DNA from: Botryllus schlosseri
Lineage: Eukaryota
Length of the DNA stretch: 64,000 bases
Reading direction: 5' to 3'
Assembly (NCBI GenBank): GCA_051294905.1
Contig: CM119371.1
Location: 8,124,001-8,188,000, forward strand
Made by a program: the position numbers and the translations under genes. Within the stretch, counting starts at the first letter, position 1. Each line of letters begins with the position of its first letter. Shown piece after piece: positions 1 to 64,000 of this stretch. The notes below the pieces were generated by a model that searched no databases, had not been told where the DNA came from, and saw nothing but the letters and a program-made list of their open reading frames with translations.

Positions 1-117
1 ACGCGTAGAAATAAGCATCTTTCTTGAATATGACGACAAGACAGCCGCCAACCTGGATCGAACAAGATAGCTCCAGATCTTCAGACTGACTTTCGTCCGA
101 ACGAGCAACTGTGGCGA

Positions 118-191
118 TGGGAGTGACGCGGCTCGAAACAGCTGCATTCACGTTATTTACACGGCGTTCTGACCAACTGAGCTGACCGGGC
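118..191 (-). pseudogene. tRNA-Ile-like pseudogene / tRNA-derived SINE head
   Basis: Reverse complement GCCCGGTCAGCTCAGTTGGTCAGAACGCCGTGTAAATAACG...GTTTCGAG resembles eukaryotic tRNA-Ile(AAT), with a clear A box and a degenerate B box. The stems are too decayed for a functional tRNA. Confidence 0.55.
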
Positions 192-392
192 GATTGCTCG
201 TCATATTGAAGTGGACGAATACGTCCGGTAATTTATGATGAAACCGGTAAACCTAAATCATTGCGACCTGACCCTGTGACCCATAGACCCTGCGACTTTA
301 TACACGGAGAGCATGCGCTTTTTGTCTATTACTCGATTCATCATTTACTATAGTGAACATCCATAACGTAGGATGATTCGGTCAATATGCTT

Positions 393-464
393 AGTTCCGT
401 GGCGTGGTGGTTAACACGTATGCTCCTTAGACAAATAGTCGTGGTTTCGATCAGTGGGGGAACT
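393..464 (+). pseudogene. degenerate tRNA-Val-like pseudogene / SINE head
   Basis: AGTTCC...GGAACT acceptor-stem pairing 72 nt apart, A-box-like TGGCGTGGTGG and B-box-like GGTTTCGATC. Anticodon and T arms are decayed. Confidence 0.45.
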
Positions 465-1740
465 GCTGGTGCCATTTTAGTAACTGCTCCATTGCAATAA
501 ATGGTAATTTGGGATCATCCAATACTCGTATGACAACCAGAATATCTCATTTTTCAGTCAAGCATTATGTCCGTGGGTCGCTTCCGACTCGACAGGTGAT
601 TTCATCTGTCTCGCCAAGCAGTTACGAGTAAATGGTATGGTGTTTGAATTATCAAGCACATTTCTAATAAAAGATGATATTTTTGAGAAACAATTTCGCG
701 ATGAACTGACAAGAAAACAAAAGTGGAATAGGCATAGAAGACACATCATAACAATTCGCGGGCGAGGCTGCGTTTAACTCTGGTCATCGTTAGTAATAAA
801 TCAGTGGCATCGACACCAAATTCCGAGAAGAAAAATAGTGCACAATCGGTAGAGAGTTTCCATGAGAAAATGAATCAAAATGTAGTTATGCGCAGAGGCG
901 AAAAAGCTAATGCGAAACAGATTCATGTAAATTATAGTATGAAAGTTACACAAATAACATTGCAAATATTTTTGGTTGCGAGGCCGTATAATTTCCCCTG
1001 CATCCATAGAAACCTGAAGTATGATTTCTTGATTATTAATCAAATTTAAATGTGTGCGTTTATTGTTAAATGTCTTGTCTTCCAAGAGTCTTCTTTTGGG
1101 TACAGAACTGTAATATATATCATAATAATATATTCACTATATAAATATATTAAAACCCGGGCTCCGTCTTCGACATAACGCATTCACAGGGCGCATTCAA
1201 CGCCGCATTGCGACTACATAAATGAAGGGACCATGAATATGTGCCAACTTATATCATCAAAAACCGTTAGTGAGGGTCACTGTGTGAGCCACTTTAAGTG
1301 CATGCATCGTGCATGACCCATTCCATAATTTACGAATAAAAGTATTGCTAGAAGGATGCGTATTAATATGGATTAGTTATAGGCTTGATGATGAAATATT
1401 GCAGTGATAAAGCAAGATATGGATATGAATATAACATTTCGACATCATTTCACTGGTACGGCCCGCAGGCGATTCAAATCTTTGAATCCAGCCTGCGTCC
1501 CGAATTGACTTTTACGTCCTTGATTTAAAATAAAATAGATAGCCAGCGACGAATACAAATTATTACATCGATTTGTTTTACTGTTTTTCACTTCTTACAT
1601 TAAAAATACACTGCATCGCATGTAGAGTATAAAGGAAGATAAACAAATTGGTTGTTACTCTTTGCAATGCATTTCTAAAGTACGAATTCCATACCCCTTT
1701 ATGGTTGCTCGTACTGCGATGCTCATTATATAATGTTGAA

Positions 1741-1810
1741 TATCTGTTTGTTTGTCTATCTGTCTGTCTTTCTGTCCGCATGTATGTATGCCTGTCTATT
1801 CATCTGTATA
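1741..1810. repeat. degenerate (TCTG/TATG)n tetranucleotide microsatellite
   Basis: tatctgtttgtttgtctatctgtctgtctttctgtccgcatgtatgtatgcctgtc. Confidence 0.6.
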
Positions 1811-2395
1811 CCAGTCTGTTAATTATCCACACGGAATAATTATTTCTGCTGTAATATCAAATGAAACGCGATCAAGTCTGAAATGTAAAAACAAAGACAA
1901 ATGATGGTGATGTTACATGCTGGTTACATGCGGAATGCAACTATAAGATTGTGGCCCTATTCCGAAGCCACATTGTTTCATCGTTATCACGATGCTATAG
2001 AAGACTTCGACTGGTGTATATATGTTTCAAAAAGCTTGGTATATGCGAAGCGAAGATTCATCAATCATCATTGATAGCCTAGCTTACTATATGGGAGTCA
2101 CGAAATTATATACGACCCGATACTACAAATGGTCATCTGGCCAAAGCTGACCCGAAGTCAGCAAAATCAATGTCTGCGAAGGCACAGCAATTGTCTGTTG
2201 AACTAATCAGTGTCCAAGTCCGTTTTGTGATGATTATTAGATTACGATGTGTTGGCTAGACACTGCCAAGCACCCCATCGCTGCAGTGAACGGACATATT
2301 TTACTTTGGAAGGTTTATAGCGTATTGCTAAACTTGTTTTTAGTTGACAGAGGAATCAGCGCCCGTGTTCTGACAGGAAAACGTACTGCCGATAG

Positions 2396-2519
2396 ATGAG
2401 TAATCCACCAGCAGAGCGAGGAGACACAATCAGCTCTGAAGAGCAATCTGTCAGCGTGCGCTACCAGGCGAATATCGAGCAAGGACCCAACGAGATTCCC
2501 GTGTTGCCGGACAGTAGCG
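2396..2519 (+). CDS. coding exon 1 of a predicted 159-aa single-pass membrane protein with a PPxY motif
   Basis: ATG at 2396 opens MSNPPAERGDTISSEEQSVSVRYQANIEQGPNEIPVLPDSS. A phase-1 donor G|GTATGG at 2519/2520 joins in frame to the exon at 5026. Confidence 0.6.
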
Positions 2520-3024
2520 GTATGGCTTAGCATTGATTTGACATCGCAGTATTATAGGTGGTAAAATCTAGGTGACATTGGATATCATGTTTGATTTCGT
2601 TGGTGCATTTCGACTGATAGGAAGATTGTATGTGGCTCAGAAATCATACGAAAACTATCTGATGTCGCGGGAAGGAGCAGTACTCGCACAATTACGAGTA
2701 TAAAAAATGAGTGGATGGGTCCAATTCATTTCGTCGTAGGTATTTGATCAGCAGGCAATAGTCCGTATTTACGATATTGTATGTACTTCAACACTGCAAT
2801 AAAATAGAACGGATATAGTTACATGCGTTCTGCCGTGATAATCCAACCTTTACAACCTTCGCAATGCTGTGAAGACGCCTCACTTGGCGATTAGAGGAAT
2901 TCTCGCCGCCTTATAGTCAAATCACGAACAATTGAAAATAACTATGTGGGTGATTACACAGCGGTATATGATATATCCTTATTAAGTTGAATGACTATGA
3001 TGGAAATATCTGCAGAATAATAAC

Positions 3025-3770
3025 TCAAGCTGGGCAAAATCCAGTACGTATGAATGATTCGATTCTGCATTGTGTATATTTGACGTCGAGTCAAGTATCA
3101 GGCGTTATTTCGTCCTAACAGTATATAAGATGTGGAGATTTAAAAAACAGTGGTTGCCAACCTTTTTCCACTAATCGCCCCTTTTCAATCTCGACTCGAA
3201 CCCCTCATATCTACGGGTCTGGAAAAGATTATGTATAATCAGTAAATTTACTCACCTAGCTCTGATCGCTGGTGAATTTACTAAAAATGCCATTTTCTGA
3301 AATGGTAAGTGCTCTGAAAACCGGTTTCCGTGTTTACTTGTCGTTGAGCTTAACCTTTTATACGCGTCACATACAGAATAAGCCGTCCGAACATGCATTT
3401 TTGACCGTGATAATCAGAAATATTTCACTGTACGTTTTAACATTTTCTCTCCCTCGAGTCGCCATATCTGTTATTTTCGCCCCCTTGTTTCTCAGAATAG
3501 CCCGCTTGGGGTCGTTATCGCTCACTTTTGGAACCACTGTTATAATACCTTTTATGCTGCCACAAAGAATATAACGCCAGTACTCTTGTTTTGTAAGCTG
3601 TGGTGCGACCAATCGTGGTTTACAGCTGCTCACCGTGGAAATACTATCGAAACTATAATTGTCGTCGATTAATTAACACTTGGTAGCTAGGTGCAGATAA
3701 TTTACGTACTGGAATAAATCATCTTTCACCAATCGACTCGAATCATTAGAATTATCATTTCTGTTGAGGC
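3025..3770 (+). mobile_element. hAT-type MITE (TAGGGCTGGGCAA family), decayed, interrupted by another MITE
   Basis: Starts GCTGGGCAAAATCCAGTAC...GATTCGATTC and shares internal and 3' sequence with copies at 8023-8527 and 40108-40489. Boundaries are approximate. Confidence 0.55.
3148..3539. mobile_element. Charlie-like hAT MITE nested in the preceding MITE
   Basis: TIRs CAGTGGTTGCCAAC / TTTGGAACCACTG; flanks TTAAAAAA / TTATAATA (6 of 8 match). Confidence 0.6.
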
Positions 3771-5025
3771 TGATTGATTATCATTAAAGATAAAAAGCGA
3801 TTCATGCCAGATTATCGGCTTGGTAATGGTATTGATATATTTAAACGCAAATGCGCATGTGGACAAGTGTCGTAAGATCGGCCGAGGCCAGCAGAGCCGT
3901 CACCTAATGACAATGCTTGTTTTTTTGCCTGGACACCTTGGACATTCCTGTTTTCTGTGGTTAATGCCGTTTACATCTGCATTCTGCATAGTCATTTGAA
4001 AGAGTCGTAAATGTGATTACGTTACGTCGCATCAATCGTCTCTGCTTACTATCCCAATATCCGACATTCAATCGTTGTTCCAGATATCAAATCAGTGCTC
4101 AGTCCGCTTACCCATGCCAGAGGTTCCCAATCTAGCAGGCGTGGGCAATTATTTTCTGGGTGGATCGAATATGAAGCAGAATATACATTGACGGGTCGAA
4201 ACAAAACTTTAAACCATATTCTGCGACATTCAGTTTTATTTCGAATTTGAAAACAGTGAATTACGTTATTAACGAGTGCTTCCTAAGCGGGTGTGTTATT
4301 ATTAGGTCGCATTCTCTTTGTGGCTTGGTAGATTAGCATTCCTGTTTGGTTAACTTCACCAGCAAGTATTCATCATCTGCTGGGCTCATGTATTTCACTG
4401 CATCATTTGTCTAAATATGCGGTCTCAAAATTATTATATTCCTCACCTTCCCGTAAGCTAAAACGACTAGTTCGCGGCTGACTTCAGTACACAAGCAGCA
4501 CATAAAGTGCTTCAAATCTTGTTGAAATGTCGGCCTTCAGTCCCGTCTTTCATTGTTTTACATAACATCATTTATGAGAGAGCATGGCCAATAATAACGT
4601 GCATTGATTTCATGATTTTTCGAATTAGGATGATGACGTAACAGTTTGAAGTAGATACCTTGCCATTCCTTATGTAACAATGGCAATAGATAACATTTGA
4701 ACTTGAATATGGAAACAGTGACGCGCAAACTGGGATTATTTTCTTTGTGACCGAATAAAATCTACATATTTTTATAAGTCCCCACATCATCCGCACTCCT
4801 TTGACGTCATACTTAAGGATACTTTTATACTTGACTCGAAACTTGATATTCGATTCAGAACTGAATCATTTAGGTAATCGAGCTTTGCTCACCCCTAGTA
4901 ATTAGAAGAGTCGTTTGTTGTACTTATCCGCAACTTGGAGAAGGCGTCACACGTTTCAGGGCTCTATGCTCCCCAAGAAATCGCGGGTTTGCAGTGAACG
5001 GTATTTCATAATTCAGTCATTTCAG

Positions 5026-5172
5026 ATGAATTGCCTCCTCGGTATGAGGAGGCTTGTGGTTCTGGATTCCCAGAGACCCCGCACGACAATGAAGCTCGAT
5101 TGCCGGAGCCAGCTAGAAGCGATCCGGTAACCTCGCCCGATTCCAATGCAGTTGCAACGACCAGTGGTCATA
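5026..5172 (+). CDS. coding exon 2 (PPxY motif) of the predicted membrane protein
   Basis: Acceptor TCATTTCAG|, donor |GTAAGT, 147 nt, phase 1-1. Encodes (D)ELPPRYEEACGSGFPETPHDNEARLPEPARSDPVTSPDSNAVATTSGH. Confidence 0.7.
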
Positions 5173-7534
5173 GTAAGTTTGCTTTAGACAAAAGTCGCGT
5201 ACCGGTGTTGGGTTAAGATGTGGTTTAAGTAGTCAGCGTTACTACTTTAGTATTCAAGTACAAGTAACGCCTGGAATATTTACTCAATTAAAAGACGAAG
5301 TAGCGATTTGAAAATCCTTTCAAACTAGTTCCAGTTAAAATGAAAATGAAAGTGGAGTTGTTGCAGGTTTTCATACTTTGGGGTATCGAGTGGTGATGGC
5401 TAACTTCCGTGATTTCAAGATGCATCTTCGTGACTAACGCAAGATAACTGATTTGACGCATATACAAATAAAACATATTCATATGCTACTGTGATGGCTG
5501 TTGGACGCGGTTCCTGTGACGAACAAAGTTATTCTAAATCTAATTTACACGTAAAAATACGAGCTGTAAGATGTATCGAGTAGTTTGGCCTGAAGCATTT
5601 TCCGAGTAGAAGTTGTCTGAAACATGAATCGTGTGGTAAGTAGTGCAAGTGAGTGAAATCTCCTAAATAAAAGGGTAAAAACAGAAGTACTTCGTTACTG
5701 ACCATGACCACCTTTGATTACTCACTTTCTTTTTGTATATCCTGGAAACGAGATGTCCGTCTCAAAACACGCGAGTTTTTAGTGTCTGTAGAAACTGTAA
5801 CGGTTCATGTAGATCCTTTCGTAATCATACCCAGGCGCCATTGCTAATGAACGCATTTGTGTTCGGACGTGTCTCGCCACTGGCTTCTTAGTGCATACAA
5901 ACGTCTCTTGTTATCCTTCCTCGTTTGGTGGTGATTGCACCTGGGGTATGGCGGCCAATGTCGCTAAAGCCAACATTGTCGTTCATTAATTTGAACAATT
6001 AGTTGGCGCTCGGATATTTCAGATATGTATAATTGTTCAGTTTTTCTTTAGTGAGTCAATAGTTGCCATTAACTATTGATATGAGTTCAAGAAGCTGCGA
6101 TTTCGTACACTATATAGGTCTACAGGATGTAAGAACGCCAGAAGTTACCGGTGGAAATGTCTCTTTATATTGAGATTCCCCAAGTCCTCATTATTGTATA
6201 TGCCGATAGCATTCCAGAGGTGGTCAAGAGAAATCGGTGTTGGTACTCGCGTCGAAGTAACATCATGAACTCATTCCCATAATAAGTAGAACCACGATTT
6301 TCAAGACATTCCAAAACCACTCCCATTAAGTATGGAATATGTAAAGTGAATATGGAAAGTATACTCGGTTGTTTCAAAATGTAGATTCCGTGGAGGCGTC
6401 GCATACGTTTGATAGTCGGTCGGAGATGTTCTCTATTGTTTTTTAGCAGATCGACAAGTTCTACTCCGGCGTCAGTATTTTTACAAAATAGAATCCGACT
6501 AGGCCATATCAGAAAAATTAAAACTTCAGGTCCAATCCGTTTCAGGCAAAAAACTAAAAATTCCAGCCAACTTTCACCCAGGATCTGGCTAATTCCTATA
6601 CACACTTCGACCGCGTCAGGAATAGTAAGAATCCAACTCCGATCCGAATCTGGTCGTATCCGCCAAATTATGAAATCTGTCAACGGCAAAATGAAAATAT
6701 TTGGTGGATATCCAGTCCATCGACTAAGCTCCATACCTCGCTTTACGACAAATACGTGGAATTCTTCAAAATATATCCAGTTACCGTGATAGACGGGCTA
6801 GTTGACCGACCAGTTTTGACAATTTCATTCATAAAAGCGATGCAAACATCTCCCAATCGACGCTATAGGCCTACTCCTCAAAATAGTGACTGTCTAAAGT
6901 CGCATCTAAGATCTGCCAGGTAGAATGGGAAGTACTCTAAAAGCATTACCATTGGCCAATAGCGCAAGTAGGCAAAACCTACTTGAGTGCCCGCTGCGAA
7001 AGAGTTGGATTATATCTCGTTACTAACCACGACCACCATTGCAGTCTCCATACCAATCTTCCCTTACTGTCAGGAGAATGATGCTTCCATAATAAAACTG
7101 AAGAGGGTTGCGGAATGGCCACCCCGTTAATCACAGTGGTTATGGTCCGGATGTAATAATGAAAAGGTCAACTGCAGTGTGCCTGTTTAGTGACCCGACC
7201 ATAGAATGTCAGATTACGAAATCCCGAATAAATCGCGAATTTTCTATTTCAATGAGTGTGTACAATGTACATCGGTTAGGTAATCTTGTTACGCTCGTCT
7301 GCACAGATTTGAGTTCCGCATAATGTGGACTAAATTGTAATATATACGGTATTTTTATCAACAACCGATGCTGCAAGTTGGTGCGAAGGTGTCATTTTCC
7401 AACTGAACACTGTATCTGTGGGACTGGTATTTAGGCACTGTTAGATTCCATTGAAAACTACTTTATACAGTGGCCTATTAGGTAGTTTATGGATTAGCTT
7501 TTATTCGCAACTTACATGGAATGTTTTTTTATAG

Positions 7535-7743
7535 ACGATGATAGGCTGGAACCCGCTCCGTCCACGGGGCAAGCAGGCGGAGAGGCATCTGAATGTCGCA
7601 AGCCGAAGTCATCGACGACTCTCATAATATTCCTTCTTCTGGTCATAATCGTCGGCGGGATCGTGATTATCTGGAGCCTGAAACGTCGATCTTGTGTAGT
7701 CCATGTGTTAACCATGTCCAACCAATCCCAAGAAAGTGGCTGA
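7535..7743 (+). CDS. terminal coding exon 3 (transmembrane helix) of the predicted membrane protein
   Basis: Acceptor TTTTTTTATAG|, phase 1. Encodes ...KPKSSTTLIIFLLLVIIVGGIVIIWSLKRR...ESG-stop. AATAAA at ~7902. Confidence 0.7.
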
Positions 7744-8022
7744 ACGCATTTTATCTTGAAGCGGAACGACCAGCACATTATAATGTGGGCGTTATTAGAA
7801 TTTTACTTGAAGTTAAACACTTGCATATGGTACTCGTACGTCGAACGGATTCGGAAAGTTGCTTTGTTATCATTTCTAACCATGAAAATTGTTCATCTCT
7901 CAATAAAACAAGTGTTCTGGGTAATTACGATGTTTTAGTAGCTGCGTCTCAATGCCAAGCTGTGATACAGCTACAACTGCTTACTGTGACGCGAAAATTC
8001 ATTAATTTCAACATGTCCCAAG

Positions 8023-8527
8023 TTGGGCGGGGCAAAATCGAGTACCCCAGTGATTCGATTCAAAATCGCGTGTTACGCGTTGAGTCGAGTATCCGAGTAT
8101 GACTCACTGGCGTCACAACAGAATGTATTATGTCAATGTTCAAATGTATACCTTTTATGCCACCACAAAGAACATAATCGCCTGTTATCCGTCACATTGA
8201 AGATACTTTGGTATTTCCTCGACCATACCGATTTAATTGCACCTCTTGACAATTTTTTGGGATAATCATTACTTCGGAAATGTGTTATTTCCAGTAATGT
8301 TCGTAGCTTTGTACTATGTCTCGTATGCTGCTACACGCCCAATCAAGGTTTCAAAGCTTCCCCAGTGGAAATAGTATCGAAACTGAAATTCTCGTTAGTA
8401 GCCTGACTGTCAGTTGCGAGGCGCGCACAATGTCACTAATCGAAAAAATCGTCTTTACTACTGACTCGAATCACTGAAATTAATACTCAATTCACATTCG
8501 GAAATTCGAATCATTGTACCCAGGCTG
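8023..8527 (+). mobile_element. hAT-type MITE (TAGGGCTGGGCAA family)
   Basis: Degenerate TIRs TTGGGCGGGGCAA / TTGTACCCAGGCTG; body colinear with the 40108-40489 copy. No clear TSD. Confidence 0.6.
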
Positions 8528-9303
8528 TACTAATCTTAGCTTAGCTTCATGGTCACGAGCCAAATTACAATTTGAAGATGTTCCGCGACTCGCCTTTGAC
8601 TTTCTGATGCTGATTACTTAGAAAAATATAAGCACTATCGTCCAGGCCTACTCACGGCCCATGGGGAAATATGAGGACTTCAACAGCAATTATATTTATT
8701 ACCACCCTGCTGAAAGAAATACTGATTTGTGCAATGGATGCAAAAGACAACGTCAGCGAGATTGCTGCTTTGGCATCCTCCTGACACGCTTGGATATGTG
8801 TGGTGCTGCTGTTATCAGAGCACGCCGTAGGTTTGAGCTCACTATTATATTATCCTTGGCCTCGTTCTACATTAATTGAGAATCCGGGGACATGCAGGCA
8901 TCCGTCTAAGTGACAAGCCCAGAACAATACTGCAGTGCTACAAGTCGGCGAATCAGAAGTCGCAATAAGAGATATCGGCGTGTTATAAATGACCATAGTT
9001 GTTGAAACATCGTGAACACCAAAGCAACAACTTGTAGTTTTCCTAGAATGAGAAATATCCGCCCTATTGATTTCTATAACGTAACTGTTACCACATATGT
9101 CACTTCTGGTGCAGTGGGAAGTTTTCCATGTCGTCAGTGTTTTCTCGACCCTTCATCGTCTCGTGTACTGCTACCTTGCTTGCCGGATTCGCATCTCTAA
9201 AAGGTCGTTTTCTTTTTTCATTTTAAGTAATGAAGTAAAACATAGGCCTCTGCCAGGTTCTGCCAGGTTCATTGGCATTCTTATTACAATCATTGGTAGT
9301 CTT

Positions 9304-10877
9304 CAGAGTTGGATCAATTGTAATTTGTAATTGAGCTGAATGTATTTGAATACATTTTTTCATGTAATTGTAATTGTAATTGTAATTGAAGCATTTCTAT
9401 TATGTGTAATTGTAATTTGATCAAAATTTTGTTCAAATACAATCTCACTTACATTTTCATGGAAACCTGACAATCACAACATAAAATAATCATTTAATCA
9501 ATCATTTATTCGTCGCACCAGTGAAAATCCGGTACGAACCAGGATGACGATGATGGGCCTTAGAGCCTTAGTAAACAGTCACCACATGTAATAATTAGCC
9601 TATTTATATCGGTATTCCATGCGTGCTGCGTTATAACTAGATAATTCAGTCACGCTAAACTGTTTTCCATACTTCAGTAGCAACAGAAAACTTTGTGAAT
9701 TACAATATAGACCAGAGGTTCTCAAACTGGGGGCGTGCCCCCTTGGGCGGCGTGAAAGCATCTAAACGGGGTGCGACGCTCCAGTGAACTGAAATCTTTT
9801 CCGCGCTTGGCCCGATTCACCTCCATTTTATGGTTGTTGCTCGGTGTATAGTCTGAATCAACAGTCATAACCTTCCATACCATAAAACTATATGTAAGGA
9901 TTGCTAACTTTCTGGTTTCATTGTGTGCTGTGACAATAAGGGAGGCACGATATATTCACTGTCATAAAGGGGGGCTTGTCTAAAAAAGTTAGAGAACCAG
10001 TGGGCTAAACTAAATATTAATATTTCAAAAATGGAGGAACTGCAAATAAACTCTTCTGAAACCGGTGGTGAACCATTTCCTACACCACGGTCAAAGTTTT
10101 TTTTAAATCTCTGACCAGTACCTAGGCTTGTAGCAACAATAGCAAAAAAATTCAAGTTTCCAACCAAGGCTTCATCAAACTTGATCAAGCATTTGTAGAG
10201 ATGTTATCCCAATCTTACCTCCAATCTAGGCCAAATTTACTGGGGCCAAAAACTTTTCGCACCCTAATGTTCATCAAATGCAATCTAACAGTTTCTGAGC
10301 AAGTGAAAATGTAAATGCGAACCAAAATATTGTAATTCTTAGTTATCAGGAGGTTGTTTCCTTTTAAATTTATTTTAAGTTTACGCACCTTATCGGTATC
10401 ATCCTTATCGCTGACGCCTTACCAATTACATTGTATTATCATGACTCAGCTCCGAGTAGCCTAATCGTTTGATTACATTTTTTTGACTGTCCTGTAGCCT
10501 ATTCGCTGTTAGTCACTCAAACCTTTGGTTCTTAACAGACGCTTGAAAAATTTTTCTGTGCTTGAAGTTTTCAGTACTCATGATTAGGAATAATTCGAAG
10601 ACGTTCGAGTTTTTTTTAATTAAAGGGTATTCTACATATCAGGAATGACACATGAAGAGCTTGAGAATGTTGCTAATTACGTCGCTACGGTTGTCAAAGA
10701 AGACCTCTTTACTGAATCAATTACGTGTTTAAAAGTAATTGTAATTCTAATTATAATTGTAATCAAGTACATGTTCAACAGTAATTGTAATTGTTATTGT
10801 AATTGTAATTTGATATTTTTAGCATTGAGTAACTGTAATTGTAATTGAATTAAAATATAGTAATTGATCCAACTCTG
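9304..10877. mobile_element. non-autonomous hAT element with (GTAATT)n subterminal arrays
   Basis: TIRs CAGAGTTGGATCAATT / AATTGATCCAACTCTG; perfect 8-bp TSD GTAGTCTT (9296-9303, 10878-10885). Confidence 0.9.
9713..10002. mobile_element. Charlie-like MITE nested in the 9304-10877 element
   Basis: Termini CAGAGGTTCTCAAACT / AGTTAGAGAACCAGTG; TSD poorly conserved. Confidence 0.55.
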
Positions 10878-12158
10878 GTAGTCTTGCGTCTGCGTTTTAA
10901 GCAGGCTTGATAACCACTACACTGCGGAGCATCGCAGTACGTTCACATATTCCTCAATCTCTGCAAATTAGGCAGGACTGCACGATATACGTCCGTCATA
11001 TACATCACTAGACCTACCTTGTCATTTTGTAAGTATTGCAGAATGCAGTGCGGAGATAAGGTGTGACCTCTTGGACATGCATCAATCGAGTTCTCTCGGC
11101 CGTTAGACAGCGCAGTGAGCCCTCCGCATTCCACTATCGTTTCGTCATCTTAATGACTTAATATTCGATGTAGGAAAACGATTTCATGCAAGGCTGAGTG
11201 TTTCATGCGAAAATTCATGTGTGACAGTTCTTCAGTGCGTTACTAATCCGTCCATTCATTAATTTAGTATATATGCATGGTACAATGAACAACAAAAATA
11301 ATTGACTGGACAGGGCATATAAATATAGGTGATGCATCAGGTATCATCAGGAATACCAGAGAGAAGCAGCTGATTAATAAATCCCGGTAAACTGCATTTT
11401 GGATCAAGTCAAAAGTTGTCAAAATACTTATAAATGCTACTCCCCTAAAGTACCATGTGACTACTCCACTCATAAAACGCTTCATACATAAAATTTGAAA
11501 CCAACTTCTGCTAATAAAATTCCGATTCTCTAACATTAAACTTGTAGCTTGGGATCCCTGTGTGTAATATCAGTTTAATTCACACACATGACAGAGTATA
11601 TTACAGCAAGTATTCATACAGCGAGCGACATATCGTATACAACCAACGACGAGTCAGATTCAAACGTCATATACCCCAATATCTATACATATTACTCGAA
11701 CATAGCCGAGAACCTAGAACACTTTCGAAAACGCGAGAAACGTACGGTTTGCCCTCTAATTTCCTGAATATTACAGAGACTAGTGCAGTAAAACAAAGAA
11801 CACGCGCCATGCACAGAATGTACAATATTTGAAACAGTTAAACAATGTATGAAATAACATTATCACAATATTCAGTTTCAACATTTACATGAAAAAAATA
11901 TAAAAATAAATGCATTTGCCTGGTAAACTTGAAGTAAAATCGGACGTCGTCACATCCTGTATCCACATCACAATGTCGCACAATCAGAAACAAATGTTCC
12001 AGATTGAACTAACTTCAGGAATTGCATCAATGCTAGAACAATGGAGCTCCAAGTCATAGCAGTGAGCGATATTATATATATTCAAGCTAACTTTCTTAAA
12101 ATGATAATCGTATTGTTATACCTTATTTACATAATATGTTTTAATATATATGTGATAC

Positions 12159-13772
12159 CTACAACTTTATAATTGCGGATGCGTAAATCTTGAAGGCTAG
12201 ATCCACGTTTGGTTCAACTTTATACCATTTGCGGTTCAGTATATCATACTTCTCAATATGATCAGATGTGTCATATTCGCCCACTGCAAAAATCCAGTTT
12301 CCGACGTGATAAGCATCATTACAAGCATGACTAGCATTCATTGATGGCAATGAACTCCACTGCGCTGAAGTAACATCGTAGCATTCAACTTTATTGATGG
12401 CCCCTCCACTCCACCCACCCATCACAAATATATGTTGCTCAACTGCAACAACACTACTACCATATCTTGGATATCTCATAGACTCGAGGTCAACCCACTC
12501 CGACGAGAATGGAGTGAATCTGCATAAGGAAGACATTGTAACACCATCTCGATAGCCGCCGATGCAATAGATGGAATCATTCAATGATGCGAGACTTGCA
12601 TATGCAATTGCATTGGGTTTGTTTCCAAGCACGAGCCACTGGTTTATAGATGGGTCAAATCGTTCCACGCCTACGGTTGCTTTTGGATTACTCCCTCCAA
12701 TAACGAATATTGATCCCGACAAAGGAACTGAGCGGGGAAACATACCATGGTCACAATTCATATCGTTCAACTTTTCCCATTTTGAATCTTTGCGGCGACA
12801 ATTAAGTCGATGGACTGATTTATTCTGACAAAGAACATAGATGTACGAGTCGAGAGATATTGTCCCGAAACGTGTTAAATTATTGAACTTCTCATCATGG
12901 AACTTTTCTACGTTACCGGTCGTGGGATTGAAGGATCGGATACAATCCGAGCTATTGTCAAAGATTATTAATAATTCATCGCTGTGTTTCTCTTTTGTTG
13001 GTTTTACTATTGCTTTCGTAAGATGGCCATTGATCAACTTGTACAACACGAAGTCACTGCTAATAATGGGATGCGTTTCCAACAGATTTTTCAAATATGC
13101 CGGGGACATTTCATCGAACTTGAGCAATTCAAGACACTCATGCAAGTGATGCTTATTCTTTTGATTTTTATCAACCCAATTCAGTGATAACATCAGCTTT
13201 TCTTCCTCAGACAATTCGGATTTTTCCGACCTCATAACGCTGAGAATATCATTCTTTTTAGCATCTCCAAACATCCATTGGTTCGAGATTTCCATGATGT
13301 TATTTTGAAAGAACATTCTGCATTTTGAGGAAACGGAATCCAGTCCATACATTTCAGCAACTCTTCCTATAGAAAAGTAACTCTCAACAGTAATCGATTT
13401 GCCCAAAATATCAGATACTGCGTTTTTCACATCATCCAACTGCATCATAATTGCGACATAAAGGAGATCATTCATCTTTTCGTCCAGTACCTCAAATTTA
13501 CCTGAATATATGAAATCGATGCAATTTTTTACACACTGAGAATCGAAATCTCTGTAAACGACTCTTCCTTCGCGACTCTCTTTTGTGTCATACTTCAACA
13601 TTGCTCTGAAATAATCCGAACCAGCCGACAATACATTTTTGTGGGTGTAATATATATCATCTCCGACTTGAATTATGAAGTCACAATGATCATTGTCTTG
13701 TTTCATTCGATTTAATTCCGCCATCATGTTCACCGCATGATTCTTCACATCTGGACATTCAATCTGATACAT
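12159..13772 (-). CDS. Kelch-like protein (BTB-BACK-Kelch), intronless, 537 aa
   Basis: N-terminal BTB (CDFIIQVGDDIYYTHKNVLSAGSDYFRAML...CIDFIYSG), a BACK region, and C-terminal kelch repeats with GG and W hallmarks (IFVIGG, IYCIGG, IFVMGG, VECYD...W). Confidence 0.93.
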   Translation of the reverse strand: MYQIECPDVKNHAVNMMAELNRMKQDNDHCDFIIQVGDDIYYTHKNVLSAGSDYFRAMLKYDTKESREGRVVYRDFDSQCVKNCIDFIYSGKFEVLDEKMNDLLYVAIMMQLDDVKNAVSDILGKSITVESYFSIGRVAEMYGLDSVSSKCRMFFQNNIMEISNQWMFGDAKKNDILSVMRSEKSELSEEEKLMLSLNWVDKNQKNKHHLHECLELLKFDEMSPAYLKNLLETHPIISSDFVLYKLINGHLTKAIVKPTKEKHSDELLIIFDNSSDCIRSFNPTTGNVEKFHDEKFNNLTRFGTISLDSYIYVLCQNKSVHRLNCRRKDSKWEKLNDMNCDHGMFPRSVPLSGSIFVIGGSNPKATVGVERFDPSINQWLVLGNKPNAIAYASLASLNDSIYCIGGYRDGVTMSSLCRFTPFSSEWVDLESMRYPRYGSSVVAVEQHIFVMGGWSGGAINKVECYDVTSAQWSSLPSMNASHACNDAYHVGNWIFAVGEYDTSDHIEKYDILNRKWYKVEPNVDLAFKIYASAIIKL

Positions 13773-16249
13773 GATAACGATAAACTACAATCTTAAAGGA
13801 CTCTTATTGGAGTAAAGACGATAAGTTGATGTAGGTAATACATGTTGGCTACCAGTATGAATTGACGGAGTAGTTATTATAATTTGAATCTCGATGAAAT
13901 ATTGAACAAAGATTTTCCAATTCTGCTACAGGCAACGGTATGTCGATAATGCGCAAATTTATGTTATATCGTGCTTGGGCGACTATTCTATTTTCTATCA
14001 TAGCTTGACCACGTTATTCCTGTTATCAAATAAGTCATCCCTCTCTATTTGCAGAAGCCCGCACGCCCATTATAATGTTTTATTATATTTACTGGAATAA
14101 GGAAGGTATGAAACACACATTGGGAGACTTTGTCATGAAAACAGCAAAATCATCCTGCAGGTCCGGACGGATAAAGAATCACGCTTTCCTACAGGTTGAT
14201 TACGAATCACAATGGCCGCTAAAGGAATTAACGTACGATTACTGAGCGTGTTCTGATACAATCCATATAATCATTATCAGCGGTTATATTCAGAAGATGA
14301 GCCCAGATAAATCTCTGCTACGTGGGGAGATAAATATTGGCTATAGTCGGTGGTATTAGCCTGCTTGGCTGGTTGACAGTCGCTTACGTGATTGGCATTT
14401 TATTATAGCATGTGTCAAAAGTTATGTTAGTGAATCTTTATCCTACCGGGCTCCAACGGTGTGTTCTCTTCAAAATGCATAATATCGTTTTATTTTGTGT
14501 AGTTCGCAGTGACCCACTGTTTATATTTGGTCATGATGGTAAGCATAGATCGATGGAAATGTTCGATAATGTAATTTCATCCAACAAAAATGGTTCTTTC
14601 CAAATTGAAAGAAGCATCAAAAACTTGATTCCATAATGTTAGTTTATTTTTGTGATCCATCCACACTTTTGTATTCGGTTAATCATCCATTTGATTCTAT
14701 TACTATGACCCAGTGACGTGCGCTGTTTGGAGAGGCACCGACCGCTTTAGAATAAGATTTACAAATATATATACGCAAAAGGCTGGCTGATTCAGTAAGT
14801 GACTTGTTTTCATCACATTAGCACGGTTGTCAAGCACCCTATGCATAAACAATACTACATTTATACAATTATTGGTAAGCATTGATGGAAAATAGGCCTA
14901 TATATGAGATACATCGCTGAGGGAATGTATTTGCTCTGAACTAGCCTACCTCTTGGCCGTCGCAACTGTACGCTTCATTTCATACCAGAAAGTCGGTTTG
15001 CGAAAGTCAATAGCGCATTGTTTCAGTACATGGCGATTGTCGAATTCTTAGCCAACGGCGAGGCAGATTAATATGTGTTCCACTGAGTTGTTGTTTCGTT
15101 TCGCCGTTTTTGTACTCATCAAATCCTAATCCCAACCCCATTGGCGATTATTAGGGTTTCTGGTGCTTTCACATTATTATTATTTTGATTTCGGAATCAG
15201 CGACCCAATAACATTTTGATTAACATTAGTTATTTTTTATTCTGAACCGTGTTTGATGAATTGCGCTATCACAGATGAGACTATATTGGTGAACAATAAA
15301 TATGCAAATTGGGGGATATTTGTTGTAAAAATTGTTAAAAAGTAGTCATTCTAAACATCGATAGAAACTACCAAAATTAGAATCATTGATGTTTTTACAA
15401 TTTTCCCCATCCTAACAACGGGTGAGGCACTGCATCACTTGTCTTCCCTGACTGTAGTCAATACCGTACCTGCTGAGTTGTAAATTAGGCCTAATACGTT
15501 ATACCTTCATTTGAAAAAATAACGGAGATCAAACTGCCTAAGAAATCCATTTCTATGTGTCCAAGACTATACTACCATGGCAAGAACCATTTGATTTCTG
15601 TAAATCATTACTATACCGAATCGTGTGTTTGTCCCGTATCGTTAATATTGGCCGATTCGTCCATATTCGTGATGCGTAGCACAAGTGACATTATAAATCG
15701 AGAATGTCGCCGTCTCGTAAATCATTCCTTATTGCTTATCGCCAAACAAATAGTCTCCTATGTCAATTGGCGTGTTTAGATTATGATGTAGGCTGAGAGA
15801 GTAAAGGACCCACGAAGTAGTTTTGATTCTATCACTTCAACTCGCATGGTCGAAGCAGCCATCAATGGCACTCAAATATAGCTGTAAAGGGTATGGCGTA
15901 AATGTTTACTCGAAGTAGCGATTTTGCACACAAAATGTACAAACCTGTAGTCGAAAACACGAACGTCGGGTCTACATATGATATAACTCAAGTAAGCAGT
16001 TAGACCAATCCAATTGAAATGAATCCTTCATATTTAATGATAAATCGATCGTTTGACGTGGCGTACAGGCTGTGCCGATACCGAGTCAACGTACGTTCGC
16101 CAACCCAGTGTTGCATCAAAATCATTATAGGCTTGACAGTTGCATCATAAAAAAGGCAGTGACTATTTGTCCTATACAGGTCAAATAATTTCTCAGCTTA
16201 TTCGTCTGGCACTGTGTGCCGTGCCCGTAACTGTGCGTTAGGATAAGTT

Positions 16250-16460
16250 GACCGACATATGAGCATGAGACGCAATGAAAGAACGAAATATCAGCATGCG
16301 TCTCTTTGGCGGATTACTTTACAAGCCAAAAATCTACCCCAACCCCACCATAATGCTGATTAGTACCGTTATGTATATATCCCAAATCTTACCCTAACCT
16401 CATTCTGAACCTTACCAGGCCCTGAACCCAAGTGTCACATGCTGATATGCTCATGTGTCC
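16250..16460. mobile_element. small MITE-like remnant with internal CCTAAC/CCCAAC-type repeats
   Basis: Inverted GACATATGAGCAT / ATGCTCATGTGTC ends enclose aatctaccccaacccc and accctaacct-like units. Confidence 0.35.
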
Positions 16461-18541
16461 ACGGACTGCTGGGACAATTTGAAGCTTTTTAGAGACCTCT
16501 GTTGACTGTCATTTATTCACTACCCAGGTCTGGTTTTTGATCTGCCCGTTATATCCTCTGAAATTAGTTGTCGGGTCTGGTATTCAATCAATCGCTAGTC
16601 ATCAATCGCGCAATAGCTAGCGCCCCCGTCAATATCCAATTCTTAATCAGCTCAATCGAGTGGGTGCAGATCTCGCGATTTTATTAGCAGAAGTCTGTAC
16701 TCTAGTCATTACAAGGCTGTAAAACAGGCGCATGACGTACGAAACCACCGCTGTATGATCCATAATGACTGACGTTGGGCCGCATCTGAATAACTCTCCA
16801 GATCTGGGCATCTGCTACATATATGAATAGGTGTCTGGTTCGGGAATACTAACATGACTGACTGACAGATCTGCCGGACGAATAGCCTGAGAAAGTGTCT
16901 ACGTCTAATCGTCGGGTACCGGACGAGTAGACTCCTCCAAAAATAAAAACGAGACAATTCGACATCTAGAACACGATGGACCCTCAGTTCGTTAGAGAAG
17001 TTTGTCGGATCGCCGTGATAATATTAGTAATGTCGTGCGCTCGAGCTCAGTATACCGGCCACTCACATCGTTGCAATAGCTCAGTCGGTGAAGAGTCATA
17101 AAGTCCATAGTTCAATATTGGGTCCCGGCAGTTTTGTTGTTTCAATATTGGGGTTTAGAAGTAGCTTAATTGTAAAGCTTCGTTCAGGCTGTATGTTTAG
17201 TTTTAGCAGTTCGAGAGACAGATGACAAAATGCGAAAAATAACATTTTCAATACAACAAAATTAAAGTTTTTTTGAAAATATAGGTTTTGATAGAAATGT
17301 CAACAGCAATTTAAAGGAGTTTGTATGAAATTTTAAAGCTAACACGCGGCCTGGCAGGATCCTTTTTGCGATGTGATTCGAGATTTTGGAAGAAGGCTTC
17401 GAAAGGCATTGTAAAATGCTGAAATTGATTTAAGTTTAAAAATATTGTTGTTGTTTTCAAAGTTGTGACTTTAATTGTAACGGCATAATTTGTGACATTG
17501 ACTTTATTATGAATCTGGATTACGCATGTGAGGTGCGTATTGGCTGCGTAATTGTTGTATATAAATGAACAGGCTGGATAGTAAACGGTAAACGGTAAAC
17601 GGTTTTAGACCATGCAGAAACATTAAAAAGTAGATTTGATATTTTGAATTTCAAGCAGCGTTTCGCGGGCGGCATTAGGCCCGTGGGCCGCCCTTTGCCC
17701 AGGCCTACCATAACTCATAATATATAACGGAACCACGCCATCTACCAAACTCTAGGAGTTTGATCGAATCCGGTTCCATGAGATGGAATTCGTATCCAGT
17801 TTCCACTTCCGGCTGGCACTCGTCAGGCGTATTTATCTACAACGAGTCAAGATTCGGAAGTAACATTGTATATCAACAATCGTATTACAAAATACGACGT
17901 CACCGGAATGAAATTTCGAATAATAAGGGCGCAGAGAGAAATATTCGGGCTCATTTTAATATGAATATATTATTCAATAGTATATTGAAGCTCTTTCCGT
18001 CCGGGAAGCTCTTTTAACACTATTAATAAACGATGGTCAGAAACAAAATTTACGGAGTAGTTAAATAGCATATGTCTACATACACCTGCGTCAAGTATTC
18101 ATGGACCCGGTCCTATAGGTCTGAATCACTAGGACTGTACTGGCATGATTTCTTAAACATTTGTTCGAACCAAGAGGCTGGGCAACTTACTACAAATATT
18201 ATTGATTTTATCAAATAAGACGCAGCGTTTTGTTATATTTGCATCAATTTTAAGTGATGTTGTCACTTACAGCCCCAGACGATGTATTTACTCAGAACAA
18301 GACTCCAGTAAGTTATTTTTACGACTCCCACTCCAAGGCGTGCTACAGGAATTTCTAGACTACGATTTTATTGAGGGAAAAATTAGCGAAACTCCGAATC
18401 CGACTCCGCAGCCCTGGTGTCGTGTTATAATCTTCGCATTCATATTCGTTTAAAAAATGTCCTAACCTGTCGGCCATGACACCGGCAGAAAATATCTTAT
18501 AATGTGTAGGTCTATCTCTGCAATACATTGATTTGTTATAC

Positions 18542-20986
18542 CAGTGTTCCTCAAACTTTTTTTTTTATCACGTACCACCAATTCATTGTATGCGACGCCG
18601 CGGTACCGCCTAGGGTTACCACATTTTGAGATCCGAAAAAGAGGGCACAGTTTACAAGTAGCAGATTGTATGTTAGCCCGCAGCGCTTCTCAACTTTTTT
18701 CATCTCGTGGACCGGAATAAATTTATTGGGCGAACCGGTGGACCTTCAAAAATTGAAATAAACCCAAAATGTAAAGTATGCAACCAATTTTATGCAAATA
18801 TAGAGAGGTAGTGACATTTTGAGGCTTTTGTTCGTAACGAAATATGTCCATGATGGTATTCATGCTGAGTCAGGTAACACTGCCGACATAAACCTGCCAC
18901 CGTCAACAGTCTACTATACTGTCTGTCGCGCGAAAGGCCGTGGATTTACCGACCACACTAACTCTAAAATAGTCTACTTTAATTGCGATTAGTAATCGTA
19001 ATCGATTACGACGATTACAGCATTTTCAAGTAATCGTAATCGCAATCGATTACATTCGAGAAAATTCAGAAGTAATCGTAATCGTAATCGACTACTTTCC
19101 ATATTTAATCGATTTCTTTGTGAAAGAACGATTACTTTTTATTTGTACAGGACTATGACATAAACTGAACATTCGTGAACAAGGACGAGGTAAACCAGTT
19201 AGCGATAGCACAAACGTCAGATTTTCAAATGCCACTGCTCATTATTACGTCAGAAGTGGCCTATTAGCTTTGCTCGTTATTGCGCAAGAAGTATCCACAC
19301 ATGTGAATAAATATTCGATGTACAATTTGTACATTGGTGTGATTGTAAGAACTCTTGCCGTGCTGTATATCAAGTTATCAATACATTCCAGACGCCACTA
19401 CCTCGCAGAGTACGATAATTAATCGCCACCCTGCCTGGTTTAAAATAGTAACTTATGTATCGATGTTTGTTTATGCTTAGTTAAACGCAGTTTGACCGTT
19501 GCTGCTTGGCGAACAGTAGGCGTATGTAGTACGAACGTACACCGGACAAAGGTTTGCAATTTTGTAGCCTACTTGCCAAATAAAACATTACGGTTTCGAC
19601 GACGAAGCATTAAAAATCAACAGCTGCTGATATATATCATAACAGAGCCGTTTCTCGAAATGGCCGTTTGCATTACATTATCTGTATTAGGTTGAAGTCA
19701 GAATTTTATATTCACTTTCTCTTATTCTGATATGAGTCTGCTTGAATCGGGCGCCAATCGTTGTTTTACTCAACATTTGAACCAGTCGCCATATACAATG
19801 TTAGCGTGGCTTGTAGCTAGAATCAGGACAAAAACAGCAAATCGTCCCCCAATCCAAACGTTGGTATTGGGCCCCAATAGGGTAGTTAATTTTCATGTTG
19901 AAGATTTAAATTCGTCAATAATATTGGTAATTGCATAATATTACTATTAATTTTTTATCCTGTCTCAGTCCACGTTCCTCTCTCAGTCCCCGATAGTCAG
20001 ATTTACCTAAAAAGCTGGGAGCACGTAATTCATAATTATTATAGGGTTACCACATTTTGGAATCGGGAAAGGAGGACACTTTTTCAAAATTTTCAAACTT
20101 AGAATGCCTGTGGAAAATCCTGAAAAAATGGTAAATTTTTTTCCACTACTAGTCGATTGACTAAAAAAAGTTAACGTTCGCTCAACTCGCGAAATACCCG
20201 CCTGGGCGCGAATTCAGTGCAATTTTATCTCGGTTCCATTTCAACTAAGCTTCTATTAGTCACGCCCACCCAACGCGGCTATTGTCAATGGACACATACC
20301 CAAAGTTTCGGCCAATGTCCTTCATTAGTAGCACACTTCGTGGATTCGCATGTTGGCCGAAACTGCATATGTCATTTGGTGTGTCGTGACGCGGTATTGA
20401 CGGGCACCCAAATGCCTGTTACTATAAATTATGCATGCTTCTTTTCTTGGTGAGGAGATGTGGGCTATGTATTTCAAAATCTAGCTATTTAGAGACATTT
20501 AAATCGCGATGTTCGTAGACAATTTCCAAGTTCATGAAATCTCTCGAAAATAGTCTATTATTTGTGTTGGTTTACGAAATACTTTTGAGCCCCCTTCGAA
20601 CTCGCTCCCCATCCCATTAGGAAATTTGAGGTGCTGCAGTTGTGGACCTGGCAAGAATGCAAATCGTTGGGTGCGATAAATCGTCCAATATGAAATGGGC
20701 AATGGGTACTTTATGACGTAACAAGCAAATGCCGCATTTTTTTAAATGAAGGTTGTTATCTCATTAGGCCTTTTCAGCGCAATCCATATATTGTCTTACA
20801 ATACAACTTCCAAGATGCAAAATAATTGTAATCGTGAGTAATCGTGATTACTTTTCCAATGTAATCGTAATCGTAGTCGACTACTTCCTGATTTTGCTGT
20901 AATCGTAATCGTAATCGCAATCGCGTCATTCAGAAGTAATCGTAATCGCAATCGATTACATTCACGAAGTAATCACCCCATGTCTG
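18542..20986. mobile_element. cluster of nested hAT MITE fragments, including a (GTAATC)n-array element
   Basis: Successive termini CAGTGTTCCTCAAAC (18542), TAGGGTTACCACATTTTG (18610 and 20042) and CAGCGCTTCTCAAC (~18680). GTAATC arrays at ~18990-19100 and ~20830-20975 end in CACCCCATGTCTG. Confidence 0.6.
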
Positions 20987-23679
20987 ATTCGACAGTAACA
21001 TAACGCCACGTTACACGCCTAAATTTTAACGGCTGTAAGCCATCTAACAACGGGGAATGTGGATGGCCATGAAATTTGAATTTTTAATTGGGAGTGTCAC
21101 TGCCAATGGAATTCATTTGTCGCCTATGATCAGGAAGAATATATGTATCTGACAACAGTCTTGTCTCTCTGATTATTCAACTTATCGTGCAATTGAAGAT
21201 TTTATGGCGTGCGTTATGCATTCAAAGAAATCACACTTCTAAAGCTGTATTTGCGGGTGAGACTGAATTGTGTATGGGCGTAACTTCTTATTCTAATGAC
21301 TGTCGCATGTATCTGAGAACGGCCTTGTCGATCTGATTAATCAATGTATCGTGCAGCACAAGATTTTTAGGGCGTGCGATATCGGTTCCGATGAATGCGC
21401 GACTGACATAGGTTGCCATGCCAAAATCTATTTTGTTTTCGAAAGTATACAAACTTCGAGTCTATTTTGACGGACTAGATATATATCTTTATGTGGACCC
21501 ATTAACTAATTGAATGTATCGTACGTGTCCCATTCTATAAAAATATATGTTTGACTTACATGAGCAATTATTATCAGACGGTAACATTTTACATGAGTTT
21601 AGAGTAGGGTCCCGAGCTCCTAAATCCATAAATACTGCACTATCTGGGCCGTATAGTTGGACTTGCCTCAACCTCCTTCTCGCGATCAGACTCTCGGAAA
21701 CCTGTTATTCCCCTCCTCACGCTCCCGTGCTCACAATAATTCGTCGGTCAGACTTTCGTTACAGTCAGACTTTCGTTACAGTCAATTTGATTGAAGCGCG
21801 AAATTAAACAATGTAATTTTGTGTTTGCCTTGAAATTGTAATTCATTCATTCCTTTTTCCAAAGGTTTCGAGAACGTTGATTGAATCCATCCCGATTGTA
21901 ATCAGTAGCAATAGCCGCGACCCAAGCTATAACCGAAACCCTTCGGGTTTAACGTAAAGTACGGATTACTACTTGAATACACACTTTCTGAATTTTCATC
22001 ATCTAATGCAGAGGTCTCAAACTCAAATGTGCTCGCGGGCCAATTTCCCACTTTTTTATGACGCCGCGGGCTGCAGCACCAAAAATTGGGGAATTCAATG
22101 TAGGCCTATTTCCAAGTTAGCCTTATTTGACGGGAGCTTGTAGAGACTGACATTCCACAGGCATCGTAAAAATGGGATTTCCTATTGTGAATTCACGTCT
22201 GGCACGAAAAAATATTTTTTTTAGATATTTGAATAAAATTGTTGTGTACTTGGCATAGTTTGTCAAATTATTCAGTTGGAGACACCATGCGAGATAATGA
22301 ATGCATCAGTACATCGTAAAAGCTGTCGCGTTATAATTTAGCAGCTAGCGGACATTTGACCTGGCGCCAGGTAGAATTTTAAAATTTTACAGATATTGAT
22401 CTGATATCAGAGCATTGGAGCAGTACAGCCTAATCTGGGTCTCGGGTATACTCCTGATAACGAGGCTATTGATCATGTCATTACCAAAGTCAAATTAAAT
22501 CAGCGTTAGATCTACCTTCGAATATTTGAACAGATCAATAACAACAACTTGAATATAATGATTACTGTGCCATAGCAATGAAAATGTCCATTCGCCGAAG
22601 AATCCATTTGTGTTACAGCTGTGAAGCGTTGGCTACGACCACTTTATGCGATAATCACATGGATAAACATACCTAAGATGACACCAGGATGTAACCAACT
22701 ATACATGAAGAGGGCAACATAATGCCAATGGTTGCCATAAAGACCTGCCTAGATCTCTAAATAATGCTACGAAACGAAAGCTATATGACCTTTTAATATT
22801 TTACTATTTTCCATACCAGATTGATAGTTTGTTGCGTCCGTGGTTGAACCAATCCACGGCCTTCCGCGTCACACAAGTCTTTTTCTCTGATTGTATCTTT
22901 CGAGGTGACTCAACTCGATCCAGTTTTATTTTATCAACCATTGAGTTCAAGTTCGAGTAATTCTACAAAAGGTCGCGCCCAAGTCCAAATCACAATTTTC
23001 ACTACGAATCATCAACGGGTCATGTTTAACCATGCACCATAAACAAGTAATTTCACGTAATAGTTAATCTTCCACCGCGTCACATCTTTTGAAAGGGACG
23101 TAATAGTGAAGATTGATGAGTAGTTCTGACTTCTGGAGTAGTTTTAGAGCGGATTTTAGGTTCTCAAATTAAAAAAAATTGGTTGTTAAATATTGTCGAA
23201 TACTTCGAAATCCAAAATGCCGTTGCGAGCAGCACAGAATGGTCTCGTGGGCCACATGTGTGTGAGACAGTAGTATTATACACGGGGTTTATACGCCGAC
23301 CAATAGTCATCGAGTATTTGATCACGTGACATCTGTTATCCAATCAGAACGCAGCGCAATGTGGGCGTGGTTCCAATACGAGAGATGTTTTGGTTGTGTG
23401 AGAGATGGCATAGTTCCAGTCCAATAACGCTGATGATTACGTCATTATGATTGGCTTAGGGTTGCACATGATGATTGCGTAGTACGAGAGCGAGAAATGA
23501 CGTTGTCTCAGTCGGCAATTAACATAATAACGTAATTATTACATTTACCGCCGCCGCCGCAGCCACGCCGCTATTAATAAATTGTCGCGACGCACCGCCC
23601 GCCCGCGCGCTAATTTGTCGCGTCATTGCCACCCAGTTGTAAACATTTTCATGATTATTAAAATTTCTTTAGTTTATAG

Positions 23680-25960
23680 ATTATCTTGTGTTGTTCATGA
23701 ATTAGTTTGAAGACGTTCACTGTTTCACTGTTTCACTGTTTCATTGTTTGAAGACGTTCACTGTAATTTATATGATTTCAATGTTTAATAAAAATAGTTT
23801 AAATAAATCTCACAAAGTAATAAGATAAAAATTATTTAATATTGCGAATATCTAATCATTGTGAAATTAGCAATTATCTCATGTTGTTAATGAAAATGAT
23901 CAGCTTACGTTGTTGCACCAAAACAGGATTAAAATAATTTTTAGAGATTGCAGTTTTTAAATATTATTACTTTGTTTCTAACTTTGGAATAATATTTATT
24001 ATATTTTTATTCATTGAAATCATTGTAGCTTATAACGGGTGAACACCTTTTTAATAATATTGTTGCTTTGTGAATATCTTATTGAGTTTAGTTAAATTAT
24101 CGATTATCTATTTCGTGAGTTGAGACATCTATGCCTTGGTCAGAAATATGTGCATGCGTCTTGAAAAGCTAATTAATGGGAATAATTAATAAAAAAATTT
24201 AGTTTATTGAATATCTTGTGTTGTTGATGAATTTGTTTGAAGACGTTCACTGTTATAATCTACATGATTTCAATGATTAATAAAAATAATTGAAATAAAT
24301 CTCACAAAGTAATAATATAAAAATTGGCTAATATTGTGAATATCTAATCATTGTGAAAATAGCAAGTATCTCATGTTGATGAAAAAAATCAGCCTACGTT
24401 GTTAAAGCACCAAAACATGATTTAAATATGTTTTAAATATTCCAGTTTTTAAAAATATTTTTACATTGGTTCTTACTTTGAAATAATAATTATTATATTT
24501 TTTTCATCATTCATTGAAATCATTGTCGGTGAACGGTGAATATCTTTTTAATAATATTGTTGCTTTGTAAATATCCTATTGATTTTAGTTAAATTATCGA
24601 TAATCTTGTGTTGTTGATGAATTAGTTTGTACAAAAGACGTTCACTGTTATAATCTACATGATTTGAATTTTAATAAAACAATTTTCGGTTTATTCGCAA
24701 TCATATGCTCATGTATGCGAAACTGGTATTGCTTTTACGTCGCAAATCAAAAAAGGGATTCTAATATCGAGAAAGTCTGCCAGGATCTCAAGGGAGCTCT
24801 ATGCGTTGTTCTGAACGATTAGTAAATGTCGAGAAAGTATGCCAGGATCTCAAGGGAGCTCTACGCGTTGTTTTGTTGTGAATATGTTATCATTGTGAAA
24901 TTAGCAATTATCTCGTGTTGTTGATGAAAATATTCAGCTTACGTTGTTATAAGCAGCAAAACATGATTTAAATATGCTTAAAATATTCCATTTTTCAAAT
25001 AATATTACTTTGGTTCTAACTTTCGAATAATAATAAATATTATTAATAATATTTTTTCATTATTCATTGAAGTCATTGTAGCTTATAACGGTGAACATCT
25101 TTTGTACAACAAGCTCCAAGTTTAATTAGAATTAGAGCAACACAAAATTCAAACACCTTGCAACTCTCATGAAAGTGCATCGTATCATTACACAATATTA
25201 AACTTCATTCAATAATCAACATTTTATTGTGACTTCATAAATTCGTATTTTGAATTTTTTGTGATGAGATGAGATTGTTTGATATGCAAGTCGCGCATGA
25301 AGCAGATCTGTCCACCCTGTACTATAGTAATGTGTTAAATGTGTACTCAAATGTATATTGTGAATAAGACTAGTTACGGTCCAGCTACCGTGTTTGTTAA
25401 CCCATTGTGAAATGTCTGACGCCATATCTTCACCGTCACACTTGTACTCAACGCGAACGCTATATTGTAGCTTAATTTCTTTACGTAGTACGTGCAAACA
25501 TATGATGTGTCTCTCTCAATTTACTTTCAAAATTCATATGATACAACAGCATGGACTCAGAATGCCACTTGCAACATATGTATATGTATTTGTATGATAA
25601 TATTAGAAACAGCTGGCCTCTATAGGGAATTAACTGAATACATTCTTTGCCGATGGGTAGTGTCGCAGTACCTTACCGTATGCACTACAAAACGCTATCA
25701 TTTTACGGTATTAATGAGACACAAACCGAAGTAAAATTATCAAAAAATTGACTAATATTATGAATATCTTATAATTTTGCGTTAAATTAGCCATTTTCTT
25801 GTGTTGTTATTGTTTCACCATCACTGATTATTCTAATAATATTGTTGCTTTGTGAATATCTTATCAATTTTTTGTTAAATTATCAATTATCTTGTGTTGT
25901 TGATGAAAATAATTCGCTTGTATAAAATACGTTCACTATTATAATCTCCACGATTTCAAT
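23680..25960 (+). repeat. AT-rich subterminal degenerate direct repeats in the left arm (mirrored at ~36665-38945)
   Basis: ATCTTGTGTTGTTGATGAA...ACGTTCACT recurs at ~23681, 24211, 24601 and 25886. A 62-bp tandem duplication lies at 24767-24875. Confidence 0.8.
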
Positions 25961-28900
25961 GATTATTAAAAAATAAGCTAATGCAAGTTTCCAGAATGCT
26001 GATGCTGGCTATGCTATTGGAGCCTTTTCAAATAGAATACGCAGTACGATTATCGATGGTGGATGCAAAACAATCCTAATTCTCAACAAATTTTAATTGT
26101 CTCGGAATCATACCTATTGCGATATCAACTCTCCGCATTTTGTTGTATTTAGGGCTATTGCACAAGCTATCTCTAATATGCTGCAATATAGACAGGTTCG
26201 AACTTGTCTAGGGTATTCACTTCCCGTCAACTAGCTTTTCAAGACGCATTAATAAGCGCGCGTATTTAATTACCTAATCGTTGGATGAATATTCCTGGCA
26301 GGCATAGATGTCCCCAGGGAACCGAGCTAACTTCGCTTCTATTCTTTTTACATTGTTTGCAAAGCACGGGTATTTTGTGATTCCATTAGACTTCAATGGT
26401 TCTAGAATACTAAATTAATGAGAGTTGAATAAACCGTCAATTAATTTAGCATAAAGCATATGATATTCATATTACTTAGAGCTTACGTCGTTGAACAACC
26501 CTGATATGATCATACAGCGAAAGTATAGCCCTAAATAGCGGTAATATCTCCCAAGCATAAAAATAACGTGGTCGGAATGTACGTTTATTGCAAATTTATC
26601 TCTAAACAGAATGATCTGTAGCTTGTCGCATTCGAATTACTGAGCAGAATTGACATAGAACTATTAAGCAAAGCTGAAACATCTTCACTTCAGTTATCAT
26701 TCCCTTGAGACTACTAGTTATAGCAGAGGCAGACAAACTGTGATTTGCGGTTGTAGCACTTCAATGATTTCATGTGCGTTTCGCCATTTTGTTAAAGAAA
26801 TTTAACCTGATTATATATTAATGCATTTATAGCGTATTAGCAATATGCGAATGGTGGCTGTGGCGCTACAGGGTTCAAAATTAGCAATTGAACTCTCGAA
26901 TTGAACCTGATCATCAATCAATGACAAATCATTGTGCTCAACGCTATTTTTATGTGGTTCACTGATTCACAACTTTTACTGATCCACAAAGCACTTACGT
27001 TAGTCTTAAAACCTTCGCTGAAACACAAATTTTCGCCGAGTCATAAAACAAAAAATCTGGCAAAATATACATTCAACTACACATCTAATACTTTACTATA
27101 GTACAGGGGTGGGCAGAGCTGCTTCATGCGCGAGTCGCATATCAAAAATTTTATCTTTAAAAGAACCACAACACAAAAATCCAACATATGGATTTATGAC
27201 GTCACAAGGAAATGTAGGCTATCGAATGAAATTTATTATTGTGTGATGATAGGATGTGCAATTGTGCATACACGAGGGTTCTAATTCCAATCTAATTTGG
27301 AAAAACTATGTAGCTCTAAGTCAAATTCTAATCTAGTTCTATTCAACCTGTTTCAGTTACACACGCTTTTCAGAGACACTGCGAGCTTCACGGATTTTTA
27401 AATTTTCAAAATTAGGATTGATCGATAAATATGATACTATTTATCACTTGTATAAATATCACTGTGATATCAATCCAAGCTTATGCGGCTTAGTAATAAT
27501 TGGTTGTTTAGCAAAATCAATATTATGCTCAAATTATATCAGATATCGCATTGAATATAGCTAATCAAATTTTTATTACATATTAGTAGCTGCAGTCGGA
27601 TTTCAACATAACGACCAATTCCGATGCACATGCTACGTTTTCGAAACGACTACATTACTATTCGATAGCTGGACATATCAGTATTGTCTTCTAATGACTC
27701 GAGTCGTTACAATCCTGCTAATGGATTTCTAATTTAAACTTTGACTTGGACTTATTGATCAAGTAGGTAGTGGGGGTACCTGGTTATGTTACCAGCCTCG
27801 AGGCTATATTCTTTGGCAGCGATGAGGCTATTTATGTTCACCGCTCAGCACTTGACTATGGCGATGTGTATTTAGCACTATGTATTGATAATTACTTGCT
27901 TCCGAGAAATAAATAACATTAATTATTCGTTATATGATACTTTCCACAGATATTCTATTATGTGTTTTGAGACTACAGCGAGTTGATAATATTAATGCGT
28001 ACACTTTCAAGAAATAAGGACGTTGCTAACATTCAGATTTGCGTAAATTTCGCGTGATCAACTATGTACGATTTTTGTGTATTTCAGACTATGTATGTTC
28101 ATGTTCACGAAGACTGCGGTATCGCATGGATAAATGCATCATCGCTAATAAATTACTTGAATGCGACTCGATAACATTTATCCCTTGTAACGTACTCAAA
28201 CATGATTTTAGGTGTATTTAAGACTATTTATGTTCCTGAGATCTTTGATAGCGCAATGATTCGGTATGATTTCTATATTATTCCACTCTCGTTATTGGAC
28301 TGCGGTGTGACGCTGAACCTATCTCGATGCCCGGGCTTCCGCATTAACTTTTTTCGATTTCTTCTGCCTTATGTAGATTTAACATAAGGAAAGTTATTTC
28401 ACTCATATAATTTGAAATACGTATTTGCTCAAGATAAAGCCATAACGCTTGGAGTGAAATTTTACGAGGTTTTCGTTAATATTCAACTGGGCTAATTTCG
28501 AAATGTAAATTGAAAAACTCAAATATCGCATAGTAGGACTTCGCAAATTTTCGATATATTTTTGCTATTTTTTCATGGTGACAAGTCATTCGGAACGGTG
28601 AAATGCATTATAGGAAATAGATGAAACTGGTTCAATTCATCAAGACCCCTGAAAAAAGTACATTGGATTTCAACATTTTATTAGCAGGTTTGTTTGTTTT
28701 TTGGGTATTCATGGTGTTTGTCGACTGCTATGGTCATTTACACCAGGCCGATATTCTTCTTATTTTCCGTAACTGCCGACTTATAGCACGGCCCACCTCT
28801 AGGCTTTTGTAAGACACCGCTGACGCGGATGAGGTGGCGAGGAGGAGCCTAGGTAAACCTCCAACACTTAGCAGGTAATCGAAATACCACAAACTGGGCT

Positions 28901-30519
28901 AACCTTCGGAGTTGTTAAGTAAAGAAGTACTCGTACTTCTTCGGAGTACCCAATACTCTCAAGTCCTTATTATATTGGAGTGCTTCAACTTCATGATAGT
29001 TATAGTATTAAGCAGAAATATACCTGGAGTACTAATGTTTTACTTACTAGGAAATGACTACTTCTGTCTTATTTTAAAGGATTCCTCGCTCGACGCGAAA
29101 TTTTATTAGGTTTTGAATAATATCCAACATGTAGGTTCGCTTTGAAGGGTACTTCGTAAAACTCAAATATTGTACAGTGAGAGTTCGCAAATTCTCGATG
29201 TATTTTTTGGTATTTTTATTGCGGTAAGTCATTCCGCAGCGCGAAAATGCATCGTAGGATATAGATGAAACTGACACCGCTCACCAAGACCACTGGACCA
29301 CTGAAAAAAGTACATTTCAACATTTTAGTAGCAGTAAATTCCTAGTAAAGTATAAGAAGTGATGATTTCCGAGTGAGTTAAAAAGTAAGTATTGAAGGTA
29401 TAGTTTGGTCGAAAACCGAAAACTCTGAAATAGAAGTAGATGCAGTGTAAAAAGTTAATCACTTGATTAAGTATAGCGCAAGCGAACCAAACCTATACTT
29501 GAGTACTCCAAAATGTACAAGTACTTCGCTATGGACTCCCTCCACGTAAAAAGTGACTAGGTTTTAGACTACTTTATCGGTACTTAACAGTTTCAGTTTT
29601 AGATAAAATTTGGAATAAAAAACTAGCTCATTCACTCACTTGGAAATCTCTTCTTTAACCTGTACTTGAGCGTAGCAAGTAAATCTCATTTATTATTAAT
29701 TCTACACGTACACTTGACCATATTTTATGACTTACATAATTACTTTTCACTATATTTGAAGTCAAGTCTGTCAAATAGCAGTATATGTTACGATGATCTT
29801 ATATTCGTTCTGTTTGATCATCTTGACTAACGATATTCACGCGGCGAGCTCTCCAGTGATAGCCTTGGGACTTGGAACAGTGTTATATGACATCATAGCG
29901 ACACGAGGTTACGACAGTTTAGAATTAGCTACCTTACGACACCAAATTTCGTTAGTTCATCTCCACCTTCAAATATTGTGTTATACAAATATTGTGTATA
30001 CGCAACAAATACATATATGGCTTTGTTGTTGCAATCTTCAAAAAAAAAGTACTTCCCTCAGTAAGCAATTTCTCGTAGGCTATGCATATGCATACAAACG
30101 AGGACAGTTACATCAATGAGTGGTACCTTGTTGTATTAAGTAGCTAGTAATTAGTGCATGTAAGTCCGCAGCTACTGTTCAAGACCTTTCCGCGTTTTTG
30201 CCAAGCATCCTCGTAAGGACAGACAGTCCCAATCAGCTAATGTAAGTGTGTGTGTGTGTGTGTAGGCCTATCTATGTATGAGGGGTCTTATGCCGGTTGA
30301 CGAATGAAGTTGGTCGTCTATTCTATTCCGAAATAATCAAGTTAGTGGTTTTTAACAGGACCTGACCTCATAGAAACTTCAGTAGAATAACTTATAACTC
30401 CTCATGTTTACTCAAGTAAATCTAATTTGATAATCATGTACTGAATCTTAATTTTCAAACGAGTTCAAATTTAACTCTAACTTATGAGATTAAATATAAT
30501 AACTTTTCACGTTGCAGCG

Positions 30520-31200
30520 TATTTTACAGCATGAGCCAAGTGATTTCATAATTAACACAAGATAATTAAATGAATTTTTAGAGGATTATAAGATATTCGT
30601 GTCATCCTCCTTCGTATATCATAAAAGAATACCTACTGCAGTCGATTTGTAATTATTTGCGCTGTGTTTGATCAACTCAATCATGTTGCAGTGTTTTAAT
30701 AACGAAACTCTTTTACAGCATAAACCAAATAATTTCATAATAAACACAAGCTAATTGAATGAATTTACTCAAATGTAGTATGCCGCGCTGATAAGATTAA
30801 TTATAATATACTTATCGTGCTACAGTGATTTTTCAATAACGAAACTCTTTTACAGCACAAGCTAAGTAATTTCATAATAAGCATAAAATACCCGGTGTCG
30901 TTCATTTGTACTTATTTGCAGTCGATATTTTTTATATCTAATTCAGTCTTAGTTTGGTTATTGAGCCCATAAGGAATTTTCACTTTATCATGATCCGTAA
31001 GTACTAATTGATGATACATCCTCTTTTCAGCTTGAAGATGTGAACTATAAAATGTTGTATACCGCGCTGATGAGATTAATTATAACATACTTATCATGTT
31101 ACAGTGGTTTTTCAATAACTAAACTCATTTACAGCATAAGCAGAGTAATTTCATAATAAACATAAAATAACTGCTGTCGATGATTTGTACTAATTTGTGG
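30520..31200 (+). repeat. degenerate tandem repeats flanking the palindrome centre (mirrored at ~31425-32105)
   Basis: TTTTACAGCA...TAATTTCATAATAAACA recurs at ~30521, 30710, 30847 and 31126. Confidence 0.75.
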
Positions 31201-34200
31201 CGTGTACAATTAACTCAAGCAGCTCTAAAACATAGGAAGCAGGGCGATGGGTATTCGTTGAGTTGAAGAAACATAAAAAATATTTCCGCGCCCTTCTAGG
31301 TTGTAGGGTTAGGAATAATTAGGTTTAGTAGGGCGCGGAAATATTTTTTATGTTTCTTCAACTCAACGAATACCCATCGCCCTGCTTCCTATGTTTTAGA
31401 GCTGCTTGAGTTAATTGTACACGCCACAAATTAGTACAAATCATCGACAGCAGTTATTTTATGTTTATTATGAAATTACTCTGCTTATGCTGTAAATGAG
31501 TTTAGTTATTGAAAAACCACTGTAACATGATAAGTATGTTATAATTAATCTCATCAGCGCGGTATACAACATTTTATAGTTCACATCTTCAAGCTGAAAA
31601 GAGGATGTATCATCAATTAGTACTTACGGATCATGATAAAGTGAAAATTCCTTATGGGCTCAATAACCAAACTAAGACTGAATTAGATATAAAAAATATC
31701 GACTGCAAATAAGTACAAATGAACGACACCGGGTATTTTATGCTTATTATGAAATTACTTAGCTTGTGCTGTAAAAGAGTTTCGTTATTGAAAAATCACT
31801 GTAGCACGATAACTATATTATAATTAATCTTATCAGCGCGGCATACTACATTTGAGTAAATTCATTCAATTAGCTTGTGTTTATTATGAAATTATTTGGT
31901 TTATGCTGTAAAAGAGTTTCGTTATTAAAACACTGCAACATGATTGAGTTGATCAAACACAGCGCAAATAATTACAAATCGACTGCAGTAGGTATTCTTT
32001 TATGATATACGAAGGAGGATGACACGAATATCTTATAATCCTCTAAAAATTCATTTAATTATCTTGTGTTAATTATGAAATCACTTGGCTCATGCTGTAA
32101 AATACGCTGCAACGTGAAAAGTTATTATATTTAATCTCATAAGTTAGAGTTAAATTTGAACTCGTTTGAAAATTAAGATTCAGTACATGATTATCAAATT
32201 AGATTTACTTGAGTAAACATGAGGAGTTATAAGTTATTCTACTGAAGTTTCTATGAGGTCAGGTCCTGTTAAAAACCACTAACTTGATTATTTCGGAATA
32301 GAATAGACGACCAACTTCATTCGTCAACCGGCATAAGACCCCTCATACATACATAGGCCTACACACACACACACACACTTACATTAGCTGATTGGGACTG
32401 TCTGTCCTTACGAGGATGCTTGGCAAAAACGCGGAAAGGTCTTGAACAGTAGCTGCGGACTTACATGCACTAATTACTAGCTACTTAATACAACAAGGTA
32501 CCACTCATTGATGTAACTGTCCTCGTTTGTATGCATATGCATAGCCTACGAGAAATTGCTTACTGAGGGAAGTACTTTTTTTTTTGAAGATTGCAACAAC
32601 AAAGCCATATATGTATTTGTTGCGTATACACAATATTTGTATAACACAATATTTGAAGGTGGAGATGAACTAACGAAATTTGGTGTCGTAAGGTAGCTAA
32701 TTCTAAATTGTCGTAACCTCGTGTCGCTATGATGTCATATAACACTGTTCCAAGTCCCAAGGCTATCACTGGAGAGCTCGCCGCGTGAATATCGTTAGTC
32801 AAGATGATCAAACAGAACGAATATAAGATCATCGTAACATATACTGCTATTTGACAGACTTGACTTCAAATATAGTGAAAAGTAATTATGTAAGTCATAA
32901 AATATGGTCAAGTGTACGTGTAGAATTAATAATAAATGAGATTTACTTGCTACGCTCAAGTACAGGTTAAAGAAGAGATTTCCAAGTGAGTGAATGAGCT
33001 AGTTTTTTATTCCAAATTTTATCTAAAACTGAAACTGTTAAGTACCGATAAAGTAGTCTAAAACCTAGTCACTTTTTACGTGGAGGGAGTCCATAGCGAA
33101 GTACTTGTACATTTTGGAGTACTCAAGTATAGGTTTGGTTCGCTTGCGCTATACTTAATCAAGTGATTAACTTTTTACACTGCATCTACTTCTATTTCAG
33201 AGTTTTCGGTTTTCGACCAAACTATACCTTCAATACTTACTTTTTAACTCACTCGGAAATCATCACTTCTTATACTTTACTAGGAATTTACTGCTACTAA
33301 AATGTTGAAATGTACTTTTTTCAGTGGTCCAGTGGTCTTGGTGAGCGGTGTCAGTTTCATCTATATCCTACGATGCATTTTCGCGCTGCGGAATGACTTA
33401 CCGCAATAAAAATACCAAAAAATACATCGAGAATTTGCGAACTCTCACTGTACAATATTTGAGTTTTACGAAGTACCCTTCAAAGCGAACCTACATGTTG
33501 GATATTATTCAAAACCTAATAAAATTTCGCGTCGAGCGAGGAATCCTTTAAAATAAGACAGAAGTAGTCATTTCCTAGTAAGTAAAACATTAGTACTCCA
33601 GGTATATTTCTGCTTAATACTATAACTATCATGAAGTTGAAGCACTCCAATATAATAAGGACTTGAGAGTATTGGGTACTCCGAAGAAGTACGAGTACTT
33701 CTTTACTTAACAACTCCGAAGGTTAGCCCAGTTTGTGGTATTTCGATTACCTGCTAAGTGTTGGAGGTTTACCTAGGCTCCTCCTCGCCACCTCATCCGC
33801 GTCAGCGGTGTCTTACAAAAGCCTAGAGGTGGGCCGTGCTATAAGTCGGCAGTTACGGAAAATAAGAAGAATATCGGCCTGGTGTAAATGACCATAGCAG
33901 TCGACAAACACCATGAATACCCAAAAAACAAACAAACCTGCTAATAAAATGTTGAAATCCAATGTACTTTTTTCAGGGGTCTTGATGAATTGAACCAGTT
34001 TCATCTATTTCCTATAATGCATTTCACCGTTCCGAATGACTTGTCACCATGAAAAAATAGCAAAAATATATCGAAAATTTGCGAAGTCCTACTATGCGAT
34101 ATTTGAGTTTTTCAATTTACATTTCGAAATTAGCCCAGTTGAATATTAACGAAAACCTCGTAAAATTTCACTCCAAGCGTTATGGCTTTATCTTGAGCAA

Positions 34201-37200
34201 ATACGTATTTCAAATTATATGAGTGAAATAACTTTCCTTATGTTAAATCTACATAAGGCAGAAGAAATCGAAAAAAGTTAATGCGGAAGCCCGGGCATCG
34301 AGATAGGTTCAGCGTCACACCGCAGTCCAATAACGAGAGTGGAATAATATAGAAATCATACCGAATCATTGCGCTATCAAAGATCTCAGGAACATAAATA
34401 GTCTTAAATACACCTAAAATCATGTTTGAGTACGTTACAAGGGATAAATGTTATCGAGTCGCATTCAAGTAATTTATTAGCGATGATGCATTTATCCATG
34501 CGATACCGCAGTCTTCGTGAACATGAACATACATAGTCTGAAATACACAAAAATCGTACATAGTTGATCACGCGAAATTTACGCAAATCTGAATGTTAGC
34601 AACGTCCTTATTTCTTGAAAGTGTACGCATTAATATTATCAACTCGCTGTAGTCTCAAAACACATAATAGAATATCTGTGGAAAGTATCATATAACGAAT
34701 AATTAATGTTATTTATTTCTCGGAAGCAAGTAATTATCAATACATAGTGCTAAATACACATCGCCATAGTCAAGTGCTGAGCGGTGAACATAAATAGCCT
34801 CATCGCTGCCAAAGAATATAGCCTCGAGGCTGGTAACATAACCAGGTACCCCCACTACCTACTTGATCAATAAGTCCAAGTCAAAGTTTAAATTAGAAAT
34901 CCATTAGCAGGATTGTAACGACTCGAGTCATTAGAAGACAATACTGATATGTCCAGCTATCGAATAGTAATGTAGTCGTTTCGAAAACGTAGCATGTGCA
35001 TCGGAATTGGTCGTTATGTTGAAATCCGACTGCAGCTACTAATATGTAATAAAAATTTGATTAGCTATATTCAATGCGATATCTGATATAATTTGAGCAT
35101 AATATTGATTTTGCTAAACAACCAATTATTACTAAGCCGCATAAGCTTGGATTGATATCACAGTGATATTTATACAAGTGATAAATAGTATCATATTTAT
35201 CGATCAATCCTAATTTTGAAAATTTAAAAATCCGTGAAGCTCGCAGTGTCTCTGAAAAGCGTGTGTAACTGAAACAGGTTGAATAGAACTAGATTAGAAT
35301 TTGACTTAGAGCTACATAGTTTTTCCAAATTAGATTGGAATTAGAACCCTCGTGTATGCACAATTGCACATCCTATCATCACACAATAATAAATTTCATT
35401 CGATAGCCTACATTTCCTTGTGACGTCATAAATCCATATGTTGGATTTTTGTGTTGTGGTTCTTTTAAAGATAAAATTTTTGATATGCGACTCGCGCATG
35501 AAGCAGCTCTGCCCACCCCTGTACTATAGTAAAGTATTAGATGTGTAGTTGAATGTATATTTTGCCAGATTTTTTGTTTTATGACTCGGCGAAAATTTGT
35601 GTTTCAGCGAAGGTTTTAAGACTAACGTAAGTGCTTTGTGGATCAGTAAAAGTTGTGAATCAGTGAACCACATAAAAATAGCGTTGAGCACAATGATTTG
35701 TCATTGATTGATGATCAGGTTCAATTCGAGAGTTCAATTGCTAATTTTGAACCCTGTAGCGCCACAGCCACCATTCGCATATTGCTAATACGCTATAAAT
35801 GCATTAATATATAATCAGGTTAAATTTCTTTAACAAAATGGCGAAACGCACATGAAATCATTGAAGTGCTACAACCGCAAATCACAGTTTGTCTGCCTCT
35901 GCTATAACTAGTAGTCTCAAGGGAATGATAACTGAAGTGAAGATGTTTCAGCTTTGCTTAATAGTTCTATGTCAATTCTGCTCAGTAATTCGAATGCGAC
36001 AAGCTACAGATCATTCTGTTTAGAGATAAATTTGCAATAAACGTACATTCCGACCACGTTATTTTTATGCTTGGGAGATATTACCGCTATTTAGGGCTAT
36101 ACTTTCGCTGTATGATCATATCAGGGTTGTTCAACGACGTAAGCTCTAAGTAATATGAATATCATATGCTTTATGCTAAATTAATTGACGGTTTATTCAA
36201 CTCTCATTAATTTAGTATTCTAGAACCATTGAAGTCTAATGGAATCACAAAATACCCGTGCTTTGCAAACAATGTAAAAAGAATAGAAGCGAAGTTAGCT
36301 CGGTTCCCTGGGGACATCTATGCCTGCCAGGAATATTCATCCAACGATTAGGTAATTAAATACGCGCGCTTATTAATGCGTCTTGAAAAGCTAGTTGACG
36401 GGAAGTGAATACCCTAGACAAGTTCGAACCTGTCTATATTGCAGCATATTAGAGATAGCTTGTGCAATAGCCCTAAATACAACAAAATGCGGAGAGTTGA
36501 TATCGCAATAGGTATGATTCCGAGACAATTAAAATTTGTTGAGAATTAGGATTGTTTTGCATCCACCATCGATAATCGTACTGCGTATTCTATTTGAAAA
36601 GGCTCCAATAGCATAGCCAGCATCAGCATTCTGGAAACTTGCATTAGCTTATTTTTTAATAATCATTGAAATCGTGGAGATTATAATAGTGAACGTATTT
36701 TATACAAGCGAATTATTTTCATCAACAACACAAGATAATTGATAATTTAACAAAAAATTGATAAGATATTCACAAAGCAACAATATTATTAGAATAATCA
36801 GTGATGGTGAAACAATAACAACACAAGAAAATGGCTAATTTAACGCAAAATTATGAGATATTCATAATATTAGTCAATTTTTTGATAATTTTACTTCGGT
36901 TTGTGTCTCATTAATACCGTAAAATGATAGCGTTTTGTAGTGCATACGGTAAGGTACTGCGACACTACCCATCGGCAAAGAATGTATTCAGTTAATTCCC
37001 TATAGAGGCCAGCTGTTTCTAATATTATCATACAAATACATATACATATGTTGCAAGTGGCATTCTGAGTCCATGCTGTTGTATCATATGAATTTTGAAA
37101 GTAAATTGAGAGAGACACATCATATGTTTGCACGTACTACGTAAAGAAATTAAGCTACAATATAGCGTTCGCGTTGAGTACAAGTGTGACGGTGAAGATA

Positions 37201-40107
37201 TGGCGTCAGACATTTCACAATGGGTTAACAAACACGGTAGCTGGACCGTAACTAGTCTTATTCACAATATACATTTGAGTACACATTTAACACATTACTA
37301 TAGTACAGGGTGGACAGATCTGCTTCATGCGCGACTTGCATATCAAACAATCTCATCTCATCACAAAAAATTCAAAATACGAATTTATGAAGTCACAATA
37401 AAATGTTGATTATTGAATGAAGTTTAATATTGTGTAATGATACGATGCACTTTCATGAGAGTTGCAAGGTGTTTGAATTTTGTGTTGCTCTAATTCTAAT
37501 TAAACTTGGAGCTTGTTGTACAAAAGATGTTCACCGTTATAAGCTACAATGACTTCAATGAATAATGAAAAAATATTATTATTAATATTTATTATTATTC
37601 GAAAGTTAGAACCAAAGTAATATTATTTGAAAAATGGAATATTTTAAGCATATTTAAATCATGTTTTGCTGCTTATAACAACGTAAGCTGAATATTTTCA
37701 TCAACAACACGAGATAATTGCTAATTTCACAATGATAACATATTCACAACAAAACAACGCGTAGAGCTCCCTTGAGATCCTGGCATACTTTCTCGACATT
37801 TACTAATCGTTCAGAACAACGCATAGAGCTCCCTTGAGATCCTGGCAGACTTTCTCGATATTAGAATCCCTTTTTTGATTTGCGACGTAAAAGCAATACC
37901 AGTTTCGCATACATGAGCATATGATTGCGAATAAACCGAAAATTGTTTTATTAAAATTCAAATCATGTAGATTATAACAGTGAACGTCTTTTGTACAAAC
38001 TAATTCATCAACAACACAAGATTATCGATAATTTAACTAAAATCAATAGGATATTTACAAAGCAACAATATTATTAAAAAGATATTCACCGTTCACCGAC
38101 AATGATTTCAATGAATGATGAAAAAAATATAATAATTATTATTTCAAAGTAAGAACCAATGTAAAAATATTTTTAAAAACTGGAATATTTAAAACATATT
38201 TAAATCATGTTTTGGTGCTTTAACAACGTAGGCTGATTTTTTTCATCAACATGAGATACTTGCTATTTTCACAATGATTAGATATTCACAATATTAGCCA
38301 ATTTTTATATTATTACTTTGTGAGATTTATTTCAATTATTTTTATTAATCATTGAAATCATGTAGATTATAACAGTGAACGTCTTCAAACAAATTCATCA
38401 ACAACACAAGATATTCAATAAACTAAATTTTTTTATTAATTATTCCCATTAATTAGCTTTTCAAGACGCATGCACATATTTCTGACCAAGGCATAGATGT
38501 CTCAACTCACGAAATAGATAATCGATAATTTAACTAAACTCAATAAGATATTCACAAAGCAACAATATTATTAAAAAGGTGTTCACCCGTTATAAGCTAC
38601 AATGATTTCAATGAATAAAAATATAATAAATATTATTCCAAAGTTAGAAACAAAGTAATAATATTTAAAAACTGCAATCTCTAAAAATTATTTTAATCCT
38701 GTTTTGGTGCAACAACGTAAGCTGATCATTTTCATTAACAACATGAGATAATTGCTAATTTCACAATGATTAGATATTCGCAATATTAAATAATTTTTAT
38801 CTTATTACTTTGTGAGATTTATTTAAACTATTTTTATTAAACATTGAAATCATATAAATTACAGTGAACGTCTTCAAACAATGAAACAGTGAAACAGTGA
38901 AACAGTGAACGTCTTCAAACTAATTCATGAACAACACAAGATAATCTATAAACTAAAGAAATTTTAATAATCATGAAAATGTTTACAACTGGGTGGCAAT
39001 GACGCGACAAATTAGCGCGCGGGCGGGCGGTGCGTCGCGACAATTTATTAATAGCGGCGTGGCTGCGGCGGCGGCGGTAAATGTAATAATTACGTTATTA
39101 TGTTAATTGCCGACTGAGACAACGTCATTTCTCGCTCTCGTACTACGCAATCATCATGTGCAACCCTAAGCCAATCATAATGACGTAATCATCAGCGTTA
39201 TTGGACTGGAACTATGCCATCTCTCACACAACCAAAACATCTCTCGTATTGGAACCACGCCCACATTGCGCTGCGTTCTGATTGGATAACAGATGTCACG
39301 TGATCAAATACTCGATGACTATTGGTCGGCGTATAAACCCCGTGTATAATACTACTTGAGACCTCTGCCCTACAGCAAGTTAGCGTCCTGCGCTCATGAT
39401 TTGAAATACATAATACTTCTACTGAACAACCTGTTATAGCGACAAGTAAGTAAGTGAACAACATATACCAAACTAGCATAGAAGTAGCGAAAAATTAGAC
39501 TTACTCGAGTCCTGCAAGTGGAGGAAAACTACTGTAGTAATTCGAAAAAGTGGAAATACTTCATTGCTGACCACCTCTGATAATGAGTAACTATTTTTAT
39601 AAAGTGAAAGTCATTTACATGCATTACGAAATGATTTTCAACACCACTTTCAAACGTACGTTCATTATAAACGTTTATTGAAACGAGCTAACAGTACGAT
39701 AAAGGAATTGTGTTGAATTCAAAACCAAATGGAAAATCTTAAAATATCATCAAATACAGCCAGAACAAGGCAACAAGGCAGCGTAAAACAGCCATGCGAG
39801 CATGATACAAAGATGATACAATTAACGTTGGCAGATGTAATATTACACAGGAAAAAAGTGTGCGAAAGCAAGAAACACAACAACTTCACAACTACGACTA
39901 GTAGGATATCTCAAGATTATACAAATATTCTTTCTGACGACATAGGACCAGATTGTTCTGCTTAATGCACGTCGATTTCAACGCTGATAAGTGGAATGTA
40001 GATCTACCCTTTGATGGAACAGAAACCATATCATAGGAATAGTTTAGAGCGCACATCGGGATATCAATTAAATATCGACCGATGGACGGCTTTTACTTGG
40101 TTATATG

Positions 40108-40489
40108 TAAGGCTGGGCAAAATCGAGTACCTGAGTAATTCGATTCTGAATCACGTATTACGCTTCGAGTGGAATATTCGAGTGTCATCTATTATGACGT
40201 CACAAAATGATGTACTGTGTCAAAGTCCAAATATGTATATTTTATGTCACCACAAAGAACATAGTCCCTGTTATACGACACGTTACAGATACTTGGGTAA
40301 TATTTCAATGCACTTCTTTCTCGGCTTTCTCAGTGGAAAATTAAATTGTCGTTAGTAAATTAACTTTAGTTGCGATGATGTATAATATCAGTACTCGAAA
40401 AATTGTTTTTTACTACTCGACTCGAATCATTAAAATTATTACTCGATTCAGATTCTAGTACCGTACTCAAATCATAGTGCCTAGCCCTA
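40108..40489 (+). mobile_element. hAT-type MITE (TAGGGCTGGGCAA family), 382 bp
   Basis: TIRs TAAGGCTGGGCA / TGCCTAGCCCTA; TSD GTTATATG / CTTATATG (7 of 8). Confidence 0.85.
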
Positions 40490-40851
40490 CTTATATGATG
40501 CCCCGTTTGACGCCATTTTGCATTGATTTGCCCATTTCCGCAAATCGAGCGACTGTCATATCGATCTTATATTACTTTGAGAACGCGTTGCTTGACGCGT
40601 TCCAACAGACGTTGGGGCGTGCGTCCCGCATACTGATTGTCGCGGTGCTATTTGTACTCATAAATAACCGTACTTTGATGAAAATTCGGAAACATATCTT
40701 TTTGAGTGTTTGGAAAAATTTGTATGGTGGGGTTAACAATTCTTGCGTTAATAGTGATTTTTGATCAGCAGTCCGCAGGTACACCTGATGAAAGCTGGCG
40801 GAGCATCAGCGGAACCCGGGTCCAAAACCACCGTTCGAAAATGAACACCCA

Positions 40852-42444
40852 TCATTTCAGAAATGATGCGCAAGACACACTCATATCCACACCCTGAGTA
40901 GCAGTAAATTTATTATATTTTTCAGAAACCATCAACTTGTCCAGTTCTACAGCACGTACTTTCGTTCCAGAATTCTTTCCATACAAATACAACTTGTCGG
41001 CGGCAAGAATGTTGCATCCAGCGAAGTAATTTTCAATGGTAAGACTAGGGATAGATTCCCATTGCATTGATATATTATTGTAGAATACAACTTCCCTTGA
41101 ATAGTCACTGATAGCATACACAGTCTTATTATAACTGAATACAGATCTTTCCGTTATTGAAATTGGTATGTTAGCGATCCGGTCACATCGCATCGTGCTT
41201 AGGTTAATCATAAAAGCATGTGTACTAGAAGAACCAGGTTCAGAATCAATCATATAAATGTATTCGTCAACACTTGCAATGGCAAATTTCTCACGTGTGT
41301 ATTTTTCATCTCTTTGGATTTTAATTGATGACGACGTGCCAATCCCAATTTCATATAGGATTACTTGTTCTGGTGTAACCATCGCTATATATTTTTCACA
41401 TATGATGCACCTGTTGTATCCTTCCTTCAAATCGCTCTCATACAATTTTTTCCATTCCAACTCACTGTAACTGAAGACTGCATTGCCGGTTGTGACATAA
41501 ATTATTTCTTTATGCTCTACTACATCAAGCCACTCTGTCTTTATGGCGTAAGGTAATTGCGAAAATTCCGACCATTTCTCTTCAATTAGACTGTACCTGC
41601 TCAGCGTCCTGGTGTTAGTGTGACATGTTATGATGCCGGTCATCTGTTCGCCACAAGCCAGGGGCACTTTGGAACTTTCATCCAATGCATAATCATTGCA
41701 CACTATTTTCTGCAGGCATTTCTTTGAATCATTCACTAACGCCTCACAGACAATATTTTCTTTGATAAATCGCTGGGGAATAAATGCTAGATTAATCGAC
41801 TGGAAGCAATCGTCGAAGGCATCTTTTCTTCCAACCTTGTCGTGTTTGACCCAGGTCACTACTGCAGTCCATTTCAACATTTCATATTCCCTACCCCAGT
41901 TTTCATCAAGGGATAACAAGTAAAGGAAATTTTCTTTTGGTAATGACCGCAGTTCCTTTGACTTGACAAATGTCTTGAGATCTTTTTGAAAAAAGATTTG
42001 AATTTCGGTTTTCAAAAGTTTCTTATCATAAATCCGAGACACCGATAGCATTTGTGCTACATTTCCCATGGTTATATTCTCGGAAAGAAATTCAACGTAG
42101 AGATCCGTCAAATCATGGAGGCAAAAGATATCCGATGCTTTTATGAAATCAGTGATGTGATTCAAAGTAAAATCAACTTTCCCGGTATAAATGAAGTTGA
42201 TACATTGTTTCACAATCTCACCAGGAGTATCTGGAAATGATACAATCCCAGTGTTCGATTCTTTTGTATCACTCGAAAACATGGCTCGGAAATATTCCGT
42301 CGCAACAATCAGTACGAATTTATGAACCTTGATTTCATCTTGGCCGGCCACTATTGTGATATCACAAAACTCTTCATTTTTTTTCAATGAATTCATGGAA
42401 TCGAGCATGTATCGTGGATGTGAGGAACATTCCTTTAGAGTCAT
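40852..42444 (-). CDS. Kelch-like protein (BTB-BACK plus divergent beta-propeller), intronless, 530 aa
   Basis: BTB (FCDITIVAGQDEIKVHKFVLIVATEYFRAMFSS...CINFIYTG) and BACK (KWTAVVTWVKHD...R). The C-terminal repeats are kelch-like in spacing but lack most GG doublets. Confidence 0.9.
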   Translation of the reverse strand: MTLKECSSHPRYMLDSMNSLKKNEEFCDITIVAGQDEIKVHKFVLIVATEYFRAMFSSDTKESNTGIVSFPDTPGEIVKQCINFIYTGKVDFTLNHITDFIKASDIFCLHDLTDLYVEFLSENITMGNVAQMLSVSRIYDKKLLKTEIQIFFQKDLKTFVKSKELRSLPKENFLYLLSLDENWGREYEMLKWTAVVTWVKHDKVGRKDAFDDCFQSINLAFIPQRFIKENIVCEALVNDSKKCLQKIVCNDYALDESSKVPLACGEQMTGIITCHTNTRTLSRYSLIEEKWSEFSQLPYAIKTEWLDVVEHKEIIYVTTGNAVFSYSELEWKKLYESDLKEGYNRCIICEKYIAMVTPEQVILYEIGIGTSSSIKIQRDEKYTREKFAIASVDEYIYMIDSEPGSSSTHAFMINLSTMRCDRIANIPISITERSVFSYNKTVYAISDYSREVVFYNNISMQWESIPSLTIENYFAGCNILAADKLYLYGKNSGTKVRAVELDKLMVSEKYNKFTATQGVDMSVSCASFLK

Positions 42445-43488
42445 ATTTCATAGGAGATCAGTTTGACAGATATACCTACTTATGCTGCAAAATATAAGAA
42501 AAATACGGTACCGCAATCAGTAAAGATTTCATATTTGATAAAAACGCATATAGTAAAGCAAACTTCGGGCCGATGACATCATATTTTATGATACGATTTT
42601 TGATATACAATGTTCTTTCCAATTCTCTACTAGTTGTTGTCGAGTACCCCTGACGAAAGTAAACCGACAATATCCGAGTTCATTTCAATATGAATATACA
42701 GCACTTTTTAATCGAATATTGAGATAGATTTTAGAGAGTTATACTTTACAAGGTATTTGATCACGGTAAATATATACATTAAGTAAACTAGCAAAAAACA
42801 TGAATTGCTAAATCCAAAACAATGATGCACCTTGCAGGCATACACAAGTAACCTTCTGGATTGAGATCACATAGAAAGAGCAGCATATGCACTCACTATA
42901 TCATATTATATTATCCACGGTCATGACCGAGTTTTCAAGTTCCCTAATTTTTGTATTGGTTCTTCTTAACTTTCTGCTATATAAATATACTGTAACCTAT
43001 GTGCAAGACGAACCTTGCATCCTACTATATAACTGATTTTAAGGCGGCTGTTTATAAAAATTTGGCAGCCTCACGGTGTTCTTGACGAACCAGGCATTTG
43101 GGAAGCATGCAGTTACGGAGCATGGAACACCATTCATAACTCAAATCCAGTTCTCGGTACAACAGGTAGGTTCGGTAAGAATATGCACACACTGCAATGA
43201 TATCTCAGCATGAGCATGGTACTATTAATGCGATTGATATACCATTAATGATATCAATGCGGGTGAGGCAAAAGTGATTCACAAATATACCTTAGAAAGT
43301 TGGGCTAATGTCTTTGGTGAGTTTTACACCTGCTCAAGAAGTTCAATATTATAACAAAAGGTCCCTGTCAATAGACCACGTATTCGTTTCGTATTAACAA
43401 CAGCACCAAACTTTTCCTGCAGAACGTATAACCATTTTTTACCATTCTAGCATAGGCAATCAAAATGTAGCTACGCTAAGTTCTTATG

Positions 43489-43875
43489 ATTCAAGTATCT
43501 TACGCGAGTCACGATGATGACGCGATGCCACTCAATAGAAACAAATCCTTCTCGTCTATTCAAGCGTGTACTGTACAGCATAGTCACGCTGTAAATTGCT
43601 ATAAGATTCAAGTATCACGATCGCGACGGACGCGCCCTAACACAAAAACGAATCATATCAATCTATTCAAACATAGCAAGCGTTCATACAGCGTAACCAC
43701 ACTATAGATTGATATGGTTCAAGTATTTCTCTGCCAATACCCGCCTTAACAAAAATAAATCTTTGTCATCAAATCCAGCATAGCAAGCGTTTTTACAGCG
43801 CATACCTAGTTACCTACACTGCGAATTGCCAATATTCAAGTATCTCACGACCTTGATGGGAAACGCCTCAACTAT
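43489..43875 (+). repeat. degenerate ~115-bp tandem repeat, about 3.3 copies
   Basis: TTCAAGTAT anchor at ~43489, 43606, 43717 and 43834 (periods 117, 111, 117), with shared CAAGCGT...TACAGC blocks. Confidence 0.65.
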
Positions 43876-43933
43876 CGAAATTCAACATGGAACGGCAGCG
43901 ACCGATTTTGCAGTTTCATCCCGCTTCGCCGAG

Positions 43934-44412
43934 GCTGTAGTGGAGAATTGTTTTGCGTAAGCGACTGTACGATTTCCGGCAATCCAAAAGTCATCTTCCT
44001 GAGCGCAGAAATTATTGAATCTGGTCTTGATCGAAAGCTACTGTTGCATCGATTCCGAAGATATGAATTAAAATAATGATCATGCACTGATCCACCTAGA
44101 TTCCGTCCACCAGGTCTGAAATATCGGCATTGTTGGAACAATCGGAGAGTCGCAACGGGTCATTGTTATGGCCATTGTGTTACGGTTACCTGATTGTTCT
44201 TAACAATGCCGATATTTCAGGCTTGGAGGACATATTCTCGGTGGATCAGTGTCAGATCTTATGTTCGTCCACATTCAACGGTAGAACCTTTAGGGATAGA
44301 TCATCTAGATTTGGGCTACAGTTAAAATGTAGGGCCGTTGCGCTTTTTTGATGAAAAATGCTCGCCATCCGTGTTTCAAGCAATTTGACGCAATACTTGC
44401 ACCCTATGTAGC
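43934..44412 (+). ncRNA. candidate long hairpin RNA (imperfect inverted repeat)
   Basis: 26-bp uninterrupted duplex 44110-44135 / 44201-44226 (three G-U pairs). Further stems run outward (CACTGATCCACC/GGTGGATCAGTG, CTACTGTTG/CAACGGTAG, GAATCTGG/CTAGATTT, GAGCGCAG/TTGCGCTT) and inward to a 4-nt loop at 44164-44167. Transcription is not shown. Confidence 0.45.
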
Positions 44413-44813
44413 ACGTACGTGTATAATACGCAATGGTGTCATGTAACCATAGTGTCCTATATGGTGTCGACACAGGCAAATCTCACGCCTCAGTGAAATT
44501 GTATCACGTCACAATTTCCATTTGGCTACAGGCAATTTGACGGTCATTTTTGACCGGCTTGCCGAGCATTAAATTTGGTAAAACGGGTATCAATCGAAAG
44601 CTGACTCTGCACTGATTACGAAAATATAAATTTTATTCCTTTCGTGGCCCTGGAACTCCCAAAATCAGCCTCGAATTTTTCATTGTTATGGAGATTGGCA
44701 TTGGGACGCAACAATGCTGTCTGGCTCTTTTTCTCTTGAGCTACTCTCTCGTACGGTATTGGCCACATGTCTCCGGTTCCTAATGGTATGACTGGTACCG
44801 CTAACCTCTAGCT

Positions 44814-45747
44814 CAGGGGTTCTCAACTTCCCTTGCACCACGGGCCGCATTTTAAAAGCAGATAACGCTGCGGGCCGCAGACCATTGTATTTGTGGGTTA
44901 CTATTAAATTTAGGCTACTGTAGCCTATTTACCAGTCGTATACGGGCATTTGGTAGATTTTTATGCATTCCAAAGCCTTAATGGACAGCGTTCATGAGTT
45001 TGCAGTTGCTGTCTGTTGTGAGAATATGTCATATTCCAGCGGCGCAAGTACATCCTTCGATAGAGCGTGCATTGCGTTCGTTGATAAGTCGGTATGTGCG
45101 GCCCGCCACTGTTCGAGCGAGAAAGCTTAAAATTATGGTAGCTTTTTCGTTTGTGCAGCCATTATCACTTTGAGCTTTGTACACAGCACATGTGAGTGAT
45201 ATGAGAAGTCTGGCGTTCGGGGTCATTTCTGAGCAAACCAATCCACCCTTATTCATTCCTTTTATGGCTGCAGCCCTGCACCAATAGTTACAGAAGTCTG
45301 CTTTGTCAAATTGATGTTTTTGCAGGTCCCCTCCCCAAGTATGCCGTGGAAGCGTTTCCTCTGCAGATATGTCCACTCTCATAAAATACCGCGAGATAAT
45401 TATAAGCTATGCAATGTCCGTGGAGTCGGTGGCTTCGTCCAATGCTAGGTTAAAGTAGTCTACGCCACAACATGTTTCAGAACATGCGTCAAAAGATTGT
45501 TGTTACTCTCCCGACCATGGTTGAATCACACAACTGACTGCAGTCAAACCCGGGCATATATCAAGAAACCTAGACACTTCAAAGAATGAGCATAATCAAA
45601 CGAAACAGAGACGGTACGATAAGAGAGCTAAGAAACTTGTTAATAGCCTATGTCAGAATGATGTGCCAATATAATAATTGTGTTCACAATGAAAGATGTC
45701 GCGGGGCGCAAAATAATCGTCTGCGAGCCGCGGGTTGAGAACCTCTG
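44814..45747 (-). mobile_element. internally deleted Charlie/SPIN-type hAT transposon with transposase remnant
   Basis: TIRs CAGGGGTTCTCAAC / GTTGAGAACCTCTG; TSD CTCTAGCT / CTCTAGAT. Minus-strand translation at ~45400-45465, YFNLALDEATDSTDIA*LI, matches the first catalytic-Asp motif (YFSLALDESTD..D.AQL) of Charlie/GTF2IRD2-type transposases. Confidence 0.88.
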
Positions 45748-46036
45748 CTCTAGATAGTAATCTTATCGAAGGCTGATCCATCGCTTTTGCTCTTAGTTCT
45801 GCGCATCTCCATCAATCGAATTGATTTAAGCTTGTTGCGTACGATGTGAAATGTACAGTAGGGTCCATCTCGATCCCTATGCAAGAGTACATGAAAAGTA
45901 ATTTTTCTTCATATTGAAGAATTCGATATTCAAGCACGGTCATTTTGTTATCGTGGGACTTGAACGGCATTTATTGCGATAATTTTAGCTAGGTTTGGCT
46001 CCCATTGAAAATCATGGTCATGAAATATTAAAACTG

Positions 46037-46038
<2 letters not shown>

Positions 46039-46088
<50 letters not shown>
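46039..46088. repeat. (AT)25 microsatellite
   Basis: Perfect AT dinucleotide run. Confidence 0.97.
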
Positions 46089-46090
<2 letters not shown>

Positions 46091-47968
46091 TACTAATTTA
46101 GTTATCTCTAATCAGACTATGAAAAAAAATTTAATATCCAGCGAAAAATGGGTTATATGTTATCATTCTGAAACCTCTTCTATTTCATCGTCTCGTTGCG
46201 CCTCTACAGACGGACCATCGCCAAATCGGTTTGTCGAGGCGTCAGATGGGCAATAATGTATTTCCATCATTAAAGCGCGATTGGATAGTCCCACGTCTTC
46301 TGAGGCTCGTGGTTCCACTTCCGTGAATAATTTGGACCAGGCTTATCTGGAAATGTCAGACTGTGGTACAATTGCATGTTCGCGGGACACCAGTGCTACT
46401 TCACTATATTTGGTCCTTGGAAGAAGCTAGCTAATGTCAAGTTGACATGGAATGAAGATATCACTGATGTTAACCCAATCATCGATCATAGTAAGGTTAT
46501 TTCCACATATTAACCAACCGGTGGTGTTGTGCAATGTCTTACCGATTCGCAATCATGGAAATGGGAGCATTCCGAATCGAATTAGCGATTGGGAATGATG
46601 ATAACCCGAGGTTTGCGTTCGCATTCGGTGTGTGAACCTCATAAATTCAGAGGTTCGCGTTCACAAGTGAATTTTGGAAGGTCTTACAGTAAGAACTTCG
46701 CACCACTTTCTGCTTGGAGATGGCAGCATGGAATAAAATCAACCCTGCACGAGCATGCCCCTAACCCTTTTCGAAAATTTCATTGTCTTTGCTAGAAAAG
46801 ATTCTTCGAAATATTCAGCTTTCCGTTTGTAAATATTTAGTGACTTTCTGCTGTGAGCTTGGCCCGCAATCACAATGATTGATATCAACGAAATTGTCAT
46901 AAAGGACGCATCGTTGCGGAATGTGCATTTTTTAGTTGGGGTAGGCGATCTATGTAATTGATATGTTTATTCTTAAATAAAAACTAATGTATAAAATAAC
47001 TTTGAGTAATATCTGTAGCAAGGAGTTTCATGGCTGGTGAGGCAACAACCCTTCTCCCCCACACACGCACACGTACACATGTAAACACATACGCAATTAC
47101 GCACACACGTAAGGTATCTGATAAAGATACGCAAACATATGAATAATAACGGCAGCAAGAGAAAGAGGGTGGGTGAGAGCATTTTATCTGCGTCCTGTAA
47201 GCGATCACAATTCTACAATACTTATTTCAATTTTTTCCGTTAGTGAAATATTCATTTATTTTCATCGATTCAATACAGATGAGTCATCGAAAAGGATGAG
47301 AAGGAAAGTCAAAATTAACATTATATTTGTATATTTATTTTTTGCAATGTCCCATCAGCAAAACTGAATATATGTCACTTATTACCATCAAACTCGATTG
47401 GTTGGAGACATCAATGAGACTGTGGAAAATCATGGTTACATCATGATTGCGGATGCCGACTCCCTTATAATAACATTCGCAAATATAATAAACTATTTAG
47501 TTCGTGACCTGTTTCTATCACCGACCTGTTTCTTGTCCTATTAGCCGTCTCACACGTCGATTATCTATAGGCTCTACCATGCCACATGATCCGGGCATGA
47601 GTCGTCATAAGAAATCCTAGATGTGGGCCGTGCTGCAGGTGGCAGATATGTCATCAATGTACGATCGATCTGGGTAATAAATGACTATAGTAGTCAAAAA
47701 CATGATAATTGCCACAGTCTACAACAGCGGTCTCAAACACGCGGCCCGCCGGAGCATTTTGTGCGGTCCGCGGCGACATTTTAAATTTTCAATAATTTGA
47801 CAATATATAAGTGTCTCATATATCTTTTCAGGTTATAAAGTGAAAATTATCTCTTAAATTGCTCCGAGAGTCTGAAACTATTCATTAAACTTCACCATCA
47901 AATCAATTGTAAACTCTACCATGCAATGGAAGATTCACGATCTCGCCACATTTCCAATTCATGATGAC

Positions 47969-48837
47969 TATGGCGGTTTTTTTTACCTAAAAAGGAACAT
48001 TTTGACCTAAAAAATTTAAAATTTGACTTTTTTTGACCTAAACAAACTGAAGTTTGACCAAATTTTGACTTAACGTATGCAAATTAGGTGTTTTCCCACA
48101 TATTGGTAAAATTGTACCACTTATCTTCATTTCTGGTCGGAACTGACTGTCCTAACGAAGTAGTTATGCATGAAAAAACGTTTTTGGCTCAGAAACATGC
48201 AACATTTTACACGGAAAAACCAATATTTTAACGAAATTAGGCCCTATATGAAGAATTCGAGTGGTTGCAATATGTATTATGGTAGATAAAATTTTAAAAA
48301 ATTGTAGTACAACGAGAGATACTTTCCTACATTCTTGGGTAGAAAGTGCATGTCTTTACTAAGAAGCTTGCCAAGGACGTTCAACAGCAGCAGTTGTTGG
48401 GTGACAACACTGAAGTTGTGCGTACACTGCTGGTGACACACAGTGTTGCTTCATTCTGACAATGTTGTCTATATCACCGTTTTTCATCAAGCGCTTCTTA
48501 ATATAAAAATGATGCAATGCGCAAGAAGTCTTTCTTCAGTTAGGATAGTGCGGTACGTTGACCATAACACCATGTTTATCTACTTGTTTTATTTGACCGT
48601 TTATGATTCGCAATTAGCAGACAATTAGCCGTTTACAACGGTAGGCCTATAAAATAGGCTACAAGCTGTAAAATATCAAATGATAATTTCACCGACAATG
48701 CAAAATCTACGATACGAACGAAATGCAGACGTCAAAATAATTTTGACTTGATGAAAAATTTTGACAAATTTTAACCTAACCCTACAATTTTGATAAAATT
48801 TTGACAAATTTTGACATGTCAAAAAAAAACCGCCCTA
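47969..48837. mobile_element. hAT-type MITE nested in 47725-52904
   Basis: TIRs TATGGCGGTTTTTTTT / AAAAAAAACCGCCCTA; TSD ATGATGAC / GTGATGAC; TTTGAC subterminal repeats. Confidence 0.8.
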
Positions 48838-50347
48838 GTGATGACAAAATCGGACCCTTCGACGTTTCGTGACCGAAATTTGTTATTTGGACTTGGACGC
48901 GACCTTTCTTAGAATTAGCCTACTCAGACTAGGGCAAACTCGATGGTAAAATGAGAATAACTCGAATGGCCCTGGAGTGATTGGGAATGCCGTGAATTTG
49001 TTAGAACCATGGACTCAACAAACAAACAGGGGAATATTAATAGATCAGAAGGTCGCAGCTTGGTATTTCGCTAACTAAGCAAGTAGTTATGGCAACCATT
49101 GGCAATCTGTTAGTTATATCTTTGGTTGCTAAATCATGTTATTAAGGCCACTTAAAGGTACCGAGTACCGTAATGGTACGCTCCAACGATGTAACGACAA
49201 TGTGCCGTTCGGTGTTCCCCCATTTCAATCACTAGGACACATTCAATAATATTTTTATATTATATTTATATTTTTCCGGTCCTATATTTGAAGATATTTG
49301 GCCATGAGATTAATAGCCTACTTATCAGAAGTATACCAGAATCCTGGATTGGAATTACAATGCTCAACTTAGATATGTTTTGATATCAGAGCAATCTCTA
49401 TTATCAATCTGTTGGATTCAAAATATTCATAGTAGCTGCAAAATTATAACGCGATAGCTTTTATGATGGCATCGTTCATTTGTCCGCCCATATGGTGTCT
49501 ATATTTTGATATCGTGTACAACTCAACAATTCTATTCAAATAGTTATAAATGTGATGATTCTATTCGCGCCAGGTCTAAATTGATACAAGAGTAAATCAC
49601 ATTTTGACGATGTGTGTTTACTGTCAGTTTGCTGGATAGGCTCACTTTCAATAGGACAATTTCTTCCCGCCAAATAAGGCCTACTTGGAAAGTCATAGAA
49701 TATCCCTAGGCCTTGTTATTTTTGGCATATGCCAAAACTGCCAAAAATAACTTATTTTTGGCATTTTTCGATTTTTATTTTTGGCAGTTTTGGCATCGTC
49801 CTCTGAATAGATAGTTTCAGCCTCGAATTAGTCACAAAAACGATTTATTTGGGCTAGTTTGTCAAAAGACACCACAACATGTGCAGCATCCACGTATAAT
49901 CAGTGCCAACAAACAATAATAATAAGAAAAAACCTAACGATATCATAGGGTAATAATATCAAACGAAACCACAAAATGTGCAGTATCCATGATTGTTACA
50001 GCTGTTGAATAGACTTAAATCGTTTGCACTGTAACAGTGCTTCCAGACTCAGGTCAGCTAAGTTTCTCCTAAATTCATTTCTCGCCTAGCGAATCTGGGA
50101 AATATCGGCTGCAACAGTAGTCGGTTTTCATAGCTTCAAAATCTTTGGAGGGCCGAACCGGCTTCCATGCATCATGAAAACAGATCACTTCGCCAGTGCC
50201 ATCGATCTCATCGCGGAAAGGATTTTCTTCCCGATGCTTTTCCAGGAGTTTACTGTGTTGTCTCTCAACACATTATATAGCTGGTTCGTGGTACAGAACT
50301 TGAATAGAGCTTTCAATACAACATCCATTGTAGCAGTATATTTATTA

Positions 50348-50384
50348 AACTCGAAGACTTTTCGGGTGCCTCTTTTCAAGAGTT
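50348..50384 (-). ncRNA. minimal type I hammerhead ribozyme (mirror copy in inverted pLTR)
   Basis: Exact reverse complement of 52040-52076. Confidence 0.65.
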
Positions 50385-50945
50385 ATCGGCACACTAAAGG
50401 GATTTAAGCAGATTTAAAAGCAAAACCAAAAAGGCAAAGTATGACGCAACAATCAAAATCACAGACCATGAAATTCGCATCGTATCAATGGCAACAATAA
50501 CAAACTACGAAGTATACGGACATACGGTACTATAGTAGCAGCACAATTTGTAAATAAACAATTACACGCACGGAACAACACGCACTAATGAGAAATTTGT
50601 AGGTTATAGAGGAAATCTTTCTGTCTGCATAAAATAGGTTTGCTCAACTGAATAATAGTAGACTCCAACACTTTTAAATGAAACACAGACCTACCACGCG
50701 CAATGACAGTGAACATATTGTCATCATAGTGCTGTGCACAGGCAAGGTTTTCGCTCAGATGCTGACCGATTGACGAAGCATATGCTTGGTAATCATCATA
50801 GCAGTCTGTTTTTGCAGCCAATTTGCACTGACGTGCGAGCTCCGTGCGATCATTTGCGCATGTTTTTGACCGAATCAATTTTGGGATATGCTGCTTAATA
50901 CGCTCAAACAATCTTTGAGATGTACGTCCTACATACCTACTATCA

Positions 50946-51839
50946 GGAAAGGAAACTGATGCTGCCCTTCCCTTTTTAGACGTCTTAGTAGAGAGATCAG
51001 GACAAACGTTTTTAACGTCGGTGTACAGAAAACCTACTTTCACTGGTCATTAAATTCGTTGGGATTCATTCTGCCCGAAGCGGCGTAAATTAAACCTCAT
51101 TTCATCTCTCGTTAATCGCGCCTTGCGCCTCTGCTCACCGGAAAAACTGTCACGCGAATTGGATGATATCCACTTGATTCTCTCCAAAAATGGCTATCCG
51201 GACCACATATTAAAATGCTCCATCTCTAGGGTATTGAAAAAATCGGATACAGCTCCAAAATATGGCCCAGAAAAATGCCCGGCATTTTTACACCTCCCTT
51301 GGCTAGGTAACGTGTCTAGCCGATTTGAAAAGCTTATTAAATCGGCTGTTCACCGTTGCTACTACAGCGTTAACACGCATGTAATGTACACGACGAAACG
51401 CTTGTTACCCAACTCTCGAAAAGATGTACTTCATGCCTTTGATGCAAGTAATGTTGTTTACCAATACAAGTGCCACTGTGATAGTAGGTATGTAGGACGT
51501 ACATCTCAAAGATTGTTTGAGCGTATTAAGCAGCATATCCCAAAATTGATTCGGTCAAAAACATGCGCAAATGATCGCACGGAGCTCGCACGTCAGTGCA
51601 AATTGGCTGCAAAAACAGACTGCTATGATGATTACCAAGCATGTGCTTCGTCAATCGGTCAGCATCTGAGCGAAAACCTTGCCTGTGCACAGCACTATGA
51701 TGACAATATGTTCACTGTCATTGCGCGTGGTAGGTCTGTGTTTCATTTAAAAGTGTTGGAGTCTACTATTATTCAGTTGAGCAAACCTATTTTATGCAGA
51801 CAGAAAGATTTCCTCTATAACCTGCAAATTTCTCATTAG
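50946..51839 (+). pseudogene. Penelope-like RT C-terminus plus GIY-YIG endonuclease, 5'-truncated, one in-frame stop
   Basis: The frame upstream of ORF 51123 reads ETDAALPFLDVLVERSGQTFLTSVYRKPTFTGH*IRWDSFCP (PLE RT motifs LPFLDV and VYRKPT; TAA at 51051). It continues to NVVYQYKCHCDSRYVGRTSQRLFERIKQH (GIY-YIG) and LKVLESTIIQLSKPILC. Confidence 0.92.
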
Positions 51840-52039
51840 TGCGTGTTGTTCCGTGCGTGTAATTGTTTATTTACAAATTGTGCTGCTACTATAGTACCGT
51901 ATGTCCGTATACTTCGTAGTTTGTTATTGTTGCCATTGATACGATGCAAATTTCATGGTCTGTGATTTTGATTGTTGCGTCATACTTTGCCTTTTTGGTT
52001 TTGCTTTTAAATCTGCTTAAATCCCTTTAGTGTGCCGAT

Positions 52040-52076
52040 AACTCTTGAAAAGAGGCACCCGAAAAGTCTTCGAGTT
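52040..52076 (+). ncRNA. minimal type I hammerhead ribozyme (U3-A8 variant) in the PLE 3' UTR
   Basis: AACTC-TTGAAAA-GAGGCACCC-GAAA-AGTCTT-C-GAGTT: stem I AACTC/GAGTT, core UUGAAAA...GAAA, short stem II, quasi-palindromic stem III, UC cleavage site. Immediately followed by AATAAA. Confidence 0.7.
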
Positions 52077-55000
52077 TAATAAATATGCTGCTACAATGGA
52101 TGTTGTACTGAAAGCTATAACACATTTTATTTAGTAGCCCGACTATCATTTCTCCTTCAGTCTACTGATATATTTTGAGAGGACTTTTGTCACTTCAGGT
52201 GGCTTTAAAATTACCAACTCGCATGGAAGAGGCCTGGGACGGTTAGCTTGTTTAAGAACATTGACGCAACAAGACTGTCTGGCATAACGAGACTATGCAG
52301 TTCATAAATAGCAAGACAGTTTGTTGCGTCACAATGTTCAACTAGATCAAATTGCACAAATCGTGGTTGATTTTGGGGGTTCCAGTTCCATGAGCAGAAT
52401 ATAATTTATATTTTAATAATCAGTACTGCGGCATCTTCGCATCGATACCCGTTTTATCAAATTTAGCGCTCGACAAGCCGGTCAAAAATGGTCGTAAAAT
52501 TGCCTTTGGACAAATAGAAAGTATGACATAAATCAAATGCAGTCAGCCGTCCAATCTCGCTGTGCCCACACCATTTAGGACACCATGCATTCACCCCTAA
52601 TGGGTGGGCTGGACCCAGATTAAGAAACCTGCCTTTCACAAACGCTCTTCTCGCTTGTAACGCGGTCCTGTTAACACAACACCATGAACGAAATACACTA
52701 TTTGGCAGGCCGTGTTATTTTTGGCATATGCCAAAAATTTCTTATTGTTGGCATTTTCAAATTTTTAATTTAGGCAGTTTTGTCATCTGGCTCCCGAAAT
52801 GCAAAAAAATAACACGGCCTGAATATCCCTATAAATGCTGCGGCTCGCGGCGTCGTCAAAACTGGAAAACTGACCCGCGAGCACATTTGAGTTCGAGACC
52901 TCTGGTCTACAACAACAACAACAACGCAGGCTATGTAAGTATATAGCTTTTGAATATCCCAATTCAAGGTTGGTATGGATGTAAAATAAAGAAATATTAC
53001 ATCGGTAACGTAAGGTAATGTATCTGCTCCACATTGCGTATTAGCCGTATCAAGATATCGTAATAGAGAGCCCATGGTCTACTTTGGGCGTACGACACAA
53101 TGGGGAGAGTGTTGCACGAAACCTTTTAAAAACAGCCTACAATAGGTTTTGGAGAGCTAAGAAGACTTTTTTAAACTAACTTCATGCAATTCCGACAGTG
53201 TAAATAGGCGACACTTGACAGTATAATAGAATCTTTGTCAAACAACAATTCGTCTCTTTCGATGGATACCATGCCAACGCAATCAAGTTATTGATCCTAA
53301 CAAGACTTCGCGAGCTTTGCACCTTTTGTACAAACTTTATTAGAACCTCCTAATACAGATATGAAGTAATAAATGAAGTTCCCAATATTACATTATAGTT
53401 GCATACATATGCCGTAATGAAATTTGTGGTTAATGTTCATTATTGATGGTTCAACGGTCCGCAACACTTGAGAAGTTATTCATTGTACATTTGGGTCAAA
53501 ATTTGTTTACATTTAATCACGCATCGAATTTTCCGAGTCCGGATTTCTAATCAACTATACCCGATTTTGAATAATGTACCTCCCTGATGCAATCTACCAG
53601 TTTCTACCAGAAAATTGCAGTCGCAAACGAGTGATATACTCAATAATATAATGTACATGCTCTCGTTACTAGAGGGCTTCGGATACTCGGCGGATGTTAT
53701 GTACAAGGGGGACGTGGGAAACCAATCGGTAAATTCTATCGGAAGCACCAGAGGGAGGTCTAGTTGATCAAATGGCAATGGCGACTTTGCGTTTAGACAT
53801 GAATAATATAGACACCATAGACCTATGGTTCTTAACAAGTATTTCAAGAACCACCAGGGGTCCTGCGAGCCGCTCTGGGGTTTTCTCCAGGAGTTGTAGA
53901 CCCAACAAAACTCCTAAAGATTGTGATGAGACGCCACCATTAGCTGCAGGCAATTCCGTACGATCAATAGCCGATTTTTGAATGTCGTGGTTTCAGGTCG
54001 TGTGCAGTGCCGTACACACAGGGGTTTAGTTGTAAAATCAAAACCTTTTTCTATGTCCAATATTTATTGAGGTGTCCTATGGAACACTAAGGATTCCCTC
54101 ATCCATTGTTAAGGGTTCTATGGAGGTCAATACGTAAACTTAACTCGTGCATATGATTTGGCATGATACGCTCGTCTCGGCCATCATTGGTTGCAGACAT
54201 TGAAGTCATATGACTATTCGATCTATGACTGTTGTGATAGTACGGAGTGTGCGTGATGGCGTTCGCAGGGGAGGGTGCCGAAATCGAAATCCAGTCTTTC
54301 TGAAATGCCAATTCTAGCTCGTATCCTTATATGCTCATTTGTAATTCAGCAATTCGTCACACGCATGCGTTTTGACCGAACAATACTGAACGGGTAACTG
54401 ACAGTAAACAGCAGATTGCAATGAATATTCCTCAATATTTATATGGAAATCAATATTTTATTGGCTTTGTTCTTTTAACACTCTGTTGATGCACGGTCCA
54501 TTTTGCGCACCAGCTGTCTATAGCAATGTTTTTGCTTTGTGACTCGGTGAAAATTAGAAGTTCCGCGAAAGTTTGCAGATTATCGTACGTGGATTAGTAA
54601 AGGAATCACTGACATAGTTGTAAAGTGCATTCTTACACGCCAATTTGAGTATCCTCGATAACCAAGCAACAGACTGGAATAGAGGACTATATTTCGAAGA
54701 ATGGAATGGCGGAGTTTGTCAGTAAGTAAGCTTACTTCCAGGAATGTAACCAAGTCACAAGGTGCCGTGTCGCAAGTCAATCTCACATTTATAGTTTTGA
54801 ATCGAGTCAAGTCGAGTCATTTTCAATTCACCATCGCGTCACGTCCGGGCCCAAGTCGTTACGTTCACTGTTCAGTTCCGGTCAATCCGGTTCAACACAC
54901 CTTTTCAACTCTGCACGAGTGATATAGAGTGGCTCGACTTTATAACATAGTAATTTTCCTCAGTTTCAACAGTTTCTGGCAATATCTTCAAGTATCAAGA

Positions 55001-55322
55001 CTGATGGACTAAACACCAATGATGTGGTAACTTTGCTATTCTTCGAAGTCAAGTCGAGTCATCAATAAATCGCGACTTGAGTCGGAATATAGACTCGGGT
55101 CATGGCTCTTGTCATTACAACCTTGCCTATACTTCTATTTTTTGCAGTGCTCAATTACGTCTTGCGTGCTAGGACTACTTACTCGAGTGGCTATGATTAG
55201 ATATCTAATCCACCATGTGACCATGCCCAATTTTGAAAAATATGCCGTCCCCAATGCGTCTTAGCTACCATAGAATTGCTGTAGAATGTGAGTAATAATC
55301 TTGGATGTGCATTTGTTATCAG

Positions 55323-55394
55323 AGGGCTTAGGAAACTCGATGGATGCTACGCACGAGAGGAACATGGAATATAAATCAGGAATTTACACCGGTG
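55323..55394 (+). CDS. candidate 72-nt phase 1-1 micro-exon of an unidentified gene
   Basis: TTTGTTATCAG| ... |GTGAGT; open as (E)GLGNSMDATHERNMEYKSGIYTG. Paralogous units at ~53673 and 55724. Confidence 0.4.
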
Positions 55395-55723
55395 GTGAGT
55401 ATGTGTTTCGATCTCAAAAGTATATAAACGTCATAGAGAGACAGTTGTTACTACACACCAGTATGGGAATCCTCAATAGCGACATGAAAGAGTTATATAA
55501 AGGACTATATTCTGAAGAATAGGACGGCGAAGGTGGTCACTATAACAAAGTACTTCTCGAGTGCTTTACTGGCTTGTAGGCCTACTACTTTCTCGAATGG
55601 CTGCGATTAGATATCTCATCTACTCTGCCAAATTTTGAATAATATACCTTCTCCAATGCGCCCTAGCTACCAGACAATTTCTGTCGACAATGAGTTAGAC
55701 TCAAAAATCTGCTTTTGTTACAG

Positions 55724-55786
55724 ACGGCTTCGAAATGCCGATGGAATGTTCCACCGGAAGCGACACACGGGGATCCAGTGGCTATG
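55724..55786 (+). CDS. candidate 63-nt phase 1-1 micro-exon, paralogue of 55323-55394
   Basis: CTTTTGTTACAG| ... |GTGTGT; open as (D)GFEMPMECSTGSDTRGSSGY. Flanking intron sequence is duplicated with the previous unit. Confidence 0.35.
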
Positions 55787-55965
55787 GTGTGTATGTGTTT
55801 CGAAATCAAAAGCTGGCTATAAAAACCAATGAGAGACGGTTGCTAGTTCACTTTCACACCAATTTGAGAATCCTCGATATCGAGATTGAAGATAACTACA
55901 TTTAAAATAATAAAGCCGCCATGATCATAGAGAACTTTTTCTTCTACTTATTAGAGTTTCTAGAT

Positions 55966-57175
55966 CAGAGGTCTCAAACTAAAATGTGGTCGCGGGTCAA
56001 TTTCCTACTTTTTGATTGCGCCGTGGCCGCGGCACCCATAATAGGGGGATTCAATGTATTTCCAAGTAGTCCTTATTTGACGAGACCTTGCAGACTGGCA
56101 TTCCACGCGCATCGTGAAAATGTTGTGAAACTATTGTGAATTCACGTCTGGCACGAAAAAAATCACATTTTAAAATATTTGAACAAAATTGTTGCTGTAC
56201 TTGGTATAGTAGTTGTATATTTAGCTGTCGACACCATGCGATAATATAAATGCGTCAGTACATCGTAAAAGCTGTCGCGTTAAAATTTTACAGCTGGCCG
56301 ACATTTGACGTGTCACAATTATAGGTACAATATTTTGGAATTTTAAAAAGATTGATCTGATATCAGATCATTGGAGGTTCGCAGCGGTACAGCCTAATCC
56401 GAGTTTTGAGCGTTACATTCGAATATTGAAACACATCTCTAACAACTTGAATATAATAATTACTGTGCCATAGCAATAGATATGTCCAATCGCCGAAGAA
56501 TCCATTTGTGTATTGGTGTTACAGCTGTGAAGCATATGCCACGACTACTTCATACTCGCCACATTTAATTGGCGATAATAACAAGGATAAAGATACCCAA
56601 GGGCCAATTGACACAGGATGTAACTAACTATACATCGAGAGGGCAAGACAATGCCAATGGTTGCCATACAGACTTGGTTAGATAAGTAAATAAGCTACGG
56701 AACACACGCCACGACCTTTTGATATATTACCATTCCCCATACCTGTTTGATAGTTTGTTGCGTCCGTGGTTGTACCAAGTCACGGCGTTCCGAGTCACAA
56801 TAAGGCCTTCTCTGATTGTAACGTTTGACGCGACGCAACTAGATTCGTTTTTATTTTATCACACATCGAGTACCAGTTAGATTAATTCTACAAACGGTCG
56901 CGCCCAAGTCCAAATCACAATTTTCAGTCACGAATCATCGCCGGGTCACGTTTTACCATCATAATTACAACTAATGTCACGTAATAGTTGACCTTCCACT
57001 GCATGGTAACTTTTGAAAGTGATATAATAGTTCAGTTTGATGAGTAGTTTCAGGCTTCTGGAGTAGTTTTAGAGCGAATTTCCAGTTCTCAAATAAAAAA
57101 AAGAATATTCGAAATCCAAAATGCCATCGCGGTCTGCACAAAATGGTCTCGCGGGCCGCGTGTTTGAGATCTCTG
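55966..57175 (+). mobile_element. intact Charlie-like non-autonomous hAT element, 1,210 bp
   Basis: TIRs CAGAGGTCTCAAAC / GTTTGAGATCTCTG; TSD TTCTAGAT / TTCTAGAC, fitting the NTCTAGAN target preference of Charlie elements. Confidence 0.9.
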
Positions 57176-60100
57176 TTCTAGACAAAACTAAGACTTCAAT
57201 ACTAAAATCTTTACTTGCTTAGAATTCGCTACTTGTGTCTGTGCTCGGATGGAAATATTATACGTGAATTATATTTCTAATTGAGTACCAACCATGCATA
57301 CGTCGATCAATGACCAGTATGACCACCTGTGCCTGTAAACCTAAGAAGATGTCACGATCAAGATTGTGTGGGATTCGTAAATGTAGTTCACTTGACTGGT
57401 TTGACTGGATCAGCTCATCTGCATATTGAAGCTATATATGATTATAGCGACTAAAACGGGTTCCTCTAAAATCGTAATAAGCTGGTTTTACATCCTTCGG
57501 GATATGCTATGTATACAAAGGTGGTCAGTAACGAGCTACTTCTACTTTAGCGAAGTATTCAAGTATATTTCTTCTGATTTCAGTACTTGTTCAAGTATAT
57601 CTAATATCCGTTACTCTAATTCGTAAAATTTTGTGACTTACTTAATATTCGTTATTTTCAATTTCTGAAGTATAATATGCGTCAAATGCGAAAGTTATAC
57701 AAAAGTTTAGCGGCTGCATTCACGCGGTACCAACAAAAAATTTATTTTCCAGAAAAGTTTGTTGAAGTCAAGAATTTCTATCGTTCTTCTTGAGACATCG
57801 ATAATGGAGTGTAAATACATTTTAACGAAAGTGTCAATCAATACAATTTACGTAGCGACAAGTTCTTTCGGTGGAAATGTTATCAAATGCATCCCATCAT
57901 ACGGTCAAATTGTTATGCTATGGATAAATTGATACAATCAGGGACGTAGCAGCACGAACCCAATTCTCAGCACCTCGTGTTCACTTCTCAACGACTTACT
58001 TCAGTAGATTTAATCCAACCAATTATGTTTACATATTGGCATGGTTTAAGGTTGCTTTAACCAACGGCACTGATTCTGCTGATGTTCAAGTAGATATTTG
58101 CTTCGCTTCTTCTACTTTTACTTGGAAATTTTCTTTAACTACTATGATAACATTTGCATATACCTCAATTGCACATTACCAATATAATAAGCACGCCTAC
58201 GTCGGCTCTCTCGTTCCAAAATCAATCACGGAGTTGCGAGCAGGGTTACATTGGGAAGGTGCATCGTAGCAATGATGAGTCGTTAAATAATAGGTGCTCA
58301 CGTTTGTACTCCTAAACAGCGGATTATTGGTTTTAAGATGGCGATGTGTCGGAATCGAGCACTGAAAACAAGAAGAGAGAAGATCTAAAGAAGCATGCAG
58401 TGCGTGAGTGCGCTTCTTTAGGGGAATTGTCGTCATGTTTATAATTTCAGTGGCAAAAAAAAAGAAATATCACTCCATTGTATGTCGTTCAGTGGTAGCC
58501 TACTTATAGTTTAATAACATTACTGCTGAAAACATGAAATTGTGATATGCTCACTTCATGAAATATTGTGTGGAGTTGCTTCACAATCGAATTCCAGATA
58601 TCTATAGTTGGAAATATTGATTTCTGCCATTATCGACTTGGCAAATAGTGCTACCCTATTATTGTTATGCGTAGCCTAGCAATATGATACTTATTGCTTG
58701 AAATCCTAGCAGATGGGAACGAAAAGGAGCATTAAATATACATCACCAAAATGCAAAAATCATCAGTAAAAGAGTACTTGCAATACGTTGTTTGTTTGTT
58801 CTAAACTACAACCAAATTTACCATTACATTGCATCGACAACCTCGTGTCAAAGGCAGGCCAACACAGGGTTCTTAGATGTGATATGAAGGTATCCCTGCA
58901 TGGCAATTAGCGTTCTTCGAATTTCATTCGGGCGCGTCACTGCTAGATGTGAATGAAGCTTGAATAATGTAAATCCACGTAGCAGCGGATCGCAATAGCA
59001 TGCAATATTGCTTATTCACGGGGTGTTCCAATATCGTACCCAAATAGCCGTTGAAACTGACATAGGTATGATTGTGCCGCGCAAGTTGAATCAGATATTC
59101 GATTTCGTGTGTGATATTTCGATTGCAGTGGATGAAGTCTAAGCCAAGTTTGGATCTGCATTATAATTCAATGTCCTGTAAATTCGTTCGCTCTGAGTAA
59201 AGATGGTCAGTAACGAGGCACTTCTATTTGTTCGTGGTGATGAATTAGGTTTTTGTCTATGCAAACTGAATGCGTATATGATAGATTCATCACATGTAGT
59301 GGCACGAGTCATCGCACGTTAGTCTGTATACTATGCGACCTGCCAATTTTTGTTAATTTTAGAAGTATGCGACCACGTGTCCACATTTACTTCTTGATAC
59401 TACTTGAGTAGTTTTTTCAACTTTGATGCTCTACTTCTGCTTCACATAATTTTGCGATGGTCCTGGAAACTTCTAGTCGCACTTGCAACTGAGTATAAAT
59501 CCACGGCGTAACAATTATTTCCGCTTGCGTATAGCAACGCTGACTATACTAAGGCCACCGTGATGTAAGTGGCATACAGGCGGTTCTATTATCTAAATCG
59601 TGGGGGGCTGTTCACAATTGCGGTAAAAAGATGGTCCGTATCTTGGGCGGTTGCAAATGCCATCCCATGTGTGAGGTGCCCAATAATGCTCATACTCGTA
59701 TATTCAGACAGACTGCCGGGAATAATGATGTTGCGGTGTGTAGCCTGGGAATGCACTGCGCGTCGATATGAACTGACGTTTTTGCTGTATTCAATTCTCA
59801 TTCACAATTTCACTCAATTTCCAAGTTTTTTTTTGCGAATTTGGTAATCCTAGTTGTAATCTAATTTGGAAAAAAATGTATAACTACAATTCTTATTCGG
59901 AGCTAATTCGCAAAAAGCGGTGTAGCTCTTAATTCTAATTCTAATCTAATTTGAAAAAAAATGTGTAGCTCTAATAATAATTCTAATCTTATTAGGAAAA
60001 GCTAAAAAATTTCTAGTTGTCCAAGTCTGCATTCCAGAGCAGTTAATTGTTAACGGTAATCGCGCATGTGTGTCCGTAAATATGTAGACTACCCTGTAAA

Positions 60101-60939
60101 TAAAGTTTAACAAATGCGTCTATTCCCCACCAGAAACCGTTGAATTCCCCACCGGTTGGGAACCACTGATTTAGAGTATGACAAAAAGATCTCGGAGGCT
60201 CCGCAATCATCTGCACCACGTTTGTCATCCGCACTGCAATTTCATTCATCCTGACAAGTGCGTACCATACGACAGGTCGAAAAGCATTGATGTATGCGAT
60301 ACAAGGTTCGATTTCGGCTATTGATTCAAAAAAATCTCAATTGAGACGATAGAAGTATGTGTAGACATAGCATACTCGCGATTATTAGGGTGGTCCCAGA
60401 TTAGGGGCGATTCCTAGCAAAAATAAAATGTCAAAAGTTTAAATCAGACTACAAGAATAAGACTGAACCTAACTTCAAGACAGCCTGCAACAGCTTGAAG
60501 TAACGAAGATGAACTTACAGCTAGAGTTTATATATTCGTCTTATTCACAGGCACTTCCCACTGCTGTGATGTCGGCGTTGCATAAATTGCATTTGATCAT
60601 TCATCTAATCATTCATCGACATCTACACACTGAAAGCTCCTGCAAACCTATTCAACGACAGAGACCGATGTCATGTCTTCGATTGCCCATTTGATTGGGA
60701 CGTAAAATCTTGTTTCATATTGATGCTATCGGTGTGGGAAAACACCTGGTTGTAATGACTCGAGTCGTGATTTTTTCTTTAAAATGAAAAATGACTCGAC
60801 TCGACTCGAGTAATTTGTGTGTTGACTCGACTTGTACTCGAGTCATTACGCATGATTCGGACCAAGTCATATGTACTCGAGTCTAGGTCTACCAAGACAG
60901 ACATTTTATTGTAATTTCGGATAATAGTAAAGTTATCAC

Positions 60940-61346
60940 CAGGGCAAGTTTTTGCAACTTTTGCAACTTTTTTACAGTTTCCGGCAGCTTTCTAAATACT
61001 CGTAAGATATGTAGAATGCTGTTTTAAGCTGTTTGAGGGAATCTTATGGTGCTACTTTTTGCAACTTTTGTCCATTTTTTTTCATGCAACTCTTTACAAC
61101 ATTTTGAAACTTTGTCGATTTTTCATAAAGTATTTTCGGTTTTGGTGAAATACACGGCCAAATTCGACTGAAACACCGTAAATCAGCACCGAAGTACGGG
61201 TATTTCGGGAGCTGAGCCGGTAAATTGACCTATTTTTTTAGTCAACCGAGCAAAATGTGGTCTTTTAGTGCAACTTTTGCAACTTTTCTCAAAAATAAAT
61301 AAATAAATGCAGCTTTCCGCGAATTCAACTGCAAAAACTTGCCCTA
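60940..61346. mobile_element. hAT-type MITE, 407 bp
   Basis: TIRs CAGGGCAAGTTTTTGCA / TGCAAAAACTTGCCCTA; perfect TSD GTTATCAC. Inserted in a GACTCGAGTC-rich repeat starting near 60750. Confidence 0.88.
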
Positions 61347-62183
61347 GTTATCACACTATTTTTATTTCTTCTATCAGTACTGGTACTTGAAAACGCTACC
61401 AGAAACTGTTGAAAGTGAGGAATATCAGTATATTATGAATGCGAAGCTATCGATATCACCAAGCAGAGTTGTGAAAAGCGGGTTTCGCATGATATTATCT
61501 CGGAACTGCTCAGTCAAGACAAATGACTAAATTATGATGCTGCATAGCATATATTCAAATTAAATACCAACCATGCTATGTACATATCAGGCGACAGAAA
61601 CATCAAGCTGTCTCTTTCAAGCGGCGGAAGATCACCGGCAAAGAATTCAAAATTTCGAAAAATCAACCCGTTTATCCACCTGATGTGTATTTTATATTTG
61701 TCTAGTTAATCTATTTCATTATCAGGTTGTTTCGTTATCCATTTCCTCGTTAAGTTGTTACGTTTCACGAAATAATTAGACGTTTATAATGACTTACAAC
61801 GGAAAATATTTATTGAAAAACAAAATAACACCACGACAATTGCACTTAAATGCTATATTCGGGCGGTGTGACACGTAATATATTATAAATGAAGCACAAT
61901 CAAATAAAATAAAATAATAAAAACATTGCTAATACTAAGTAAACAGTTCAGGTCATGCATAACTTCTAATACCCTTGGTCGCTATAGATTATATACACTT
62001 CACATTAAAATGGCTCATCTACTGATCGACAAGAGTGGGCTTCGTCGTAAAGGAACATCCGTAGTGGCTCGCTCGTTTCAGTTGCAACCAAACGACAGGC
62101 GATTTTCCACACATCAGCGACATGTTCTTTCTCCATACTCGAACGGGTTACCACGCAGTCGACATTTGAAGTCAGACATTTAT

Positions 62184-62425
62184 CTATCTCAGCACACGTT
62201 TTATCCGCTCGATAGTATCATTGTCAAGATTGCAGAGATCAAAGCTGAAATCATCCCCCACGAACGTCTTGTTCGTGGAGTCCATGACGAAGCAAGATAT
62301 GTCCAATAGCGTTTCAATGTTGGTAACTTTTGACAATCTCGCCGCCAGTCGAACAAGCACGTGCGGCACATGTGAAAGTGGTGTGGCAGCACGGTAATCA
62401 ACTCCACCCGACCCAGTTGTGGAAT
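62184..62425 (-). CDS. terminal exon encoding an AF9/ENL-type ANC1-homology (AHD/ET-like) domain
   Basis: LVRLAARLSKVTNIETLLDISCFVMDSTNKTFVGDDFSFDLCNLDNDTIERIKRVLR-stop resembles the AF9/ENL C-terminus (LVELHRRL...FDFDLCSLDKTTVRKLQSYL). Acceptor AACAG| at 62426/62425; minus-strand AATAAA near 61809. Confidence 0.65.
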
Positions 62426-62472
62426 CTGTTATTATCTCATAGTAAAAGTTTGCAGTTTATTTAGCTGATAAG

Positions 62473-62810
62473 TAGGGCAAGTTTTTGTTGCAGTTAAATC
62501 CGTGGACAGTCGCATTTATTTTTGACAAAAGTTGCTGTAAGAAGTTGCGCTAGAAGACGACATTTTGCTCGGTTGACTACAAAAAAATGAAGAAGAAGGT
62601 CAACTTCTCAGTTCCACTCCCGAAATACAGCTTTCTATCAGCATTCTCTATTGATTGACTAAAAAAAAGGTCAACCTTCCGGCTCAGCTCCCGAACTACC
62701 CGTAAGAGCGTTACTTCAGTGCAGTCGAATTTGGCAGTACATTTTACCAAAATTAAAAATACGTTCATGAAAAATAGAAAAACATGCAAAACTTGCAAAA
62801 ACTTGCTTTA
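62473..62810. mobile_element. hAT-type MITE, same family as 60940-61346, opposite orientation, intronic
   Basis: TIRs TAGGGCAAGTTTTTG / CAAAAACTTGCTTTA; TSD CTGATAAG / TTGATAAG. Confidence 0.8.
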
Positions 62811-63288
62811 TTGATAAGATTTATAAATTATCAATTACAGAATTATTAATCTGATCATGACCCGAGTAATAAAAGTACAACGTACATTGTGCAAATGAGC
62901 AGTTCATAATTACAGTGTCGGTTGGCTTAGCTATACAGTGTACATTTCTTTTCGAACTGATGATCAAATCCACCACCATTGTTGGATTCTATATTTCTAA
63001 TAATTTAAATCATTATTGATTCCAATTCATCGCTAATAAGAAATAAGTCCGGTAACGTTTGGTTCATAGTACTGCGTTAATAATGCCAGTGTCCAGTAAA
63101 GCGATAAACATACATTTACAAAGATTATAAGATTGGTTTATATCAATGATTCAACCTTGGCTCCGTAACGGGTGGAATCGGGGTGTGTACATAAGGCTCA
63201 AGCTCAGATGGTTGGTATAAAAACCCTGAATGTGATTAATACATTAAAAGTAGCAGATGGCTAATTAGTCGAGCGGCCGAGATGGATG

Positions 63289-63483
63289 CAATGTTCCCTG
63301 TAAGCTGCGCACTTGCGCAAATGCGCAGTGCTGACACGATCTATGTGCACAGAAAATCTACGCTGCGCACAAAAAATCCCAAGTGATATCCTTTTTATTT
63401 AGTTGTTGCGCACTGATGTTCAAGGGACTGCGCAGTGAGTTGGTGAGTGCGGGCATACTCGTGAAAAATTAACGGGAACATTG
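63289..63483. mobile_element. 195-bp hAT-type MITE
   Basis: TIRs CAATGTTCCC / GGGAACATTG; TSD GATGGATG / CATGGATG. Confidence 0.82.
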
Positions 63484-63663
63484 CATGGATGGCTCTGAAT
63501 TTCTATATATTCATTGTGACAAAGATATCGATATCACGTGTATGTAGCACCTTATGAATGTCGCGATATAATGGGGTACTAAATTCGAGATCTCCCTTAT
63601 GACTCGCGACCCGATCTCGTCACGAGTCACCACTGGCTTACTGATATGCTTTCGTATCTTTAC

Positions 63664-63776
63664 CTTTTTGTCGTTTCCCGCGATCAAGGCCGCTACCGTC
63701 ATCGTTGATGTTGCTACATGTTTCCTTCAATGCACGAAACTTCATCAACCGCGAAGAAGAGCGTTGTTGCAAGTCA
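63664..63776 (-). CDS. candidate penultimate exon of the AHD-domain gene
   Basis: Acceptor TTTTAATAG|, open as DLQQRSSSRLMKFRALKETCSNINDDGSGLDRGKRQK. Phase-1 donor G|GTAAAG joins in frame (GAT) to the exon at 62425. Confidence 0.45.
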
Positions 63777-64000
63777 CTATTAAAACGCATGGTTACGAAA
63801 ATAAATAACTGAACTGTTCGTAAAACAATCACTACTTCTGTTATAAATCCAATTCATACTGGTGCATTTAGGCCTACATATCTTGGACCTCGGAGAATGA
63901 ATTACACGACCTAAAACGCTGAACGTAACCCTACACTACCAACCAGCACCAATCGAGACGGGCTCACCAATTGGCATTTGTTGATTTGTCACTCGACAAT

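Follow-up and report, generated by a model that had tools for sequence, protein, structure and literature searches.

Structure of the locus

The window analyzed here is a 64,000-nt stretch of Botryllus schlosseri DNA. Positions 23269 to 39356 of this window are occupied by an element of 16,088 bp organized as a near-perfect palindrome. As delimited by repeat search and alignments, a left arm of 8,030 nt (23269 to 31298, forward strand) leads to a central asymmetric spacer at the turn-around point (31299 to 31325), from which a right arm of 8,031 nt (31326 to 39356, reverse strand) runs outward, reverse-complementary to the left one. The inverted-repeat search returned the pairs 23269-30048/32577-39356 and 30040-31298/31326-32584, each listed as 100% complementary. 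Gapped alignment of one arm against the reverse complement of the other yielded 99.91% identity, the differences consisting of 6 substitutions and one single-base indel in a homopolymer (A9 versus A10). Four of these seven differences fall within the inner 1.4 kb, a clustering with p about 0.02. The unpaired centre measures 27 nt, or 35 nt by a stricter count that leaves out the last 3 pairs beyond the mismatch at 31295/31329. Continuation of the approximately 279-nt near-centre repeats through the turn-around was sought as a trace of the parental sequence and gave no informative alignment. A telomere-like TAGGGTTAGG in the spacer was dropped from consideration, its estimated frequency being about that of chance for 64 kb.

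The element begins with AGTAGT (23269 to 23274) and ends with ACTACT (39351 to 39356), both read on the forward strand, and is abutted on either side by an exact copy of the hexamer TGAGAC (23263 to 23268 and 39357 to 39362). Six matches out of six at a fixed offset would arise by chance with a probability of 1/4096. When the 15-nt terminus was searched at up to 2 mismatches, its two matches were the element's own two ends; none of 100 shuffles gave 2. Thus the original prediction was accurate as to ends, centre and flanks: the arms of about 8.0 kb, the termini and the TGAGAC duplication were all borne out, and the predicted 35-nt separation holds by the stricter count, shrinking to 27 nt if the last 3 pairs are included.

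The repeat flanking the element has two diverged paralogs in the same window, each continuous across the corresponding site and carrying one hexamer. In the first (57165 to 57170, forward strand), which is 77-78% identical to the flanking repeat, a single TGAGAT is followed by CTCTGTTCTAGACAA; in the second, more diverged paralog (52894 to 52899, forward strand), a single CGAGAC is followed by CTCTGGTCTACAACAA. The latter is the sole place among 63,780 positions that matches at least 17 of the 22 nt with which the right flank begins. Since both paralogs are uninterrupted and have one hexamer each, these comparisons show that the element is a true insertion and support its entry as one unit. 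The presence of two correct ends inside a single 6-bp target-site duplication (TSD) further indicates that the palindrome predates integration.

One could argue that the second arm was created by the assembly: starting from a real insertion with shorter terminal inverted repeats (TIRs), the assembler would have followed one arm to a small hairpin, turned round and retraced that arm. The element has about the length of one long read, no contig among the matches listed (see below) spans the centre or the right junction, and multi-copy arm sequence makes assembly harder. However, re-used reads would give no substitution sites between the arms, where 6 are present, and both junctions are correct and agree with the empty-site paralogs. 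We regard this explanation as very improbable. The 6 substitutions indicate that the arms are two physical sequences, and their being so few points to a recent duplication.

The element lacks recognizable genes

Of the 40 arm open reading frames (ORFs) of at least 45 aa, none reached a Pfam cut-off; read from stop to stop, the longest measures 119 aa. In particular, this Pfam analysis of the 40 ORFs identified no gene or remnant for a protein-primed DNA polymerase (pPolB), integrase, ATPase, protease or capsid, in keeping with the original prediction that Polinton genes would be missing. Maverick genes were equally absent from the 49 ORFs of at least 85 aa lying in the window outside the element. 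With no coding remnant, the element could be related to autonomous Polintons/Mavericks as a non-autonomous derivative only. A search of the interval 22000-31500 against Rfam at the gathering threshold returned no match, and an exact-match scan of viral contigs with a 29-mer from the terminus likewise gave none. A 20-mer from the terminus had one exact match among metagenome contigs (L001); this 1-kb, phage-like coding contig has no similarity to the element beyond the 20 nt and the match was treated as fortuitous.

Sequence domains within the arms

Steps in GC content, motif counts and self-BLAST divide the left arm into distinct domains. The terminal domain (23269 to 23668, forward strand), about 400 bp long, has an ordinary GC content of 44-46% and contains five CCAAT boxes in its first 190 nt, besides one CACGTG and two TGACGT motifs. 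The background frequency of CCAAT is 0.70 per 260 nt, and of 364 background windows 1 contains five. Likeness of the terminus to the core of the adenovirus origin was also considered; the 10-mer of that core is absent and nothing rests on the likeness. The terminal domain is followed by an AT-rich subterminal domain (23668 to 25971, forward strand; GC 21-28%) made up of degenerate direct repeats, whose units of about 490-530 bp are 80-93% alike by self-BLAST. The number of units differs between copies of the family, as indicated by a contig joint in public run X1 that skips 24006-25053.

Farther inward, a nested block of about 1.37 kb (28573 to 29943) consists of other high-copy repeats. Its limits were set from a contig joint in public run X13, a boundary check and the mirror copy. 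The X13 contig passes directly from 28572 to 29960, so that at least one other copy of the family is without the block 28573-29943, while in the element the block is found in both arms (mirror 32682-34052, 1 mismatch). This implies that the palindrome is younger than the nested insertion. Inside the block lies a SINE/MITE-like unit of very high copy number and about 167 bp (28705 to 28871), recognized by loose contig ends at 28704 and 28871 in all four public runs and by a depth spike in bin 28560-28852. Its mirror (33754-33920) is identical.

The arm sequence belongs to a diverged multi-copy family

Contigs of the four public sequencing runs were aligned to a query that combined the left flank with a single arm and the centre, rather than to the full inverted repeat. 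Run depths were not read as copy numbers, and only contig counts and identities were used. Among the matches listed, no contig bridged the centre or the right junction, none had a loose end at 23268/23269 and none represented an empty-site allele, which counts neither for nor against the structure. In all four runs, family contigs covered 29-30 of the 30 bins, mostly at 90-99% identity. Run X1 yielded 48,776 records, including 10,743 at 99% or above, 17,837 at 95-99% and 20,196 at 90-95%; among the matches listed, a variant at 23386 was carried by up to 44 distinct X1 contigs. One contig from run X11, diverged by 16 differences over 165 nt, matches from 23433 to precisely 23269, where the similarity breaks off and unlike letters follow. 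Public-run contigs thus present the arm sequence as multi-copy and diverged, under two species labels.

The original prediction had described the arms as one half of a Maverick. This part did not hold: the arms have no gene remnant, their sequence is a diverged multi-copy repeat, and the 1.37-kb nested block occurs in both. Taken together, these features indicate that an element resident in a chromosome, and by then without genes, gave rise to the palindrome. Judged from its sequence, therefore, the element represents a Maverick-ended family, gene-less beforehand, in palindromic form and not the folded half of an autonomous Maverick.

Relationship to Mavericks/Polintons and to foldback elements

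The long arms with degenerate subterminal arrays of copy-variable number have the classic look of foldback elements such as Drosophila FB and Galileo, in which very long inverted arms, partly built of subterminal arrays, enclose a middle that is short or absent and often non-coding. This resemblance, together with the lack of Maverick genes in the element or of a helper in the window, raises the question of whether the element could instead move by cut-and-paste, as a foldback-type transposon from some other or unknown superfamily that has AGTAGT ends and a 6-bp TSD by coincidence. However, FB and Galileo have other ends, move by cut-and-paste transposases and make TSDs of 9 and 7 bp, respectively, in contrast to the integrase-type 6-bp event seen here. 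Furthermore, the prior for ending in exactly (AGT)2//(ACT)2 is about 1/4096. The 6-bp-TSD superfamilies checked other than Polintons also differ at their termini, IS3EU/GingerRoot ending in TA..TA or TG..CA and Ginger2 in TGTNR (PMC10045372, PMC2836005), against the AG..CT of the element. We consider a foldback origin of this kind quite improbable.

On the other hand, a 6-bp TSD is characteristic of Polintons (PMC10045372), and short terminal tandem repeats of 1-3 bp have been described together with a protein-primed model of replication (PMC4196379). In the study of vertebrate Mavericks (PMC8097293), the conserved end motifs are given as (AGT)2//(ACT)2 or (AG)3//(CT)3, the commonest being 5'-(AGT)2//(ACT)2-3' with a perfect 6-bp TSD, and lengths range from 12,723 to 24,620 bp with a mean of 16,862 +/- 1,678 bp. 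The element shares this motif, the perfect 6-bp TSD and the presence of TIRs, and its length is within one standard deviation of the mean; only one full copy is known, so that TSD and length each rest on one insertion. It differs in being gene-less, in its host, which an identity of 27-30% to Styela clava proteins places weakly as a probable tunicate and not a vertebrate, and in its TIRs, whose 8,030 nt make up the whole element and lie far outside the reported 46-1,447 bp (PMC8097293) or 100-1,500 bp. Beyond the end motif the arms have no recognizable Maverick sequence, and the link consequently rests on 6 nt, the length of the TSD and the overall size.

The Polinton reading originally proposed is therefore upheld in one respect, that of affinity as judged from ends, TSD and size, and abandoned in the other, the arms belonging to a gene-less repeat family and not to a Maverick half. 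The predicted fit of the 16,088 bp to the unit-length range stands, the value falling inside the limits reported in PMC8097293. Affinity to Polintons/Mavericks is supported by these sequence features, with the proviso that the published end motif is that of vertebrates.

A model for the origin of the palindrome

We propose, with a probability of roughly 0.6, that the element is a non-autonomous member of a gene-less, Maverick-ended family, which became palindromic through copy-back of a chromosomal copy and depends on a helper. It would keep only cis-acting sequence, namely the (AGT)2 terminal repeat, the CCAAT-rich domain of about 400 bp and the AT-rich subterminal repeats. Terminal repeats such as (AGT)2 are believed to allow internal initiation by a protein-primed polymerase, followed by slide-back. 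A chromosomal non-coding copy that had acquired the nested host repeats would be copied from one end. About 8 kb in, the new strand would fold back, or the polymerase would switch strands, producing a hairpin; the next round of end-primed replication would open this hairpin, yielding a duplex of 16 kb whose two ends are identical and functional. The duplex would then enter the site as one linear molecule by means of a retroviral-type integrase, leaving the 6-bp duplication. Polymerase, terminal protein, integrase and any capsid would be supplied by an autonomous Maverick in the same genome. Copy-back, the existence of a helper, and packaging or interference, if any, are inferences, as is the selection of size for encapsidation contained in the original prediction.

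The sequence records the product and does not tell polymerase copy-back from other palindrome-forming routes. Conceivably, a Maverick-derived element was made palindromic by host recombination or repair, either from a hairpin-capped break or fold-back repair in an extrachromosomal or integrated copy, or through gene conversion between the ends, which would have extended the TIRs inward step by step. Arms that are 99.91% identical, with four of seven differences close to the centre, form a pattern that centre-proximal repair could give, and butterfly polintons, whose TIRs reach about 2 kb (preprint 10.1101/2025.02.07.637071), suggest that TIR growth is possible. Yet fold-back in place would not leave two correct ends within a single 6-bp TSD, and stepwise growth to 100% of the element is without precedent in the literature searched. 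Host repair thus appears unlikely as the source of the palindrome.

Comparison with other systems

In the papers searched, no palindromic, foldback or snap-back Polinton/Maverick was found. The butterfly polintons come near in that, according to the preprint (10.1101/2025.02.07.637071), their gene-bearing TIRs reach far inward and internal sequence is doubled in inverted orientation; however, they are autonomous-looking, with a unique gene-bearing middle, whereas the unique part of the present element is only 27-35 nt. In overall architecture the element resembles snap-back or copy-back defective viral genomes, which are near-full-length, non-coding palindromes that retain replication ends only and depend on a helper (PMC13506859; for the AAV snapback, PMC8235507). 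Those genomes are extrachromosomal, arise in infections and belong mostly to RNA viruses or parvoviruses, whereas the palindromic, non-coding sequence described here is integrated in a germline genome, is bordered by a TSD and forms part of a multi-copy family.

Adenovirus offers a parallel among protein-primed linear double-stranded DNA replicons, as its incomplete particles contain defective molecules enriched for one end (PMC5033970). At the adenovirus left end the inverted terminal repeat is followed, within 600 bp, by AT-rich packaging repeats (same source), a layout like that of the 400-bp terminal domain and AT-rich repeats of the element. The two share no sequence similarity, and the likeness of the element's repeats to packaging repeats is one of layout. 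Defective adenovirus molecules carry inverted duplications.

Implications

A more far-reaching reading of the element, which we hold to be doubtful, is that snap-back satellites of a marine chordate polintovirus form a heritable, amplifying family to which it belongs, their genomes being replicated by the helper through protein priming, packaged at about unit length and reintegrated. If true, these would be palindromic, gene-less molecules carrying the origin and packaging end in duplicate, equivalent to the defective-interfering particle of a DNA virus fixed in the germline. If in addition the element were transcribed, it would be a source of 8-kb hairpin RNA directed against its own family.

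Protein-primed linear replication and virion formation by Mavericks/Polintons are still argued mostly from gene content. The element has the look of a defective passenger of these virus-like transposons. End-primed strand-displacement replication predicts by-products of this kind, and this gene-less, Maverick-ended palindrome was still able to integrate with a clean 6-bp TSD. It delimits a short candidate cis-acting region, comprising the terminal 400 bp and the AT-rich repeats. With its 8-kb arms, the palindrome is furthermore likely to form a fragile site and may give rise to hairpin RNA. Finally, the element could help test how Mavericks copy themselves: as a natural reporter, it has relatives whose lengths, turn-around points and TSDs would tell if a size constraint exists, as expected under packaging, and by which helper they are moved.

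Structure of the insertion and its target site

The element spans 16,088 bp (positions 23269 to 39356) and has a GC content of 33.9%, against about 39% in its flanks. Gapped alignment of one arm with the reverse complement of the other gave 99.91% identity across 8,030/8,031 nt, the differences being six substitutions and one 1-base gap in an A9/A10 run. The unpaired centre (31299-31325) is 27 nt long, or 35 nt if three further pairs past a mismatch are left uncounted. The hexanucleotide TGAGAC adjoins each end, and the 15-nt terminus has no other occurrence in the window. Ends, centre and flanks are as the original prediction had described them. The palindromic structure is real and unusual, its interior being read from the assembly alone. 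The latter point would suit an assembly artefact; however, the six inter-arm substitutions and the two correct junctions speak against this reading, which we consider very improbable. Four of the seven inter-arm differences fall at 29917-31295 of the left arm and the matching stretch of the right arm, that is, within the inner 1.4 of 8 kb (binomial p ~0.02). This clustering near the centre may reflect extra mutation or repair, or chance.

A repeat makes up the left flank, and its paralog at 55966-57169 is 77-78% identical. The paralog continues uninterrupted past the point equivalent to the insertion site, where it carries a single TGAGAT, and then matches the right flank beyond its copy of the target-site duplication (TSD) at 16 of the first 22 nt, ungapped. 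Another paralog, at 52894 and more diverged, likewise reads through the site; among 63,780 positions, it alone agrees with at least 17 of the right flank's first 22 nt. Since two paralogs are continuous across the site, the whole 16 kb came in as one piece, duplicating six bases; judged from these alignments, the element is a true insertion. A palindrome made by the host, or terminal inverted repeats (TIRs) grown stepwise, seems unlikely, as folding back in place is hard to square with two correct ends within one TSD.

The repeat family whose 3′ part houses the element has three diverged copies in the window (22000-23268, 55966-57169 and approximately 52836-52920), one with a (CAA)n run at its end. 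Elsewhere in the window, an inverted duplication (50305-50945 / 51479-52119; 641 nt, 99% complementary, 533-nt middle) overlaps two ORFs (153 and 261 aa) with a common C-terminal stretch. It may be a GIY-YIG/Penelope-like element, but neither ORF has a Pfam match at E ≤0.01. Intronless BTB-BACK(-Kelch) ORFs on the minus strand flank the insertion at a distance (12162-13784, 541 aa; 40855-42447, 531 aa). The ten relatives of the 541-aa ORF (P0004-P0013) that rank directly after three others all bear the name Styela clava (10/10, 27-30% identity), and Logan proteins reach 53%. This places the host, if weakly, as a probable tunicate. An ORF of 90 aa on the minus strand (62187-62456) has a match to the ANC1 homology domain (AHD, PF17793; E 7.9e-09) and probably represents one exon of a host gene of AF9/ENL type.

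Affinity with Mavericks/Polintons

According to the survey by Barreat & Katzourakis (PMC8097293), the Mavericks of vertebrates have 6-bp motifs conserved at their ends, most commonly 5′-(AGT)2//(ACT)2-3′, perfect 6-bp TSDs, TIRs of 46-1,447 bp and, when intact, lengths of 12,723-24,620 bp (mean 16,862 ± 1,678). The element, at 16,088 bp, resembles them, with exactly (AGT)2//(ACT)2 ends and a TSD of 6 bp. Short terminal tandem repeats of 1-3 bp and a protein-primed model have been described for Polintons/Mavericks (PMC4196379). Kojima & Bao (PMC10045372) describe a 6-bp TSD as characteristic of Polintons, and give TA..TA or TG..CA ends for IS3EU and GingerRoot, the other superfamilies with 6-bp TSDs; Ginger2 ends are given as TGTNR by Bao et al. 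(PMC2836005). The AG..CT ends of the element agree with neither IS3EU, GingerRoot nor Ginger2. That the element is instead a foldback transposon of no relation, whose ends happen to look similar, is improbable: the subterminal repeat arrays would suit this reading, but neither end motif nor TSD length fits. Thus, for this single copy, there is good support for the predicted relationship of its ends and integration event to Mavericks/Polintons: published end motif, TSD and size range are all matched. Among metagenome contigs, the 20-nt terminus had a single match (913-932 of L001, a 1,027-bp phage-like coding contig); that contig has nothing else in common with the element, and the match was ascribed to chance.

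A gene-less, multi-copy family

The arms appear gene-less, as predicted: none of 40 ORFs of at least 45 aa reached the Pfam cut-off, the longest ORF between stops has 119 aa, and the arm has no Rfam match. The outermost 400 bp of each arm form a terminal domain of ordinary composition (GC 44-46%), with five CCAAT boxes in its first 190 nt, a number attained by just 1 of 364 background windows (background, 0.70 per 260 nt). Inward lies an AT-rich domain (21-28% GC) of degenerate direct repeats with a unit of about 490-530 bp, then a non-coding stretch of about 5 kb in which very abundant repeats form a nested block (28573-29943), present in both arms with one mismatch between them. In each arm, further repeats of about 279 nt lie close to the centre of the element. 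Inside the nested block, a unit of about 167 bp (28705-28871, mirrored at 33754-33920) is extremely abundant in all four public sequencing runs analyzed, with sharp boundaries marked in each by loose contig ends at 28704 and 28871. Upstream of its copies elsewhere, the sequence is T-rich or (TTTG)n-like, and the unit resembles a minus-strand SINE or MITE.

Logan contigs of these runs, three under one species label from three studies and the fourth under a second label, were aligned to 22700-31480. They cover 29-30 of 30 bins in each run, mostly at 90-99% identity; contig depths are not copy numbers and none was used as such. Run X1 yielded 48,776 records (10,743 at ≥99%, 17,837 at 95-99% and 20,196 at 90-95%), and single sites lie under many distinct contigs, such as the G at 23386 in 44 X1 contigs among the matches listed. 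So many distinct, diverged contigs per site imply that the arm sequence is a multi-copy, diverged family; it is present under the second species label too. Contigs also accumulate on the flanking repeat (22700-23285). The alignment of at least one contig of run X11 (90% identity across 165 nt) ends exactly at 23269 with unlike letters beyond; this is apparently a further copy that has this end but sits at a different site. At least one X1 contig omits 24006-25053, a stretch with a copy of the subterminal repeat on either side, indicating that unit number differs among family copies, and at least one contig of run X13 omits the nested block.

Origin of the palindrome

The original prediction saw the element as the folded half of an autonomous Maverick. 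It is not: a half of this kind would have genes, and the arms have none. Rather, the element is the palindromic form of a family already gene-less; the palindrome arose after a chromosomal ancestor had gained the nested insertion, and then integrated anew. The most economical route would be that, in the course of end-primed replication, a hairpin formed or the polymerase switched strands, and a further replication round could have opened the hairpin to a duplex bearing two identical ends. We infer the copy-back step, helper, packaging and interference. The proposed mechanism would make the element a DNA counterpart of snap-back defective genomes, as portrayed in a review (PMC13506859). By analogy only, its terminal domain and AT-rich repeats resemble the adenovirus left end, where an ITR precedes AT-rich packaging repeats that lie within 600 bp (PMC5033970).

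Searches of full-text articles, as distinct from Repbase and Dfam, where non-autonomous Polintons would be catalogued, turned up no Polinton/Maverick of palindromic, foldback or snap-back form. The closest report among them concerns butterfly polintons with gene-bearing TIRs of about 2 kb (10.1101/2025.02.07.637071). On the basis of one copy, its helper unseen, the element makes Maverick replication and packaging testable.

What the first reader, a model, noticed from the sequence alone, without database searches (positions are those of the whole stretch)
23269..39356. A 16-kb, gene-less, fully palindromic (snap-back) Polinton/Maverick-like element
Seen: two ~8.0-kb arms that are reverse complements, separated by only 35 nt. 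The ends read AGTAGTATTATACAC...GTGTATAATACTACT, an exact 6-bp duplication TGAGAC flanks both ends, and no integrase, pPolB, ATPase, protease or capsid ORF is present. Established: Polintons/Mavericks have 6-bp TSDs, AG termini built from 1-3-nt tandem repeats (used for slide-back in protein-primed replication), TIRs usually of hundreds of bp, and lengths of ~15-20 kb. Inference: here the whole element is TIR, as if the polymerase folded back at the midpoint and copied one half, like snap-back defective viral genomes. It was then integrated in trans by a helper Polinton integrase. Its 16,088-bp length falls in the unit-length range, which would fit selection for encapsidation: a satellite or defective-interfering parasite of polintoviruses. 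I cannot confirm novelty without a literature and database search.
Basis: partly seen in the sequence, partly recalled or inferred. Interest (0 to 1): 0.93.

Follow-up and report, generated by a model that had tools for sequence, protein, structure and literature searches.

The report
Palindromic gene-less Maverick hitch-hiker family
This 16-kb stretch built of two mirror-image halves is a gene-less hitch-hiker of a virus-like Maverick transposon, one of many such palindromes in this genome, and their near-helper size hints that Mavericks are packaged like viruses.

Summary
Window 23269-39356 is a 16,088-bp near-perfect palindrome: arms of 8,030 and 8,031 nt, 6 mismatches plus one 1-nt indel, and a 27-nt loop. 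It has AGTAGT termini and a 6-bp TGAGAC duplication. Three of three paralogous empty sites confirm the insertion. No helper gene is present.

It is not a one-off. The same genome holds 17.8-kb autonomous Mavericks with the same termini. These encode pPolB, an rve+chromo integrase, an A32-type ATPase, capsid-like ORFs, Bcl-2 and an E2. I also found at least 13 simple palindromic, gene-poor derivatives of 13.7-19.0 kb (77-107% of helper length), two about 25-kb compound palindromes, and many further palindrome centres.

- Perfect 6-bp TSDs flank 18 of 19 pairs examined.
- Both ends of the palindromes carry sequence specific to the helper's right end.
- All subfamilies share one asymmetric central loop, so the palindrome is inherited.
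- Sibling copies at different sites share arm-specific differences, so the whole palindrome transposes.
- More distant copies differ at sites mirrored in both arms (306 mirrored against 1 shared arm difference), so arms are periodically homogenised.

Best reading: a helper-dependent inverted-dimer Maverick derivative mobilised in trans. Size selection for packaging is plausible by analogy with adenovirus vectors but is not shown. I found no description in print.

The parts
23263..23268 (.). left copy of the 6-bp target-site duplication TGAGAC
   Evidence: Single copy at 3 of 3 paralogous empty sites.
23269..31298 (+). left arm, 8,030 nt
23269..23446 (+). terminal 178 nt shared with the TIR of the autonomous Mavericks (88%). 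Starts with (AGT)2. Mirrored at 39179-39356.
   Evidence: End-motif as described for vertebrate Mavericks (PMC8097293, passages read).
24686..24829 (+). 144-nt scrap (arm 1418-1561) matching helper positions 16970-16827 (90%). This is right-end-specific subterminal sequence in the collinear orientation. Mirrored at 37796-37939.
25977..26239 (+). two further scraps (arm 2709-2860 and 2885-2971) matching helper 16375-16515 and 16696-16776 (76-80%), inverted relative to the terminus
28462..29653 (.). stretch holding very high-copy dispersed repeats nested in the arm (28462-29057 and 29356-29653), also present in the mirrored position of the right arm
   Evidence: word depth about 100-fold above the rest of the arm in 3 DNA runs. 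The RNA reads that lay here matched only in part.
31280..31298 (+). inner end of the left arm with the G+C-rich clamp ATATTTCCGCGCC. It pairs with 31326-31344. The clamp is conserved next to the loop in all subfamilies seen.
31299..31325 (+). asymmetric 27-nt central loop GGTTGTAGGGTTAGGAATAATTAGGTT with TTAGG(G)-like units. Conserved, in either orientation, in 7 centres from divergent copies.
31326..39356 (-). right arm, 8,031 nt, reverse complement of the left arm apart from 6 mismatches and 1 indel
39357..39362 (.). right copy of the target-site duplication TGAGAC

Best explanation
The element is a non-autonomous, helper-dependent derivative of the Maverick/Polinton elements that live in the same genome. 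It is built as an inverted dimer: two copies of an about 8-kb gene-less unit joined head to head through a short conserved loop.

Shown:
- It carries the helper's terminal sequence at both ends and was inserted with the helper family's 6-bp target duplication.
- It belongs to a family of at least 13 simple palindromes plus compound forms.
- Family members transpose as complete palindromes.
- Both ends of the family's arms derive from the helper's right end.
- Arms of one copy are far more alike than copies are to each other.

Inferred:
- The helper's integrase inserts it, and the helper's protein-primed polymerase replicates it from the two identical termini.
- The founding event was a fold-back (copy-back) of a right-end fragment at the short inverted repeat TATTTCCGCGCC/GGCGCGGAAATA.
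- Later fold-backs or arm-to-arm conversion reset the arms from time to time. This also yields mirror-symmetric chimeras and the 25-kb second-order palindromes.
- Weakest step (my odds about 0.4): the dimer form persists because it lifts an about 8-kb replicon to about 90% of helper genome length, the size a Maverick capsid would accept. Half-size helper-dependent adenovirus genomes likewise propagate as dimers.

The confidence given (0.75) is for identity and mobilisation in trans, not for the packaging step.
For: Helper in the same genome:
- A 17,829-bp element has a 236-nt TIR and a 1,310-aa ORF with family-B polymerase motifs. That ORF's nearest Atlas clusters carry PF03175 (scores 0.97, 0.96, 0.95; 19 of 30 hits).
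- It also encodes an rve+Chromo integrase, a Pox_A32 ATPase, Bcl-2 and UQ_con.

Termini and TSDs:
- The terminal pattern has 50 matches and 0 in the reversed control, forming 21 inverted pairs. A second terminus type has 7 matches.
- Perfect 6-bp TSDs flank 18 of 19 pairs examined.

Palindromy:
- Of 10 elements read in full, 6 are simple palindromes (arms 99.65-99.975%), 1 is compound, 1 is a short element with long TIRs, and 2 are autonomous without long repeats.
- Of 8 further midpoints, 5 are self-complementary. One more copy is on C13.

Right-end origin: helper right-end-specific matches occur in 8 of 9 arms. A left-end-specific match occurs in 1 of 9.

Inherited centre: the same loop and clamp appear in 7 centres, including a subfamily with arms only 89% identical to this element's.

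Transposition as a palindrome:
- C15a and C2b are the same 15,967 bp but have different flanks and TSDs. They are 100% identical over the about 1 kb sampled and share both of C15a's arm differences (2 of 2).
- C5b and C15b are 100% identical over 798 nt plus both ends.

Homogenisation: in five comparisons, 306 sites differ between copies and are mirrored in both arms. Another 25 are private to one arm, and 1 is an arm difference shared between copies.

Second-order forms: C11a (25,076 bp) and C4:27229361-27254959 (25,599 bp) each hold two palindrome centres and no internal termini.

Size: the 13 simple palindromes measure 13,718-18,998 bp, which is 77-107% of 17,829.

Analogy read in PMC4189039: adenovirus genomes below 75% or above 105% of wild-type length rearrange towards it, and 15-kb helper-dependent vectors are packaged as direct and inverted dimers.
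Against: - No extrachromosomal, protein-capped or encapsidated form was observed. Nothing here shows replication by pPolB.
- Elements far outside the size window also carry termini and clean TSDs (4,698 bp, 25,076 bp, 25,599 bp, 28,056 bp, 32,305 bp). Integration therefore does not need unit length.
- The 13 sizes are not independent, because the copies share ancestry. The clustering may be descent rather than selection.
- The sibling pair kept its arm differences, so arms are not rebuilt at every cycle. In-situ gene conversion between arms could explain their likeness without any viral step.
- The terminal 178 nt are only 88% identical to the helpers read. Only the first 15-20 nt are identical.
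- Only about 1.2 kb of C2b and about 1 kb of C5b and C15b were seen.
- No long read spanning this locus was examined.
Confidence: 0.75

Rival explanations
1. Same identity (non-autonomous Maverick derivative moved by the helper integrase), but the palindromy has nothing to do with capsids. It is a frozen accident of one fold-back template switch at a short inverted repeat. It is tolerated because integration needs only the two ends and is kept symmetrical by ordinary arm-to-arm gene conversion in the chromosome. Sizes are alike because the copies are relatives.
For: - One conserved loop in all subfamilies points to a single founding event.
- Sibling copies keep arm differences, so nothing is rebuilt per cycle.
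- Off-size elements with clean TSDs exist.
- Fold-back at short inverted repeats giving hairpin-capped linears and inverted dimers is described for cellular replication forks (PMC4689423 and PMC10766183, seen in a search listing with abstracts only).
Against: - It does not explain why gene-less filler of about 7 kb per arm is retained, or why short derivatives are rare among terminus pairs (1 of 24 pairs is under 13 kb).
- Mirror-symmetric chimeras would need conversion across a 3.5-kb tract whose ends are only 84% alike. An example is the outer module shared with C16a at 99% combined with the inner module shared with C13 at 99%.
Confidence: 0.35
2. A host-serving or host-exploited hairpin locus. 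Transcription through the palindrome would give long double-stranded RNA and small RNAs against Maverick termini, so the family persists as a silencing trap.
For: The structure would fold if transcribed. Arms carry helper terminal and subterminal sequence, and in C16a and C11a a 667-nt piece of helper coding sequence at 98%.
Against: Nothing here shows transcription or small RNAs. Recent transposition with new TSDs is selfish behaviour that needs no host function. Most of the arm is not Maverick sequence.
Confidence: 0.07
3. A member of another long-TIR or foldback transposon group (FB, Galileo/P, MULE or other) unrelated to Mavericks.
For: Near-total inverted-repeat structure and lack of genes resemble foldback elements (recalled).
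Against: TSDs are 6 bp in 18 of 19 pairs. They are not the 7-10 bp recalled for those groups. The termini and up to 1,047 nt of subterminal sequence match the autonomous Mavericks of the same genome.
Confidence: 0.02
4. Assembly fold-back artefact: the second arm is not in the organism's DNA.
For: Long-read chimeras can create palindromes. No spanning long read was examined, and laying Logan contigs did not resolve the centre.
Against: - Both flanks are different, non-complementary host sequence with a TSD and a paralogous empty site.
- The arms differ at 7 places.
- The same architecture recurs at more than 13 loci with different sequences.
- Two arm-specific differences are reproduced at two separate loci. 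An artefact would not do this.
Confidence: 0.02

Closest known systems
Autonomous Mavericks/Polintons of animals (for example the intact vertebrate Mavericks of Barreat and Katzourakis 2021, PMC8097293, passages read)
   Same: (AGT)2 end motif, 6-bp TSD and overall length near 17 kb. Termini are shared with bona fide autonomous copies in the same genome.
   Different: No pPolB, integrase, ATPase, protease or capsid gene. TIRs make up 99.8% of the element, against 46-1,447 bp reported there and 236 bp in this genome's helper. Both ends derive from one helper end.
Helper-dependent ('gutless') adenovirus genomes that propagate as inverted dimers (review PMC4189039, passages read). Also the left-end defective genomes of adenovirus incomplete particles (Daniell 1976; Hammarskjold and Winberg 1980), seen only as citations in PMC5033970, with content otherwise recalled.
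   Same: Protein-primed, capsid-limited replicon lineage. Gene-less genome with only terminal cis sequences plus filler. About half-size unit doubled in inverted orientation to about 90% of helper length. Dependence on a helper.
   Different: Those are laboratory or lytic-infection products seen as virion DNA. Here the dimers are integrated, heritable, diversified into subfamilies and transposing in a genome. Packaging is not shown.
Hairpin and palindromic deletion derivatives of the protein-primed yeast linear plasmid pGKL1 (Kikuchi et al. 1985, EMBO J 4:1881). Only the title was seen, in a reference list. Content is recalled and the paper is not held.
   Same: One end of a pPolB replicon is duplicated as a perfect inverted structure and maintained by the parent's replication machinery.
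   Different: Cytoplasmic plasmid, no integration and no TSD. The details are unverified here.
Foldback transposons (Drosophila FB, Galileo); recalled
   Same: Very long inverted arms and little or no coding capacity.
   Different: TSD length and termini differ. Those are moved by cut-and-paste transposases and have no link to a virus-like helper.
Butterfly polintons with about 2-kb TIRs that duplicate the hexon and adenain genes (bioRxiv 10.1101/2025.02.07.637071, passages read)
   Same: Shows that Maverick TIRs can expand well beyond the usual few hundred bp.
   Different: Those remain gene-bearing with a unique core. Here the unique core is 27 nt.
Copy-back (snap-back) defective genomes of RNA viruses and parvoviruses; recalled
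   Same: Both termini come from one genome end, with a stem-loop architecture and helper dependence.
   Different: Those arise anew in each infection. Here one ancestral centre is inherited and the form is a stable germline lineage.

Membership tests
Maverick/Polinton superfamily (as a non-autonomous derivative) | 6-bp target-site duplication | tested here: met
   TGAGAC at both ends. Single copy at 3 of 3 paralogous empty sites. 18 of 19 family pairs have perfect 6-bp TSDs.
Maverick/Polinton superfamily (as a non-autonomous derivative) | Termini made of short tandem repeats beginning AG, here 5'-(AGT)2...(ACT)2-3' | tested here: met
   AGTAGTATT...AATACTACT. The motif is listed for vertebrate Mavericks in PMC8097293.
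Maverick/Polinton superfamily (as a non-autonomous derivative) | Termini shared with an autonomous element of the same genome that encodes pPolB and an rve integrase | tested here: met
   88% over 178 nt, with the first 15 nt identical. Helper genes. Pfam itself did not report PF03175 for the polymerase ORF. Its identity rests on Atlas neighbours and on motifs visible in the translation.
Polinton sensu stricto (autonomous) | Encodes a protein-primed DNA polymerase and a retrovirus-like integrase (definition quoted in the abstract of PMC5499653) | tested here: not met
   No frame of 120 aa or more. No tblastn match to helper pPolB or integrase in this arm.
Helper-dependent inverted dimer / snap-back defective genome of a protein-primed virus | Both termini derive from the same end of the parental genome | tested here: met
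   Right-end-specific subterminal sequence in 8 of 9 arms, up to 1,047 nt collinear in C9a. In this element only 144 nt is collinear, plus two inverted scraps.
Helper-dependent inverted dimer / snap-back defective genome of a protein-primed virus | Total length held within the packaging window of the helper | tested here: inconclusive
   13 of 13 simple palindromes are 77-107% of 17,829 bp, but the copies are related. Off-size elements (4.7, 25.1, 25.6, 28.1 and 32.3 kb) also have TSDs.
Helper-dependent inverted dimer / snap-back defective genome of a protein-primed virus | Exists as an extrachromosomal, terminal-protein-capped or encapsidated molecule and interferes with the helper | not testable with these tools
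   Needs particle or extrachromosomal DNA preparations.
Foldback / Galileo / MULE-type long-TIR transposons | TSD of 7-10 bp and family-specific termini (recalled) | tested here: not met
   TSD is 6 bp throughout and the termini are those of Mavericks.
Assembly artefact | Flanks that are reverse complements of each other or lack a TSD, and arms without reproducible differences | tested here: not met
   Distinct flanks, a TSD and an empty site. Seven arm differences. Arm differences reproduced at two loci in a sibling pair. No spanning long read was seen (inconclusive).

The most novel reading that the evidence does not exclude
This is a natural satellite lineage of an animal polintovirus. It is a gene-less replicon that keeps only the helper's right-end origin (and presumably a packaging signal) and carries a programmed fold-back site: a conserved G+C clamp plus a TTAGG(G)-like loop. 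It maintains itself as an inverted dimer because only about unit-length DNA is encapsidated.

If so, the size distribution of these palindromes is the first genomic read-out of a capsid size limit for Mavericks. It would therefore be evidence that Mavericks in this host make virions and have their own hyperparasites, possibly interfering ones.
Probability: 0.3. Interest if true: 0.9.

Novelty: new variant of a known kind. Interest (0 to 1): 0.78.

Why it matters
Whether Mavericks/Polintons of animals are transposons or working viruses that build particles is still open. The papers read here say that virions have not been observed (abstracts of PMC8097293 and PMC7805220). Non-autonomous Mavericks are hardly described at all. 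The phrase searches returned 4 papers, none on such elements.

A diversified, recently mobile family of gene-less inverted dimers gives a concrete handle on three things:
- which terminal sequences suffice in cis (about 180 nt are conserved);
- which genome end matters (the right end);
- whether a genome-size rule like that of adenovirus applies.

It also shows that 16-kb near-perfect palindromes can be stably carried, copied and re-symmetrised in an animal germline. This bears on palindrome stability and on how assemblers and repeat annotators treat such loci.

Tried and rejected
- **Sequencing runs.** No RNA holder was listed. I laid Logan contigs of three DNA runs and raw reads of one RNA run on 22800-31720. 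The contigs are short fragments and no listed piece spans the centre or the junction, so this neither confirms nor questions the structure. RNA reads lay only, and only in part, on the nested high-copy repeat.
- **Large fetches of further copies.** Later copies were therefore sampled only at ends and midpoints, and the census is incomplete.
- **tRNA and Rfam scans of the arm.** Nothing found.
- **PDB sequence searches** with the helper polymerase and the capsid-like ORF. Only chance-level hits.
- **Pfam** did not name the polymerase, protease-like or capsid-like ORFs. The capsid and protease labels are therefore my reading of size and position only.
- **Earlier findings of this scan.** None.
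- **Papers wanted but not held.** Kapitonov and Jurka 2006, Daniell 1976 and Kikuchi 1985.
- **Considered and rejected: nested self-insertion as the origin of the 25-kb forms.** No internal termini are present.
- **Considered and rejected: rebuilding of the palindrome from one arm at every transposition.** The sibling pair keeps 2 of 2 arm differences.
- **Complex prediction, structure prediction and the large protein searches** were not used. The element is non-coding.


Full report
**1. The observation.**

The repeat finder reports two inverted pairs, 23269-30048 with 32577-39356 and 30040-31298 with 31326-32584. Together they make one palindrome. A base-by-base walk gives arms of 8,030 and 8,031 nt with 6 mismatches (arm positions 1775, 2502, 6649, 7004, 7543, 8027) and one extra A in an A-run. 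That is 99.91% identity, around a 27-nt loop GGTTGTAGGGTTAGGAATAATTAGGTT.

The ends read AGTAGTATTATACAC / GTGTATAATACTACT, and TGAGAC flanks both. The left flank is itself a high-copy repeat: 2,314 first-look candidates, 40 scored. In 3 of 3 paralogues read, the site is ...TTTGAGAC|CTCTG..., with one TGAGAC followed by the sequence that follows the element in the window. This is a paralogous empty site. It fixes the boundaries and the 6-bp duplication.

No stop-to-stop frame reaches 120 aa in the arm.

**2. The helper.**

The window is G000:C1:8124001-8188000 in a 495.5-Mb, 219-contig eukaryotic assembly. The terminal 302 nt hit many inverted pairs of sites. A terminus pattern gave 25 forward and 25 reverse matches, and 0 for the reversed-pattern control. 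These form 21 inverted pairs 4.7-32.3 kb apart plus 8 unpaired ends.

Six pairs are 17,829-17,873 bp apart. I read two of them in full. One (L036 and L037) has these frames:
- a 1,310-aa frame with the family-B motifs YDANSLY, KLCGNSAFG and YLEGDTDS visible in the translation (motif names recalled);
- a 352-aa rve+Chromo integrase;
- a Pox_A32-type ATPase fragment at the locus edge;
- 443-, 274-, 261- and 179-aa frames that Pfam does not name, at the positions where capsid and protease genes would be expected (my reading only);
- a Bcl-2 family gene and a ubiquitin-conjugating E2.

Pfam did not report PF03175 for the long frame. However, its nearest Atlas clusters (0.97, 0.96, 0.95; 19 of 30 hits) carry PF03175 DNA_pol_B_2.

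Its TIR is 236 nt at 97.9%. No inverted repeat of 300 nt or more occurs inside either copy. The two copies read are 96.8-97.9% identical. This is an ordinary autonomous Maverick. Its (AGT)2 end motif, 6-bp TSD and about 17-kb size match what Barreat and Katzourakis report for vertebrates: TIR 46-1,447 bp and size 16,862 +/- 1,678 bp (PMC8097293, passages).

**3. A family of palindromes.**

Of the 10 elements read in full:
- 6 are simple palindromes: C16a 14,974 bp (arms 7,329 nt, 99.93%), C9a 15,164, C15a 15,967 (99.975%), C1c 15,565, C4b 14,480 (99.65%, 1.9-kb spacer) and C5a 13,718 (99.84%);
- 1 is compound: C11a, 25,076 bp;
- 1 is a 4,698-bp element with 1.7-kb TIRs at 97.8%;
- 2 are the autonomous copies.

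- 5 of 8 midpoints are self-complementary: C2b 15,967, C5b 15,228, C15b 15,232, C10b 16,904 and C6b 18,998;
- 1 is partly so;
- 2 are not.

Searching with inner arm segments uncovered many more abutting plus/minus hit pairs, which are palindrome centres. Some lie in elements whose termini belong to a second type, AGTAGTAGTATAC.GGTCAACG, with 7 matches. Among them:
- C13:11297024-11312819, 15,796 bp, TSD CTAGAT, 99% identical to this element over the inner 4.5 kb but only 84% at the ends;
- C4:27229361-27254959, 25,599 bp, with two centres.

A subfamily whose arms are only 89% identical to this element's is also palindromic over all 8 kb fetched, at 99.58%.

Perfect 6-bp TSDs flank 18 of 19 pairs examined. 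C6b has 4 of 6.

The 13 simple palindromes measure 13,718-18,998 bp, which is 77-107% of 17,829.

**4. Where the arms come from.**

Against the helper, this element's arm matches only at three places:
- 1-178, the TIR, at 88%;
- 1418-1561, to helper 16970-16827, at 90%, collinear;
- 2709-2971, to helper 16375-16776, at 76-80%, inverted.

Relatives keep more. C9a 1-1047 is collinear with helper 17830-16692 at 88-89%. C1c, C4b and C15a extend 415-534 nt past the terminus into right-end-specific sequence. Right-end-specific matches occur in 8 of 9 arms. A left-end-specific match occurs in 1 of 9 (79 nt in the 4.7-kb element).

C16a and C11a also hold a 667-nt internal helper piece (6061-6727) at 98%.

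So both ends of the palindromes descend from the helper's right end. The rest of each arm is non-Maverick, repeat-rich filler. Part of it is very high-copy: 28462-29057 and 29356-29653.

**5. One inherited centre.**

Seven centres from divergent copies share the same asymmetric loop, in either orientation. It is flanked by the inverted clamp TATTTCCGCGCC / GGCGCGGAAATA. The seven are this element, C13, C2b, C5b, C15b, C6b and the 89% subfamily. The palindrome was therefore not made at this locus. It is a family trait.

**6. How it moves and how the arms stay alike.**

C15a and C2b have the same length but different flanks and TSDs (CATCCA and ATCATG). They are 100% identical over the 801-nt centre and both 100-nt ends sampled. 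C15a's only two arm differences (positions 6554 and 7105) are both present in C2b, on the same arms (2 of 2). C5b and C15b are likewise 100% identical over 798 nt and both ends, inserted in opposite orientations. The complete palindrome is therefore copied faithfully when it transposes.

Between less close copies the picture reverses. I made four-way alignments (left and right arm of each copy) of this element against C16a, C4b, C15a, C1c and C13:
- 306 sites differ between copies and are mirrored in both arms (20, 95, 98, 84, 9);
- 25 are private to one arm;
- 1 is an arm difference shared between copies, and it lies next to the loop.

Arms therefore coalesce later than copies do. Something re-symmetrises them on a time scale between single transpositions and subfamily divergence.

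The element is also a mirror-symmetric chimera. Its outer 3.5 kb is shared with C16a at 99% and its inner 4.5 kb with C13 at 99%. The two 25-kb forms read as A-c-A'(truncated) joined to (truncated)A-c'-A' with no internal termini. These are second-order palindromes.

Occasional new fold-back synthesis explains the chimeras and the second-order forms more simply than chromosomal gene conversion alone. I cannot exclude conversion.

**7. Mechanism.**

Shown:
- helper-type termini and TSDs;
- no genes;
- right-end origin;
- an inherited centre;
- transposition as a whole;
- arm homogenisation.

Inferred:
- integration by the helper integrase;
- replication by the helper's protein-primed polymerase from two identical origins;
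- a founding copy-back at the short inverted clamp.

The size argument rests on analogy. The review PMC4189039 (passages) states that adenovirus genomes below about 75% or above about 105% of wild-type length rearrange towards wild-type size. It also states that 15-kb helper-dependent vectors are packaged as direct and inverted dimers. PMC5033970 (passages) places the packaging domain next to one ITR and notes that incomplete particles hold left-end DNA.

An 8-kb gene-less unit doubled to 16,088 bp is 90.2% of the helper. Against this, elements of 4.7, 25.1, 25.6, 28.1 and 32.3 kb also carry TSDs, and the 13 sizes are not independent. I put the packaging step at about 0.4.

**8. Known or new.**

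Five full-text searches combined Polinton or Maverick with terms such as palindromic, non-autonomous, hairpin, foldback, snap-back and inverted dimer. None returned a paper describing palindromic or inverted-dimer Maverick derivatives. The nearest is a preprint reporting about 2-kb gene-bearing TIRs in butterfly polintons.

Repbase and Dfam, the founding papers (not held) and closed supplements could still hold such an entry.

I file it as a new variant of a known kind. It is a non-autonomous Maverick by termini and TSD. It is not a Polinton in the strict sense, because it lacks pPolB and integrase. It works like the inverted dimers of helper-dependent adenovirus genomes.

**9. Limits.**
- No spanning long read was seen.
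- The laid contigs were uninformative.
- The census is partial.
- Several copies were sampled at about 1 kb only.
- Nothing shows extrachromosomal or encapsidated forms.

Noticed in passing
window 31299-31325, and the centres of L052, L054, L055, L057, L077 and L086: The conserved central loop is made of degenerate TTAGG / TTAGGG-like units (for example TAGGGTTAGG and TTAGGTTTAGG). These resemble animal telomere repeats. Whether the founding fold-back involved a telomerase-healed end is unknown.
   Followed up: partly
L036:340-846 (+) and L036:1336-1818 (+) (G000:C1:20441437-20450500): The autonomous Maverick carries two accessory genes near its left end: a Bcl-2 family protein (PF00452, E 7.5e-20) and a ubiquitin-conjugating E2 (PF00179, E 2.1e-48).
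   Followed up: partly
L033-L035 (G000:C11:8544565-8569640) and G000:C4:27229361-27254959: These are about 25-kb compound elements with proper termini, and for C11a a TSD. Each is made of two truncated palindromic units joined tail to head. They are second-order palindromes without internal termini.
   Followed up: partly
window 28462-29057 and 29356-29653 (mirrored in the right arm): Very high-copy dispersed repeats are nested in the arm. Word depth is about 100-fold above the neighbouring sequence in three DNA runs, and partial RNA-seq matches occur here. The same loose-end consensus appears at 28871 in all runs. Repeat family not identified. tRNA and Rfam scans were negative.
   Followed up: partly
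window 22869-23268: The insertion site lies about 12 nt from the end of another high-copy repeat (2,314 first-look candidates, copies 85-88% identical).
   Followed up: partly
window 12159-13784 (-) and 40852-42447 (-): Two long uninterrupted frames encode BTB-BACK(-Kelch) proteins of 541 and 531 aa (Pfam BTB, BACK and Kelch_1 in the first; BTB and BACK in the second). The palindrome sits between them, about 1.5 kb beyond the 3' end of the second.
   Followed up: partly
window 51054-51839 (+): A 261-aa open frame with no Pfam match. A stretch reading ...VVYQYKCHCDSRYVGRTSQRL... recalls a GIY-YIG-type motif as found in some retroelements (recalled, untested).
   Followed up: no
L056 (G000:C10:27399033-27399833): The centre of the 16,904-bp palindrome reads as a run of N, either withheld or an assembly gap. 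It lies exactly where the loop should be. The 342 nt on either side are 99.7% complementary.
   Followed up: no
window 29565 joined to 31342, opposite strands (runs X5 and X7 of coded organisms B and C): Contigs from two other organisms join these positions on opposite strands. This suggests that relatives hold a palindromic junction at a different place in a related element. Side lengths are only 31-32 letters, so this is weak.
   Followed up: no
G000:C6:10008990-10027987 (L057, L067, L068): This 18,998-bp palindromic copy is the only pair without a clean TSD (4 of 6 bases). It may be older, or its flank may be rearranged.
   Followed up: no
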